A stretch of DNA of 63,528 nucleotides, counting the filler, from Nemertoderma westbladi (taxonomy: Eukaryota; Animalia; Xenacoelomorpha): NCBI GenBank assembly GCA_032718475.1. It is 3 parts of 3 records of this genome, joined end to end, with 100 filler letters (N's around TTAATTAATTAA, not from the genome) between each part and the next. Parts side by side here need not be neighbours in the genome. Positions count along the whole stretch, not along the records: positions 1 to 28,909 come from JAUCBJ010004116.1; 2 more parts are not named here. One strand, 5' to 3'. Positions 1 through 63,528 of this stretch are shown here, in pieces (the stretch's first letter is position 1; each line of letters opens with the position of its first letter). The translations under genes and the position numbers were made by a program. The notes below the pieces were generated by a model. The model ran no database searches and was not told the DNA's origin. It saw only the letters and a list, made by a program, of their open reading frames with translations.

Positions 1-1433
1 CTAGAACCTGTTCCTGTTGAGTTTTTTAACATTGCCCAAAACTGTTGGCTATTCACCACCCTAGTGCGTTCTAATGTTTGTGACTGTTCTCGATCATATG
101 CTGCCTTTGCTTGACGAATGCACTTACAGTACTGTGAACGAGATGTAGCTAATCTGTTGAAGGTACTGTGAGTGGGACTATTTTTCCATGCATTAAATTC
201 TCTACGAAAAATAAAACGCTTATCCGCACATTCATCATTGTACCACTGGTAAGAAACATTACATTTATCACCCGGTGATCCGCCTTCCCTTACTTTGAAG
301 TATCGTCCTGCCACTTGTCTAATGCAGTCAACTATCTCCTCTGTTGCATTATCAATATCAGCTGGAGTGTTAAGTCCTGTGCATAGTTTGTCGGCGATAT
401 TGTCTAATTTAGTTTGTACCACTTCTGAAGATAGCTCTTTTTTAAACTTATCACTGAATTTTTCCTTCCATTTAAACCTACTATTTTGTTCCCCGCATTT
501 CGTTGTTTTATCGATATTAGTATCCACTTGCGTTTCAATTTCTACTGGCCAAGAAAATTCGGCAGTGACAGTAACGTGAGGACTAAACAAATTTGGGTCC
601 CCAACATAAAAATTTGAGCAGTGAGATAATAGACCGCATCCAGCTAGGATATAGTCTATGGTCGAAGCCCTAGTTCTCCTTTCACCAGGTGCAAAAAATG
701 TAAACTTTCCTACGCCATCATCGCGCCCAGCCCTTCCATTCAATATTCTGACCCTGGCATTTTTACAAAAATTTAGAAGTAGTTTACCATGGTTATTTTT
801 TACTTCATCCTGATTTCTCCTAATTTTATTTACAGAACCTTCCCAGTCACCATTGTCATCATCGAAAACATAATCTGGGGGCAATAACTCATTTAAGTCA
901 TTGGGCCTGTCAGAATATTCATCACAAATAAAATCATTCAGTTCTGCAGTTCTGGCATTGAAATCGCCTGCTATAATAGTTTCCCTGCTCGAACCAAATT
1001 TAGCAATTCCATTTTCAAGTAAGTCATATAAAGATGCAGGGTCACCACAATGGGAAGTTGATCCCTCTGGGGGTATATAAATTGCACAAAATAATATATC
1101 AATCGGTGAATTTACAATAGTTCCACAGATATTTAGAAAAATTATATCCTCATTACTTTCTAGAACAGTTATATGTCCTTCAAGCTGTTTTTTGTAATAC
1201 ACGTTTATCCCTCCACTAAAACGTCTAGCTTTGGGATTTTTATTCAACCTTGTTACGGCAAAATAATTAAAACCTGCAATATCCGCAATGAGTGAATTTT
1301 CAGGGCTTAGCCAGGTTTCTGTACATACAAAAATATCATAATTATTTAATATTTCCTGGAACTCCAAGTCTGGTAATTTGTTAACTATACCTTCAACATT
1401 CAAAGACCCAACTTTTAGTGAACTTATAGGCAT
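1..1433 (-). CDS. LINE ORF2 N-terminus: apurinic/apyrimidinic-like endonuclease plus linker (runs off window edge; clade uncertain, RTEX/CR1-like)
   Basis: Manual translation from ATG at 1433: MPISSLKVGSLNVEG...IFVCTETWL...FSGGINVY...IYIPP...IIAGDFNART...ILNGR...STIDYIL...PWYNDEC. Absent from the ORF track because it has no stop inside the window. Confidence 0.9.
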   Translation of the reverse strand, partial: MPISSLKVGSLNVEGIVNKLPDLEFQEILNNYDIFVCTETWLSPENSLIADIAGFNYFAVTRLNKNPKARRFSGGINVYYKKQLEGHITVLESNEDIIFLNICGTIVNSPIDILFCAIYIPPEGSTSHCGDPASLYDLLENGIAKFGSSRETIIAGDFNARTAELNDFICDEYSDRPNDLNELLPPDYVFDDDNGDWEGSVNKIRRNQDEVKNNHGKLLLNFCKNARVRILNGRAGRDDGVGKFTFFAPGERRTRASTIDYILAGCGLLSHCSNFYVGDPNLFSPHVTVTAEFSWPVEIETQVDTNIDKTTKCGEQNSRFKWKEKFSDKFKKELSSEVVQTKLDNIADKLCTGLNTPADIDNATEEIVDCIRQVAGRYFKVREGGSPGDKCNVSYQWYNDECADKRFIFRREFNAWKNSPTHSTFNRLATSRSQYCKCIRQAKAAYDREQSQTLERTRVVNSQQFWAMLKNSTGTGS

Positions 1434-1480
1434 ATAATTAATTGGTCTCGAGTTCAGGTTACCGCCACTGGTCGTACTGG

Positions 1481-1717
1481 TCACCCTATTTCGAAGGTGT
1501 CGGAGCTCGTAGGGTTTGCAGATTGACCCTCGCTAACGCCACCCGCAAGGTCACCACGACTGGTACCAACCATGTCTTGATTAGGACACGTTGGGTTCGG
1601 ATCCTGTTTCTCGCCCTGACTGGGTGCCTGCTGGGTAGCCTCCTTGCTCCGAGCTGAGCGACTTATACTGCGGCAGTTGGCCCGTTGTTTGCCAATGTTA
1701 GTATGTAATAAATACAA
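1481..1717 (-). CDS. Possible C-terminal remnant of LINE ORF1
   Basis: GC-richer, low-complexity ORF ending 47 bp before the ORF2 ATG on the same strand; support is positional only. Confidence 0.35.
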   Translation of the reverse strand: MYLLHTNIGKQRANCRSISRSARSKEATQQAPSQGEKQDPNPTCPNQDMVGTSRGDLAGGVSEGQSANPTSSDTFEIG

Positions 1718-2101
1718 CAGGCCAGGAAGACATTTCCCGCTTCTTTAGTTCCTGCTGAGATGCAAACGAGTCGTTACTTTCGTCAAACTTCAAAGGTAAT
1801 TTTCAGTCTTTAGTTCCCGCATCTCGTTATTTAACATTTTAATTTCAACTGGATCTTTATGATTAAAAAATTTATTAACCTCAGCTAGACATGGTAGTAT
1901 TTATATTATTTGGTTTTGCGGTAAAGTCTTCAATGGGATTAGGATTAAGCAACGCGTTCGATTGTTTATAAATAAATAAGGTAAACGATATCACTTATTT
2001 ATCTCGCCGTAAGTCTAAAAGATAACGCACATCTCTCCGATATTTTGTGATATAATTCTGATTAATAGGATGTTAATTTCACAATTTATAAAAAACTTTA
2101 A

Positions 2102-4778
2102 CCCTATTAGTACCGGGCTATAAAATGTTGTACAAATACCGGGGGGGGGGGGGGGGGGGTCATATTGATCTCCCCCTCTAAAATCTACAAATTTTTACGA
2201 AAACGTCAGATTTTTTGTTTGTACGTAGGTATCACTAGTCTGGATCCGACCGAAAAAAAAAAATTTCGAAAAAATTTACTGGGGTGGTTATATTGCAGCA
2301 CAAAAATTGCAAGTAGTGCACAATTTTCACAAAATTTGAAAGTTACATTTTTCGGCTAATTGTTTTTCAATACAGGTTTTCTGGGGCGCAAAATAGATTG
2401 GAAAATATTTAAAAATGAAATGGTTACTATAAATGGCTGTTTAGTCCTCTCTGCGTTGGGAAAAAAATGAAAAAAACAAGTAACCAGCACTTTTCTGTTA
2501 GAACACAAAATTTTTAATTCACTTACACGATGCTATAAATTCACATATTTAGGTTTTCTTGGGCGCTGATTCTAATGGAATACATTTCTAATATGCCAGA
2601 TCATTGCAACTTGTGTTTTTCGGCGTAATTTGGCAAATTTTGGTGCTAGCACCAAATTTCGTACCCGTCACCAAAAAGTACAAGTTTGCGATGTCCAGTG
2701 CTGTTTTTATTGATTCCATCGGATTCAGGACGCTCAGAAACAAGATAATACTATCTTCTGATCAATTTGTTTATTTTCCAAAATTTGGTGCTGGCACAAC
2801 AATTTTCACCCACCGGTGAAAAATACAAGTTTGAAAACTCTTATGAAATTTTTACTGATTCCATTGATTTCAGAACCCTCACAAACCCGTATAACGCAAG
2901 AAATAAGGTGACACAATCAATTGATATATTTGATGGATTTCAAATTTTGGTGCTAGCACCACAGTTTGCACCCACTTCCGAAAAATACAAGTTTGATATG
3001 TCTAGTTCGATAATTATATATTCCATTGAATTCAGAACAACCATAAACCTCTATAACGCAAGAAATAAATTGTTACAAGCAATTTTATCTATTGAATGGA
3101 TTTTCAAAATTTCGTGCTCGCACCAAAATTTGCACACAGCACCGAAAAATACAAGTTTGATACGCTTGGTGCAACTCGTATATATTTCATCGAAAACAGA
3201 ACCCCAAAAAACCCCAATTGCGCAAAAAACAAGCTTCAAACAATCTATTTACAAAATTGACATATTTCAAAATTTGGTGCTGGCACCAAAATTTGGCACC
3301 CGCCGAAAAAAACAAGTTTGAAATTTCTAAATCAATTTATATGAATTCCATCCAATTGCTAACACCAAAAAACCGGTGTAAATAAAAAATAGAGATGTTA
3401 CAATTAAGTTTAAGTTTAAGTTTTAAGTTTAATGTTTCCTCAGAACAAGCACCCAAAATACAAAAAAAAATAAAAATGTTATAACAAAGGAACATGGTTT
3501 GGCTATAGCAAAGCTAGTGTAGCCTTACCATATTCCTATAAGAGGAGGAAACGCGGAGAACAGGTGAGATACGGGTGATACAGGCGTATGGAGTACGATA
3601 TAGCTGGGATTAAACTATTAGTTTGTTTACCTTTACTGTAGATTGTCATGATAAATTTCTAACTGAAAGAATGCTTTATGGTTTTTCCCAGATCAAATTT
3701 TGCATAATTGCAAATGCACTGAGATATATATCTTATGGGATACTGAATACTCAAGAGATTAAGAGCGGAAAACATTATAGAAGTGAGATATAAAAGATGA
3801 ATGAAAAATTAAATAATTTTTCAACCTTTGCATTATAAGAAATTTCCAGATTCAAAAATTTTCTTGCGAAAAATTTGTTATTAAAAAGAAAAAGATAGTA
3901 AATAGTTATTATTATCACGACCCAGAAAGAAGATTGATTTTTACTTGTTTTTTGAAATGCACCTTATTACTGCTATCGCGGATATCTCTCGAGAGGGAAT
4001 TCCAGAGAAGAGGGCCCTGCATTGAAAGGGACTGATGCCGGACTTCCGTGTGCGTACTGGGTAAATGAAAAAGACCAGCGGAGGCAGAGCGAGTATTGTA
4101 TGTGTGAACAGATGATTCTTTAGTGAATAAGTGAGAAAGAGGATGAGAAGGATTGTGGTAAATTTCATACATTAGTATGAGGACCTGGTATTTATACAGA
4201 CGATCTAGTGGTAAAATGCGTAGCTGCTGATAAATAGGAAAAGATGAGGACTGATAGTGGCTGAAGGTAATACATCGGACAATTTTATTGCGTTTGGTTT
4301 TGAGGGGACGAGTAATAGATTTGAATGTATTTCCCCATACTATCAACCCGTAAAAAATATAGGGGTAGACTAACGTATAGAATAGAGTTCGCATTATATG
4401 AGCTGGGACAATATGGCGTAGTTTATAGAATAATCCTCCACTCTTGGATATTTTTTCAGGATATGGCTGATGTGTTCCCTATATGATAAATTGGAATCTA
4501 TTAATATACCTAGATATTTAGATGTTGTTATTCATATTTAATGAAATGAAATTTTCAAAAAACGCCTCAAAAAAAAGTGCCAAAAGTAGGGTTAAAAAAT
4601 GGTGCTATAACTCGAAAACTACCTCATATTTTTGAAAATGGTTTTCACTACTAGGAAGACAATAGATTTTTAGGTAAAGTCATAAAATTTCAGACACTCA
4701 ACTGCGTTTGTTTCAGAATTATAATAAAAAAACCACGGGGGGTCATATTGACCCCCCCCCCCCCCGGGTTTAATAGGG
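2102..4778. mobile_element. Non-autonomous piggyBac-like element, copy 1 (interrupted by a LINE fragment)
   Basis: TTAA|CCCTATTA...TAATAGGG|TTAA termini, subterminal GGGGGGTCATATTGACCCCCC hairpins, closely similar to 52395-53952. Confidence 0.85.
3406..4532 (-). mobile_element. 5'-truncated CR1/L2-group LINE (RT C-terminus, 3'UTR, (AAACTT)n tail)
   Basis: Absent from the piggyBac-like copy at 52395-53952. Reads KYLGILIDSNL...LRHIVP...TLVYPYIFYGLIVWG...HTYNTR...GPLLWNSL (ORF 3915-4394); tandem tail at about 3406-3430. Confidence 0.85.
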
Positions 4779-5362
4779 TTAAATGAACCTGTCTTACACA
4801 GACTCGTAGAAACATATGGGATTGGAAGATGCAAACCAAGAATGACTCGACTTGCATCAACCAAACAAACTGCCTCCATCTACACATTCGCCTAGGCAAA
4901 CAAATCATAATCACAACTACTGCGATGTGTGAAATGTTATCATCCTTATCTGCAACCTGAGAAACGGCACCAAAGATCAGTTTATTCTGCGGAGGGGTCT
5001 TTCTGTATTAGAATTATTACACGAATTATTTCTACCAAATACATTCTCAGTTAGCCTAATAAATAAAACAACCAATATAATGTACAAGCCTCCTATGAAA
5101 ATTGGGGATTTCTTCCATTCAGTCTACCCAACAGCTGTTGGTACCCGGCTGCCACGCTGGTTCAGTTTTCTGGCTTTGTTAGTTTAAGGGGGGAGTTTAA
5201 GTCCCCCAGTCTTTTTTTTCATCAAATTTTTTTTTAATGTGTTTTCCGATGTAAAATTTTATGGTGATTCCGAATCTGAAATCAGTTTTTCGATAAGGTA
5301 TTTTGTTCTCGAGTTATGGCAACTTTTTTAATTTTCACACAAAATTTGAAATTTATTAATCA

Positions 5363-6233
5363 TGGTGCAGCACCACATTTGACACCAAAAAAGACCATGA
5401 AACACCAATAAATGTGCAAATATTTTGCCCTTTTCGGAAACAGCGCTGAAATTTATCCAATAGGTATCAAAACCCCAAAAGTAGATTATATTTGAAAAAT
5501 TTGAAAAAAATTTCACTTTTGGTGCATGTTTGGTCAGTTGTAATAAGGATGAAATTTAAATGTAATTTTTCTCTCATTGGCTTCTTTTGGGACCTTTTCT
5601 CTTGAAAAAATTTTCACTTTTGGTGCATGTTTGGTCAGTTGTAATAAGGATGAAATTTAAATGTCATTTTTCTCTCATTGGCTTCTTTTGGGACCTTTTC
5701 TCTATCTACTTTTTAACTACTCAACGGATTTTCGTTGTTTGCAGAATTATGTAGAGGAATATTCCCCGCAAAAATTTAATAGACAGAATTTTGAGAAAAT
5801 TTTGTTTAAAAAAAAACTTATGGCATTTTTCGTTTAAAAATACCGAAAAATCGAAAAAATCCAAAATTTAGCGATTTTTCACACAAAAAATGCCATAATT
5901 TCAAAATTCTGTCTATACAATTTTTGCGGGGAATATTCCTCTACATAATTCTGCAAACAGAACGAAAATCCGTTGAGTAGTTAAAAAGTAGATAGAGAAA
6001 GTGTCCCAAAAAAGCCAATGCGAGAAAAATGTCATTTAAATTTCATCCTTATTACAACAGACCAAACATGCACCAAAAGTGAAAATTTTTGCAAATTTTT
6101 CAAATATAAATCTACTTATTGTGGTTTTGATACCTATAGGCAAATTTTCGGCGCTGATTCCGAAAATGGCAAAATATTTGCACATTTATGGGTGTTTGAT
6201 GGTCTTTTTGGTGTCAAAGGTGGTGCTGCACCA
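5363..6233. mobile_element. Foldback/palindromic non-autonomous element
   Basis: About 5363-5800 is the imperfect reverse complement of about 5880-6233; the left arm contains a ~100-bp tandem duplication. Confidence 0.75.
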
Positions 6234-6430
6234 AAATTTAATAATGTGAAATAACGTCCAAGATATACAAAATTTACTAAGCCTTTACATTTTACTAGAG
6301 CGTTGCCTGATTTGATAACAGTAGAATGAACCTGTCTTTAGACTGGGTAGATTTTGTTTAAAGCTCATTTTCCAATACATGTCCCAGTAGTGGTTTCAAA
6401 CCATTTGGTGGTCACACATATAAATAACTA

Positions 6431-6985
6431 ATACTACCTCAAAACGAAATAATTGTTGCATATAAAAGAAACCCAAACCTAAAAGAACTTCTAGCACCAT
6501 CCAATCCATACAAACAATTATCATGCATGGATAACCCTGGTTGTTACAATTGTAGCGCTAAAAAGTGTGACTGTTGTGAAAATTACTTAATTGAAACCAA
6601 CCATTTCAAATGTGTAGCTACAGGCAAGACTTTTAAAATAAACAAACGACTAAACTGTTACTCGGAAAATGTAGTATATTTAGCTATCTGCATAGAATGC
6701 AATTTACAGGGTGTTGGCTCAACAATCAATTTCAAGAAGAGGCTTGGAAATTATAAATCTCATATAAAAAAAGGTGTGAAAAGTTGCAATATCGGCGTGC
6801 ATTTCATCGAAAAACACAACAAATCCTCCAAAAACTTGAAATTTATTTTGATCGATCAATTACCAGGAAGGGACAACTGCGTAGAAACAATAAAGAAACT
6901 AAGAAAATCGGAACGATTTTGGATTGGTATGCTGCTCACTAATCTAAAGGGCTTGAACTCCTTCCATGACTACATTCAACAATAA
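6431..6985 (+). CDS. Penelope-like element 3' fragment: Cys linker plus GIY-YIG endonuclease
   Basis: IIVAYKRNPNLKELL...CYNCSAKKCDCC...LNCYSENVVYLAICIECNLQGVGST...KRLGNYKSHIK...ERFWI...GLN, the typical C-terminus of Penelope-like elements. Confidence 0.85.
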   Translation: MLPQNEIIVAYKRNPNLKELLAPSNPYKQLSCMDNPGCYNCSAKKCDCCENYLIETNHFKCVATGKTFKINKRLNCYSENVVYLAICIECNLQGVGSTINFKKRLGNYKSHIKKGVKSCNIGVHFIEKHNKSSKNLKFILIDQLPGRDNCVETIKKLRKSERFWIGMLLTNLKGLNSFHDYIQQ

Positions 6986-7013
6986 AAACTTTATTATATT
7001 AAGTCTAGGTTAC

Positions 7014-8242
7014 TGTAAAAGCTTTTGTGGGATAACTGATACGTTTGCCTTTGCTGGCCAGTTCCCCCCCAGGCGCTGGAATACTCTAAAAGGGTTCTCT
7101 GACTGTATATATATTCCCCTCGCCCGCAAGGTACCTTTACAGGTGTTTTAACGGACATAAAAGTAATTCTGCTATATACGTGTTTTGGCGGACATGGTAA
7201 GGCAAAAAACCTGTAATGCACCAACTACCTTTCACAGCTTAGCCGTGATAATTCATATTACGACATCTAACAGCTGGTTGCTGACATGGAAACAGCCATT
7301 GGACGCACGGTTCTTTGTTTGGCTTGAGCCAATCGGAGCGATTTTTCCTGTCGACGTGTAGCTTTTCAGTCGATCATAAGGAGAGTGTTCAGTCTTACTG
7401 TTTTTACTTGATACTTTGTTGTTATTGCTGTCTAAGCCAGAAACACCGGCATTTTGGGAAGAACTCTAGTAAACTGCTTGAATTATCGAAAGTATAAACT
7501 GTTACCTAATGAAACTCACTTAACTCACTTAATTTAATTGCATTAATCATATTGTTTGTACTGTTATTTTACCGTCAGTTATTAATTGTACCTATTTGTT
7601 GATGGAAATATTGCTATTTGGATAATACGGATAAATCACCCAAATTCCCAATTTTCTTGATACACTACAGGTTAGAGAGACCGGCTATACATAACAATTG
7701 CGATTTATATTAATGTGGTGTGTATTGAATCCAATGTTATTTAGCAGACCCTACGTGAGTCAATTGCTGCTCTCTTTATGTGTGATCAAATATACTGACG
7801 GTCGGCAGAATAGTGTGTATGATTGTGATTGGTAACAAAGTATTTCCTAAAGAATACGCTTTATACTTTAATCATAAGCAGTATCGTTGCGTTTTAGTAT
7901 AAGTCTTAGTTCTGTTTAAATAGATAAAGCGCCACGTCCTAAAGGAACTGTTAATATTTCCCGAAAGCCAATAATATCTGTCAGAGATTAATTATTAACG
8001 ATCTATCGAATAATACATTAGGTATACACTGCAACCTTACACTGTAATAATACAATTCAAGCATCCGAATTCAGTCTCCCGGGTGTAGATCCATCGGGTG
8101 AATGATCGCGCATGGGCTGACTTCGGCTAATGTTTTGCGTATTAGCATAAAATATTGTCGTATGCTAAAGTGGTTTTAATTAACTAGAAGACATATAAAT
8201 TTTGGCAGGTTAAACTGCTAAAGGTCTTCAAAAGCGCGAACA
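7014..8242 (+). mobile_element. Solo LTR (1229 bp) of the B/C BEL-like family
   Basis: TGTAAAAGC...GCGCGAACA flanked by 5-bp TSD GTTAC (7009-7013, 8243-8247); homologous to LTRs at 39683-40932 and (reverse) 9910-11148. Confidence 0.92.
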
Positions 8243-8310
8243 GTTACCTTAACAACAAACTAAGAATTACGATATTCTATGTAAACAAATTCAAATAAGA
8301 ATAATAAAAA

Positions 8311-8329
8311 ATAGATTTGATAAAGGCTA
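8311..8329 (+). ncRNA. 5' half of a Penelope-type minimal hammerhead-like motif (3' half at 26903-26928)
   Basis: Removing element A gives ATAGAT-TTGATAA-A-GGCTA-TGCAATA-TAGCC-GAAA-TATC-ATCTGT followed by AATAAA, downstream of the GIY-YIG ORF. Confidence 0.65.
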
Positions 8330-8770
8330 TGTGGTAATTATATTATACAGTTGAACTCGCCAATATTGAGTCTATGACAAAGTTTGTCTATAATTGTACA
8401 GTAGATTGATATTTAGTTCGATTATTCATTACCTACATTGGGTTAATTAGCACTAGCATACGCGTCTGTTAATTAGTCAAGATATACAGTACTTACAGTA
8501 AATAGTATGTGCCGAATAAAGAGTCAACTACTAACAGTACAGTAGTTAGTACAGTATGTGCAGTATAAGGGGTCAACCAGAACTAATTACTAAATGGCAT
8601 TTTAATTATAAGGATTTTGGATCTCCGGCTCATTCGTTCAATTAAATTCATATACTAATTGTTACGGTAAATTCATACTTTATAATTTCGGTGTAATCGT
8701 GACGTTACTTGTATTAAATATTCTGTACGATAAAGTCATTAAATATTTTCATCTCTCTAAAATAACCAAA
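8330..8770 (+). repeat. 5' LTR of BEL element A
   Basis: Direct repeat of 26457-26897. Confidence 0.93.
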
Positions 8771-8786
8771 TGGTCCTTCGAACCGG
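8771..8786 (+). promoter_or_regulatory. Primer-binding site, tRNA-Tyr type
   Basis: TGGTCCTTCGAACCGG, one mismatch to the complement of the tRNA-Tyr 3' end (TGGTCCTTCGAGCCGG). Confidence 0.85.
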
Positions 8787-9004
8787 TACAACTACGAAAA
8801 GGAGACGTTGAAATGATGGAAGACAACTCACGGTCGGAACTCAATGCAATTGCGCGACAACAACGGACAACCCACTAATTACATCGGATTTCTCGGAAGA
8901 ATAAATCACATCAAACTCTTCGGATATAACTCAAAAGGTACGTTGGTTACATTTCACAACACCCAGTAAGATTATTTCTCTGGCAAATTAGATTATCATT
9001 CACC

Positions 9005-9909
9005 ATGGGTGATCTAACACGCCTTGTACAAATAAGAGGGCGCTATAGATCCAAGGCTACTAAGTTAGCCAAGGAAGCTGAGGCTCTTGCATGCGATCAA
9101 ATAACTTCAGAATCATTGACCAGAAGCAAACAATTACTGCTTCTAATACCAGATGTAAAAGCTCAATTAGACAGTCAAAACAAAGAAATCCATTTTCAAT
9201 TGAAAGATGATGATGTTGAAAATGATTTGTATCAGAGTGATGAATATAATTCCAGACTATTGCTTGCAATTTCTGGTTTGCAACAAGTCTGTTTAGATAG
9301 TGATCTTGACAAAACTATCTCTAAAGCGGAAGTTTCAATGCCCAAAACTAGTTCTGATATGGAAACACGTATTTTGCAACAAGCAACCTATAGAAAAAGA
9401 CTTCCCGCAATAGAAATAGAAAATTTCGAAGGTGATTACACAACCTTTCAACCGTTTTGGCAGTCCTTTACTAGTGCTATTGACAGCAACACCGCAATCC
9501 CAACTGTAGAGAAGTTTATATATTTAAAAAAATTTCTTAAAGGCAGAGCCAAACTGACAGTGGAAGGACTAGAAGTGACTGCTGAAAATTACAGTACAGC
9601 TGTTCAGATTATCCATGAAAGATTTGGACGCAAAAGTATGATTATTTCAGGTCATTTTAATAAAGTTTATAATATTCCAGTGTGTCGACATTTAAAGGAC
9701 TTGCGATCATTTTATGATAGTTTGATTCCCCACATTCGCTCCCTGGAATCACTTGGAATGATCTCGGACATAAATTCAGCCATGATATGTCAAGTAATTC
9801 TTGGTAAGTTACCGGAGTCAGTCAGAGAGAAATTTCACGAACATACCGAATCTGATGATTGTTTCAAAATCGATAAAATTGCAGATTTTATCAGAAGAAA
9901 AGCTGATGC
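9005..9909 (+). CDS. BEL A gag-pol, N-terminal part (DUF1759-type Gag)
   Basis: LPAIEIENFEGDYTTFQPFWQSFTSAIDSN...EKFIYLKKFLKG; rejoins 21572 in frame (RRKADA-MDASEY) after removing B and one TSD copy, giving 1888 aa. Confidence 0.93.
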
Positions 9910-11148
9910 TGTTCGCGCTTTCAGACCTTTGGCAGTTTAACCCACCAAATTAAGATGTCTTCTAGATATTAAATCGGTTTTTAGTCTATGACAAGTATTT
10001 GATTCACTACACTAGTCGAAACCAATCTGTGCGCGATCATTCACCCGCTGGATATTCCCGGGAGATTGGGTTCGACGGTTTAATTTTATTGCTATGTAAG
10101 CCTAATGTATTATTCGACTGACAGTACTATATAATCTCTGACAATATTATTCACCTTCGGTAATATTAACAGTTCCTTTAGGACGTGGCGCTTTATCTAC
10201 ATAAACATAGTTATGACTTAAACTACTCACAACGATATGGCTTAATTATAATTCACATATATGGCGCATTCTTTAGGAATTGCTTCTTTAACAGACTCAC
10301 TCATACACAATGCTGCACAATACTGCACACTAATCTGCCAATCTTCACTGATTTTAATCACATATAAAAGGAACACAGACTGACTCATGTAGGGTCTATC
10401 AAATAACATTAGATTCACTTCAAACCACTTTAATATAAGTCACAATCGTTTATCTGTAACCCTTCTCTCTTACCTTCGGTATATCAAGAATATTGGGTTT
10501 CGGGGTTATTTATCGTTATTCCAAATATAATAATTCATCAACCATATTATGAAGAACTGACGGTAAATGGCAGTATAAAACAACAATGAAAACACTGATT
10601 GTTATGAGTTTGCAATGTTTCAGCAGTCAGTATGTATGATCAGTTAGCAGTGATTCCATGAGTTTGATCGGTATGTCAGTACCGGTATGTCAGTTAAAGG
10701 ATATATGCCCTTTATAATTAAACCTACTAGTGTAAGACTAAAAACTGAAAACACGGAGGTGCCAAAAGCCGGTTCTTAGGCTCTAGGCAAAAACATAACA
10801 CTGAACTACTGAGTTTCTGTATATACCTCCAACACAAAGACAACAAACGCTCTGATTGGTCAACCTGAACAACGAGAGAACAGAGAAACAAAGAAACGTC
10901 GACGTGGCAATATCAGCTGCTAGCCGTCGTCATGGTAGCGACACTGTTTTCAAGAGTATCGAGCTTTTACGTCACGGAATTACGGATTATGTCCTCTAAA
11001 GTACAAATACAGAAGAAATAGCTCTTATGTCCGCTAAAACACCAGTACAGCAAGGACACGGCCTTTTTATGCCTGGTAAACCAACTACAGAGTACTTTAC
11101 GGGAAAAATAAGGAAAAATAACCGGACAATTCAGTAAAAGCTTTTACA
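9910..11148 (-). repeat. 3' LTR of element B
   Basis: TG...CA, near-identical to 20327-21566. Confidence 0.93.
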
Positions 11149-12205
11149 CCGCTCCCAGAAAATGGGATTTTCAGTCTATAAAATATAAAAATCACAGTTT
11201 CTAAAACATAAAGATACTCTAAACAGTTAGTCTTTCTTACGCAGACGGCGTTTACGCAGTTTTTTGAGGCTAGCAAGAGTCTTTTTCTCTTTGGGGGGAG
11301 CCACTTTACTAGGAGGGCCATAACTCCTGGGTGAAGGGTGCAATATGATTGCATCAGAAGGTGTAGGATTGTGGTCGGGGTATCCGCCGTTTCGATATGC
11401 TTCTCCTCGAGCTGATTTTCCTCCGCTCGTAGCTGGATACGTTCATCCAAAAACTCTCGCAGAGAATGGGGTTGTCTAAGTGCGATATCTTCTTAGAGAT
11501 TCTGGATTTCACAATCGAACTGAGATAAAGACAATTCGTTTATCGATTGGACTTACTGTTATAACTTACGTTTATCTGAACAAACGCAGGTTTCTTTTTT
11601 GATCTTTATAGAATAGCGTTTAACTCGTTTCGTACAACGCTCTCCTTCACTTTGATGAAGGGTTGTATCGCGTTAAACGGGATGACCATACGGTTGGATA
11701 ATGATATTAGGTGTCTGCGTCATAATCCAGCTAGGTAAGATGGGCGGCTAGCTAGAAATCACTGTCGGAGTGTTACCGATTAATTGTTAGGGTAGCACTA
11801 GATCTTTGAACAGTGAATACAGTCCGCGAGGATCCGCGACACCACCAGGATCGCAGGTCTGAGGTCCAACTAAGGAATGAGGAGGTTTGACCGAGTATTC
11901 CGGGACTCTGATCGTAGGTTTACTCCAGGATCGTTCGAGCCGAGTGAGCATAGGTGATACGTCAACAAGTTTCGGTTTACATGGATGTTTATGTCTTTCC
12001 GTTTATTATTTGGGTCTAGGGCGTTTATCGTAATAATACCAAAGACGCACGTCTGGTAGGGTAAACGCGGGTGACATTTATTTGTTGTTACAATGCTTCT
12101 ATCAAGAATTCCAAATATACTTTGGAGTTACCGCGTCCATTTGTTTCTTTAGTGTCTTTTCTTTCGAGTCGATTTCGAATAGAATTTTCGCATTCGAATT
12201 TCAGT

Positions 12206-12682
12206 TTATGGTTCCGACTCCGCTGGGCAGGATATATAGTCGACATAGTCCGTATTGTGTAAATCGATAGGATGACCAGTAGTTAAGAAGACCATATACG
12301 TACCATTACGCTGCGTATATCGAGCAGCGAATTTTCTATAGTCCAACTCGCGCGAGAGCTGCACTTGGGACATTGTCGGTTCGATATAACGACCATCGTC
12401 CTCCGCAGCAGTTGGACTAACGTCGCCGCGTATTAAGCTATCAACAAACGCTTGCAAAAATAGAGTATATCGCTCCCCGATACCAAGACCATCTTCTATC
12501 AACTCCGTCATATCTGCTATATATGAGTTTATCCATATTATAATGAGTTGATATTTAGGCGAGCGGGCGTCGCTGCCTACCCCAATCAACCCCGGACAGT
12601 ACGAGATCCTCAGCGCCGATGTGTCGTCGCCGCTGTACTTTCGCCAACGACGTAGCCGCACAACAACAACGACAACCGACAC
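12206..12682 (-). CDS. Unknown accessory ORF in the 3' region of element B (probably part of a degraded longer frame extending to about 11230)
   Basis: 158-aa frame on the element's sense strand in a GC-richer block between the PR ORF and the 3' LTR; no recognisable motif. Confidence 0.4.
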   Translation of the reverse strand: MSVVVVVVRLRRWRKYSGDDTSALRISYCPGLIGVGSDARSPKYQLIIIWINSYIADMTELIEDGLGIGERYTLFLQAFVDSLIRGDVSPTAAEDDGRYIEPTMSQVQLSRELDYRKFAARYTQRNGTYMVFLTTGHPIDLHNTDYVDYISCPAESEP

Positions 12683-14167
12683 AAGTCACTCGACTGTCCG
12701 TCCCAAAGACTTAGATGTACTTCAGGTTTTCCTTGGAGAGTTAGGTTACTTTTACGATTGCGACTAGCTACTGTAAACACACCTTAGTAGTAACATTCGC
12801 CTATAAACTCACAAGTACCACACACACAACTTGTCACAAATTACACACACTCGGGTCACTTGTCCGTTAGTCAATGCCTTCCAGAATGTCACTGTATTAT
12901 TATGTATCCTTGGATACTATCAGTGCACTATTTATTCCCTATGCTATTCAATGGGACAAGCTTTCTATTGTTCTTTTAACTCAATTCTAATTCTAGCGTG
13001 GTTGTTGCTATGGTGACATTATGCAAAGCTAGCGGTAGAATTAGAGCAATTCCAATGCATACAGATCTGGGATGTTATTTAATAGTATTCTTTAATAGTC
13101 AATGTTCTGTTTTATACATGACTTTATGAATTTTATCGGCTATTGACTATGTTTGGGAGACTTTCGCACACTCATACACATAATAAGATAAATCTCCGCT
13201 CCCTTGATCTATTAATTAATGGAATTTTGGGAATGTTATAAATTGCGTAAAAATGGCAATTTATTAAATTCATTAAAAGGCATGAATTTAAATTTATTCC
13301 CTGAAATTTTATTATTTGATAATTAAATTGACATATTTTGATTCTAGAATATGTCTGGGGACACAAGATCCTTAATTCTATGACAATTGTCTTTTTAAGA
13401 ATATCGGTAAATGCTACGATATCTTAATTGACTAGAATTGCTGAAGGATCTGAATTTTACAGATTTTGATTTATTAGATTTGCAAATATTAAATAATTAA
13501 TATTTGAGATGGGCACCGATTTATTCCAGAACTTGTCTGGGGACGTTAACCACTGATTCTAGAATTTGTCTTTCAAGTATATCGGTGGGTGCCGCGATAT
13601 CTTAATCGACTAGAATTACAGATGGTCAAAGGGTTTAACAGATTTATTTTGCGTTATACGCTACTGTTAAAGGGACATCACGCTACTATATGTATTATTT
13701 AATATACGGTATGAGAGCAATATCGCACGAAGCAATGTCAGTGTGAAGAGGCAAGTCGTTTCCAAGGTCTACCCAGAGCTTGGTTTAGCCGAGACACGAG
13801 GATCTGAACTTTGCATTCCTAATACTCTGCCTACCAATAATACTTAAATATAGTAGTGGCTTTATTGTACTTTAATAAGTACGGACATTTCATCTTACTG
13901 TAGTTACGTATTTGTAATGTAATACGGACAGTAAGGAAAGAGAAAAAGAATTATTTCTTGCCGTCGCATTAAATATAATATATATGTAATTAAGTAATAA
14001 ACGCGAATATATATTGCACTAATCTACTAAATAATCGCTAAAATAACATTCTACTGAATAAAATTAAAGAAAACGATTATAATAAAATTACATAGTAATA
14101 CATACAGAAATATAAAAATAATAAAATAATATAAAATAATAGAGTCACACACCCACTCCATATGTTG

Positions 14168-16516
14168 TTACGTTATGGAGTCCCTAGATGTTTGAAGGAT
14201 TAGGGAGGTGGTCGTGGGAAGAGAATCTTGCCTTCCACAGTTTCCGGAGAGTCCTCCATTCCCTTCCGATAAACACAAACGACCGACTGGGTGATTGAGT
14301 CGCTGCATCCTGAATACAATTCCAGGTTTCCTCTTCGTCCTGGAATAGTGACGATAGAAACATCGCTCAAAGTATATGACGGCGTCACAAAGCCGATTCC
14401 AGGAGCTATAGTGGTCCGTCGCTCTCTGCAGGAGAGGTGAGAGTCCCTGCGAGACGTCTGATGTTCCAGAGCTCCAATCGCTCTCTCTGATCTTCATGAA
14501 GGATCCACTCGCGGAGGGGAGGCCCAGATCCACGGCGTCGTCCCTGGCAACATGTAATACCGACAGATCTATCCCGGGTTCAAATAACTCCGCTCCACCC
14601 GCCCGGGTTTTAGGTTTAACTTTCTCCGCTCCCTTGGCTGGTCTAATCTCAGTCGGAGTAAGATGGGGAGGCCATTCATCCTCCTTACTCAGGAAGTCGG
14701 GTTCACCTAACCGGTCTGTAGTATCTGTCAGTTCTTGAGGAGTTACTCCTCTGGAAGCGATGTCCGTTGGATTAAACTTCTTGGGACAATATCTCCATTG
14801 ATCTAAATTGGAGCTAATATCGTCATTATCTGAGGAGTATGGTGTTCCCTCAGTTGGGTCGTCTCCCTCACTAGTATCATCTTCCCATTTACTCCGCTGG
14901 CAGACGCGATCTTGAAGCAGTCTTTCTCTGAGCGTTCTACGGGAAGGTCCAGTAAGGTACCAACCTACTCTAGTTCTTACCGCATAGGGCTGAAGTGGTT
15001 GCGGTTGAGCAGGTCGTTTCTCTAATGTCTCCAGCGCCTCATGCGCGTTTTGGCCGATGAGTATTTGCACTCCAGGATAATCAGTCTGGAATCGAGGTAT
15101 GTTAAGATGTTGGATGCTCTCATCCTCGTCCCAATTATAAAGGTCTGCTTGAGTAGTAGCGAAGTTCTTTATAGCCACCATTTTCACTGACCTGATGCTA
15201 TGTTCTCCTAGTTCGTCCTGGGGGGTGGACAACTCACATATATAATAGTCGGCAGCTACAGTAGAATTCCAAACCTGCATGATCCCTGACAGGTTTAGCT
15301 TGGTTCGGAACTTGGGTTGTCCAGCAAAGATGACTTCGGCTAGTTCCCTATCGATGAATGTTCCTGTGCTACCGGAGTCCAGGAGGGCGTTCACTATATA
15401 GCTCTTCTGAGGTCCGTGGACCCGTAACTGGACTACAGGAAATTCTCGGATTCCTATATTGGAAGTTGGCGCTTTCCAAGATGGTTGTTGATCGGAAGTA
15501 GTTAAGGTAAGGTCGCTGTCTGTGTCTTTCTCATACACGAGTGCTCGATACACTGCGGTGGTGTTTATTAGGTAACAGGATTCGTTTTGGTCGGAGAACT
15601 CGTCCGTATAGAATCCTTCCATCTCAGATTGATCAGTGTCGTTCACATCACTGAATTGGACATGTAGTTCGGACTCACTTACCTGACTCGGGCTGTTTCG
15701 TTCGAATTCCGTGTGCAACAAGATATGATGTTTTGCGCCGCACTTTGCACACCTTGCGTCGGAGTTACAGGTTCGCCGTTGGTGTCCTCGTCTGAGGCAA
15801 TTATAACACAACCGCTTATCCCACATGACTTCACGTCTATCCTCGAGTGATTTCCTCAGGAATTTATCACACGCATTTAAACGGTGGGGCCCGTCGCACA
15901 GCACACATTTCGGCTTGATGTTACTTACTTTAACCTGTGCTATGTGGTGCACACTTGTTCTTTCCTCGGGCTTTCTCACCTGAATTCCTTTAGGAGACGT
16001 AGGAGGGGTTTTTTGTACCGGTTCCCTTCTGTCATTGGGTCGAGACTTGGATTTACTTACCTGTTCTTTAGGCATTTTATTGACATAATAAGGCCTGTCA
16101 GTGTCTTTCCCGCTGTCCTCTCCTTGAGAGGTTTGGCTTTCACCGTCGTCGGTATAACATACTGGTGTTACCCTTCTCCTAGAAACGGGTTTCTCACTTA
16201 CCTTGTTTTCCAATGTCTTCTCTCTGGACTGCCTTAGGAGCTGTAATTTCACTTCTCTATCTAAGAATGACATGAGATCAGTCATGGTAGGGTCTCGTCG
16301 TTGTTGTTCCATCATATATAACACCTTCTTATCCCAGCGTGTACCTACTCCACCCTTGGGCAAAGCAGATGCTAAGGCTCTTACAACCATAGAATTCTGG
16401 TATTCATGAGACTTACCTAGCCAATCTAATTGTCTACAGATCTCCTGAATCTCATCGGAAAACTCTATAATCCCGCTGCTAAGAAACTTTCGGGGCGCCA
16501 TTAATTTTGCATACAA
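14168..16516 (-). CDS. Element B Gag C-terminus, zinc knuckles, aspartic protease and pol remnants
   Basis: CVLCDGPHRLNAC, CYNCLRRGHQRRTC, CAKCGAKHHILLH; ALLDSGSTGTF; AVRTRVGWYLTGP; then WRYCPKKFNPTDIASRG (post-RNase H motif) and YSSWNRL. No YxDD or DDE motifs. Confidence 0.9.
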   Translation of the reverse strand: MYAKLMAPRKFLSSGIIEFSDEIQEICRQLDWLGKSHEYQNSMVVRALASALPKGGVGTRWDKKVLYMMEQQRRDPTMTDLMSFLDREVKLQLLRQSREKTLENKVSEKPVSRRRVTPVCYTDDGESQTSQGEDSGKDTDRPYYVNKMPKEQVSKSKSRPNDRREPVQKTPPTSPKGIQVRKPEERTSVHHIAQVKVSNIKPKCVLCDGPHRLNACDKFLRKSLEDRREVMWDKRLCYNCLRRGHQRRTCNSDARCAKCGAKHHILLHTEFERNSPSQVSESELHVQFSDVNDTDQSEMEGFYTDEFSDQNESCYLINTTAVYRALVYEKDTDSDLTLTTSDQQPSWKAPTSNIGIREFPVVQLRVHGPQKSYIVNALLDSGSTGTFIDRELAEVIFAGQPKFRTKLNLSGIMQVWNSTVAADYYICELSTPQDELGEHSIRSVKMVAIKNFATTQADLYNWDEDESIQHLNIPRFQTDYPGVQILIGQNAHEALETLEKRPAQPQPLQPYAVRTRVGWYLTGPSRRTLRERLLQDRVCQRSKWEDDTSEGDDPTEGTPYSSDNDDISSNLDQWRYCPKKFNPTDIASRGVTPQELTDTTDRLGEPDFLSKEDEWPPHLTPTEIRPAKGAEKVKPKTRAGGAELFEPGIDLSVLHVARDDAVDLGLPSASGSFMKIRESDWSSGTSDVSQGLSPLLQRATDHYSSWNRLCDAVIYFERCFYRHYSRTKRKPGIVFRMQRLNHPVGRLCLSEGNGGLSGNCGRQDSLPTTTSLILQTSRDSIT

Positions 16517-18173
16517 ATACCTCAGCTATGTCATTCCTATTACCATACCTGATGTTTAGTGTATCCCAAACTTGTCTTAATCCATCTGGATGTCCAATAA
16601 ATTTTAACGCCATTGACTTGGGAGGTCCTTCCAAACATTCGATGAGGAATCTAAGTTTCTCTCCGTTAGATAGTACAGAGTTCTGTATGTTATCTTTGTA
16701 ATATTCATTAAAAGGTAACCATTTCATCTCATCTCCATTGAACTTGACAATCTCTCCAACCTTTACCGCTTGCCGGGCTTCGGTTCTAGCCATTTGACGC
16801 GTAAAACTTTCTTGGGCCATCGTGCTATTTAATATCGAGTTATCGGTATATAAATTTCTCGGATTATGATCAGTTCTATAGGGAATATCATTATCAACAG
16901 GTCTATAATTACCCTTAATAGGGTTCACTATAGGAGTTTCTACTTCGCTAGCAGTATAAATGCGTGTAGGCTCCACACCTTGCGCATGAGATACTTCAGA
17001 CCTAACAGGTTGACACATTGTTACAGAGGGTGGTGGTATACCCTTTTTTAAGTTTACTAATTTATCGCGTTCTAACGCGATACTTTGCTGCACTTCTTGC
17101 AACTCTAACTTACTTTCCCTTACTGTGCCCTTGAACTGCTGGACAGTCTCCTGCATCTGTCCGAGCAGGATATCCATCCCCCGCCGTCTCTCGTCCACCC
17201 ATTCGACCACCGAAGCGGGAGTCGCCAACGTTGTAGCGGGCGGACGAGGGACAACGGGAGACAAATCTGGAATATTTCGCTCGGGGTCCAGGACCTGAAC
17301 TGTCTCCTGGGCAGTTCTACTGGGCACAGGTAGCTTAGTGCTATGTAGAGGGAATTTAGAGGTAGCTTCAGGGAGCACAGGTGTCTCTATCACCGAAGGG
17401 GTGATTTCAAGAACAGGTCCAATTATTTCAGGCTCATCTACTATAGGAGGGAGTCTTTCTACTCTAATTGGGTCTGAAGGCTCAGGATTACTTAGATCTA
17501 CACTAGCTAGTTGCCTTCTCACGGCTGTAGGCAAATCAGGCAATTTCTGCCAATGTAGCGCCCTTCTACGTCCGTTATAACGAGATTTATTTCTTCTGCC
17601 TTCAGGATCTGTTGTATCTCCTTCATCAGAGGATGTAAATCCCTGTCTCTTGGAAGTAGTCCGACTTATCAGCTGCATATCACTAGCCGTTATCTGCTTA
17701 TTTAAGTAATCGTGCTTCTCTTGAAGATTCTCCAACTCTAGTTGGACCTTTTCTTCAGATGCCCTCCGTTCCGCTTCTGCCACTGCCATTGCCGCTGCTG
17801 CTTTTGCCTTTGCCTCTGCTTCTGCTGCTGCCGCTTTTGCCTTTGCCGCTGCTATTGCTGCTGTCTTTCTGTCTTCTATCTGTTTTTTCTTCAACTGTTG
17901 TTCCCATTCTCTAACGATGCGGATTCTTTCATCAATTTCCGCTCTATTCGCTGCCAACATTTCCGCATCTATTGCGTCCAACACAAACTTGGCTCCTTCG
18001 CTATTAGGGTTAAGTCCCTCTAACCTTCTCCTCAATTCGTCATCACCTAAAAAACGTTGATAGTCTGACAGATAGATATCAATGGCATCCCTCTTATGCG
18101 GTTTCTCTGCTGTCGCTTCACTCTCCGTTGTATCTAGTAGACTGTCTGACAGGTTCTGCTTTGCGTCAGACAT
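16479..18173 (-). CDS. Element B Gag N-terminal part (coiled coil plus start of DUF1759-type domain)
   Basis: IVKFNGDEMKWLPFNEYYKDNIQNSVLSNGEKLRFLIECLEGPPK; continues in the +1 frame into 14168-16516. Confidence 0.88.
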   Translation of the reverse strand: MSDAKQNLSDSLLDTTESEATAEKPHKRDAIDIYLSDYQRFLGDDELRRRLEGLNPNSEGAKFVLDAIDAEMLAANRAEIDERIRIVREWEQQLKKKQIEDRKTAAIAAAKAKAAAAEAEAKAKAAAAMAVAEAERRASEEKVQLELENLQEKHDYLNKQITASDMQLISRTTSKRQGFTSSDEGDTTDPEGRRNKSRYNGRRRALHWQKLPDLPTAVRRQLASVDLSNPEPSDPIRVERLPPIVDEPEIIGPVLEITPSVIETPVLPEATSKFPLHSTKLPVPSRTAQETVQVLDPERNIPDLSPVVPRPPATTLATPASVVEWVDERRRGMDILLGQMQETVQQFKGTVRESKLELQEVQQSIALERDKLVNLKKGIPPPSVTMCQPVRSEVSHAQGVEPTRIYTASEVETPIVNPIKGNYRPVDNDIPYRTDHNPRNLYTDNSILNSTMAQESFTRQMARTEARQAVKVGEIVKFNGDEMKWLPFNEYYKDNIQNSVLSNGEKLRFLIECLEGPPKSMALKFIGHPDGLRQVWDTLNIRYGNRNDIAEVFVCKINGAPKVS

Positions 18174-19544
18174 GTTTGTGTGTACAGTTGAATGTCTACT
18201 GCTGTATTACAGTCTGAGCAAGTCTAGTAACTCAGTATTAACTGATAGCCTAGTAATTAATTACCGGTACTGCTACTCAGTGTAGCGTGATATATATAAT
18301 ATATTAGAATACCGGTATGCTTATAGTATATATAACTATTATTACAGACTAGGTTTATCACAGAATACCGGTATAATTTTAGCACAAATATATATAAATA
18401 TATAATAGGCCTATCGGGAATACCGGTATACAGCTTACAGTTTGTAGTATATATAATTCTGGACTAGAATTAATTACAAGTACCGGTATAATTTCAGCCT
18501 AAATTTATAGAAATAAAGATAATAGGCCTATTGTAAATACCGGTATATCAATTATTTTAAATAACTGAATTTCTGAATTTTAAGGGTTTACTTGGTTACT
18601 TTAACTTACTTTATTGCCGTTATTTAAGCAGTAGTCCAACTGATATTGAGACCTAATTGTTGTATGGTAGGCCTACTATTTATAAATCGTTAGATTTGAT
18701 TTATAATATATATATATACCCTTTTAATGGGTTTAGTCAATGTTTGAAATAAATGTTATTATTTCTGGGGAGTAATCACTACACAAAGCGGTGCGCTTTC
18801 AGTGAAGTGTTACTTATAGGACACTAAAACAAATAATTCTAATTTACCTAAGTTACTTAATTCTACAAATTACGTACAATTCGGGTGAGATTACAATCTC
18901 TAAATAAACACAAAATTTTACAAAAACACAAATACGAATTTTTAGGGTATTTTTACAAGAAGTCTACAAACCAGCCTAACAAAGGGTTAGAAAACCGGTT
19001 ATTACAACGGACAGGGTACTACGGTATTTGAAATAATAAGTAGTAGTAAATACACTGCGTTGTCTAGATAGGAAAATACCACCGCCTGACGACCTATAGC
19101 CGTATCGCTATAGGTTCTACGTTATGTATCACGGAGTGTTCCTACCTAGAAGTTAATAGAGCTAATCGAATGTGCCTATCAACCACTTTACAACACAAAT
19201 ATAATGTCTACAATAATTACTTCGGAAAGTACTGTACACTAAACCCTAAATTAGGTACGAGTACTTATATAACAGACAATCAGTAGTTAAATATACTTGA
19301 ACAGCTAAAAGAACCACGGCATCTGCTAGAGTGACCGATGCACAAAATCACCAGTCTTTACCTACGCCGAGCAGCCCGTGTAGTACCGGGGTTAATTTAA
19401 CTATAGCGGTATGTATAACAAACACAATTACTGTAGGAACAAACTTGGGGAATGAATGTTGCGGATAATCGCATAAACTCTGAATAATAAATATTACGCT
19501 ACGCGTACAAACTACTCAAACAAAATACAGACCGAACACTGACA

Positions 19545-20060
19545 GACTACTATCAAGCCTAAACAAACTACGGTATATGCAGACTCCGAAATGATTAGGG
19601 AGTATGCGCTCTAACCCAGTAGTGCGACTTATTCTTTAGTTGGGGGTTTACCTTACAGCGTTCGCTGCCCCTACTGCCTAACCGTACTTAATCGGACAGA
19701 TGATCTACACACGCGGCAATCCGTTCAGACCTAATAACAGCCAGACAACTATCCAGCCTACAAATTATCTAAATAAAATTATACGCTACCCGTACAGACT
19801 TACACAAACAAAGTACAGACTAAACGATGGCAGACCACTCTCAAGCCTAAATAAACCACAGGACATGCAGACTCCGAAATGATTAGGGAGTATGCGCTCT
19901 AACCCAGTAGTGCGACTTATTCTTTAGTTGGGGGATTACCTTACAGCGTTCGCTGCCCCTACTGCCTAATCGTACTTAATCGGACAGGTGATCTACACAC
20001 ACTGCAATTCGTTCAGACTTAACAGCAATCAGACAACAGCTCAGCCTACAACTTGTCTGT
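19545..20060 (-). repeat. Tandem duplication with 288-bp period in the leader of element B
   Basis: AGACTCCGAAATGATTAGGGAGTATGCGC at 19581 and 19869. Confidence 0.85.
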
Positions 20061-20314
20061 ACAATATGATCAGGCTTACACGCCTTCTGTTCAATACTGG
20101 CCTACAAATAAATAAAACTTGACAGAAATAAGTAAAAATCTCAATAAAAAACCAGGGCTGCAGTCCCTGATGAATTATTAAGGCCTACTGGTATATAACA
20201 ATCAAAATCGAATAATACGGCTGTAGGTACCGGTCCGGATGATCAGGCAGTCAGGCCTACTGGTTACCGGTCGACCGGTACTTTCGACTTTATTGCTTAC
20301 TGCAATAAAGAAGC

Positions 20315-20326
20315 TATATCCTTTAA
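20315..20326 (-). promoter_or_regulatory. Non-tRNA PBS-position sequence of B, complementary to its own LTR
   Basis: Sense TTAAAGGATATA abuts the 5' LTR; its perfect complement lies at 21112-21123 (and 10694-10705). Confidence 0.7.
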
Positions 20327-21566
20327 TGTTCGCGCTTTCAGACCTTTGGCAGTTTAACCCACCAAATTAAGATGTCTTCTAGATATTAAATCGGTTTTTA
20401 GTCTATGACAAGTATTTGATTCACTACACTAGTCGAAACCAATCTGTGCGCGATCATTCACCCGCTGGATATTCCCGGGAGATTGGGTTCGACGGTTTAA
20501 TTTTATTGCTATGTAAGCCTAATGTATTATTCGACTGACAGTACTATATAATCTCTGACAATATTATTCACCTTCGGTAATATTAACAGTTCCTTTAGGA
20601 CGTGGCGCTTTATCTACATAAACAGAGTTATGACTTAAACTACTCACAACGATATGGCTTAATTATAATTCACATATATGGCGCATTCTTTAGGAATTGC
20701 TTCTTTAACAGACTCACTCATACACAATGCTGCACAATACTGCACACTAATCTGCCAATCTTCACTGATTTTAATCACATATAAAAGGAACACAGACTGA
20801 CTCATGTAGGGTCTATCAAATAACATTAGATTCACTTCAAACCACTTTAATATAAGTCACAATCGTTTATCTGTAACCCTTCTCTCTTACCTTCGGTATA
20901 TCAAGAATATTGGGTTTCGGGGTTATTTATCGTTATTCCAAATATAATAATTCATCAACCATATTATGAAGAACTTGACGGTAAATGGCAGTATAAAACA
21001 ACAATGAAAACACTGATTGTTATGAGTTTGCAATGTTTCAGCAGTCAGTATGTATGATCAGTTAGCAGTGATTCCATGAGTTTGATCGGTATGTCAGTAC
21101 CGGTATGTCAGTTAAAGGATATATGCCCTTTATAATTAAACCTACTAGTGTAAGACTAAAAACTGAAAACACGGAGGTGCCAAAAGCCGGTTCTTAGGCT
21201 CTAGGCAAAAACATAACACTGAACTACTGAGTTTCTGTATATACCTCCAACACAAAGACAACAAACGCTCTGATTGGTCAACCTGAACAACGAGAGAACA
21301 GAGAAACAAAGAAACGTCGACGTGGCAATATCAGCTGCTAGCCGTCGTCATGGTAGCGACACTGTTTTCAAGAGTATCGAGCTTTTACGTCACGGAATTA
21401 CGGATTATGTCCTCTAAAGTACAAATACAGAAGAAATAGCTCTTTTGTCCGCTAAAACACCAGTACAGCAAGGACACGGCCTTTTTATGCCTGGTAAACC
21501 AACTACAGAGTACTTTACGGGAAAAATAAGGAAAAATAACCGGACAATTCAGTAAAAGCTTTTACA
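20327..21566 (-). repeat. 5' LTR of element B
   Basis: TG...CA, 1240 bp, with CCAAT and AATAAA on the sense strand. Confidence 0.93.
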
Positions 21567-21571
21567 GATGC

Positions 21572-24500
21572 TATGGATGCCAGTGAGTATATCGCTACAA
21601 ATAGTAATATTAGTGGATCTAACTACGCTAGACAATCAACCCCTAATTATAATTACAGGAATCCTAACGCTTCAAAGTTAACCTCTACAGCTTCGGCGAT
21701 GGTAACAAGATCTGACTACGACAATAATAATCAAACATCAGCTGTTTTCTGTTCATATTGCAACGGTAATCATTCATCATTACGGTGTCCAACCTACACG
21801 GATCTTGATTCAAGAAAACAACAACTGCGAAATGATGACCGATGCTTCATTTGCCTCAAACCCAGGCATACAGCGAGGGATTGCTACTCAGGTAAACAAT
21901 GTTACCAATGCCGCGGAAAACATCATGTAAGTTTATGTCGTAAAATGGAACAAAAATTCCCACTCAATAATCCAAACCATGCACGCGGTTCAAACCCACA
22001 TCAAGCCCCTCCATTTACTCCAGGTCCACATCATGTCAATGCTCCCCATCCTGGTTCTTATAGTGTGTCTAATCGGAGCCAAAGTGGTACATACAATCAA
22101 AATATAAACAAAACAAGTGAATCTAGTCACATCACTTTAAACGAGAATGCAAATGAATTTGTCCCAAAGCCGATGGCTAATTCCAAAACCCTGAACTTCA
22201 TGGTAGAAGGACGACCCCCTACATTATTGCAGTTTGCAACCGGTACTATTTCAAATGATATTACTTGTAAGAAGACCAATGTGAGAATTCTTTTTGATAT
22301 TGGAGCCACATCATGTTTTATTACAAATCAAAAGCGAGAATTACTCGAGTTGCCAACATTATGGCGTGATTCATTAACACTTGATGTATTTATGGACAAA
22401 AGGATAGAAGAAAGGGATGTGGTTAAATTTGTTTTAGAATGTAAATCGGGAATTAATATTGATATTACAGCATACTCTGTGCCATATATAAGTGAGAAGA
22501 AACAAGAACGCGCCTGCGTTACTGTAAATAAATATAATTTTCCTCATTTAGAAGGTCTTCCTCTAGCAGATACGGAAACGCATTGTACGGATACGAAGAT
22601 TGACATTCTCATTGGCGCAAATTACTATTGGAAAATTGTTACCGGAGAGAAAATACAGAGCGAATCTGGTGAAGGTCCAGTGGCAATCAAAAGCCACCTA
22701 GGTTGGTTATTGTCAGGTCCATTATGTAACGAAACATATTCTAATGTAATTAACATCATGATGTGCTCTATTTCCAGAGAACCCATAGATATGCGGTCTA
22801 AATCAACAGAAATTCTAGCTATTCAAGGATCACTAAATGTAGATGACACCCAGAAAAAATATCAAGACTCAACAGATGATGGAAACCTGATGCAGTTACT
22901 CAAACAGTTCTGGGAAGTGGAATCTTTAGGAATCGCAAGTGCATCTGAGTCAGAGGCGTGGATATACGACAAATTCAAACAACTGGTGAAATTTCAAGAT
23001 GAAAGGTATGTTGTATGTTTACCATGGAAAGAAATTATAAAACCAAAATTAACTGATGACAAGAATATTGCGTTGAAGCAGCTTATTTCACTAATGCATC
23101 GTTTACGAAAGGAATATTTACTTCTAAATAAATACAATTCAATAATTAATGAACAATTTGAACGCGGCATTATTGAAAGGGTTCCTGATCTAGAGACAAC
23201 AGAAAATGCAATTCATTACATTCCTCATCATTGTGTGGTCAAATTAGACAAGTCTACAACCAAAGTTCGTATTGTATTTAATGGCAGCTGCTCTTCTAAG
23301 AAAGGAGTAAGTTTAAATAACTGTTTATATACTGGGCCCTTTCTAGGTGCCAGTTTATTTCAAATTCTCATTCGTCTACGGTCATATAAAGTGGCGTTAC
23401 TGGGAGATATCGAAAAGGCCTTTCACATGGTAGGTTTAGAAAACCAAGATCGGGATGCAGTGAGGTTCCTATGGTGGGAGAATCCATTCGACGAAAATAG
23501 CAAGATTGTCACTTACAGGTATACTCGGGTATGTTTTGGTTTAGTTTGCAGTCTATTTCTTCTTCAAGGTACTTTAAAGTTTCATGCTAGCAATTATATG
23601 TCACAGGAGCCAGAACTAATTGATCTCATTACGGATAGTCTCTACGTCGACGACTTAAACGGTGGCTCACATGATGTTGTTTCTACCTTTGATATATACA
23701 AACGAGTTAAGACGATATTTCGGGAAGGAGGATTTATTATGAGGAAATGGAAAAGCAACTCAAGTGAACTAAACAAAATGATTGAGGATGAAGAAAACAA
23801 GGAAAATAAGGATCTAGACAAGAAAGAACAAAAGGTGGTAAGTGATTCTATGGTGGAAGAAGATTTATCTACTTACGCGGACATAATTCTTAGTCCCACA
23901 GCTGATAATAATTCAAATTCTAAAGTTCTCGGTATTGGCTGGAATTCACAGAAAGATACATTATTTATTGATTTATCAAAGGTTATCGGCAAGGATAATT
24001 CAAAGATCAATCGGAAGACAATCCTAAAATTAACAGCAAGCATTTACGATCCTTTAGGTTTTATTTCCCCAGTTGTTATTATACCAAAAATATTATTTCA
24101 GAAACTAACTGTAGGTGCTTTCAGCTGGGACCAACAAATACAAGGTGAACATCTGGACACATGGAACAGCTGGGTATCTGACCTAGAGAATTTAACTAAT
24201 TTTGAAATACCTAGATTTTATTTGACCTCAGGTGATTTCAATTGGACCGATTCTAGATTGGAATTACACGGATTCTCAGATGCATCGAAATATGCATATG
24301 CAGCTGTTGTATACATCAAAGTCGTAAATAGACATGGAAAGGTAACTGTTCAGGTGAAAGAAATTCCACGTCTGGAGCTTTTAGGTACGTTAATTCTTGC
24401 AAGACTTATTTCGAATGTAGCAGATGCTTTATATAAGTATAACGTAACTAGTATTTTGTGTTGGACAGATTCTACAGCAGTTCTATATTGGATTACATCT

Positions 24501-26333
24501 GTAAAACGTCAATATAAACAATATGTTGAATTTAGAGTACAGGAAATTCGCGGACTAACACCACCAGAGACATGGCTTTACGTTCCTACATCGTTGAATC
24601 CCGCCGATGCGCCATCTCGAGGCGTTAATGCGAACTATGTTATGAGTAAAGAATGGATATACGGCCCTAAATGGTTGAACGCAGGAAATGCAGAATGGCC
24701 GCAACAACCAAACATCATCCAATCCAATGAAGATAAAACAATAGATGCTAAGATTATCAGATCTGAAATGGTTTGTTACACAACGGTTAACAACATCGTA
24801 TTTGAGAATGTTTCTCGGATCATCAAATGTGAGTCATTCAGTAAGTTAAATCGATTATTACATGTGACGTCATATGTAAATAGATTTATTTACAACTTGA
24901 AATGCAAGGTGTCAAAATCGAACAAATATTTAACAGGTCAGTTGACAGTCCCAGAAATTGAAAAGGCTCGTGATATGTGGATAATTGCAGTTCAGGGAGA
25001 AACATTCAATGCCGAGAAAATAAAGCAATTAAAATATCAACTGAATATAATACAGTTTCAGGGTATCTGGGTTTGTAAAGGAAGATTAGACAACGCAATG
25101 ATATCGGAAACAGCCAAAAGACCAGCTGTTCTACCAAAGGTCCACCATTTAACCAGTCTCATTATCCAAAAATGTCATGAAATTGTGTTACACCAGGGTC
25201 TTGCTTCGACCTTAGCCCAAATTCGAGAGAAATATTGGATCCTTCAGAGCAGACAAGCCATAAAAAAATGTCTAGCGAAATGTGGGGTTTGCATACGTCA
25301 CCAAGGTAAACCATATTGTCCCCCAGAATCCCCACCGTTACCAACATTTCGGGTACAGGAATCGTTGCCATTCAATACAGTTGGATGTGATTTTGCAGGA
25401 CCATTTCTTATTAAACCAATATACGGAGGCATTATAGCAGACGGAGATCTTTCAAAGTCATATTTGTGCATTTTTACTTGTGCCGTCACAAGGGCGGTGC
25501 ATTTAGAGGTAGTCACTGATTTAACAACTTCTTCATTTATTGAATGTTTTTCCAGATTCATTGGTCGGAGAGGAAAGCCAACATTGATAGTAAGCGACAA
25601 TGCTAAAACTTTCAAAGCAGCTTCAAAAAATCTTTACATAATTAATCAACGATTTCTTAAATCTAAACAGGTACAAGACTTCTTTGTAAACCAAGGCATA
25701 GTGTGGCAGTTCAATCTGGAAAAATCACCTTGGTGGGGAGGATTCTTCGAAAGAATGATACAAACGGTGAAACGATGTTTGGTGAAGGTTATTGGACAAG
25801 CGATATTGACACTCATGGAACTCATAACGGTATTTATTGGAATCGAAGCGGCTATTAACTCAAGACCATTAACTTATTGCTCTAATTTTCCAGGTGACAT
25901 GGACATTGAACCTTTAACCCCCTCTCATTTCTTAGTAGGGAAACGCCTTACAGCTATGCCAAATCTCGGTGTGAGGCTTGTTACTGAATATACCTCTTCA
26001 ACAGACGTTCGACAGCGATGGCGACTACAGGAAATCCTACTCAACCATTGTTGGAGACGGTGGCGGACGGAATATCTACTAAATCTAAGACAGCAACATT
26101 ACGGGACAGCGAGGACTCAGAAAAGAGTCATTCAAGTTGGGGAATCGGTGATCGTTCGAGACGCTGGTCTACACCGCTCTATGTGGAAGTTGGGTCTCGT
26201 AGAGTCGTTGTTCCAAGGGAGAGATGGACATGTACGTGGAGCAGTCGTTAAGGTCTGGGATCGCAAATCTGGCAAATCACAAACTCTAAAGCGACCTGTT
26301 CAAGAATTGTTTCCCTTGGAAATTGGTGATTGA
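21572..26333 (+). CDS. BEL A gag-pol, C-terminal part (zinc knuckles, PR, RT, RNase H, integrase)
   Basis: Three Cys/His knuckles; ILFDIGA; GDIEKAF; LYVDDL; LHGFSDAS; IPRLEL; WTDS; NPADAPSRG; HHCC; GCDFAGP, SDNAKTF and GFFERM (DDE). Confidence 0.96.
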
Positions 26334-26449
26334 AATACATAGCAATTATATAAATAAAACGGTGGCGGTTAATTTATTATCTGTTTGGTTACAATATTTA
26401 TTTAAATTATTTATAGTCGTTTTACATGTAGATATTTGCGTCGTTCAAC

Positions 26450-26456
26450 GGGGGAG
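26450..26456 (+). promoter_or_regulatory. Polypurine tract of BEL A
   Basis: GGGGGAG immediately before the 3' LTR. Confidence 0.8.
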
Positions 26457-26897
26457 TGTGGTAATTATATTATACAGTTGAACTCGCCAATATTGAGTCT
26501 ATGACAAAGTTTGTCTATAATTGTACAGTAGATTGATATTTAGTTCGATTATTCATTACCTACATTGGGTTAATTAGCACTAGCATACGCGTCTGTTAAT
26601 TAGTCAAGATATACAGTACTTACAGTAAATAGTATGTGCCGAATAAAGAGTCAACTACTAACAGTACAGTAGTTAGTACAGTATGTGCAGTATAAGGGGT
26701 CAACCAGAACTAATTACTAAATGGCATTTTAATTATAAGGATTTTGGATCTCCGGCTCATTCGTTCAATTAAATTCATATACTAATTGTTACGGTAAATT
26801 CATACTTTATAATTTCGGTGTAATCGTGACGTTACTTGTATTAAATATTCTGTACGATAAAGTCATTAAATATTTTCATCTCTCTAAAATAACCAAA
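26457..26897 (+). repeat. 3' LTR of BEL element A
   Basis: Direct repeat of 8330-8770. Confidence 0.93.
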
Positions 26898-27409
26898 GGC
26901 TATGCAATATAGCCGAAATATCATCTGTAGAATAAAAACATAACTTTTCTTAAATACAAACAGTAGCATTTATTTCATTTGTCTTCATAATTACTAAATT
27001 TACAAATGCTGGGCGGTGCATATTATTCATATGTTATAAATCACTAAATAAATATATAAATAAACATACATCCATCGTGTTTTTGGGGGCCTCAGCTTTA
27101 GACAAAAACTACCCAGTCTAAAGACAGGATAGTTATTATCCGCATCGCTTTATACAGTATGCAATTATAGGCTGCTTGTAAACTAATCTAAGATCACATA
27201 CATTTAGGGCACCTAAAACTGAGGCCGACCTACAAAGGCTCAACTTCCTCGAGAAACGAGTACCTTTTTTGGAAGACATGTTGCTCCAAAGGTGTCGGGT
27301 AACCCAGGGTAACGTGGTAAACATGCAGGACTTCCGAGATATTCATCGGAGAATAAAAACGTGTGAAATGGAGAGAAACACAGGTAAACAGTGTATTTAG
27401 TAACACCTA

Positions 27410-28460
27410 CAGGGTGGTCAAAAAAACCTGTAAAGCGCTATAAAAACTTTAATATTTTTCAAAACACATCGAAATTTTGCATTGAAATTATAATTTATTT
27501 CACTAATTTAACTAATTAACTTCACTAATTATCAATCTATAGAGCATTTCACTAAATGTCTGCCTGTTCAAGGTTTCTTAAGAACGGCTGGACCGATTGC
27601 CACAATTTTCTGGTTGAGTCTCCAAGGGGCCCCAAGTGATAAAATAAGTTCATTGTATATTCTCAGTTGCCATGGCAGCGTGTTGCTATGACTCAGGGTT
27701 GATAGAAAACCCACACGAATATCAGGTTTTCAACTGAAAACCAGCCCGATCCGAGGTCTATTGAGTACTGCCTTTGCCTTGTACATTCTCAATATATGGA
27801 TCTCGATATAACTGGTTGAATTGATGTTGACTACATCGCCCTTTACCAAACAAAACGGCCCTATCAAGCCATGTCGGCCAATTGCTGCCCAAGCTTGTGA
27901 GCATGAAGTGGCCTCTCCAACACTTTGTCTGGTTTCTAGCTAGACCAGAAAATGCAGTTCTTAGAGTTAACATGGCCACTAAGCTAAAAGTGAGCCTCAT
28001 CATAAAACCAGATGTCATTCAGAAAGTCTGGACAACGTCTAGACTTGGCGACAAACCATTTCGCCATCTCAACTCGTTTATTTTTATCAGATTCTCCCAA
28101 TGCTTGTTTGATCTGAATGCGGTAAAGGTAGAGTTTAAGATCTTTATGGAGAACATTTAGGAGCGTACCACGTTTTAACTCGATCTGTTGGCTGCGACGA
28201 CGTGTTGGCTGTTGGCTGCGACGACTTGTTTTTTACCTTAGAAATTACCTCCGGAGTCCGTATTAATTTTCGCCTTGAATGCGTTGGTCGGAGTATAGAC
28301 TTGGACTTCAGTTTTAAGACATTTCATGTTTTCGAAACTTCTCAATCCACCCATTTATTGTTGACTTACATGGAATATCTACAGTTCGACAATGAAACTT
28401 GTTCTGGCAACTGTGATCGGGTAATTTTATATGAACGAGTTTTGAAGTAAATTTCCACAG
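27410..28460 (-). pseudogene. Degenerate Tc1/mariner-superfamily transposase (DD41D/DD37D-like) with one TIR
   Basis: TA|CAGGGTG terminus at 27408-27416; minus strand reads DFLNDIWFYDEAHF*LSGHVNSKNCIFWSS*KP...RPLH...GLIGPF. Confidence 0.75.
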
Positions 28461-28548
28461 CAAATGTAAAAGCTTCTGTGGGATGTAACTGGTCCTTCGC
28501 CCCGCAACCCAGTTTTTCCCCCATACGCTAAAATACTCTGAAACCTAC

Positions 28549-28909
28549 TGTAAAGGTTTTTCTGGGATATGACTGATTTGTTTTCTTTGCTAACCAGTTC
28601 CCCCCTCCAAGGCGTTGGAATCCTTTAGGAGGGATCTGAGCTGTTCGATTGGCCAGCCGGCTTGGGAAGGTTGCCCCAGTTACCCATAGCCCTGCGTTGA
28701 GTTAGTTCTGATTTCGACCAATCCCGAGCTACTGAACTGAAATTATCCTGTCTCACTGCTGATTACATGTGTTGAACGGGATTCTTGGAAAATAAGAGAG
28801 CTAAAGTCACGGGACTTTTGTTATGATTTTGAGACTTTATTATCAGAGTTTTAAGACCGTGTTGAGATAGCGAAATGTTTTCTGCCTTTTTGTAAGAACA
28901 TTAGTAGGC
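28549..28909 (+). mobile_element. Diverged LTR 5' portion of the B/C family, cut by the assembly gap
   Basis: TGTAAAGG...CCAGTTCCCCC...GGCGTTGGAAT...AACATTAGTAGGC resembles 39683-40140. Confidence 0.75.
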
Positions 28910-29009
28910 NNNNNNNNNNNNNNNNNNNNNNNNNNNNNNNNNNNNNNNNNNNNTTAATTAATTAANNNNNNNNNNNNNNNNNNNNNNNNNNNNNNNNNNN
29001 NNNNNNNNN
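28910..29009. other. Assembly gap with artificial TTAATTAATTAA six-frame stop linker
   Basis: 44 N + TTAATTAATTAA + 44 N. Confidence 0.97.
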
Positions 29010-31190
29010 ATTTTTAAATATCTCCTACTTACAATAGCTAACAATTCTAAACTATACTATACGCTACCTTCAGAATTTGTATAATATACTTAGCGTATAT
29101 TAAACAATACTTCCTACTGTAAGGGTCCAGTAGTATACCGCTTACCAGATCCTAGTAACGATGTATCTTACTATGAGACTCTAGTAATGTATACGGGCTT
29201 GTACAGTATCTGACAACAAATCCCAGTCCAGGATATCTAAACAAACAGATATAGTACACAAACGACTACTGGCGAGGAACAGAGCCTTGTATCTATTCTA
29301 TGTACGTGAGCGGGTCGAATGCCTACGTACTAGACAGAAGGATACCTGTCCTCTAACCGGTGAGGCAGATGTACAGTTACCGTAACAGACCAAACTCACG
29401 GGAAAACAATCCCCGCGCAGCGAATCCTAACTATCACTGACAGTCCTAAATACAGTAACTTGCCGCGGTGTGATTTATATGGTTTATATACGAACTAGGT
29501 GGTTAACAGACCTAGTGTAACAACACTGACAGTCCTGAATCAGTCGAAAAGGGGTCGTACCTAAATGTAACAATAACTGATCCCCCTGTACGAAATCAGT
29601 CTAAAGGGTCAGGCCTAAATGAAACAATAACTGCTGGACAACACAACAGTTTAATAACGAAAGTGAAATACTCCTTATTGCCGCAACTAAATCAGATCCT
29701 AATTTTACAAATACAGACAATTTCCACCTAAAGTAATGTATAGTACGCTATAGCTAGTAGAACTTTAAGGGCGATATGTTTTAGGGCGTGTGTGTGTGGG
29801 TGTGTTACAAATAAAACAATTTCGAGTAATTCCTTTTACTAGGTTTTAGTGATTTTCTGACTAAATGATACCGTGCGCTAGCTACTAAAATAAACTAGTC
29901 GCGTTTGTAGAACTTTATACTCACGAACGACGTCAAAGCTCTCTTCTTCCTATCCACAACCCAATGGGCAACCACAGTGTTAGTAACTACACCCGTGATC
30001 GGCACTAATACCAGATTCTGGTTGTAAGATAAGAATAGGGGTTAATCGCTACCGTACGTTAGCTGATCTGGTATACTAATTTAATTCTAGAACTTTGTTG
30101 CTGCGGTAGTTAGCAGCAATACCTATCAGTACGTGGCAAGGCGCGGTAGGATATTAATAAACCTCCCTAGGCCAAGCAGTGTGCCGGTAGCAGAAATACT
30201 CCTTGCCTGATCAAATAGCTAACTCCAGACAAGGGGGGGGGGGGGGGGTACTAATGTACGTTCTACAAAGCGAACCGGTACCAAACAGTCAGTGCTATGA
30301 ATCACTAAATTATGGAACGTATGCTGTCCGTGCCTAATGTGTACTCGCGTACTGACGAATGGCAATAGTTCGCACCTGTAGGAAGTACAGGTTAACCCAG
30401 GGATTCGTAGGACTTGACAATTATAATAATAATATAATAATAATATAATTATTTGATCCTAAATTTGCGGCGTCCAGTACGGTGTCACGCTTACCCTGAT
30501 CTATAGGTCTTACGGCGGGCAAGGGCGTCGAACAAAGTCTTACCTTCTCACAAAGCGGGCGCTGCATAGCAAGTTGAGCATTTCGAAGGGGCAAAGGGGG
30601 TGCGCGGTCAATCCAATGTGGGCGCTAGCGTGTTGTGGACATCCCTTCCCTGCATTGCTTACGGCCTAACGGTCTAGGCTGCCATCTCCCTGGTGTTCGG
30701 CTGTCCCGAAGTCGGACCAAAAGAAAACATGTCAGGAAATTGCAGTATATTTACAGTTTTACAAAAGGATTTATCAAAATAAGTTTCAACAAGAAACCGA
30801 AATTAACTAATTTTACAAGAATAAACGATAATAATATCAGGTTCTAAGAAGTGAGTGACGGAAGTTATAAGGTATATAGCCGTGATAACCGAAGGCAAAC
30901 CGGCCTTTTATACTAGAAATTGCACATGGAAACTAAACAGAAATTTCCACAGCTTCACAATTGAGCAATGAAGTGCGTCGTGCCCTATGATTGGCCCAGC
31001 TCATCGTTCAACGCAGTCCGGCCCTTACACTAAATCTGGGACATGGAATCCTAACAGAATTTTCCACTGCCTCACATTTGAGCAATAAGATAATTTATGC
31101 CCTATGATTGGCCTGGCTCATTATTCGCTACGTTGTACGCTTCTCATTGGCCTACCAATTAGCACCACACGAAAATAAATGGCCCCAAAA
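29010..31190 (-). mobile_element. Probable 5' LTR plus long leader of another LTR retrotransposon
   Basis: Minus strand shows three CCAAT boxes (~31147, 31107, 30990) within a ~118-bp duplication, GTATAAAAG (~30905), ...TGACA at 30730 and TGGTCC shortly after; no ORF, LTR boundary not confirmed. Confidence 0.4.
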
Positions 31191-31197
31191 TACAAAT

Positions 31198-31268
31198 TTC
31201 CCGACTGGGATTCGAACTCGTAACCTACGTAATGTAACCAACGCCTTAACCATCTGACCACTACGCCA
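31198..31268 (-). ncRNA. tRNA-derived sequence (SINE head or pseudo-tRNA)
   Basis: A-box TGGTCAGATGG followed by TTAAGGCG, and B-box GAGTTCGAATCC; no convincing acceptor or anticodon stem. Confidence 0.6.
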
Positions 31269-31714
31269 CGAGAGTACCTAAGGGTTTTATGTGTACAAAT
31301 ATAAATAGGCATATTACATTACTGTAATTTAATCAAAATACGTCGGATTTTCAAAAGTTTTTACGTTAAAGTTAAACTACAAATGCTACCTTATAGTGAA
31401 ATAATTCATCAATTATACTGTCTGACTGTATTATACTACATTACAGCATTATAGGTACTGACTCACTGATTCTGTGATATGTACAGTTGTAAATACTGTA
31501 TGATAGGCCTAATTGCTGAATTGCGATAAAGTAGTCCATAGTATAAGTCGTTTTGTTTTATTCACTGTTCTACTTTCTCCTGTTTTATTATGTGCAGTTT
31601 TGTTTATACGCTTCTATGACAGCGGGTCTCCACCCACATAATATAATAATAATAAATGATAAAGGTAATTTATTAATTACGGTAATTTCAGTATTTTAGT
31701 ACCGGTACCGGAAG

Positions 31715-32635
31715 AAAGGCCCGCCTCTGTAACCTGATCCTTTCCTTCATTTTTTAAAGTGACTGTTTATTGTTTTGGTTAGAAAATCCTGCCTCTGTAA
31801 CCCGCCCCTTTCCCTCAATTAGTTAAAAGATCGTTTATTGTTTTGGTTAGAAAATCCCGCCTCTATAACCTGCTCCTTTCCCTCAATTAGTTAAGTGATC
31901 GTTTATTATTTTGGATAGAAAATCCCGCCTCTGTAACCTGCTCCTTTCCCTGATTTGGTAAAGTGATTGTTTATTGTTTTGGTTAGAAGAACCCGTCTCT
32001 TTAACCTGCTCCTTTCCCTCAATTGGTAATGTTATCGTTTATTGTTTAGGTTAGAAAAGAAGACCATCTATGTAACCTGCTCCTTTCCTTCATTTGGTAA
32101 AGTGATTGTTTATTGTTTTGGTTAGAAAATCCCGCCTCTGTAACCCGCCCCTTTCCCTCAATTAGTTAAATGATCGTTTATTGTTTTGGTTTGAAAATCC
32201 GGCCTCTGTAACCTGCTCCTTTCCTTCAATTAGTTAAGTGCTCGTTTATTGTTTTGATTAGTAAATCCCGCTTCTGTAATCTGCTCCTTTCCCTGATTTG
32301 GTAAAGTGATCGTTTATTGTTTTGGTTAGAAAAGCCCGCCTCTTTAACCTGCTTCTTTCCTCAATTGGTAATGTTATCGTTTATTGTTTTGGTTAGAAAA
32401 GACCATCCATGTAACCTGCTCCTTTCCTTCATTTGGTAAAGTGATAGTTTATGGTTTTGGTTAGAAAATCCCGCCTCTGTAACGCTCCTTTCCCTGATTT
32501 GATAAAGTGACCGTTTATTATTTTGGTTAGAAAGGCCAGCCTCTATAACCTGCTCCTTTTCCTTCATTTGGTAAAGTGACTGTTTATTGTTTTGGTTAGA
32601 AAATCCGGCCTTTCTAACCTGCTCCTTTCCATCAA
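31715..32635. repeat. 68-bp minisatellite (about 13 copies)
   Basis: Unit GTTTATTGTTTTGGTTAGAAAATCCCGCCTCTGTAACCTGCTCCTTTCCCTCAATTAGTTAAGTGATC. Confidence 0.95.
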
Positions 32636-33402
32636 TTGTAATTGTTTTTGGCTATAAAATGAGTGTTTTGCTACGTCATGTGGTAATCAATTATCGACAA
32701 CAACTACAAACTATTAAATTTAGAGTCTTTTACCACAGGCGGATATGGAAATCTATCTCATAGTCTATAAATCATGGAATCATGGAATGTTTTGGCACAG
32801 GCATAGTGAAACCAACTGTCCGACAGACCAGAAATCAACAAATTTTGAATGTTTAGGCATAGGCATGTTGAAATCAACTGTCTGATACTATAGTCCAGAA
32901 ATCAGCAGTCTGACAGTTTGAAGAAATACATACATAAAAAGTCATTAAAGGACAACAAAAGTCATTAAAGGGACAACAAAAGTCATTATGCACAATTCGT
33001 AAAAAAAGGAGGACAAAAAAAAGTCAAATAAAAGGACATAAAAAATCACTGCCTTTTATCTTATATAAAGCCTTCCCGATGGTATAATAGAAACTCTATA
33101 ATAATAGGAACTCTATAGAAACTATATACAACCTGTATTATATAAATTTAAATTAAGTTAAGTAACTTAGGGAATATGACTGTAGGGGTGTGAGATCAAG
33201 TTGTTTTAGTATAATAATATTTTAAAAATTCAAAAGGTGACAACTACAGTAATATGATCAATCACTAAAAATTTAATATTTTATTATTAGCTTTCGATAG
33301 CTCTCTTAATATTTTTCAAATAAACGATATTCTAGATATAGAATATCGTTTATTTGAAAAAGATTGATTTGATAAGGGATCCGGTTTAGTGTATTTATAT
33401 AA

Positions 33403-33782
33403 TATTTGTAAGCATAAAATAATAAATAAATAAAATATTATTTTAAATATACCTAGATCGACCTCAGAAAAAATTCATATATTACTTTATCACGAGCTTT
33501 CGATATAATATTTTTTCAAGTGTTTTTTATCTTTTTCTATAGTTAAATCGGTTCGCCTGAGAAATACGAAATAGGAAAGACGTATACAAACTTTCTAGAA
33601 TTTTAAATTGTGCTTATATTGTTAATTTATTTAATTTATAAATAGTTGGTTTTCAACACTTGAAAAAGATATACATATTATATCGAAAGATAGTGATAAA
33701 GTAATATATTAATTTTTCTGAGGTCAATATATGTTTAATTAAAATAATATTTTATTTATTTATTATTTTATGCTTACAAATA
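33403..33782. mobile_element. Inverted pair of probable Penelope-like pseudo-LTRs, each with a hammerhead-like motif (second copy 50106-50525)
   Basis: About 120-bp inverted arms; CAC-TTGAAAA-stem-GAAA-NNNN-GTG at 33657-33695 (+) and 33491-33522 (-). Confidence 0.6.
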
Positions 33783-34275
33783 TATATAAAGGGTCCTAAA
33801 TAATATGACTCAACCTAGAGTTCAATGGGGTCGGTCTGGAGTTCATATGTGGCAAACAAGATCTGACTCATCATCGAGTTTGTCTTATGTAGGAAGATAT
33901 CAAGATCGTCGAGTTGGGGCTGATCTTTCTCCCATAATTATGTAACGAGTTTGAATGATAGACATTTACCAGTGTTATTCCTTTGAAACGACTGCCGAAA
34001 AGTTTCGAAAGACGATATTGAGTTTGTTTTCCTTCAATAAGAGTTTGTCTCTATAGTCTATTGAGGAGTCCGTATCGATGGCTCGATGTCATTCGGCTTT
34101 TCGAAATGTTGACACGGAATCACATGGCACCTATTGAGTCAATATATTATTATACTGTATATTGTTATATAATGATTATACTTATTGAGTTATACAAATG
34201 ATATAGAATCTCTGTTTGTACATTACAGTAATTATAATTACAATACAAAAAGTTTTCCATTCAATAATATTTTAG

Positions 34276-34345
34276 ACTTCGATGAATGCATTTACTACAC
34301 GACCAATGATTGCCATGCCAACAACGCAAACTGTAACAACACATT
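34276..34345 (+). pseudogene. Truncated EGF-Ca pseudo-exon (copy starting at 51327)
   Basis: TTTAG acceptor then DFDECIYYTTNDCHANNANCNNT, ending in a stop with no donor. Confidence 0.65.
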
Positions 34346-34414
34346 ACAATTATAATTATTATACAATTATATTAAATTAATTGACTAAATTTTTTGAAAC
34401 TTCACATATTTTAG

Positions 34415-34537
34415 ACATCGACGAATGCCAAGATAACACTGATGATTGTCATGAGAATGCCGACTGTACCAACACACCGGGTTCATTCGATTGTACCTGC
34501 CAAGTGGGATACACAGGAGCTGGGACGTTGTGTGAAG
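34415..34537 (+). CDS. Calcium-binding EGF-like domain exon (fibrillin/uromodulin-type repeat), phase 1-1
   Basis: TTAG|123 nt|GTAAGT; [41 protein letters not shown]. Confidence 0.92.
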
Positions 34538-34608
34538 GTAAGTACTGTATTGTATAATGGGGAATTAATTTGTTTTAAAGGACAAAAATAACTCAATAGA
34601 CGTCACAT

Positions 34609-35253
34609 CGTACCTTTCATTTTCAAACAACCTAAATGACAAAATTGACTTTTCCTGTAAAACGGCATTTTCGATTCTAATTTTGTTTGAAAGTAATATT
34701 CCATGATTTTGGTCTTATTTACTTTTAAATCCATTAAATGTAACGATTTTAAACAAAAATAGTTATGGTACAGTATTTGAATTATGTAACATATTCGGTA
34801 GGAAACAATGTATAGGGATATAGGTTGTTTCAAAAAAAATATTACATTTTTTACAATGATTACTCAAAAAGCATTAAAACTCTTAAGACGAATTTGATTA
34901 TTAAGTTTTAAAATTATTAAACAAATCTCCCTCTATCATAATAAACAACAGTTCTAGATCCTGATTCGTTGTTTCCAATTTTATATCAACGTTTCCCGGG
35001 CTTACTCTATTTCTAATAGTAACATGTATTATTATTTTTTTATAGGTTGTTTTAAAAAAATAATTCTTTATCATGCCGTCTATGCAAAACTGGCATATAG
35101 GTGGTTTTGAAACGATAAATATCTCAGTTATACGTGGGAGCATGGCCTTCTAAGTGTGTTAATCGGATTCAGAATACATTTTAACATAAAGAAATGCAGA
35201 AATTACCATTTCGGCAAAAATGGCATATAGATGGTTTCAAAATGAAAGGGACG
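34609..35253. mobile_element. MITE, 645 bp, apparent 4-bp TSD ACAT
   Basis: TIRs CGTACCTTTCATTTTCAAAC / GTTTCAAAATGAAAGGGACG; empty site present in unit 2 near 51655. Confidence 0.8.
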
Positions 35254-35809
35254 ACATTATCGACAGTAAATTTACCGATTTTAACATTTACTACCAGATT
35301 TGGTTATATTTTATCTTCGCAATAATTTTTCTTGTCCGTTTAAATCACTCATGATGTCCTTTTTTTTCACTTTTTATGTCCTCCAGAAATCTACCGTTAG
35401 GTTCCTTGCTACCGGTTTCTCTACTGCTGTTCTCTTAGGCTATATGTACCGGTATTAGTATATATACTGTAGAGCACTATTTTGCAGTATTGCATTGTAT
35501 GTAGGTATAAAGCATACTGTATGCCTTACTGACTCACTGAATCTGTGATATGTACAATTGTAAATATGATAGGCCTAATTGCTGAATTGCGATAAAGTAG
35601 TCCATAGTATAAGTCGTTTTGTTTTATTCACTGTTCATATTTCTCCTGTTTTATTATGTGCAGTTTTGTTTATACGCTTCTATGACAGCGGGTCTCCACC
35701 CACATAATATAATAATAATAAATGATAAAGGTAATTTATTAATTACGGTAATTTCAGTATTTTAGTACCGGTACCGGTTTTACATAGTTTATTGTTATGT
35801 TCATGACAT

Positions 35810-36955
35810 AGTTTATTGTTTTGGTTAGAAAATCCCGCCTCTGTAACATGCTCCTTTCCCTGATTTGGTAAAGTGACCGTTTATTGTTTTGTTTAGAAAG
35901 GCCCGCCTCTGTAACCTGATCCTTTCCTTCATTTGGTAAAGTGACTGTTTATTGTTTTGGTTAGAAAATCCCGCCTCTGTAACCCGCCCCTTTCCCTCAA
36001 TCAGTTAAATGATCGTTTAATGTTTTGTTTAGAAAATCCCGCCTCTGTAGCCTGCTAATTTCCCTGATTTGGTAAAGTGACCGTGTATTGTTTTGGTTAG
36101 AAAGCCCCGCCTCTGTAACCTGCTCCTTTCCTTCATTTGGTAAAGTGACTGTTTATTGTTTTGGTTAGAAAATCCCGCCTCTGTAACCCGCCCCTTTCCC
36201 TCAATTAGTTAAATGATCGTTTATTGTTTTGGTTAGAAAATCCCGCCTCTGTAACCTGCTCCTTTCCCTCAATTAGTTAAGTGATCGTTTATTGTTTTGG
36301 TTAGAAAAGCCCGCCTCTTTAACCTGCTCCTTACCCTCAATTGTTAATGTTATCGTTTATTGTTTTGGTTAGAAAAGAAGACCATCTATGTAACCTGCTC
36401 CTTTCCTTCATTTGGTAAAGTGATTGTTTATTGTTTTGGTTAGAAACTTCCGCCTCTGTAACCCACCCCTTTCCCTCAATTAGTTAAATGATCGTTTATT
36501 GTTTTGGTTAGAAAATCCCGCCTCTGTAACCTGCTCCTTTCCTTCAATTAGTTAAGTGATCGTTTATTGTTTTGATTGAAAATCCCGCTTCTGTAACCTG
36601 CTCCTTTCCCTGATTTGGTAAAGTGATCGTTTATTATTTTGGTTAGAAAAGCCCGCCTCTTTAACCTGCTCCTTTCCTCAATTGGTAATGTTATCGTTTA
36701 TTGTTTTGGTTAGAAAAGACCATCCATGTAACCTGCTCCTTTCCTTCATTTGGTAAAGTGATAGTTTATTGTTTTGGTTAGAAAATCCCGCCTCTGTAAC
36801 GCTCCTTTCCCTGATTTGATAAAGTGACCGTTTATTGTTTTTTTTAGAAAGGCCAGCCTCTATAACCTGCTCCTTTTCCTTCATTTGGTAAAGTGACTGT
36901 TTATTGTTTTGTTTAGAAAATCCGGCCTCTCTAACCTGCTCCTTTCCATCAATTG
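35810..36955. repeat. 68-bp minisatellite (about 17 copies), duplicate of 31715-32635
   Basis: Same unit and largely the same order of variants. Confidence 0.95.
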
Positions 36956-37880
36956 TAATTGTTTTTGGCTATAAAATGAGTGTTTTGCTACGTCATGTGG
37001 TAATCAATTATCGACAACAACCACAAACTATTAAATTTAGAGTCTTTTACCACAGGCGCATATGGAAATCTATCCCATAGTCTATAAATCATGTAATTGT
37101 GAATGTTTTGGCACAGGCATAGTGAAACCAACTGTCCGACAGACCAGAAATCAACAAATTTTGAATGTTTACGCATAGGCATGTTGAAATCAACTGTCTG
37201 ATACTGTAGTCCAGAAATCAGCAGTCTGACAGTTTGAAGAAATACATACATAAAAAGTCATTAAAGGACAACAAAAGTCATTAAAGGGACAACAAAAGTC
37301 ATTATGCACAATTCGAAAAAAAGGAGGATAAAAAAAGTCAAATAAAAGGACATAAAAAATCACTGCCTTTTATCTTATACAAAGCCTTCCCGATAGTGGG
37401 GTCGCTTAAGGCTGAAATATAGCAAAATCGTTAATTGCTGGACAAAAGCATGAAAATGTGACTATATATGTAAAAAAATGTGTAGATTAATCTGAGCCTG
37501 TGTACCAAAAAAATTGACTACTTCCCTAGCAACAGGGTGACTTTTTCATAGCAACCGGATACTTTTGGTCGTATCTGTTATTGAAACTCGCCATATAGAA
37601 AAATTACGATTATATTACTGGGTTGGTTTAAAAATAGAAGTCGAGTACACGTTTCCATAGCAACAAGGTGACCTTTCCCTAGCAACCGTTGTATATTTAA
37701 TGTAATTATGATTGAAACTTGGGATAAATAACCTGGCTAGCAATAGAAGATGGTTAATAGTGTATTCGGGGCTGATACACGTTTCCTTAGCAACAAGATG
37801 ACCTTTCCCTAGCAACTGCCTGCAATTCTGATTGAAATTTGGGATCATGTTGGGATAATCAACCTGTATAGCAATATAAG

Positions 37881-38162
37881 GCCCATGTGAAGAATACCAG
37901 ACTTTCTGCTGTTATATTTCACTTTGCAGTTACTCCCTTGTGAAGAATACCAGGTTTTCACCAAAACCACATTTTACAGAAGGGCTGAATCTAACCAAAA
38001 CAATAAACGAATTAGTATATGTACAGGTTATAAGAGAGAAATAAGCGCTATAAAACATTTAATAAAGATAAATTTAAAAAATAAAAATCTTCATATATAA
38101 AATTCCAATAAAAAGTCGACCGAAAAGTGAAATCCTGGTATTCTTCACGTGCGGCATGGGCG
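37881..38162. mobile_element. Small MITE with 8-bp TSD inside Academ
   Basis: TSD AATATAAG (37873-37880, 38163-38170); imperfect TIRs GCCCATG..TGAAGAATACCAG / CTGGTATTCTTCA..CATGGGC. Confidence 0.65.
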
Positions 38163-39163
38163 AATATAAGATTATTAGTAGTTATATTAGAGCTGATTGA
38201 TACACGTTTCCATAAAAATATTTAAATTTATGGGAATAATGTGTGTTTATAAAACTACAGTGTAAAAGTACAGTTAAAAATCCAAAAATGTAGCCACGGG
38301 CGGAGCTGATCCCGTAATAATAATAATATAATAGTACAACATGGATATATTTCTCTAAAAAATCTGTAAGAACTACTGTACTTCCAATTTCAAAAATTTG
38401 TTTACTATTTCACTTGCCAGGCCCAGATGTAATACGGTTTTAGAACATCGTCATGCACTGAAAGGAGGCCAGAGGAACAATATATCCTTGGCAATAACTT
38501 AAATCGTTCTAGAATGTTTCGCATATAATGAAAACAAACATAGATAAATATAATACCAATACTACCGGTAGCTGTTGTTGTATTTTATTCGTGTAGGAAA
38601 ATGGTCAATAATCAGAGTGTAATATAATAGTCACAGTCATTTTGCGATTCTAGAATTAGAATTATGATACAGAATAGTACATCATGGTACTAGTGAGCTG
38701 GTTATTGCTTATTCCCTCTAAATTAACATTATGTAACTTTTGTTTTGGTTTGTGGTTTGTATATATTTATTGGCACTACTTCGCCCTGTCGACAGCCTCT
38801 GTCAATTTTTTTAACCATTAATTTTTTGGTGTTTTTCAATGTTTTGTTTGATAATGGTGAATGTTCTAGAACCTTAAGTAGATATTTTTTTAATAGCAGC
38901 TAGCGTTTTTTTACTAGCTAGCATTTTTTGAAAATAAAAAAAAACTTTGTTAACATTATTAATTAGCTAGCATTTTTATGAAGGTAGTGGTTTTTTTACT
39001 ACAGTAGCTTGTAATAGCAAGTATTTAAAATGGGTATTACTACACCTTGGGTCACACCTACGAAAATTTTTTTTAATACATAAATAGGTTATTTAAGAAT
39101 ACTAATATTGTTCTACAATGTATATTAATAAATAGATAATTGTTCTAGAATGTATATTAACAG

Positions 39164-39682
39164 TTAGTTAATTGGATACTCTTGCTTTACTAATTCAATA
39201 AGGTCGTTAAACGGTGAACGTTTGTGAAGCATCCTCCACCGATACTCATCCAGGTGACTTTGAAGTAAATTCAATCTAGTGCCTTTCCGTTGCTTCATTA
39301 TCATAAGTTTGGCATGTCCCCATAATCCTTCTATAAGTTGCGTGTTCGCTCCGGTGATCTGGTCTACGAATCTACCACGCCCCTTCTTACTGTGGTTTAC
39401 GTGTTTGTGGAAGTATTTACCGCTGCCGTCACAGGCTTTCCATGGAAAACGTTTGCTAGTTATCCCAACAGTTTTGCCGCAGTATGCAGCCCATTCGTCG
39501 CTAAATATCGTTGTACCACCTTTGACATTGCTCTCTAGAATCGGACGCAAGGTTCTCATGTTCCTTCTTTTAACTATGAACATTCTAACGTCTACTTCTC
39601 GATCCGGTCGCTTCCAAGCTATGCCAAAAATCCAGGGTCCAACAACCATAGTACCATAATTGTTAGATCTAGTTCCTACAAC
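39164..39682 (-). pseudogene. Merlin DDE transposase, C-terminal half
   Basis: NYGTMVVGPWIFG...TIFSDEWAAY...VNHS...NTQLIEGLW...HLDEYRWR; joins 44989 in frame after removing C. Confidence 0.92.
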
Positions 39683-40932
39683 TGTAAAAGCTTTTGTGGG
39701 ATATAACTGGCCCTTTTGCTTTGCAATCCAGTTTCCCCCCAGGCGCTGGAATACTCTAAAAAGCTCTCTAACTCGAATGATGCAAAGCGACCGGCTGATT
39801 GGCTGATTTGTTATACAAGGGGCTCTTTGCTATGTTCTATCGGCCAACCAGAGCTATAGCAGCAGAGTATGCAACCAGGGCAACCGAGCGGAGTGACTCA
39901 TTTTGTGTGTTGGCCAAGGGTTGCAAAATTCCTGATAGTTCGGCATTTAGATATTCGTGGAACTTGTGGAATCTGGTGTTCTGCCAATGAGAGCTATTCC
40001 TCTCTGTGTAAAAGATACCTGCAACGGTGTTAGGGACAGTAGCAGTTTTTTGTGACTCTGTTGTGTTTTTTCTATCTAGGCCAAGAACACCGGCTCTGGA
40101 GTCAATTGTTTTCAGACTTTAGAAGAAACATTAGTAGGCTTAGATTATAGAGCGTATAACTGTTATCGGCCCAATTATCAGCGCAGTAGCGCAGCGGTAC
40201 AATCTTATATTGTTATAATCTTAACCCACCGTCTTAATGCTTTACTGTTGTTATTATTAGTATCAGTTGGTTGCATATTATTATTTGGAGAACATCTATA
40301 AAGAACCCAAATTTCCCAATTTTCTTGATACACTACAGGTTAGAGAGACAGGTTATATATAGCGATTGCGACTTATATTATCGTGGTTTGTAGTGAGTTT
40401 AATGCTATTTGATAGGCACTACATGAGTCAATTGCTGTTCTCTTCATATATGATAAAATTCATTGGCGGTCGGCAGATTAGTGTGCAGTATTGTGCGTTA
40501 CCGGTAGTGTGCATGATTGTGGCTGATAACTAAGCATTTCCTAAAGAATGCGCCTCATACGTGAATCATAAGCCTTACAGCCTTACCGTTGTGTTTAGTA
40601 TAAGTCATATCTCTGTTTACCTAGATAGAGCGCCACGTCCTAAAGGAACTGTTAATATTTCCCGAAAGTGAATAATACTCGTCAGAAATTATTTATTAAC
40701 GATCAATCGAATAATACAGTAAGCTTACACTGCAATAATAAAATCTAAGCCCCATCCGAATTCAGTCTCCCGGGTATATCCAGCGGGTGAATGGACGCGC
40801 ACTAGGCTGGCTTCGGATAATGTTGTGTTTATTGGTATTAAATACTTGTCATTTACTAAAGTCTATTTATAAACCAAAAGACATATAAATTTTGGCAGGT
40901 TAAACTGCTAAAGGTCTTCAAAAGCGCGTACA

Positions 40933-40943
40933 ATAACAGTTAT
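40933..40943 (+). promoter_or_regulatory. Non-tRNA PBS-position sequence of C, complementary to its own LTR
   Basis: ATAACAGTTAT abuts the LTR; its complement ATAACTGTTAT lies at 40156-40166. Confidence 0.65.
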
Positions 40944-40997
40944 TTTCTTTATTGCAGTAAGCAATAAAGTTGAAAGTACCGGTCGACCGGTAAACCT

Positions 40998-41237
40998 GAA
41001 CCGGTACTGCTGTAGGTCCGTTTGCCCAACTGCCAGAACCGGTACTGCTGTAGGTCCGTAGGCCCAACTGCCAGAACCGGTACTGCTGTAGGTCCGTAGG
41101 CCCAATTGCCAGAATCGGTACTGCTGTAGGTCCGTAGGCCCAACTGCTTGAACCGGTACTGCTGTAGATCAGTAGGCCTAACTGCCTGAACCGGTACTGC
41201 TGTAGGTCTGTAGGCCCAACTGTCCTAACCGGTACTT
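40998..41237 (+). repeat. 38-bp tandem repeat (about 6 copies) in the leader of C
   Basis: Unit GAACCGGTACTGCTGTAGGTCCGTAGGCCCAACTGCCA. Confidence 0.93.
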
Positions 41238-43286
41238 CCAGTACAAGTACATTAGTATTATTTCGATTGTGATCTATGGTATATTGTAGGCTGCCAGGGG
41301 AATAGGGATTGATCACCCCTCATTCTTTTGTATAGTTTACTTATTTCTGTCAGTTTTATTTACGTGTAAGTTAATATTGAGTAGAAGGCGTGTAACCCTG
41401 CTCAGATTGTTCAGATAATTGTAGGCTGGTCTGTTGGCTGACTTTTGTCGGGTTTGGAGAGATTGCGGCGTATGTAGAGTTTGTCTGATAAAGTGCCAGT
41501 TAGTAAGTTGGGGCAGCCAGAGCTGTAAGGTCAACCCCCTCCTAAAGAATAAGTCGTACTACCGTGTTAGAACGCATACTAACTAACCATTTTGGAATCT
41601 GCATATACTGTAGTTTATTTAGGCTTGATAGTAGTCTGCCAGCGTTTTAGCCTGTGTTTGTTTGTGTGGTCTGTTCAGGTACCGTAATAGTTATTACTCA
41701 GATATTTTGTAGGCTGGATTGTTGTCTAGCTATTATTAGGTCTGAAGAGATTGCTGCGTGTGTAGAGTTTGTCTGATAAAGTGCCAGTTAGTAAGTTGGG
41801 GCAGCCAGAGCTGTAAGGTGAATCCCCTCTTAAAGAATAAGTCGTACTACCGTGTTAGAACGCATACTAACTAACCATTTTGGAATCTGCACATACTGTA
41901 GTTTATTTAGGCTTGGTGGTAGTCTGCCAGTGTTTGGTTTGTATTTGTTTGAGTATTCTGTACGGGTAGCGTAATATTTATTATTCAGAGTTTATGCGAT
42001 TATTCGCAACATTCATGTCCCCAAGTTTATTCCTACAGTAATTGTGCTTGTTACACATACCGTTATAGTTAAATTAACCCCGGTACTACACGGGCTGCTT
42101 GGCGTAGGTAAAGACTGGTGACTTAGTGCTCCGGTCACTCCAGCAGATGCCGTGGTTCTTTTAACTGTTCAAGTATATTTAACTGCTAGTTATCTGTTTT
42201 TAATAAGTACTTGTACCTAATTTAGGGTTTGGTGTACAGTGCTTTCCGAAAGTAATTAGTGTGTAGGCAGTGTATTGTGTTGTAAAGTGGTTAATAGGCA
42301 CGTTGGATCTGGTAGTCCGCGGTAATTAACTTCTAGGTAGGAACACTCCGTGATACATAACGTAGTACCTATAGCGATACGGCTATAGGTCGTCAGGCGG
42401 TGGTATTTTCCTATCTGGACAGCGCAATATATATTTACTACTACTTATTATTTTCAAATACCGTAGTACCCTGTCCGTTGTAATAACCAGAAGTTCTAAC
42501 CCTTTGTTAGACTGGTTTGTAGACTTCCTGTAAAATTACCCTAAAATTTCATATGTAATATTTTGTTGTGTTTTAATTAGAGAATTAATCTCACCCGTAT
42601 CGTACGTAATTTGTAGTATTAAGTAACTTAGGTAAATTAGAATTATCTGTTTTAGTGTCCAATAAGTAGCACTTCACTGAGAGCGCACAGCTTCTGTGTA
42701 GTGACTCCCCCCAGAAATAATAACATTTATTTCAAATATTGACAAAACCCATTTTTAAACGGGTATATATATATTATAAATCAACTCAAAGATTTATAAA
42801 TAGTAGGCCTGCCATACAACACCTAGGTCTCAATACCAGTTGGACTACTGCTTAAATAACGGTAATAAAGTAAGTTAAAGTAACTAAGTAACCTTTAAAA
42901 TTTCAGAAATTCAATTATTCTAAAATAATTGACATACCGGTATTTACCATAGGCTTATTATATTTATTTCTATAAATTTGGGCTGAAATCATACCGGTAT
43001 TCTGTAATTAATTCTAGTTCATAATTATACTTATATATACTATAAGTGTAAGCTGCATACCGGTATTCACGATAGGCCTATTATATATTTATATATATTT
43101 GTGCTAAAATTATATACCGGTATTCTGCGACAAACCTAGTCTACAATACTTATATATATTATAAGTGTATACCGGTATTCTAATATACTGTAATAAATTA
43201 CCGGTACTAGGCCAACGGTCATACTGAATTACTAGACTTGCTTTGACTGTAACTATAGCAGTAAGCATTCAACTGTACAGCTAAAC

Positions 43287-44468
43287 ATGTCTGACACCCA
43301 GCAAAACCTGTCAGACAGTCTAATCGATACAACCATCTGTGACACAGATAGGAGTGTGGAGCGATTAAGAAAGGGGTTCAGCTCACCTCCTACTGAAAGA
43401 AAGGTCATCCCTCCAGTAGTAGTATCAGACCCTAGGCTAATCCAACACCGTAGGTCTATCATCGGCACTCGGGCCCAGGTCAAACGGAACCAGGAAGCAG
43501 CTGTCCAACAGCAGCAAAATCCTAGGCAAGAAACTCGTTCCCAGCGACCCGATAGCTCCAGTAGTTCGGATACTGTAGAGCTGACCCCCGAACGCGGAGT
43601 GAAGATGGCGGCTACAGTCTATTCGGATCCCCTTCTCACCCTTCCTGCCGCAGTACTAACTACTATATTCATTGCGGTGGAGGAACACCAAGTCGATTGG
43701 GCGAGAAGTAAGCGAGCGACCCAAGATAGTTATGCGGGATACGCCAGGGAAGAATTGATGTCTATTGTCGAGTCACAATGGAACTTTCCCGGACCCGGAC
43801 TCCCGTTAGATTTGTCCGAAGCTACTTGGGAAGACATACACAGGATGGGAGTGACTAAAGATACGATGGATCCAGCTGTTTGGAAGAGGTCAGCAGCAGG
43901 ATATGTGCAGGGATTCTTCGGCTCCTTAGAGCGATTAGAAGAACAACTGTTTCGACAACCCCAAGGACCTCAAGAGCAGGAAGAGCTGCTATATCAAGTA
44001 CGCGAAAGAACCCTACGCATTAGACTAATCCTATCAGCCTTTGAGGAAACTTCCAAAAGAAGACAGGACACGTCGCTGCAGGTTGCTGTCAAGACTTGGT
44101 TCCAGCGGGTAGGTCTCAAAGTACAAGAAACGGCCCAGTGGAAATCCCAGCTGGCTGAGAGACCAACCTATGAAGAACCAACCGATGCCACCCTTTCTCA
44201 AGAGGAAAGCGAAGGGACAGCAGAGAGACCGCGAACGAGAGACGCCATCGACATCTATCTGTCAGACTATCAACGCTTCGTGGGTGATGAAGAGTTGAGG
44301 AGACGACTGGCTGGACTTCGCCCCAATAGTGAAGGAGCCAAGCTTGTGTTGGACTCAATCGATGCGGAAATGTTAGCTGCAAACCAAGCTAAATTTGATG
44401 AAAACAGGTTATATATAGCGATTGCGACTTATATTATCGTGGTTTGTAGTGAGTTTAACGCTATTTGA
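43287..44468 (+). CDS. Element C Gag N-terminal region, truncated and reading into the LTR after 44404
   Basis: MSDTQQNLSDSLIDTT and RDAIDIYLSDYQRFVGDEELRRRL match element B Gag. Confidence 0.85.
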   Translation: MSDTQQNLSDSLIDTTICDTDRSVERLRKGFSSPPTERKVIPPVVVSDPRLIQHRRSIIGTRAQVKRNQEAAVQQQQNPRQETRSQRPDSSSSSDTVELTPERGVKMAATVYSDPLLTLPAAVLTTIFIAVEEHQVDWARSKRATQDSYAGYAREELMSIVESQWNFPGPGLPLDLSEATWEDIHRMGVTKDTMDPAVWKRSAAGYVQGFFGSLERLEEQLFRQPQGPQEQEELLYQVRERTLRIRLILSAFEETSKRRQDTSLQVAVKTWFQRVGLKVQETAQWKSQLAERPTYEEPTDATLSQEESEGTAERPRTRDAIDIYLSDYQRFVGDEELRRRLAGLRPNSEGAKLVLDSIDAEMLAANQAKFDENRLYIAIATYIIVVCSEFNAI

Positions 44469-44988
44469 TAGGCACTACATGAGTCAATTGCTGTTCTCTT
44501 TATATATGATAAAATTCATTGGCGGTCAGCAGATTAGTGTGCAGTATTGTGCGTTACCGGTAGTGTGCATGATTGTGGCTGATAACTAAGCATTTCCTAA
44601 AGAATGCGCCTCATACGTGAATCATAAGCCTTACAGCCTTACCGTTGTGTTTAGTATAAGTCATATCTCTGTTTACCTAGATAGAGCGCCACGTCCTAAA
44701 GGAACTGTTAATATTTCCCGAAAGTGAATAATACTCGTCAGAAATTATTTATTAACGATCAATCGAATAATACAGTAAGCTTACACTGCAATAATAAAAT
44801 CTAAGCCCCATCCGAATCCAGTCTCCCGGGTATATCCAGCGGGTGAATGGACGCGCACTAGGCTGGCTTCGGCTAATGTTGTGTTTATTGGTATTAAATA
44901 CTTGTCATTTACTAAAGTCTATTTATAAACCAAAAGACATATAAATTTTGGCAGGTTAAACTGCTAAAGGTCTTCAAAAGCGCGTACA

Positions 44989-45573
44989 ACAACCTTATGT
45001 TTTATCTTTCGATTACGCTTTTTGAAAGGTACATCTCCTAGAAGTCTTCGCCCACGTTTATATTTTCTTCTTCCACGAAACAATGATTCGTCGATTTGTG
45101 CTGTTTCCCCAACTCCCCCCATTAGCTCAGCGTTATCTTTGTCTTTTGCTAACAGCTCTCTAATGTAATTTTGCCAATCCACTATCTTAGTCATAGACTT
45201 TCCTACCAGTCCATCAAGAAATCGTAGTGTGACTCTAGCGGACATGTTGATTATAAAAAAGAACATGATCCAGAAAATTTGCTCCACAAGCAAATTAGAA
45301 CTCGAACTGAACCACGTACCTTCACGAGCTGATCTTTGATGTTTGTGAGGTCCCCTACAGCGCCAGAAATCCATATCTCATTCTCCTCCAAATGTATGCA
45401 CTATAAGTATATCCTTCTGACTTACATGTTGATTCAGCGTTTGCAGAAGGCAACAATCCGGATGACTGTGCATAGTTAATTGCATTCTCTTCAGAGCATA
45501 ATTTTGCACCAATTTCCTTTATATTTAAATCATTTGACAATCTTAAATGTGAATGACGTGAAACATCACTCAT
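44989..45573 (-). pseudogene. Merlin transposase, N-terminal half (frameshifted near 45370)
   Basis: AINYAQSSGLL...WRCRG...REGTWF...IVDWQNYIRE...MGGVGETAQIDESLFRGRRKYKRGR. Confidence 0.9.
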
Positions 45574-45877
45574 AGCGACAAAGTACTGTTATTCGACAGT
45601 TATGCACTTTGTGCAAGTGGTTATAATAAATATAAAACATTCTAGAATTCAATTACTATTGTTACAGTACGCTTAAAACACTATAAAACATGCTTATAAT
45701 TAAATTTGTCAGGTGTGACCCAAGGTGTAGTAATACCTTAAAATGTTTAAAAGTGATTTTTTTAATATTACGTTATTTATAGGTGTGGTTGGTTGGTAAA
45801 CAAGCCTATATTTTTTATGGGTTTTATTTTATTATTCTTTCCAGCGACACTTTGCTGAATTTAGACTCAGAAAACAT

Positions 45878-48269
45878 ACATATTGAGAAGGCTTTGTGGG
45901 GGTGTCATGGGGATATGTTGGATTGCTCTGGATGAGTTGAGTTGCTTACAGAAGCAAATATTGCTAATCATGGTGTAGCTGATTCTTTCCATAAAGTAGC
46001 ACATATTACAAGGACTCGAAAAGCTCCTCAAACAACATGTGCTGCATTGACATTATTGCAGATTGAAGCCTTTTCAGAATTCGAGAATACAAATCACATT
46101 GATAATTATTCATTTTCAGACTGGAGAGACTTAATGGCAACAGAGCATCCAACCTTTCAGTTCTACGACTTCATTTTGAGAATTCAGAGGCTAATTCTAG
46201 TATTTATTCGAGCTCATAGAGAGAAAAATTTCCAACTATTCATAAGTTGTTTAGAGACTCTAGTTGTTTACTTTTTTAGTTTAGACCATTACCACTACAG
46301 TCGATGGGTAAGTGTATTTCTGTTAGATATGAAGTCTCTCCCACAAACCATAATCGAAGTGTTTAATAAAGGAAATTGGGTTGCATCGAAGTCAAGTCGA
46401 CGTTTCTCAGCTATACCTCTCGACCAAGCTCATGAACAGGAAAATGAAAAAGTTAAAGGTAGTGGTGGTGTGATTGGTCTTACTGAGAATGAAGCAGGAT
46501 TTCGAAGGTGGCTCTTAGCCGGACCGGAACTTGCTAGATTGATTGGCAAATTCGAGACAACAATAGACTCAAGAAGAAATCTGTCACTCACAGATAAAAA
46601 AACACCATGAAGAAACGATAGCTTTCCAAAAGTCATTTCAAAATGATGTCAATAATCTGGTAATTACCATTAAGGAACACGGTAACCCATTTATTTCAAA
46701 ATCTGACAAACTCATATTGATACCACGTCAAGCATCTGCTCCTGACTCTGTAGTTAATACCATAAGTAAGATTGAAGAATGTGGCGCAAGATACAATATA
46801 CTAATTTTGTAACTGATGTTTTGGTTAATAATGTAAGGCCGTTCAAAGATGTCATTAAATCCAACTCGTTTCAAACTTTTAAATCGCCTAGAATATCTAA
46901 TGTAAAGAACAAACGCATGTCTGAGGTTCGATCCGACGCATCATTGTTTGGAAAACTCTTTATTGCAAATCAAACCCGAAAAGGAGATCCGTCTGTCTTC
47001 TTTGCTCATGAGAACCACCCTTATCCACCTTCACTTTCACAGTATGGTGACATCAATTATGAGACTAAATCTGACATATTAAAGGATTTTGATACAACAT
47101 ATAGTGTTGAATTCCCTGAGTATTTTCATGCTAAAGTCTTTGATGCACGTTTCATAGTTCATTGCCTTCGACCTATAGGATGTTCCACTATACAAGACTA
47201 TTTAACTAATAAAATAATACCTCATATAAAGCACGAATTGAACAATTCTGACAGGGTTGACTTTGTTTTTGACAGATACTGCCATGAAAGCTTGAAAATG
47301 GGTATCAGAAACTTACGAGGTAGTGGAAACCAAGCTAACATTAAGGATAAAACCAAAATTCCAGCAAATTCGATGGATTTCTTAAGGAACTCTAATAATA
47401 AAAACGAGTTGTTCAACTACTTATCCAAATCAATTATTCTAGAAAAATACCCAGAAGGGAAATATATTTACTCAACATTGGAAGAAGATGTGCTCTGTCA
47501 GGATAGTCGAGGCACCATTATGGGAAATTGCTCACACAAAGAAACTGACACCCGCATTATAGTACACATCCAGCATGCATTGTCAATGGGGGCTACAAAT
47601 ATCATTGTTCGCACGGGTGAAACAGACGTTTTAGTAATACTGATCGGAGTTCCCTTTTATTTATTATCCAATCATCCCAGACTGAACATATGGTTAGCAT
47701 TCGGTTCTGGAAAACATTTTAAATATTTCAATGTGAATAATATATCCCAAAAGTTAGGTGAGGACAAATCAAAGGGTTTATTGATGTTCCATGCCCTTAG
47801 TGGCAGTGACACCGTGTCCCACTTCAGAAATATTGGCAAAATAACTGCTTGGAAAACTTGGTTGGTAGAATTCAATGCGAATTCAAAGCGTTGGAAAAAT
47901 TTGTCATACGTATGTATGACAGAAAATCAAACAGAACGAGTATAAATAATACAAAACGGGATCTATTCACCAAACGCAACTGCGTGATTGATCGCTTGCC
48001 ACCAACTCAACACGCCCTTTACCAACATGTGATGCGGGCTACATATCAAGCCAGCGTTTGGGCAGTCTGCACACAGGACAAACCGATACTCCCTTCACCA
48101 GCAGATTTCGGTTGGGTATTTAATATGGAGTTCACTGCCAGACGCTGCAACGATGTGCTACAAAGTCATTAAATGTGCATGCAAAAAGCGCAATTGCACA
48201 AACTGCAAGTGTGGGAAGGCTGGGTTTAAATGCACTGAATTATGCACTTGCACTTGCTCTTGTTATTGA
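45878..48269 (+). pseudogene. Academ transposase C-terminal part, XPG-like nuclease and Cys-rich tail (frameshifted)
   Basis: HITRTR...FFSLDHYHYSRW...FSAIPLDQAHEQEN...GGVIGLT; CSHKETDTRIIVH, ETDVLVILI, FHALSGSDTVS, IGKITAWKTW; LPPTQHALYQHVMRATYQ; KCACKKRNCTNCKCGKAGFKCTELCTC. Confidence 0.88.
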
Positions 48270-49261
48270 TCACATGTGATTCGTATAATTAAAAGAATTG
48301 GAATAACTATAATACTAAATAATTTAAATTACAGCCTTGTGGCGGTGTATTTGATGTATAAACACATTATCCTCATAAAGCCAAAAGTGCAATATTTTTT
48401 AAATATAGATATCACCTTTTGTTTCTATGGAAACGTGCATTACAGCTCCAATATAACTACTAACCATCTTATATTGCTATAAATGCTGTTTATCTGCAGT
48501 TTCAATATTAATTACACTAAATTTCAGGCAGTTCCTAGGGAAAGGTCACCTTGTTGCTATGGACACATGTATCAGAGCCAATGTTATTACTAACAATCTT
48601 CTATTGCTAGACAGGTTGATTATCCCAAGTTTCAATCATAATTTCATTAAATATACAGCGGTTGCTAGGGAAAGGTCTCCTTGTTGCTATGGAAACGTGT
48701 ACAGACTTATATTATAAACTAACCCAGTTATATAATCGTAATTTTTGTTTATGGCGAGTTTCAATAACAGAAATGACAATTTTACCCGGTTGCTATGAAA
48801 AAGTCACCCTGTTGCTAGGGAAGTAGTCAATTTTTTTGGTACACAGGCTCAGATTAATCTACACATTTTTTTACATATATAGTCACATTTTCATGCTTTT
48901 GTCCGGCAATTAACGATTTTCACCTTAAGCGACCCCACTACGATGGTAGAATATAAACTCTATAATAATAGAAACTCTATAGAAACTATATACAACCTGT
49001 ATATATAAATTTAAATTAAGTTAAGAAAGTTAGGGAATATGACTGTAGGGTGTGAGATCAAGTTGTTTTAGTATAATAATATTTTAAAAATTCAAAAGAC
49101 AACTACAGTAATATGATCAATCACTAAAAATTTGATTTTTTATTATTAGCTTTCGATAGCTCTCTTAATATTTTTCAAATAAACGATATTCTAGATATAG
49201 AATATCGTTTATTTGAAAAAGATCGATGGGATAAGGGATCCGGTTTAGTGTATTTATAATA

Positions 49262-50105
49262 AACCATACACCCCTAATTTTATTATTTAATACCCCCCCC
49301 CCCCTAATTTTTTCAAATATTAATAAAATGGTACGAAATTTGGTATGATGATAGATCGACACCTTTTCTTACTGGTGGCCTGGCCGGATTTTTCAATTTC
49401 TTAGTTATTTCCATACAACAATCCCTTAAAAAATGTATATTTAGCAATGTTTAACCACCTCCGTAGACTTTATTTTACGTCGTTGAAATGTAATCTAGAT
49501 ATCATTCGAAGCGCCTTCGTCTGTAGATTCCGAATCTGAAAACCGTTTTAAATTTAACCTAAAATTGGTAAAAATATTATCAAAATACTAATGTGTAAAT
49601 TTTGAGACGTAAATCGCTATAATTCTGATTTTTTGTTGTCTTTATACTAGAATATTAATTATTATTTAGCTGAGCGTTTAAAACTCTCCATCTTGTTTTT
49701 TCATTACCCATAATTAATATTCTAGAATTGAGTAAAAAATAACATTAGAATTATAGCGATTTACGTCACAAAAATTTACACCTTAGTATTTTGATAATAT
49801 CTCCGGAAGTTCTTGGTGAAATTTACAACGGGTTTCATATTCGGAATCTCCAGATGAAGGCGGTTCTAATGATATCTAGATTTCATTCCAAAGACGAAAA
49901 ATAAAGCTGACGGAGATGGCTAAATATTGCAAAATGGAGTATTTTTAACGGCTTGTTGTATCGAAATAGCTCATAAATTAAAAAATCCGACCAGGCCACC
50001 AGTAAGAAAAGGTGTCGATCTATCATCATACCAAATTTCGTAGCATTTTATTGAAATACGGGCTCCGACCCCCTAAAAATGGTTGTTGTATTAAGGGTTA
50101 TGGTG
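49262..50105. mobile_element. Palindromic MITE (about 845 bp) flanked by TA
   Basis: Long inverted arms (e.g. 49325-49400 vs 49975-50050); absent at the homologous site near 33397 in unit 1. Confidence 0.8.
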
Positions 50106-50930
50106 TATTTGTAAGCATAAAATAATAAATAAATAAAATATTATTTTAAATATACCTACAGTAGATCGACCTCAGAAAAAATTCATATATTACTTTATCA
50201 CGAGCTTTCGATATAATATTTTTTCAAGTTTTTTTTATTTTTTTCTATAGTTAAATCGGTTCGCCTGAGAAATACGAAATAGGAAAGACGTATACAAACT
50301 TTCTAGAATTTTAAATTGTGCTTATATTGTTAATTTATTTAATTTATAAATAGTTGGTTTTCAACACTTGAAAAAGATATACATTATTATATCGAAAGAT
50401 AGTGATAAAGTAATATATTAATTTTTCTGAGGTCAATCTATGTTTAATCTCTGTCGAGAGAATTATTTAATCTATGTTTAATTAAAATAATATTTTATTT
50501 ATTTATTATTTTATGCTTACAAATATATATAAAGTGTCCTAAATAATATGACTCAACCTAGAGTTCAATGGGGTAGGTCTGGAGTTCATATGTGGCAAAC
50601 AAGATCTGACTCATCATCGAGTTTGTCTTATGTAGGAAGATATCAAGATCGTCGAGTTGGGGCTGATCATTCTCCCATAATTATGTAACGAGTTTCAATG
50701 GTAGACATTTACCAGTGTTTATACCTTTGAAACAACCGCCGAAAAGTTTCGAAAGACGATATTGAGTTTGTTTTCCTTCAATAAGAGTTTGTCTCTATAG
50801 TCTATTGAGGAGTCCGTATCGATGGTTCGATGTCATTCGGCTTTTCTAAGTGTTGACACGGATTCGCATGGCACCTATTGAGTCATATATAACGATTGTA
50901 CTTATTGAGTTATACAAATGATATAGAATC

Positions 50931-51260
50931 TATGACGATATACACATCAATTGTATTTATAATAAATAGTTTTTATTTGTTATCTGGCCATCAATTATTG
51001 TATTTCTCTAAAGTTACTTTTCTTACTACCGCTAAGTCTCCTAATAACTAATACTTAGTATTTTATTTCTCAACTCTGCTACAGTATATCTTCTAACATG
51101 CTTCTGTCTACTTTTATATTTATACTCGAATGAGACCACCCGAACTCAGACAGTTTTCCTACAAAGTAAACCGCCTGTCATGCAGTATACGATTCATGCA
51201 TATCAAATTAATCGACTGTGAAATGATTCTTATAAAGTTATATTAGATCGTGTCGTTACA
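50931..51260. mobile_element. Probable solo LTR, 330 bp, 4-bp TSD AATC
   Basis: TATGACGA...TCGTTACA (decayed TG...CA inverted ends); absent in unit 1 near 34210. Confidence 0.6.
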
Positions 51261-51465
51261 AATCGGTTTGTACATTACAGTAATTATAATTGCAATACAA
51301 AAATTTTCCATTCAATAACATTTTAGACTTCGATGAATGCATTTACTACACGACCAATGATTGCCATGCCAACAACGCAAACTGTAACAACACATTACAA
51401 TTATAATTATTATACAATTATATTAAATTAATTGACTAAATTTTTTGAAACTTCACATATTTTAG

Positions 51466-51588
51466 ACATCGACGAATGCCACGATAACACTGATAATTGT
51501 CATGAGAATGCCGACTGTACCAACACACCGGGTTCATTCGATTGTACCTGCCAAGTGGGATACACAGGAGCTGGGACGTCGTGTGTAG
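51466..51588 (+). CDS. Calcium-binding EGF-like domain exon, duplicate copy
   Basis: TTAG|123 nt|GTAAGT; [41 protein letters not shown]. Confidence 0.92.
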   Translation, partial: TSTNATITLIIVMRMPTVPTHRVHSIVPAKWDTQELGRRV

Positions 51589-52109
51589 GTAAGTACTGTA
51601 CAGTATAATGGGGAATTAATTTGTTTTAAAGGACAAAAACATATCAATAGACTTCACATTATCAATAGTAAATATACCGATTTTAACATTTACTACCAGA
51701 TTTGGTTATATTTTATCTTATACAAATCCTTCCCGATTTCACGAACTTATTAATTTTAATCAAAATTAATTAATTATAACTTATTAATCCCGAACGTAAT
51801 TTACCTTATAGGTTTGGAACCCCTAAAGGGACATTGCGAAATATATTTTTCATAGAGCGTACTAGAAAATTATCTGGAGAACTCTAATTATTTTTTATTT
51901 GATCGGTGGACTCATTTGGAGGGAATACCAGGAAATGCTTTAACGTGGTATCGGTACGATAATATAATCTGGTACTTATTCTAATTCATTTAATATTTAT
52001 CATTATAAAACTAAAGCCTAAAATCCATTGAGTAACCGTTTTTTTTTATATTCGCAATGCCTATAGAAAATACTTCAACGTAAATGGTTCACAGAAAGAA
52101 CAACTTTAA

Positions 52110-54174
52110 CCCTATCCATATCGGGGGGGGGGGGGGGGGACTTTTGGAGACGCACTTTATTTGATTGCTTGTTTCAAAGCCAAACCACATTTATTGCAAG
52201 TGAAATTCCGTTACTTTTCCTAAAATTTATTATTCTTTATCTTAAAACAAAAATTAATTTTCATATTATTATTTATGACCATGAAAATGACACGTAAACT
52301 GACCTGTCTCTGAAACTGTCATATTATTGCTGAACTATTGTAGGAGGGAAATTTAAAATTCAATCAATTTAATATCAATTTAAAATCAATTTAACCCTAT
52401 TAGTACCGGGCTATAAAATGTTGTACAAATACCGGGGGGGGGGGGTCATATTGACCCCCCCCTCTAAAATCTACAAATATTTACGAAAACGTCTGATTTT
52501 TTGTTTGTACGTAGGTATCACTTGTCTGGATCCGACCGAAAAAAAAATTTCAAAAAAATATACTGGGGTGGTTATATTGCAGCACCAACATTACAAGTAG
52601 TGCAAAATTTTCACCAAATTTGAAAGTTACATTTTCGGCTAATTATTTTTCAATACAGGTTTTCTGGGGTGCAAAATACATTGGAAAATATTTAAAAATG
52701 ATATGATTACTATAAATGGCTGTTTAGTCCTCTCTGCGTAGGAAAAAAATGAAAAAAACAAGTAACCAGCACTTTTCAGTTAGAACACAAAATTTTTAAT
52801 TCACTTATACGATGCTATAAATTCACATTTTCAGGTTTTCGAGGGCGCTGATTCTAATGGAATACATTTATAATATGCCAGATCATTGCTACTTGTATTC
52901 TTCGGCGTAATTTGGCAAATTTTGGTGCTAGCACCACATTTCGTACCCATCACCAAAAAGTACAAGTTTGCGATGTCCAGTGCTGTTTTTATTGATTCCA
53001 TCGGATTCAGGACCCTCATAAACTCGTATAACGCAAGAAACAAGGTGATACTATCTACTTATCAATTTGCATATTTTCCAACATTTGGTGCTGGCACAAC
53101 AATTTTCACCCACCGGCGAAAAGTACAAGTTTGAGAACTCTTATGAAATTTTTACTGATTCCATTGAATTCAGAACCATCACAAACCCGTATAACGCAAG
53201 AAACAAGGTGACACAATCAATTGATATATTTGATGGTTTTCAAAATTTGGTGCTAGCACCACATTTTGCACTCACATCCGAAAAATGCAAGTTTGAGATG
53301 TCTAGTTCGATAATTATATTTTCCATTGAATTCAGAACAGCCATAAACCTCTAAAACGCAAGAAATAAATTGTCACAAGCAATTTTATCTATTGAATGGT
53401 TTTTCAAAATTTCGTGCTAGCACCAAAATTTGCACACAGCACCGAAAAATACAAGTTTGATACGCTTGGTGCAACTCGTATATATTTCATCGAATCCAGA
53501 AACCCAAAAAACCCCAATTACGTAAAAAACAAGTTTCAAACGATAAATTTACAAAATTGACTTATTTCAAAATTTGGTGCTGGCACCAAAATTTGGCACC
53601 CACCGAAAAAAACAAGTTTGAAATTTCTAAATCAATTTATATAAATTCCATCCAATTTCTAACACCAAAAAACCGGTGTAGATCCAAAATAGAGATGTTA
53701 CAATTCATATTTATTGAAATGTAATTTTCAAAAAACGTCTCAAAAAAAGTGCCAAAAGTAGGGTTGAAAAATGGTGCTATAACTCGAAAAGTACCCAATA
53801 TTTTTGAAAACGGTTTTCACTACTAGGAAGACAATAGATTTTTAGGAAAAGTCATAAAATTTCAGATTCCCAACTGCGTTTGTTTCAGAATTATAATAAA
53901 AAATCCACGGGGGGGGGGGGTCATATTGAACCCCCCCCCGGGTTTAATAGGGTTAAACATAATTATAGTATATAAACATTATATTTGAGCATTAGTGTGT
54001 GGCATATTTGAATAGAGGAATAAATTTAGTATCTAAAACTTTTTACTTTAAAGTAATATCATCACACCACACAAAATTATATGCTTCCAAACTTTACGTC
54101 CCCAAAAGTCCCCACCCCCCCCCCCCCCCCCCCCCGGTAGTTTGAGCGTCTAAGGTACCCCGGTATGGATAGGG
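52110..54174. mobile_element. Second piggyBac-like MITE family (about 500 bp) hosting a nested element
   Basis: TTAA|CCCTATCCATATCGGGG...CCCCGGTATGGATAGGG|TTAA. Confidence 0.85.
52395..53952. mobile_element. Non-autonomous piggyBac-like element, copy 2 (uninterrupted, 1558 bp)
   Basis: TTAA TSD, CCCTATTA/TAATAGGG ends, homologous to 2102-4778. Confidence 0.88.
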
Positions 54175-54367
54175 TTAAAGAACAACATTTTAGTCTGCAC
54201 CAAACATTTTACCACCACCAGAACTCTACCACCACCAGAAGACTATTTATTATGTTACTTAGCAACGGAGTGTATATCTGAAAAATTTAAAACAATGGGA
54301 AATTAAAAAAAACTAAAATAGTTGGTAGGCCTAAACACCGACACAACGGCTCGTGGCGGCTAATCTG

Positions 54368-54720
54368 TTACGCCACCCAACTACCTGGCAACCCTGCACC
54401 ATCCTCAAAGACTTGGCCGCTTCTCCACTTCACCCTGGAGCCACGTAGGCAGTGGGAGGCCCCGCGAATTATCGCAAACTGAATCCTTGTATGGAACCAG
54501 CCCATCGACATGCTAACAGGACGTACCCATGACCTGTGCAGTTGGTCTGCAACCACTCGGAGGAGGTGGTTCGCCTGCGGCTAACAACGCCTGAGTCTGT
54601 GGGTTTAATGCACCCCGAATACCAATGTCACACCGAAGACCTGCAGCCCCATCTACCCCCTGGCCATCCCGAACTACCGGCTCGCAGACGATGTTACGCG
54701 GCACGAACTGTGAGCGTATT
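54368..54720 (-). pseudogene. CRE-clade non-LTR retrotransposon fragment (restriction-like endonuclease region, internally deleted)
   Basis: EPVVRDG...GLRCDIGIRG...QALL; WFHTRIQFAIIRGASHCLRGSRVKWRS...DGAGL. Confidence 0.75.
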
Positions 54721-54897
54721 CAATTCCGCCACATCAAGCCCCATAAAGTGTGGTTTAAGCAATATTGGAACTACAAGGTTGATTACCAATCAACCTTGTA
54801 TCACCCCAATAAGTGGGGCAACAATAGGCCCCAAGAGGACATACACACAATGGGGGGTCAGAGGTTACACCCCTGAGAGAGAGGAAAGTAACAGCAG

Positions 54898-54937
<40 letters not shown>

Positions 54938-55587
54938 AACACCCCCGCAGGGCAGAGGGTGTGAAGTAGGTTACTAGCCAATGGGGGGCAGGCATCGGCT
55001 GAGTAGTGTAATGCGGCCAACCGTGCAATATATATTACCGGTCGGTGCCCATAACATTCAGTTTACTCAGTAGGTTACCCAGTACAGTCACGGCAGTACG
55101 GTGACAGTTAAGACCGTCACCGCCATCACCACCACTACCGGTATCTATACAGCAGTATTCAGTCTTTACATCTATTTCTCCGTGCTATTATATTATACCA
55201 GTCATCGGTTAACAATATCAGAACAACAGCAACAAACTCTTTTCCAACCACACGGTGCGGCCTGACGCGTACGAAAACGACACCGGATAAACCGGGATCC
55301 TCTCGGATCCCGTCACAGTCTTAACTTCTAAGAGCTGCCGAACTGTCTGAGTTGTGAATCTTTGGCACAGTCTTAACTCACGTCTTGTTAGTCTTAACTA
55401 ACAAGAGTCTTAACTTCTAAGACCTGCCGAACTGTAACTGCTAACAACAGGGGGAGTAAAGATGAGTCAAGGGAGAGAGACGACACTGCCGCGGACCCCG
55501 GACGACAACCTAACGATCCACGAGGCCACGGCGAGACGGTATCGACCCACGATGCCGGATCCGTCGACTACTTACGATCCGGCAATC

Positions 55588-55687
55588 NNNNNNNNNNNNN
55601 NNNNNNNNNNNNNNNNNNNNNNNNNNNNNNNTTAATTAATTAANNNNNNNNNNNNNNNNNNNNNNNNNNNNNNNNNNNNNNNNNNNN
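55588..55687. other. Assembly gap with TTAATTAATTAA linker
   Basis: Same structure as 28910-29009. Confidence 0.97.
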
Positions 55688-55960
55688 TCGTTTACCCCCC
55701 TGGTCGGAACGACAGACGGTGTCTGGTGCCGAGAGGCCCAGATACTGTTAAAACACATCGCCGAGGCTCTCGTTTCTAAACACCAAGGGATGAGGGAAAG
55801 GGGCCTCGCGTGTGTTTTGGGGGGTGTCCTGCGGCGCCTTCAATTCGCCCTCCTCCGGTCCAGTTCCCTCTGCCTCCGTGGCGGACGACGATCATGGCGC
55901 GGTTTGGGGTTCGGGGATGGTGCGGGTCTGCGAGGTCACGACATCCCCGCGCAGTATTGA
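55688..55960 (+). CDS. CRE-clade retrotransposon ORF C-terminus (element probably spans the gap; possible ATG at 55462; AT-rich tail near 56040)
   Basis: Manual translation SFTPLVGTTDGVWCREAQILLKHIAEAL...RRLQFALLRSSSLCLRGGRRSWRGLGFGDGAGLRGHDIPAQY*. Confidence 0.8.
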   Translation, partial: SFTPLVGTTDGVWCREAQILLKHIAEALVSKHQGMRERGLACVLGGVLRRLQFALLRSSSLCLRGGRRSWRGLGFGDGAGLRGHDIPAQY

Positions 55961-57399
55961 CCGGCTGCTTCGGCACTTCATCAATAGCTCATCGGCTCAT
56001 AAGTTCAACAAACAACTGGACGCGCTCTACACAACTGTATAAATAAATAAATATTACCATTACTCTATAAATATTAACAAAACATCAATTTGCAATATTT
56101 ATTGTTAACTATTATTGGTATTGGCATTGCAATAATATTAAATATATATATTATACAGTATAAAAACAAATTAAAGTTTATTAATTAATTTAATTAATTA
56201 ATTATCATATTTTTAATTAAAAATGGCTAATTAGAAAAAATGGTAATATTTATCAAAATTCCATAAGATAACTTTTAAAGAGCTTCCAAAGCTCGTTCGA
56301 ATGAGCCATAAACGAAGAAATTTGGTTGAAAAATGACGGAGGAGTAGTTATTTGAAAATGAAAAATGTCATTCCGAGAAAATGGCCTTCAAATTTTAAAC
56401 CGTCCCGCCAAAATTGGCTGTCTGTGTTCTGGTTGGTTAATTATTTCTGGCACGAAGGTTGCACACCAACGAGCTAAAATGTTCATTACTGGGGTTTTCG
56501 GGGTCGCTGATTTCATTTCCGATGTCAGTTTTAATTATTGGTGGAATCTAGTCTATCTGTCTGTCTGTCGGTCTTCTGTCTTTCTTACAATTTGACGGAC
56601 ATACCGTCATACGGAAAAACAGTGATAACTCGAGAACTGAAAGAGGTCTCACTAAGCGGTTTTCAGATTTGTAATCCTCATTAAATTCTGCACTAGATGA
56701 AATAAAGAAACAACAATTTGAACATTTTACCTGAGGGGGGGTAGTAGAATCGAGCGCATAGCCTTTCTTATCTGTTTTGCAATAACATCAATGTTTAAGT
56801 AGAAGATAGACTTGCTGCTCCATAGATAATAGTAAAGAGTAATCTCAAACACGCGACATCTCAAACACAGGAGCAGTGGAAATCGAGTGTCCCTGAACGG
56901 TGAACCCACTCCACCCCCATGATACACTTCAGAGTGCATGGTAGTGTTTAAATGGGATCCCGATCCAGAAAAACCGGGATCCCGGCCCCAATCCCGATCC
57001 CGAAGTATAAATAGTGAAGTAAATTTGTTGAATATCTGATAAATAGTTCCAGCAGAACGGAAATGTTTTGATTATATTGAATTTATTTATATGTCAGTAA
57101 ACCACCCAGTATTCAATTGCAAATAATTTTACAATAACTTTATTTTACTAATATTTCAGAAGTGTAAGATAAAGTTATTGTTACCCAAAACCCGCAACAT
57201 ATACTAATAACATCAAGGAATTTAATCCAAAATTGCAATCCCGATCCCGAATAACGGGACCCCATGCGGCCCATCTTCGAGGAAACTTGGAACAGACTCC
57301 ACTTCTCATCCTCCCAGGTGAAGTCGCCGGTCTCCTTGACTCCTTGAACTCCAGTGTAGCAGGTTATTGGTTAGACGCAGTCCCAACCCCGTCCCTAGT

Positions 57400-57862
57400 T
57401 AGTCCATGCTGGGCTCTAACTGCTGAGGACACCAAATCTCTGGATGGCACATTCACAAGAATGCTACTCCGGGTTCATTGTGTCAAGTACAATGCACACA
57501 TCTCCAACCAGACACTATATAACATTGGAGGTGTCTCATTGGTTCCCCCAAGCTTGACGCTAGAACAAAATCGCCTCCGCTTTGCAGGACATTGCTTTTG
57601 CCGTGAGGACCAGCCAGTGCATAATCTTGTACTTTGGCAGCCTCATGGAGTGAATAAGCATGGTGGACAGCCCATGACTTTCTTGAGACGCATCTTAAAG
57701 GACACTGGTCTTGAAGATGCGGATGATCTAGCAAATGTCCTGGGTGATAGGGAGCTGTGGCGGCGCAATTTCGTCGACAAGCCGGCGCAGCATTCTTAAT
57801 ATATTTGTAATATATATATAATGCAGCTGCAATGCAGCATGCCGATCGTAGTAGTAGTAGTA
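57400..57862 (+). mobile_element. RTE-clade LINE 3' fragment with (TAG)n tail
   Basis: Near-identical to 60145-60582. Confidence 0.88.
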
Positions 57863-58347
57863 TTTGACTTTGTATTTGACTTTGTATTTGACTTGGTATT
57901 TTCGGTTTACCGACAGCAGGACCCCAGGTAGAGCCCAGAGAGATTGTGATAGAAGGGGAGGGGGGGGGGGGGGGGGGGGGGTGTGGGGTAGATATGAGAT
58001 GCGCACAAGAATCATTGTAGTATTTCGAACTCTGTAGACAAGATTATTCCTTTTTGTTAGTTTTAGTATATCATGCAAGATAGGAAGACCATTTTACTTC
58101 AAATTGTCAGTAAAACTTTGTTTTTCTATAAGTTACTGTAGTATACACACACACGCATATTAATTGGGGTGTGTGTATGAGTTAATCGGTTTAGTTGCTT
58201 GAATAACTATCCTGTGCGTCTGTATGTGTGAGTTGGGTGTGTATGGCTTCTGTCGGAGGGTCCGCTAGTCCGTGGGACTCACTTTGTAACATTATCATGC
58301 GCAATCAAACAACGCGGTCGCTCTTACCATCTTATTATTTATTTCAG

Positions 58348-58884
58348 GTGTCTCAGGTGATCACAGATGTTCAGGAAGCAGCCAAGGCAGCCCATCTTAA
58401 AGCCGATATATCAACTCTACATTCAACCTCGAGCCATAAGTTCCCTGTTATCTTCCGCGGAAAGATAACTACCCCCAATAAGAACGCCTCTTTGGCTCTT
58501 GTTGATAACGCTCTCAATCAGCTCAACCAACTCAATATCTCAGATAACTCTGATTCACAGACTGACTGTGGAGGGATCAGTGAACCTCTGGATCCTAGTA
58601 ACCATGGTAACATTGACTATTTGTCCAGGAATAGTGTGTATAATAGACTACCCCACAACGCACCTTTCCCTGAGTCTAATATGTTTATGACTGAACTCCC
58701 TGTATGTAATAGTCAGGTAGAGGAGTCGTTACCTAGCAACCCTCTGGATATAGAGTCAACGGATTACCGTAATCGCAATTTATTCTTCCACGTAGGAAGC
58801 AACACCATAGCCCTCACCGATTCAAGCACAAGTGGTCATGTGCTTATGATAAAGAAATTTAAGGACATCTCTTTCTGCTCTCAG
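58348..58884 (+). CDS. TBC1D1: TBC1D1/TBC1D4 (AS160/pollux)-like RabGAP, PTB-region exon
   Basis: TTTCAG|537 nt|GTCAGT; VSQVITDVQEA...FPVIFRGKIT...NRNLFFHVG...KKFKDISFCSQ. May be a single co-ortholog of TBC1D1 and TBC1D4. Confidence 0.85.
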
Positions 58885-58992
58885 GTCAGTGAATTTGGTC
58901 TCTCATCAGACTCCCATTCAGTTACACGCATAGATACAGACCTACATATGTTTTTTTCATTTTTTCCTGCATAATGTTTGTTTATTTTTCAG

Positions 58993-59221
58993 GGTGTTAA
59001 ATCAGCTGACCATTTCGGGTTCATATGTCGGGAACACATAGGAACTGAGAGCACCCCTTCTTACTGTTGTTATGTGTTCCGTTGTAGCGACGAAACGGCA
59101 GTCAACAGCATCTTACTTACCGTTCGTGAGGCATTTCATCTGGCTAAACAGACCAAAAAGTACATCCGGTGCGCTAAGTGCCCAATGCACCAACTGCACA
59201 ACTTGTGTTCGGAGATTCAAG
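58993..59221 (+). CDS. TBC1D1: TBC1D1/TBC1D4-like, next exon (end of PTB domain)
   Basis: TTTCAG|GVKSADHFGFICRE...CYVFRCSDETAVNSILLTVREAF...CAKCPMHQLHNLCSEIQG; donor GTTATT is weak, so the 3' boundary is less certain. Confidence 0.85.
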
Positions 59222-59326
59222 GTTATTTATCTAAACTATATTCTTTGTTATAATAAAACTTCTAAAACTACTTTTTATTTGATTGAACTAAATAATAATA
59301 ATAATGTTAGATTTAACTAAAGCGAA

Positions 59327-60582
59327 AGTTCCGTAAAGGTCGTGGGACCATGGAGCCCATTTTGGCACTTAGAAGGATAATTGAAGAGTTATCAAAAAAG
59401 AAAGACAGGCATCTGGCTGTTATCTTTGTTGACTTCTTCAAGGCCTTTGATTCAGTCTCTCGCTCACGTATGTTCAGCATACTTTCATTATATGGGATTC
59501 CTGATGAAATTATTGCAGCAATCAGATCAGTATACGATGGTTCGACAACATTTGTGTCTACTGTTGACGGTGACACAGAACCATTTGAAGTGTTATGGGG
59601 CGTACTCCAAGGAGACACACTTGCACCATTCTTGTTCATTATTGTGGTTGACTATGTTCTACGCATGTCCTTAGATCATCATAATGATGATGGGGTGATG
59701 ATAACTCCACCTACTGGCTCCAGAAGTCGAGGAAATCCTGCCAAGTACCTAACTGATCTAGACTTTGCTGATGACTTAGGAGTACTCTCAGAATCATTAG
59801 AGGGAGCCCAACGGCTCCTCAGCTCATTAGAACATGCTGCTTCTAGTGTTGGTCTTTTTATTAACTCCAGAAAGACCAAAATTCTGACAGTTAACTTTGA
59901 AAGTCCTCAGCAAGTCTCTGATCGGATGAGCATAAGCTCAAAGGATGGTATACTTGAGCATGTGGACGACTTCTGTTACCTGGGATCATGGATCCGGAAG
60001 TCAGGTGAGGACCTTCGAATACGTAAGGGAAAGGCATGGGCAGCTTTGAATAGGCTTTCCAGGATTTGGAAGTCACCTAGAATTAATCGGAAACTTAAGG
60101 TCCGATTATTTAGAGCAGCAGTAGTTCCAGTACTCCTCTACGGGAGTCCATGCTGGGCTCTAACTGCTGAGGACACCAAATCTCTGGATGGCACATTCAC
60201 AAGAATGCTACGCCGGGTACATTGTGTCAAGTACAATGCACACATCTCCAACCAGACACTATATAACATTGGAGGTGTCTCATTGGTTCCCCCAAGCTTG
60301 ACACTAGAACAAAATCGCCTCCGCTTTGCAGGACATTGCTTTCGCCGTGAGGACCAGCCAGTGCATAATCTTGTACTTTGGCAGCCTCATGGAGTGAATA
60401 AGCATGGTGGACAGCCCATGACTTTCTTGAGACGCATCTTAAAGGACACTGGCCTTAAAGATGCGGATGATCTAGCAAATGTCATGGGTGATAGGGAGTT
60501 GTGGCGGTGCAATTTTGTTGACAAGCCGGCACAGCATTCTTAAAAATGCAGCTGCAATGCAGCATGCCGATCCTAGTAGTAG
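59327..60582 (+). mobile_element. 5'-truncated RTE-clade LINE with open RT ORF (59350-60543)
   Basis: 13-bp TSD TAACTAAAGCGAA (59314-59326, 60583-60595); FVDFFKAFDS, GVLQGDTLAP, DFADD, FCYLGS, RLRFAGH; (TAG)n tail. Confidence 0.92.
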
Positions 60583-61137
60583 TAACTAAAGCGAACTTTC
60601 TACAGTAATTATAGGTCAAATGCCCATAACAATAAATAAGTTAAGTTGTTGTTGAGGGAAAGGCTAATCGGTATAAATGAGTCTTTAGCAGCGATTTAAA
60701 TGAGTTCAGGGTGGCAGCAGTGCGAATATTGGGTGGAAGTCCGTTAAATATTTTTGGTGCAGCGGTTGAGAACTTGCGATCACCAAAAGTTTTGTAATTG
60801 GTCCAAAGTATCACTAATGTATGTTCGTATTAATTGTTGACGGTTTGGTTTTGTGTTTATTTCTTTTAAATAGCTGTAAGATGTTTATAATAATGGTGTC
60901 ACATGAATTCTAGAATATTTGCTGATCTGAAAAACCAAACGTGCACTATTGTTCATTAAGGTTGCAACAGAGCTAAAATTTCATCCGGAGCCGGAGCCCG
61001 GAGTTTTCTCCGGGTTACAATATGAGCTCCGGCCGGAGACGGAGCCGGAGATTTGGGGATTGATAATTCCAATGTATTATTATGAAATGGATAAATTTTT
61101 TTCCATCATATGGTAAAATTTGTGAATGATTAAATAA

Positions 61138-63200
61138 AGTTACAAGTTACAAGTTACATGAACATTTGTTACTTTAAAAAGGCTACTTAAAAACGATTTA
61201 GTGACATAAAAGTGAAGAGTTCCTTTACAAAGTATTTACATAGGTGTCGATTCTGGAGCTGGGTCGGGGCGTTGTAAGCTCATAAGAAACAGCTACTCTC
61301 AAGTTGCTTCGGCAGGGTGGAATTTTACTACATGAGTTGTAATGCTCATGGCTAATTGCCGGATTACCGCATAACCAGCAAATACAACCGTCTGTTGGAC
61401 GCCAGCATCGGGGGTCGCTGCAGAGTTTTTGGTGCCATCCGTTCGACACTAGCTGTGCTCCGGCCCGGCGGCGTTTTCCAGTAAGATATTGTAGATCAAC
61501 AGGGCAACTATTTGGATCATCTACTGCAAGCAGGATGGCTGTTGACGAGGAATATCGGCTGATGCCACACCATAACTTCCAGTAGAAAGCGCGGAGTCGT
61601 TGAATGGAGTTGGAGTCGTTATTGTATAGATGATCGTACTGACCATTCGCTCCATTTTTTGTGGAGAACACGATACCGAGGTAATTGAAGGATGTGCGGA
61701 ATTCTAGTTGTTGGCCACTGTACTCAAGCTTATCGTTGTTGGATCGTGGGCCACCACGTCGGAATTTGACAACTTTAGTTTTGCTTATATTGACAGTCAA
61801 ACGGTTCATATGGCAGTATTCTTCAAGAGCCCGCAGACTGTTGTGAACATCGATGATATTGTTTCCAACGATGACAAGGTCATCTGCATACATTATCGTA
61901 AAATAAATAAAGGAGGAAAAATCAGTGGGAGGAATCAGTGGGAGGAATCAGTGGGAGGAATCAGTGGAAGGAATCAGTGGGAGGAATCAGTGGGAGGAAT
62001 CAGTGGGAGGAATCAGTGGGAGGAATCAGTGGGAGGAATCAGTGGGAGGAATCAGTGGGAGGAATCAGTGGGAGGTCGGTTGGGATATGAAGAGACTAAA
62101 TAGTATGGGTGAAAGCTTATCGCCCTAATTACTCCTGTTATTTGGGTAATGTGATCAAGAACATATTGACCAATACAAATATATATAAAATTTATAGAGA
62201 TAATGGCCCAGATAGCAGTAATGAATTTTCTACTGACACCTATTGATGACAGTTTTTGCACAGCCGTGAGCGGTCGATAGAGTCAAATGCTTTCGTGAAA
62301 TCTACAAAAACGCAGTATATGCCCATCCGCAGGTTGGAGCGCAATTTGTATACGCTCATAATAGTCGATTTATTCTTCCAGAATCCATACTGCTCTGGCG
62401 GAAGCTTATTGTGAGCCTCAGCCCAAGAGGATAATCGCGTATACAATATTGATGTATAGGACTTGAGTAGACATGACAGAAGTGCTATTCCACGATACTT
62501 GTCCGGCGAAGACCGGTCTCCTTTGCCCTTATAGAAGGGAATTCGATGGGAGGTTAACCAGACGATCGGACATACCGCAGTGTTGAAACAGAGGGTAAAT
62601 AGGGCGAATAGGTATGACAGTAAAAGTCCAAATCCCAATTTTATAGCCTATTTGGTTATGCCGTCAGGACCTGAAGCTTTCCCGTTCTTCTGGCTGTTCA
62701 CTGCATTTGTGATTTAAGAAGCCTCTATTGGTTGATCAAGTTCCTCAGAGTTATTATCTGGCAAATCCGGCATATTTTTGTGAATATCTCTGTTTAGAAG
62801 AGTGGAGAAATGAGTTGACCATTGATCCTCCGGTACTTGTTGAGCTGCAGGTTTCTCCTGGGAGCTATCTTTCAGAATATTCCAGAAGTTAGCCTTGTCA
62901 TTTTCGCATTCCTCAATTAAACGGAGTTCTTTTTGTGCATAATAGGAAGCTCTTTTCTCACGAATGAGTTTACTGTATTGGCGCTTGTATTGACTATGAG
63001 CATCACGTGTTTCTTGGAAAACATTTCCCTTCCGATTGTGGAAGGCAATATTCAGCTTTTTCTTAGCTTCATAACAATCATTATTCAACCAGGGATTGCG
63101 TTTCTGAGATCTAGGTGGGACTGCTGCTCTTTTTAGTGCTGAACTCATATGAGCGTCATTTACAGGCGTCATTTACACCAGAGGATAGAGCGACATTGAA
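61138..63200 (-). pseudogene. Degenerate LINE ORF2 (RT plus C-terminal Cys/His finger) with (TGTAACT)n tail
   Basis: Fragmented ORFs: NPWLNNDC; YRGIALLS; QYGF; FVDFTKAFDSIDR; YADDL; FNYLG; CWLCG...HEHYNSC. Confidence 0.85.
61920..62075. repeat. 13-bp minisatellite (AATCAGTGGGAGG) x12
   Basis: Directly visible. Confidence 0.97.
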
Positions 63201-63528
63201 CTCCTCCCAACTAAGACAACGTATTATTATAGTAGACAGATGTGTTCATGAGACAGGGGGGCGGGGGCGGGAGGGGGCGGGGGGGGGGGGGGGGGATTTG
63301 GCGCAAATTGTTTCTCGGCGAATTAATATCCCGCCTCAATGTTAAATTATCAATTAAGGGAAATGAGCAGTTTACAGTGGCATGTTATTCTAAACAAAGC
63401 AATAAACTAAATTTAGAACCGGTTACAGTTTTATTTTTTGGAGTAATCAGCTGTTAAATGTGGGATAAAAGAGAGCAATTCTTGAATTATTTTATAAATA
63501 GCATGATGTAAATAAAATAGTTCTAGCT

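Follow-up and report, generated by a model that had tools for sequence, protein, structure and literature searches.

The window, that is the whole stretch of DNA analysed here, comprises 63,528 nt of Nemertoderma westbladi (GCA_032718475.1) in three record parts joined by 100-N filler, positions 1-28,909 coming from JAUCBJ010004116.1. It contains nested LTR elements. Element A is a BEL/Pao element carrying RT, RNase H and integrase domains, and element B is inserted within its gag; a further element, C, and a solo LTR, D, complete the set. By their sequences, B, C and D are a single BEL/Pao-derived LTR family. The features used below are the following.

8330-26897, plus strand: element A.
21566-9910, minus strand: whole element B, target site duplication (TSD) GCATC.
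20327-21566, minus strand: 5' LTR of B, 1240 nt, TGT..ACA.
9910-11148, minus strand: 3' LTR of B, 1239 nt, with a second copy of the site at 10694-10705.
21112-21123, minus strand: candidate self-primer of B, LTR position 444-455, 785 nt from the LTR end.
20315-20326, minus strand: primer-binding site of B, adjoining the LTR.
20288-20310, minus strand: hairpin of 9 bp just 3' of the primer-binding site of B, the same in C.
20266-20279, no strand assigned: 14-nt palindrome past the hairpin of B, the same in C.
21273-21277, minus strand: CCAAT box of B, 154 nt upstream of its site; aligned boxes at 39984-39988 in C and 7329-7333 in D.
20502-20507, minus strand: AATAAA of B, candidate poly(A) signal, 616 nt downstream of the start of its site; aligned hexamers are AATAAA at 40737-40742 in C and AATACA at 8049-8054 in D.
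16479-18206, minus strand: 5' part of the gag of B; DUF1759 starts at its end, with a frame change inside DUF1759.
14168-16525, minus strand: 3' part of the gag of B, zinc knuckles, protease and post-RNase H motif.
11149-11156, minus strand: purine tract of B, adjoining the 3' LTR.
39683-44988, plus strand: whole element C, TSD ACAAC.
39683-40932, plus strand: 5' LTR of C, 1250 nt.
40156-40166, plus strand: candidate self-primer of C, LTR position 474, 766 nt from the LTR end.
40933-40943, plus strand: primer-binding site of C.
40947-40991, plus strand: hairpin (40947-40969) and palindrome (40978-40991) of C.
44404-44988, plus strand: 3' LTR remnant of C, the final 585 nt of the LTR, joined to early gag by a deletion.
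7014-8242, plus strand: solo LTR D, TSD GTTAC.
7493-7505, plus strand: the version of the site in D, 737 nt from the LTR end.

Element A, which lies outside the B/C/D family and serves as an internal control, has a TGG-type primer-binding site at 8771. The LTRs of B, C and D have TG..CA ends and 5-bp TSDs, and are 62-67% identical in global alignments (860/1356, 837/1342 and 897/1341 columns); the two LTRs of B agree in 1237 of 1240 columns. Solo LTR D, which the earlier note had missed, provides a third version of the LTR site. The leaders ahead of gag exceed 2 kb in B (18200-20326) and C (40933-43288) and contain an internal duplication of 288 nt, with an additional 38-nt tandem array in C. 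The 14-nt palindrome common to both leaders is possibly a dimerisation signal, as far as its letters can tell. Elsewhere in the window, 28465-28640 holds a tandem pair of sequences similar to the opening 80 nt of the C and D LTRs, with no matching LTR end in the window; other mobile-element remnants lie at 6428-6985, 39164-39829, 59317-60543 and 61225-61947 (GIY-YIG, IS1595-like DDE and two RT fragments).

Element B encodes gag with DUF1759 (E-value of 2.9e-07 in ORF1), zinc knuckles and a protease. The post-RNase H motif of its relatives follows only ~45 residues beyond the protease end, hence RT and RNase H are missing from B, and no integrase match was found in it. RT, RNase H and integrase are likewise absent from C, both elements being BEL/Pao derivatives. 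The BEL/Pao origin of B asserted in the earlier note is confirmed by DUF1759 and by the domains of its relatives, all 15 of those scanned carrying Peptidase_A17 or DUF1759. Our search retrieved no close or autonomous relative of the B gag-protease, the best stretches being ~25-50% identical; a search of viral contigs with alignment A2 gave no relatives, and DNA patterns derived from the hairpin after the binding site had no match among viral and metagenome contigs. In 52-row trees, B is a long, deep branch placed outside the clade that holds A (support 99-100) and also outside the clade of the related loci described below (support 92-94). AU tests on the gag-protease columns rejected neither attachment of B (p-AU of 0.68 and 0.75), and both constrained trees outscored the quick free tree. 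Ahead of the 3' LTR of B lies ~3 kb of non-pol sequence (11149-14167, minus strand), with short ORFs of no known family, including one at 12206-12685 that has no Atlas match, and a basic stretch at 11227-11442. The barnacle protein P0031 aligns with B over the protease and the post-RNase H motif, with no RT or RNase H match; judging from this alignment, a similar loss of RT and RNase H may have occurred in its lineage.

The first 12 nt past the 5' LTR of B (20326-20315) are perfectly complementary to positions 21123-21112 of its own LTR (12/12), and the first 11 nt past the 5' LTR of C (40933-40943) to positions 40156-40166 of its own (11/11). In both elements the pairing begins at offset 0 and halts at the LTR edge, and TGG is absent from the 50 nt that follow the LTR. 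The two LTR sites are homologous, aligned behind a common TAGTAGG..TTATA; they differ at 4 of 11 positions, and the post-LTR sequences differ at the same four paired positions. As B and C share ancestry, the independent evidence consists of these four paired changes and not of two separate matches. The earlier note had claimed the lack of a TGG-type site, both complements at homologous LTR positions and the four paired differences: letters, coordinates and site alignment all bear it out, as they do its caveat about the near-palindromic 11-mer of C, which is a palindrome around one base.

Among 20000 Markov-simulated LTRs, only 3 held a complement of the B 12-mer anywhere, and 72 a complement of the C 11-mer. 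Within the window itself, 1097 of 124552 12-mers and 1316 of 124554 11-mers (~1%) have a complement in the preceding 1240 nt, a higher rate than the simulated one in this repeat-rich stretch. At offset 0, control comparisons reached only 4-6 nt: 6 for the B LTR against the C leader, 5 for the C LTR against the B leader, 4-5 for the 3' flanks and 4 for element A. The best control match at any offset from 0 to 5 was 8 nt.

The site of solo LTR D is one A longer than that of element C and ends in the letter C, from which a third type of binding site is predicted, with one T more than that of element C. This prediction was written down ahead of a comparison with public contigs of several runs aligned to 40900-40980, in which 18 of 34 loose-ended alignments were listed. 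At least 11 contigs of run X1, at least one of X4 and at least one of X5 (guessed to be RNA) follow C to 40941, then show the four letters predicted from D and continue into the hairpin of the B/C/D family. The letters of 40933-40941 are not printed in these alignments, so that the first nine positions of the D type are inferred, with 2-3 differences allowed over 42 nt; the X5 piece has 2 differences and the X4 piece 3, while D predicts 2. In the window, the predicted 12-mer occurs once, in D.

The B-type binding site was found in at least 12 contigs of X1, and variants of it in X3, with position 1 changed (at least 3 contigs) or positions 1 and 5 changed (at least one contig). Among the alignments listed, substitutions in C-like copies fall only after position 11 (40945 and 40946). 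These variants are unphased, no contig spanning both the binding site and the LTR site, and the partner LTR sites of the two X3 variants are not among the contigs seen. Contigs on 19900-21700 showed no variant in the site or the binding site among the 40 of 211 variant entries listed, a set uninformative on this point. The occurrence of several binding-site variants in one species indicates that the binding site is not constrained to match a single host RNA.

We extended the comparison to related BEL/Pao elements. An alignment of 7 relatives led to 79 fetched loci (taken from the best 80 of 517 confirmed), which represent 59 families at 80% identity, a sample biased to one side of the BEL/Pao tree. 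A direct repeat marks the 3' end of the LTR in 14 of the loci, or 13 families; in the other 65 the repeat is absent or truncated at the contig end, or the flanks are short. Among the best 80 of 517, none of the 13 families has TGG within 5 nt of the LTR end so defined. After dropping L009 and L024, whose repeats do not end on CA or TA, pairing with the own LTR over at least 10 nt (10-15 nt) was present in 11 of 11 clean-ended families, and over at least 11 nt in 9 of 11, again among the best 80 of 517; its position is constant within 0-4 nt in all eleven. The excluded L024 has a 12-nt match of its own when a nearby end is picked post hoc. Among 169 cross pairs, only 11 have 10 nt or more; 6 of these extend to at least 11 nt, all of them among L015, L016 and L079, which have similar sites. 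An unanchored scan of 66 loci gave own pairing of at least 11 nt in 27/66 versus 31/150 cross pairs, and at 12 nt 18/66 versus 11/150: an enrichment, but too noisy to classify loci.

The eleven families pair in two ways. L032, L037, L045 and L046 have contiguous pairing of 10-12 nt at offset 2-4. In L015, L016, L019, L020, L026, L079 and L042, pairing of 11-15 nt exists only across the junction left when a GT..AG stretch of 76-175 nt is removed from the LTR (L020 and L021 being grouped together). Donors are GTAAG in six of these seven families and GTTG in L042, whose non-canonical donor was admitted after inspection. Complementarity that splicing must first create points to a partner made of RNA. 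As B is not nested in this self-pairing clade, those relatives support the mechanism by analogy only. By eye, L037 and L046 have an apparent second short helix past a bulge after the main duplex, which suggests a primer of 25-30 nt. Also by eye, the spacer between LTR end and site in L019, L020, L026, L032 and B (2, 3, 4, 3 and 0 nt) looks equal to that between the G-rich tract and the 3' LTR in these five, a pattern broken by L045, L079 and L042. In the B/C/D family, donor- and acceptor-like words are aligned in all three LTRs, ~277 nt apart in B (20614-20890, minus strand); an intron was discarded there, being unneeded for the match and with no such joint among 8 listed.

In the LTRs of B, C and D, the site is preceded by a CCAAT box at a distance of 154-171 nt and followed by a poly(A)-like hexamer after 556-616 nt. 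On sequence grounds, this spacing fits a site placed at the start of a long R region; because of the common downstream hexamer, we rejected a role of the site in polyadenylation. If transcription began at the T|A that opens the site, the primers would be 11, 11 and 12 nt long, while an initiator-like YTAGTA ~24-27 nt upstream of it could be a second start candidate.

We consider it probable that the family uses 5'-proximal, Tf1-like self-priming from its own LTR RNA, with cleavage at the duplex edge and enzymes acting in trans. The self-priming hypothesis of the earlier note is supported by the prediction from D, by the further variants and by the pairing in 11 of 11 clean-ended families. Transcription would start past the common CCAAT box, at the site itself or a short way ahead of it, the start or cut being predicted 445-475 nt into the LTR. 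By looping out 737-785 nt of LTR RNA, the site would reach the primer-binding site, which lies between two local hairpins. The RNA would then be cut at the 3' edge of the duplex, on the analogy of Tf1 by an RNase H, provided in trans by an autonomous partner; given the lack of RT, RNase H and integrase in B, the copying enzyme would come from elsewhere. From the freed 3'-OH, minus-strand DNA synthesis would begin at the final LTR base, which would account for the offset of 0; primer and binding site could drift together, there being no host RNA that they must match.

The best-surviving alternative, which we nonetheless regard as unlikely, keeps self-priming but draws the primer from the site copy in the 3' LTR (U3) or from a second RNA, with a transcript start downstream of the 5' LTR site. 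No TATA box common to B, C and D is found 25-30 nt upstream of the site. TATAAAG stands only 11 nt before it in B, and the sites of B, C and D all begin with TATA; such words at or just before the site, clearest in B, mean that the site could lie upstream of the transcript start. CCAAT words are aligned 155-210 nt downstream of the site as well, B and C are more conserved in the last 550 nt of the LTR (425/582 columns) than upstream of the site (271/520), and the 3' LTR of B has the same site. Against a 3' copy speak the upstream CCAAT box, at a similar distance in all three LTRs, and the hexamer, so far downstream that the site is not a natural 3' end; Tf1 and Tj1 also use the 5' end, according to passages of PMC7175516 and PMC4600332.

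A structural switch, in which the duplex would act in circularisation, dimerisation, packaging or translation control while priming takes another route, seems less probable still. The conserved hairpins and palindrome around the site would suit it, and long-range pairings are common in retroelement leaders. However, the duplex of B and C starts exactly at the first post-LTR base, where the primer end must lie, the next 50 nt of both contain no other tRNA-type site, and the position is as constant among the relatives as described above. For the preferred self-priming reading, folding does not decide, as the predictions depend on the chosen end-point: the duplex is weak (-11.6 kcal/mol in B, -10.6 in C), with a pairing probability of 0.92 for one end-point of B and 0.006 for C, and it is absent from a B fold with an end 30 nt longer. 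B and C have in common a hairpin just inside the LTR end. No pretzel of the Tf1 type was found in common to both: the site is flanked by local hairpins, and no long-range duplex flanking it was found in both elements. The 3' half of the LTR (20327-20930, minus strand; 40320-40932; 7630-8242) is its most conserved part and folds into common hairpins, with two-sided changes in 13 of 125 predicted pairs over the three sequences.

Priming by a host tRNA fragment or another small host RNA, with the LTR match as a by-product, is in our view very improbable, even if half-tRNA priming is known in Ty1/copia lineages (excerpts of PMC6317226). One family here has at least five binding-site variants, and every variant with a known LTR site matches that site (B and C directly, D partly by inference). 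No Rfam match was found in 19400-21600, which also led us to reject a ribozyme or known RNA family, and ARAGORN detected no tRNA in the window. Finally, a chance match, or an inverted duplication of the DNA in single copies, for which the ~1% background and the near-palindrome of C could be invoked, is largely refuted by two elements with four paired changes at the same aligned position, by the predicted third type and by the junction-spanning matches in relatives.

The preferred reading, Tf1-like self-priming, has precedents outside BEL/Pao. The Tf1 transcript anneals to the binding site with its first 11 bases and is cut by RNase H between bases 11 and 12 (passages of PMC7175516); the pretzel structure of the Tf1 type is treated in part of bioRxiv 10.1101/2022.12.06.519325, and self-priming of Tj1 in excerpts of PMC4600332. 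The B/C/D family resembles Tf1, Tf2 and Tj1 of the Tf1/sushi group (Ty3/gypsy chromoviruses) in that the binding site by the 5' LTR complements ~11 nt of the own LTR: complementarity of the Tf1 type, at least 10 nt at offset 0-5, is 12 nt in B and 11 nt in C, at offset 0. Unlike that group, the family is BEL/Pao-derived (DUF1759 gag, best relatives with Peptidase_A17), its proteins being of the BEL/Pao type, with neither a Ty3/gypsy pol nor a chromodomain integrase. In contrast to Tf1, the loop measures 737-785 nt, no three-duplex pretzel common to its members was found, and B lacks its own RT and RNase H. As read from these features, the family works like Tf1 self-priming but is no member of Tf1/sushi. 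Self-priming was also predicted for the TAR lineage (plant Ty1/copia, e.g. Houba and Osr-1) and Tcn1, from complementarity of at least 10 bp starting 0-5 bp past the LTR, according to excerpts of PMC6317226; B and C show such complementarity, whereas TAR and Tcn1 belong to other superfamilies and other hosts.

The ICTV describes Belpaoviridae as replicating by host-tRNA priming, with an 18-nt site complementary to a host tRNA (PMC8742986). The B/C/D family resembles them in its LTRs, whose length falls at the top of the 0.2-1.2 kb range, and in its 5-bp TSD, gag with zinc knuckles, protease and purine tract. It departs from them in that B and C have neither a pol with RT, RNase H and integrase nor a TGG-type site complementary to a host tRNA 3' end, as against the TGG-type site of A. 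By these sequence features, the family is BEL/Pao-derived and yet fails the tRNA-site feature of the Belpaoviridae definition.

The earlier note was aware of no description of self-priming for BEL/Pao, in agreement with our search of titles, abstract starts and passages (of papers with few subscription titles among them), which returned no such report. PMC3118150 mentions no primer, PBS, tRNA or priming, the primers mentioned in PMC554778 are PCR primers only, and the passages of PMC3601003, PMC8220671, PMC5443660 and PMC2656454 hold nothing on BEL/Pao priming. In the literature so covered, self-priming is known from only two other retrotransposon groups, and not from BEL/Pao. It is worth comparing the family with a different kind of element-made primer. 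The Cer7-type BEL elements of C. elegans reportedly were proposed to encode their own tRNA-like primer, possibly a BEL/Pao precedent for a primer that the element makes itself. By comparison, B, C and D have as partner a short site within the LTR.

A broader claim, to which we give an even chance on these comparisons, is that host-tRNA priming would not be the rule in BEL/Pao: a broad radiation would self-prime via a contiguous or spliced primer, and the B/C/D family would be a separate deep branch, possibly of independent origin, with a ~750-nt loop, copies without enzymes that are primed in trans, and free joint drift of primer and binding site. LTR finders that require a tRNA site miss or mis-score elements that have none, and 3' tRNA fragments would have no hold on such elements. 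Primer formation can be tested directly here, thanks to the natural series of paired variants and the very long loop; the relatives whose match spans a junction link it with host splicing. If true, self-priming in this family would contradict the ICTV definition of Belpaoviridae and make BEL/Pao the third LTR superfamily with tRNA-independent priming.
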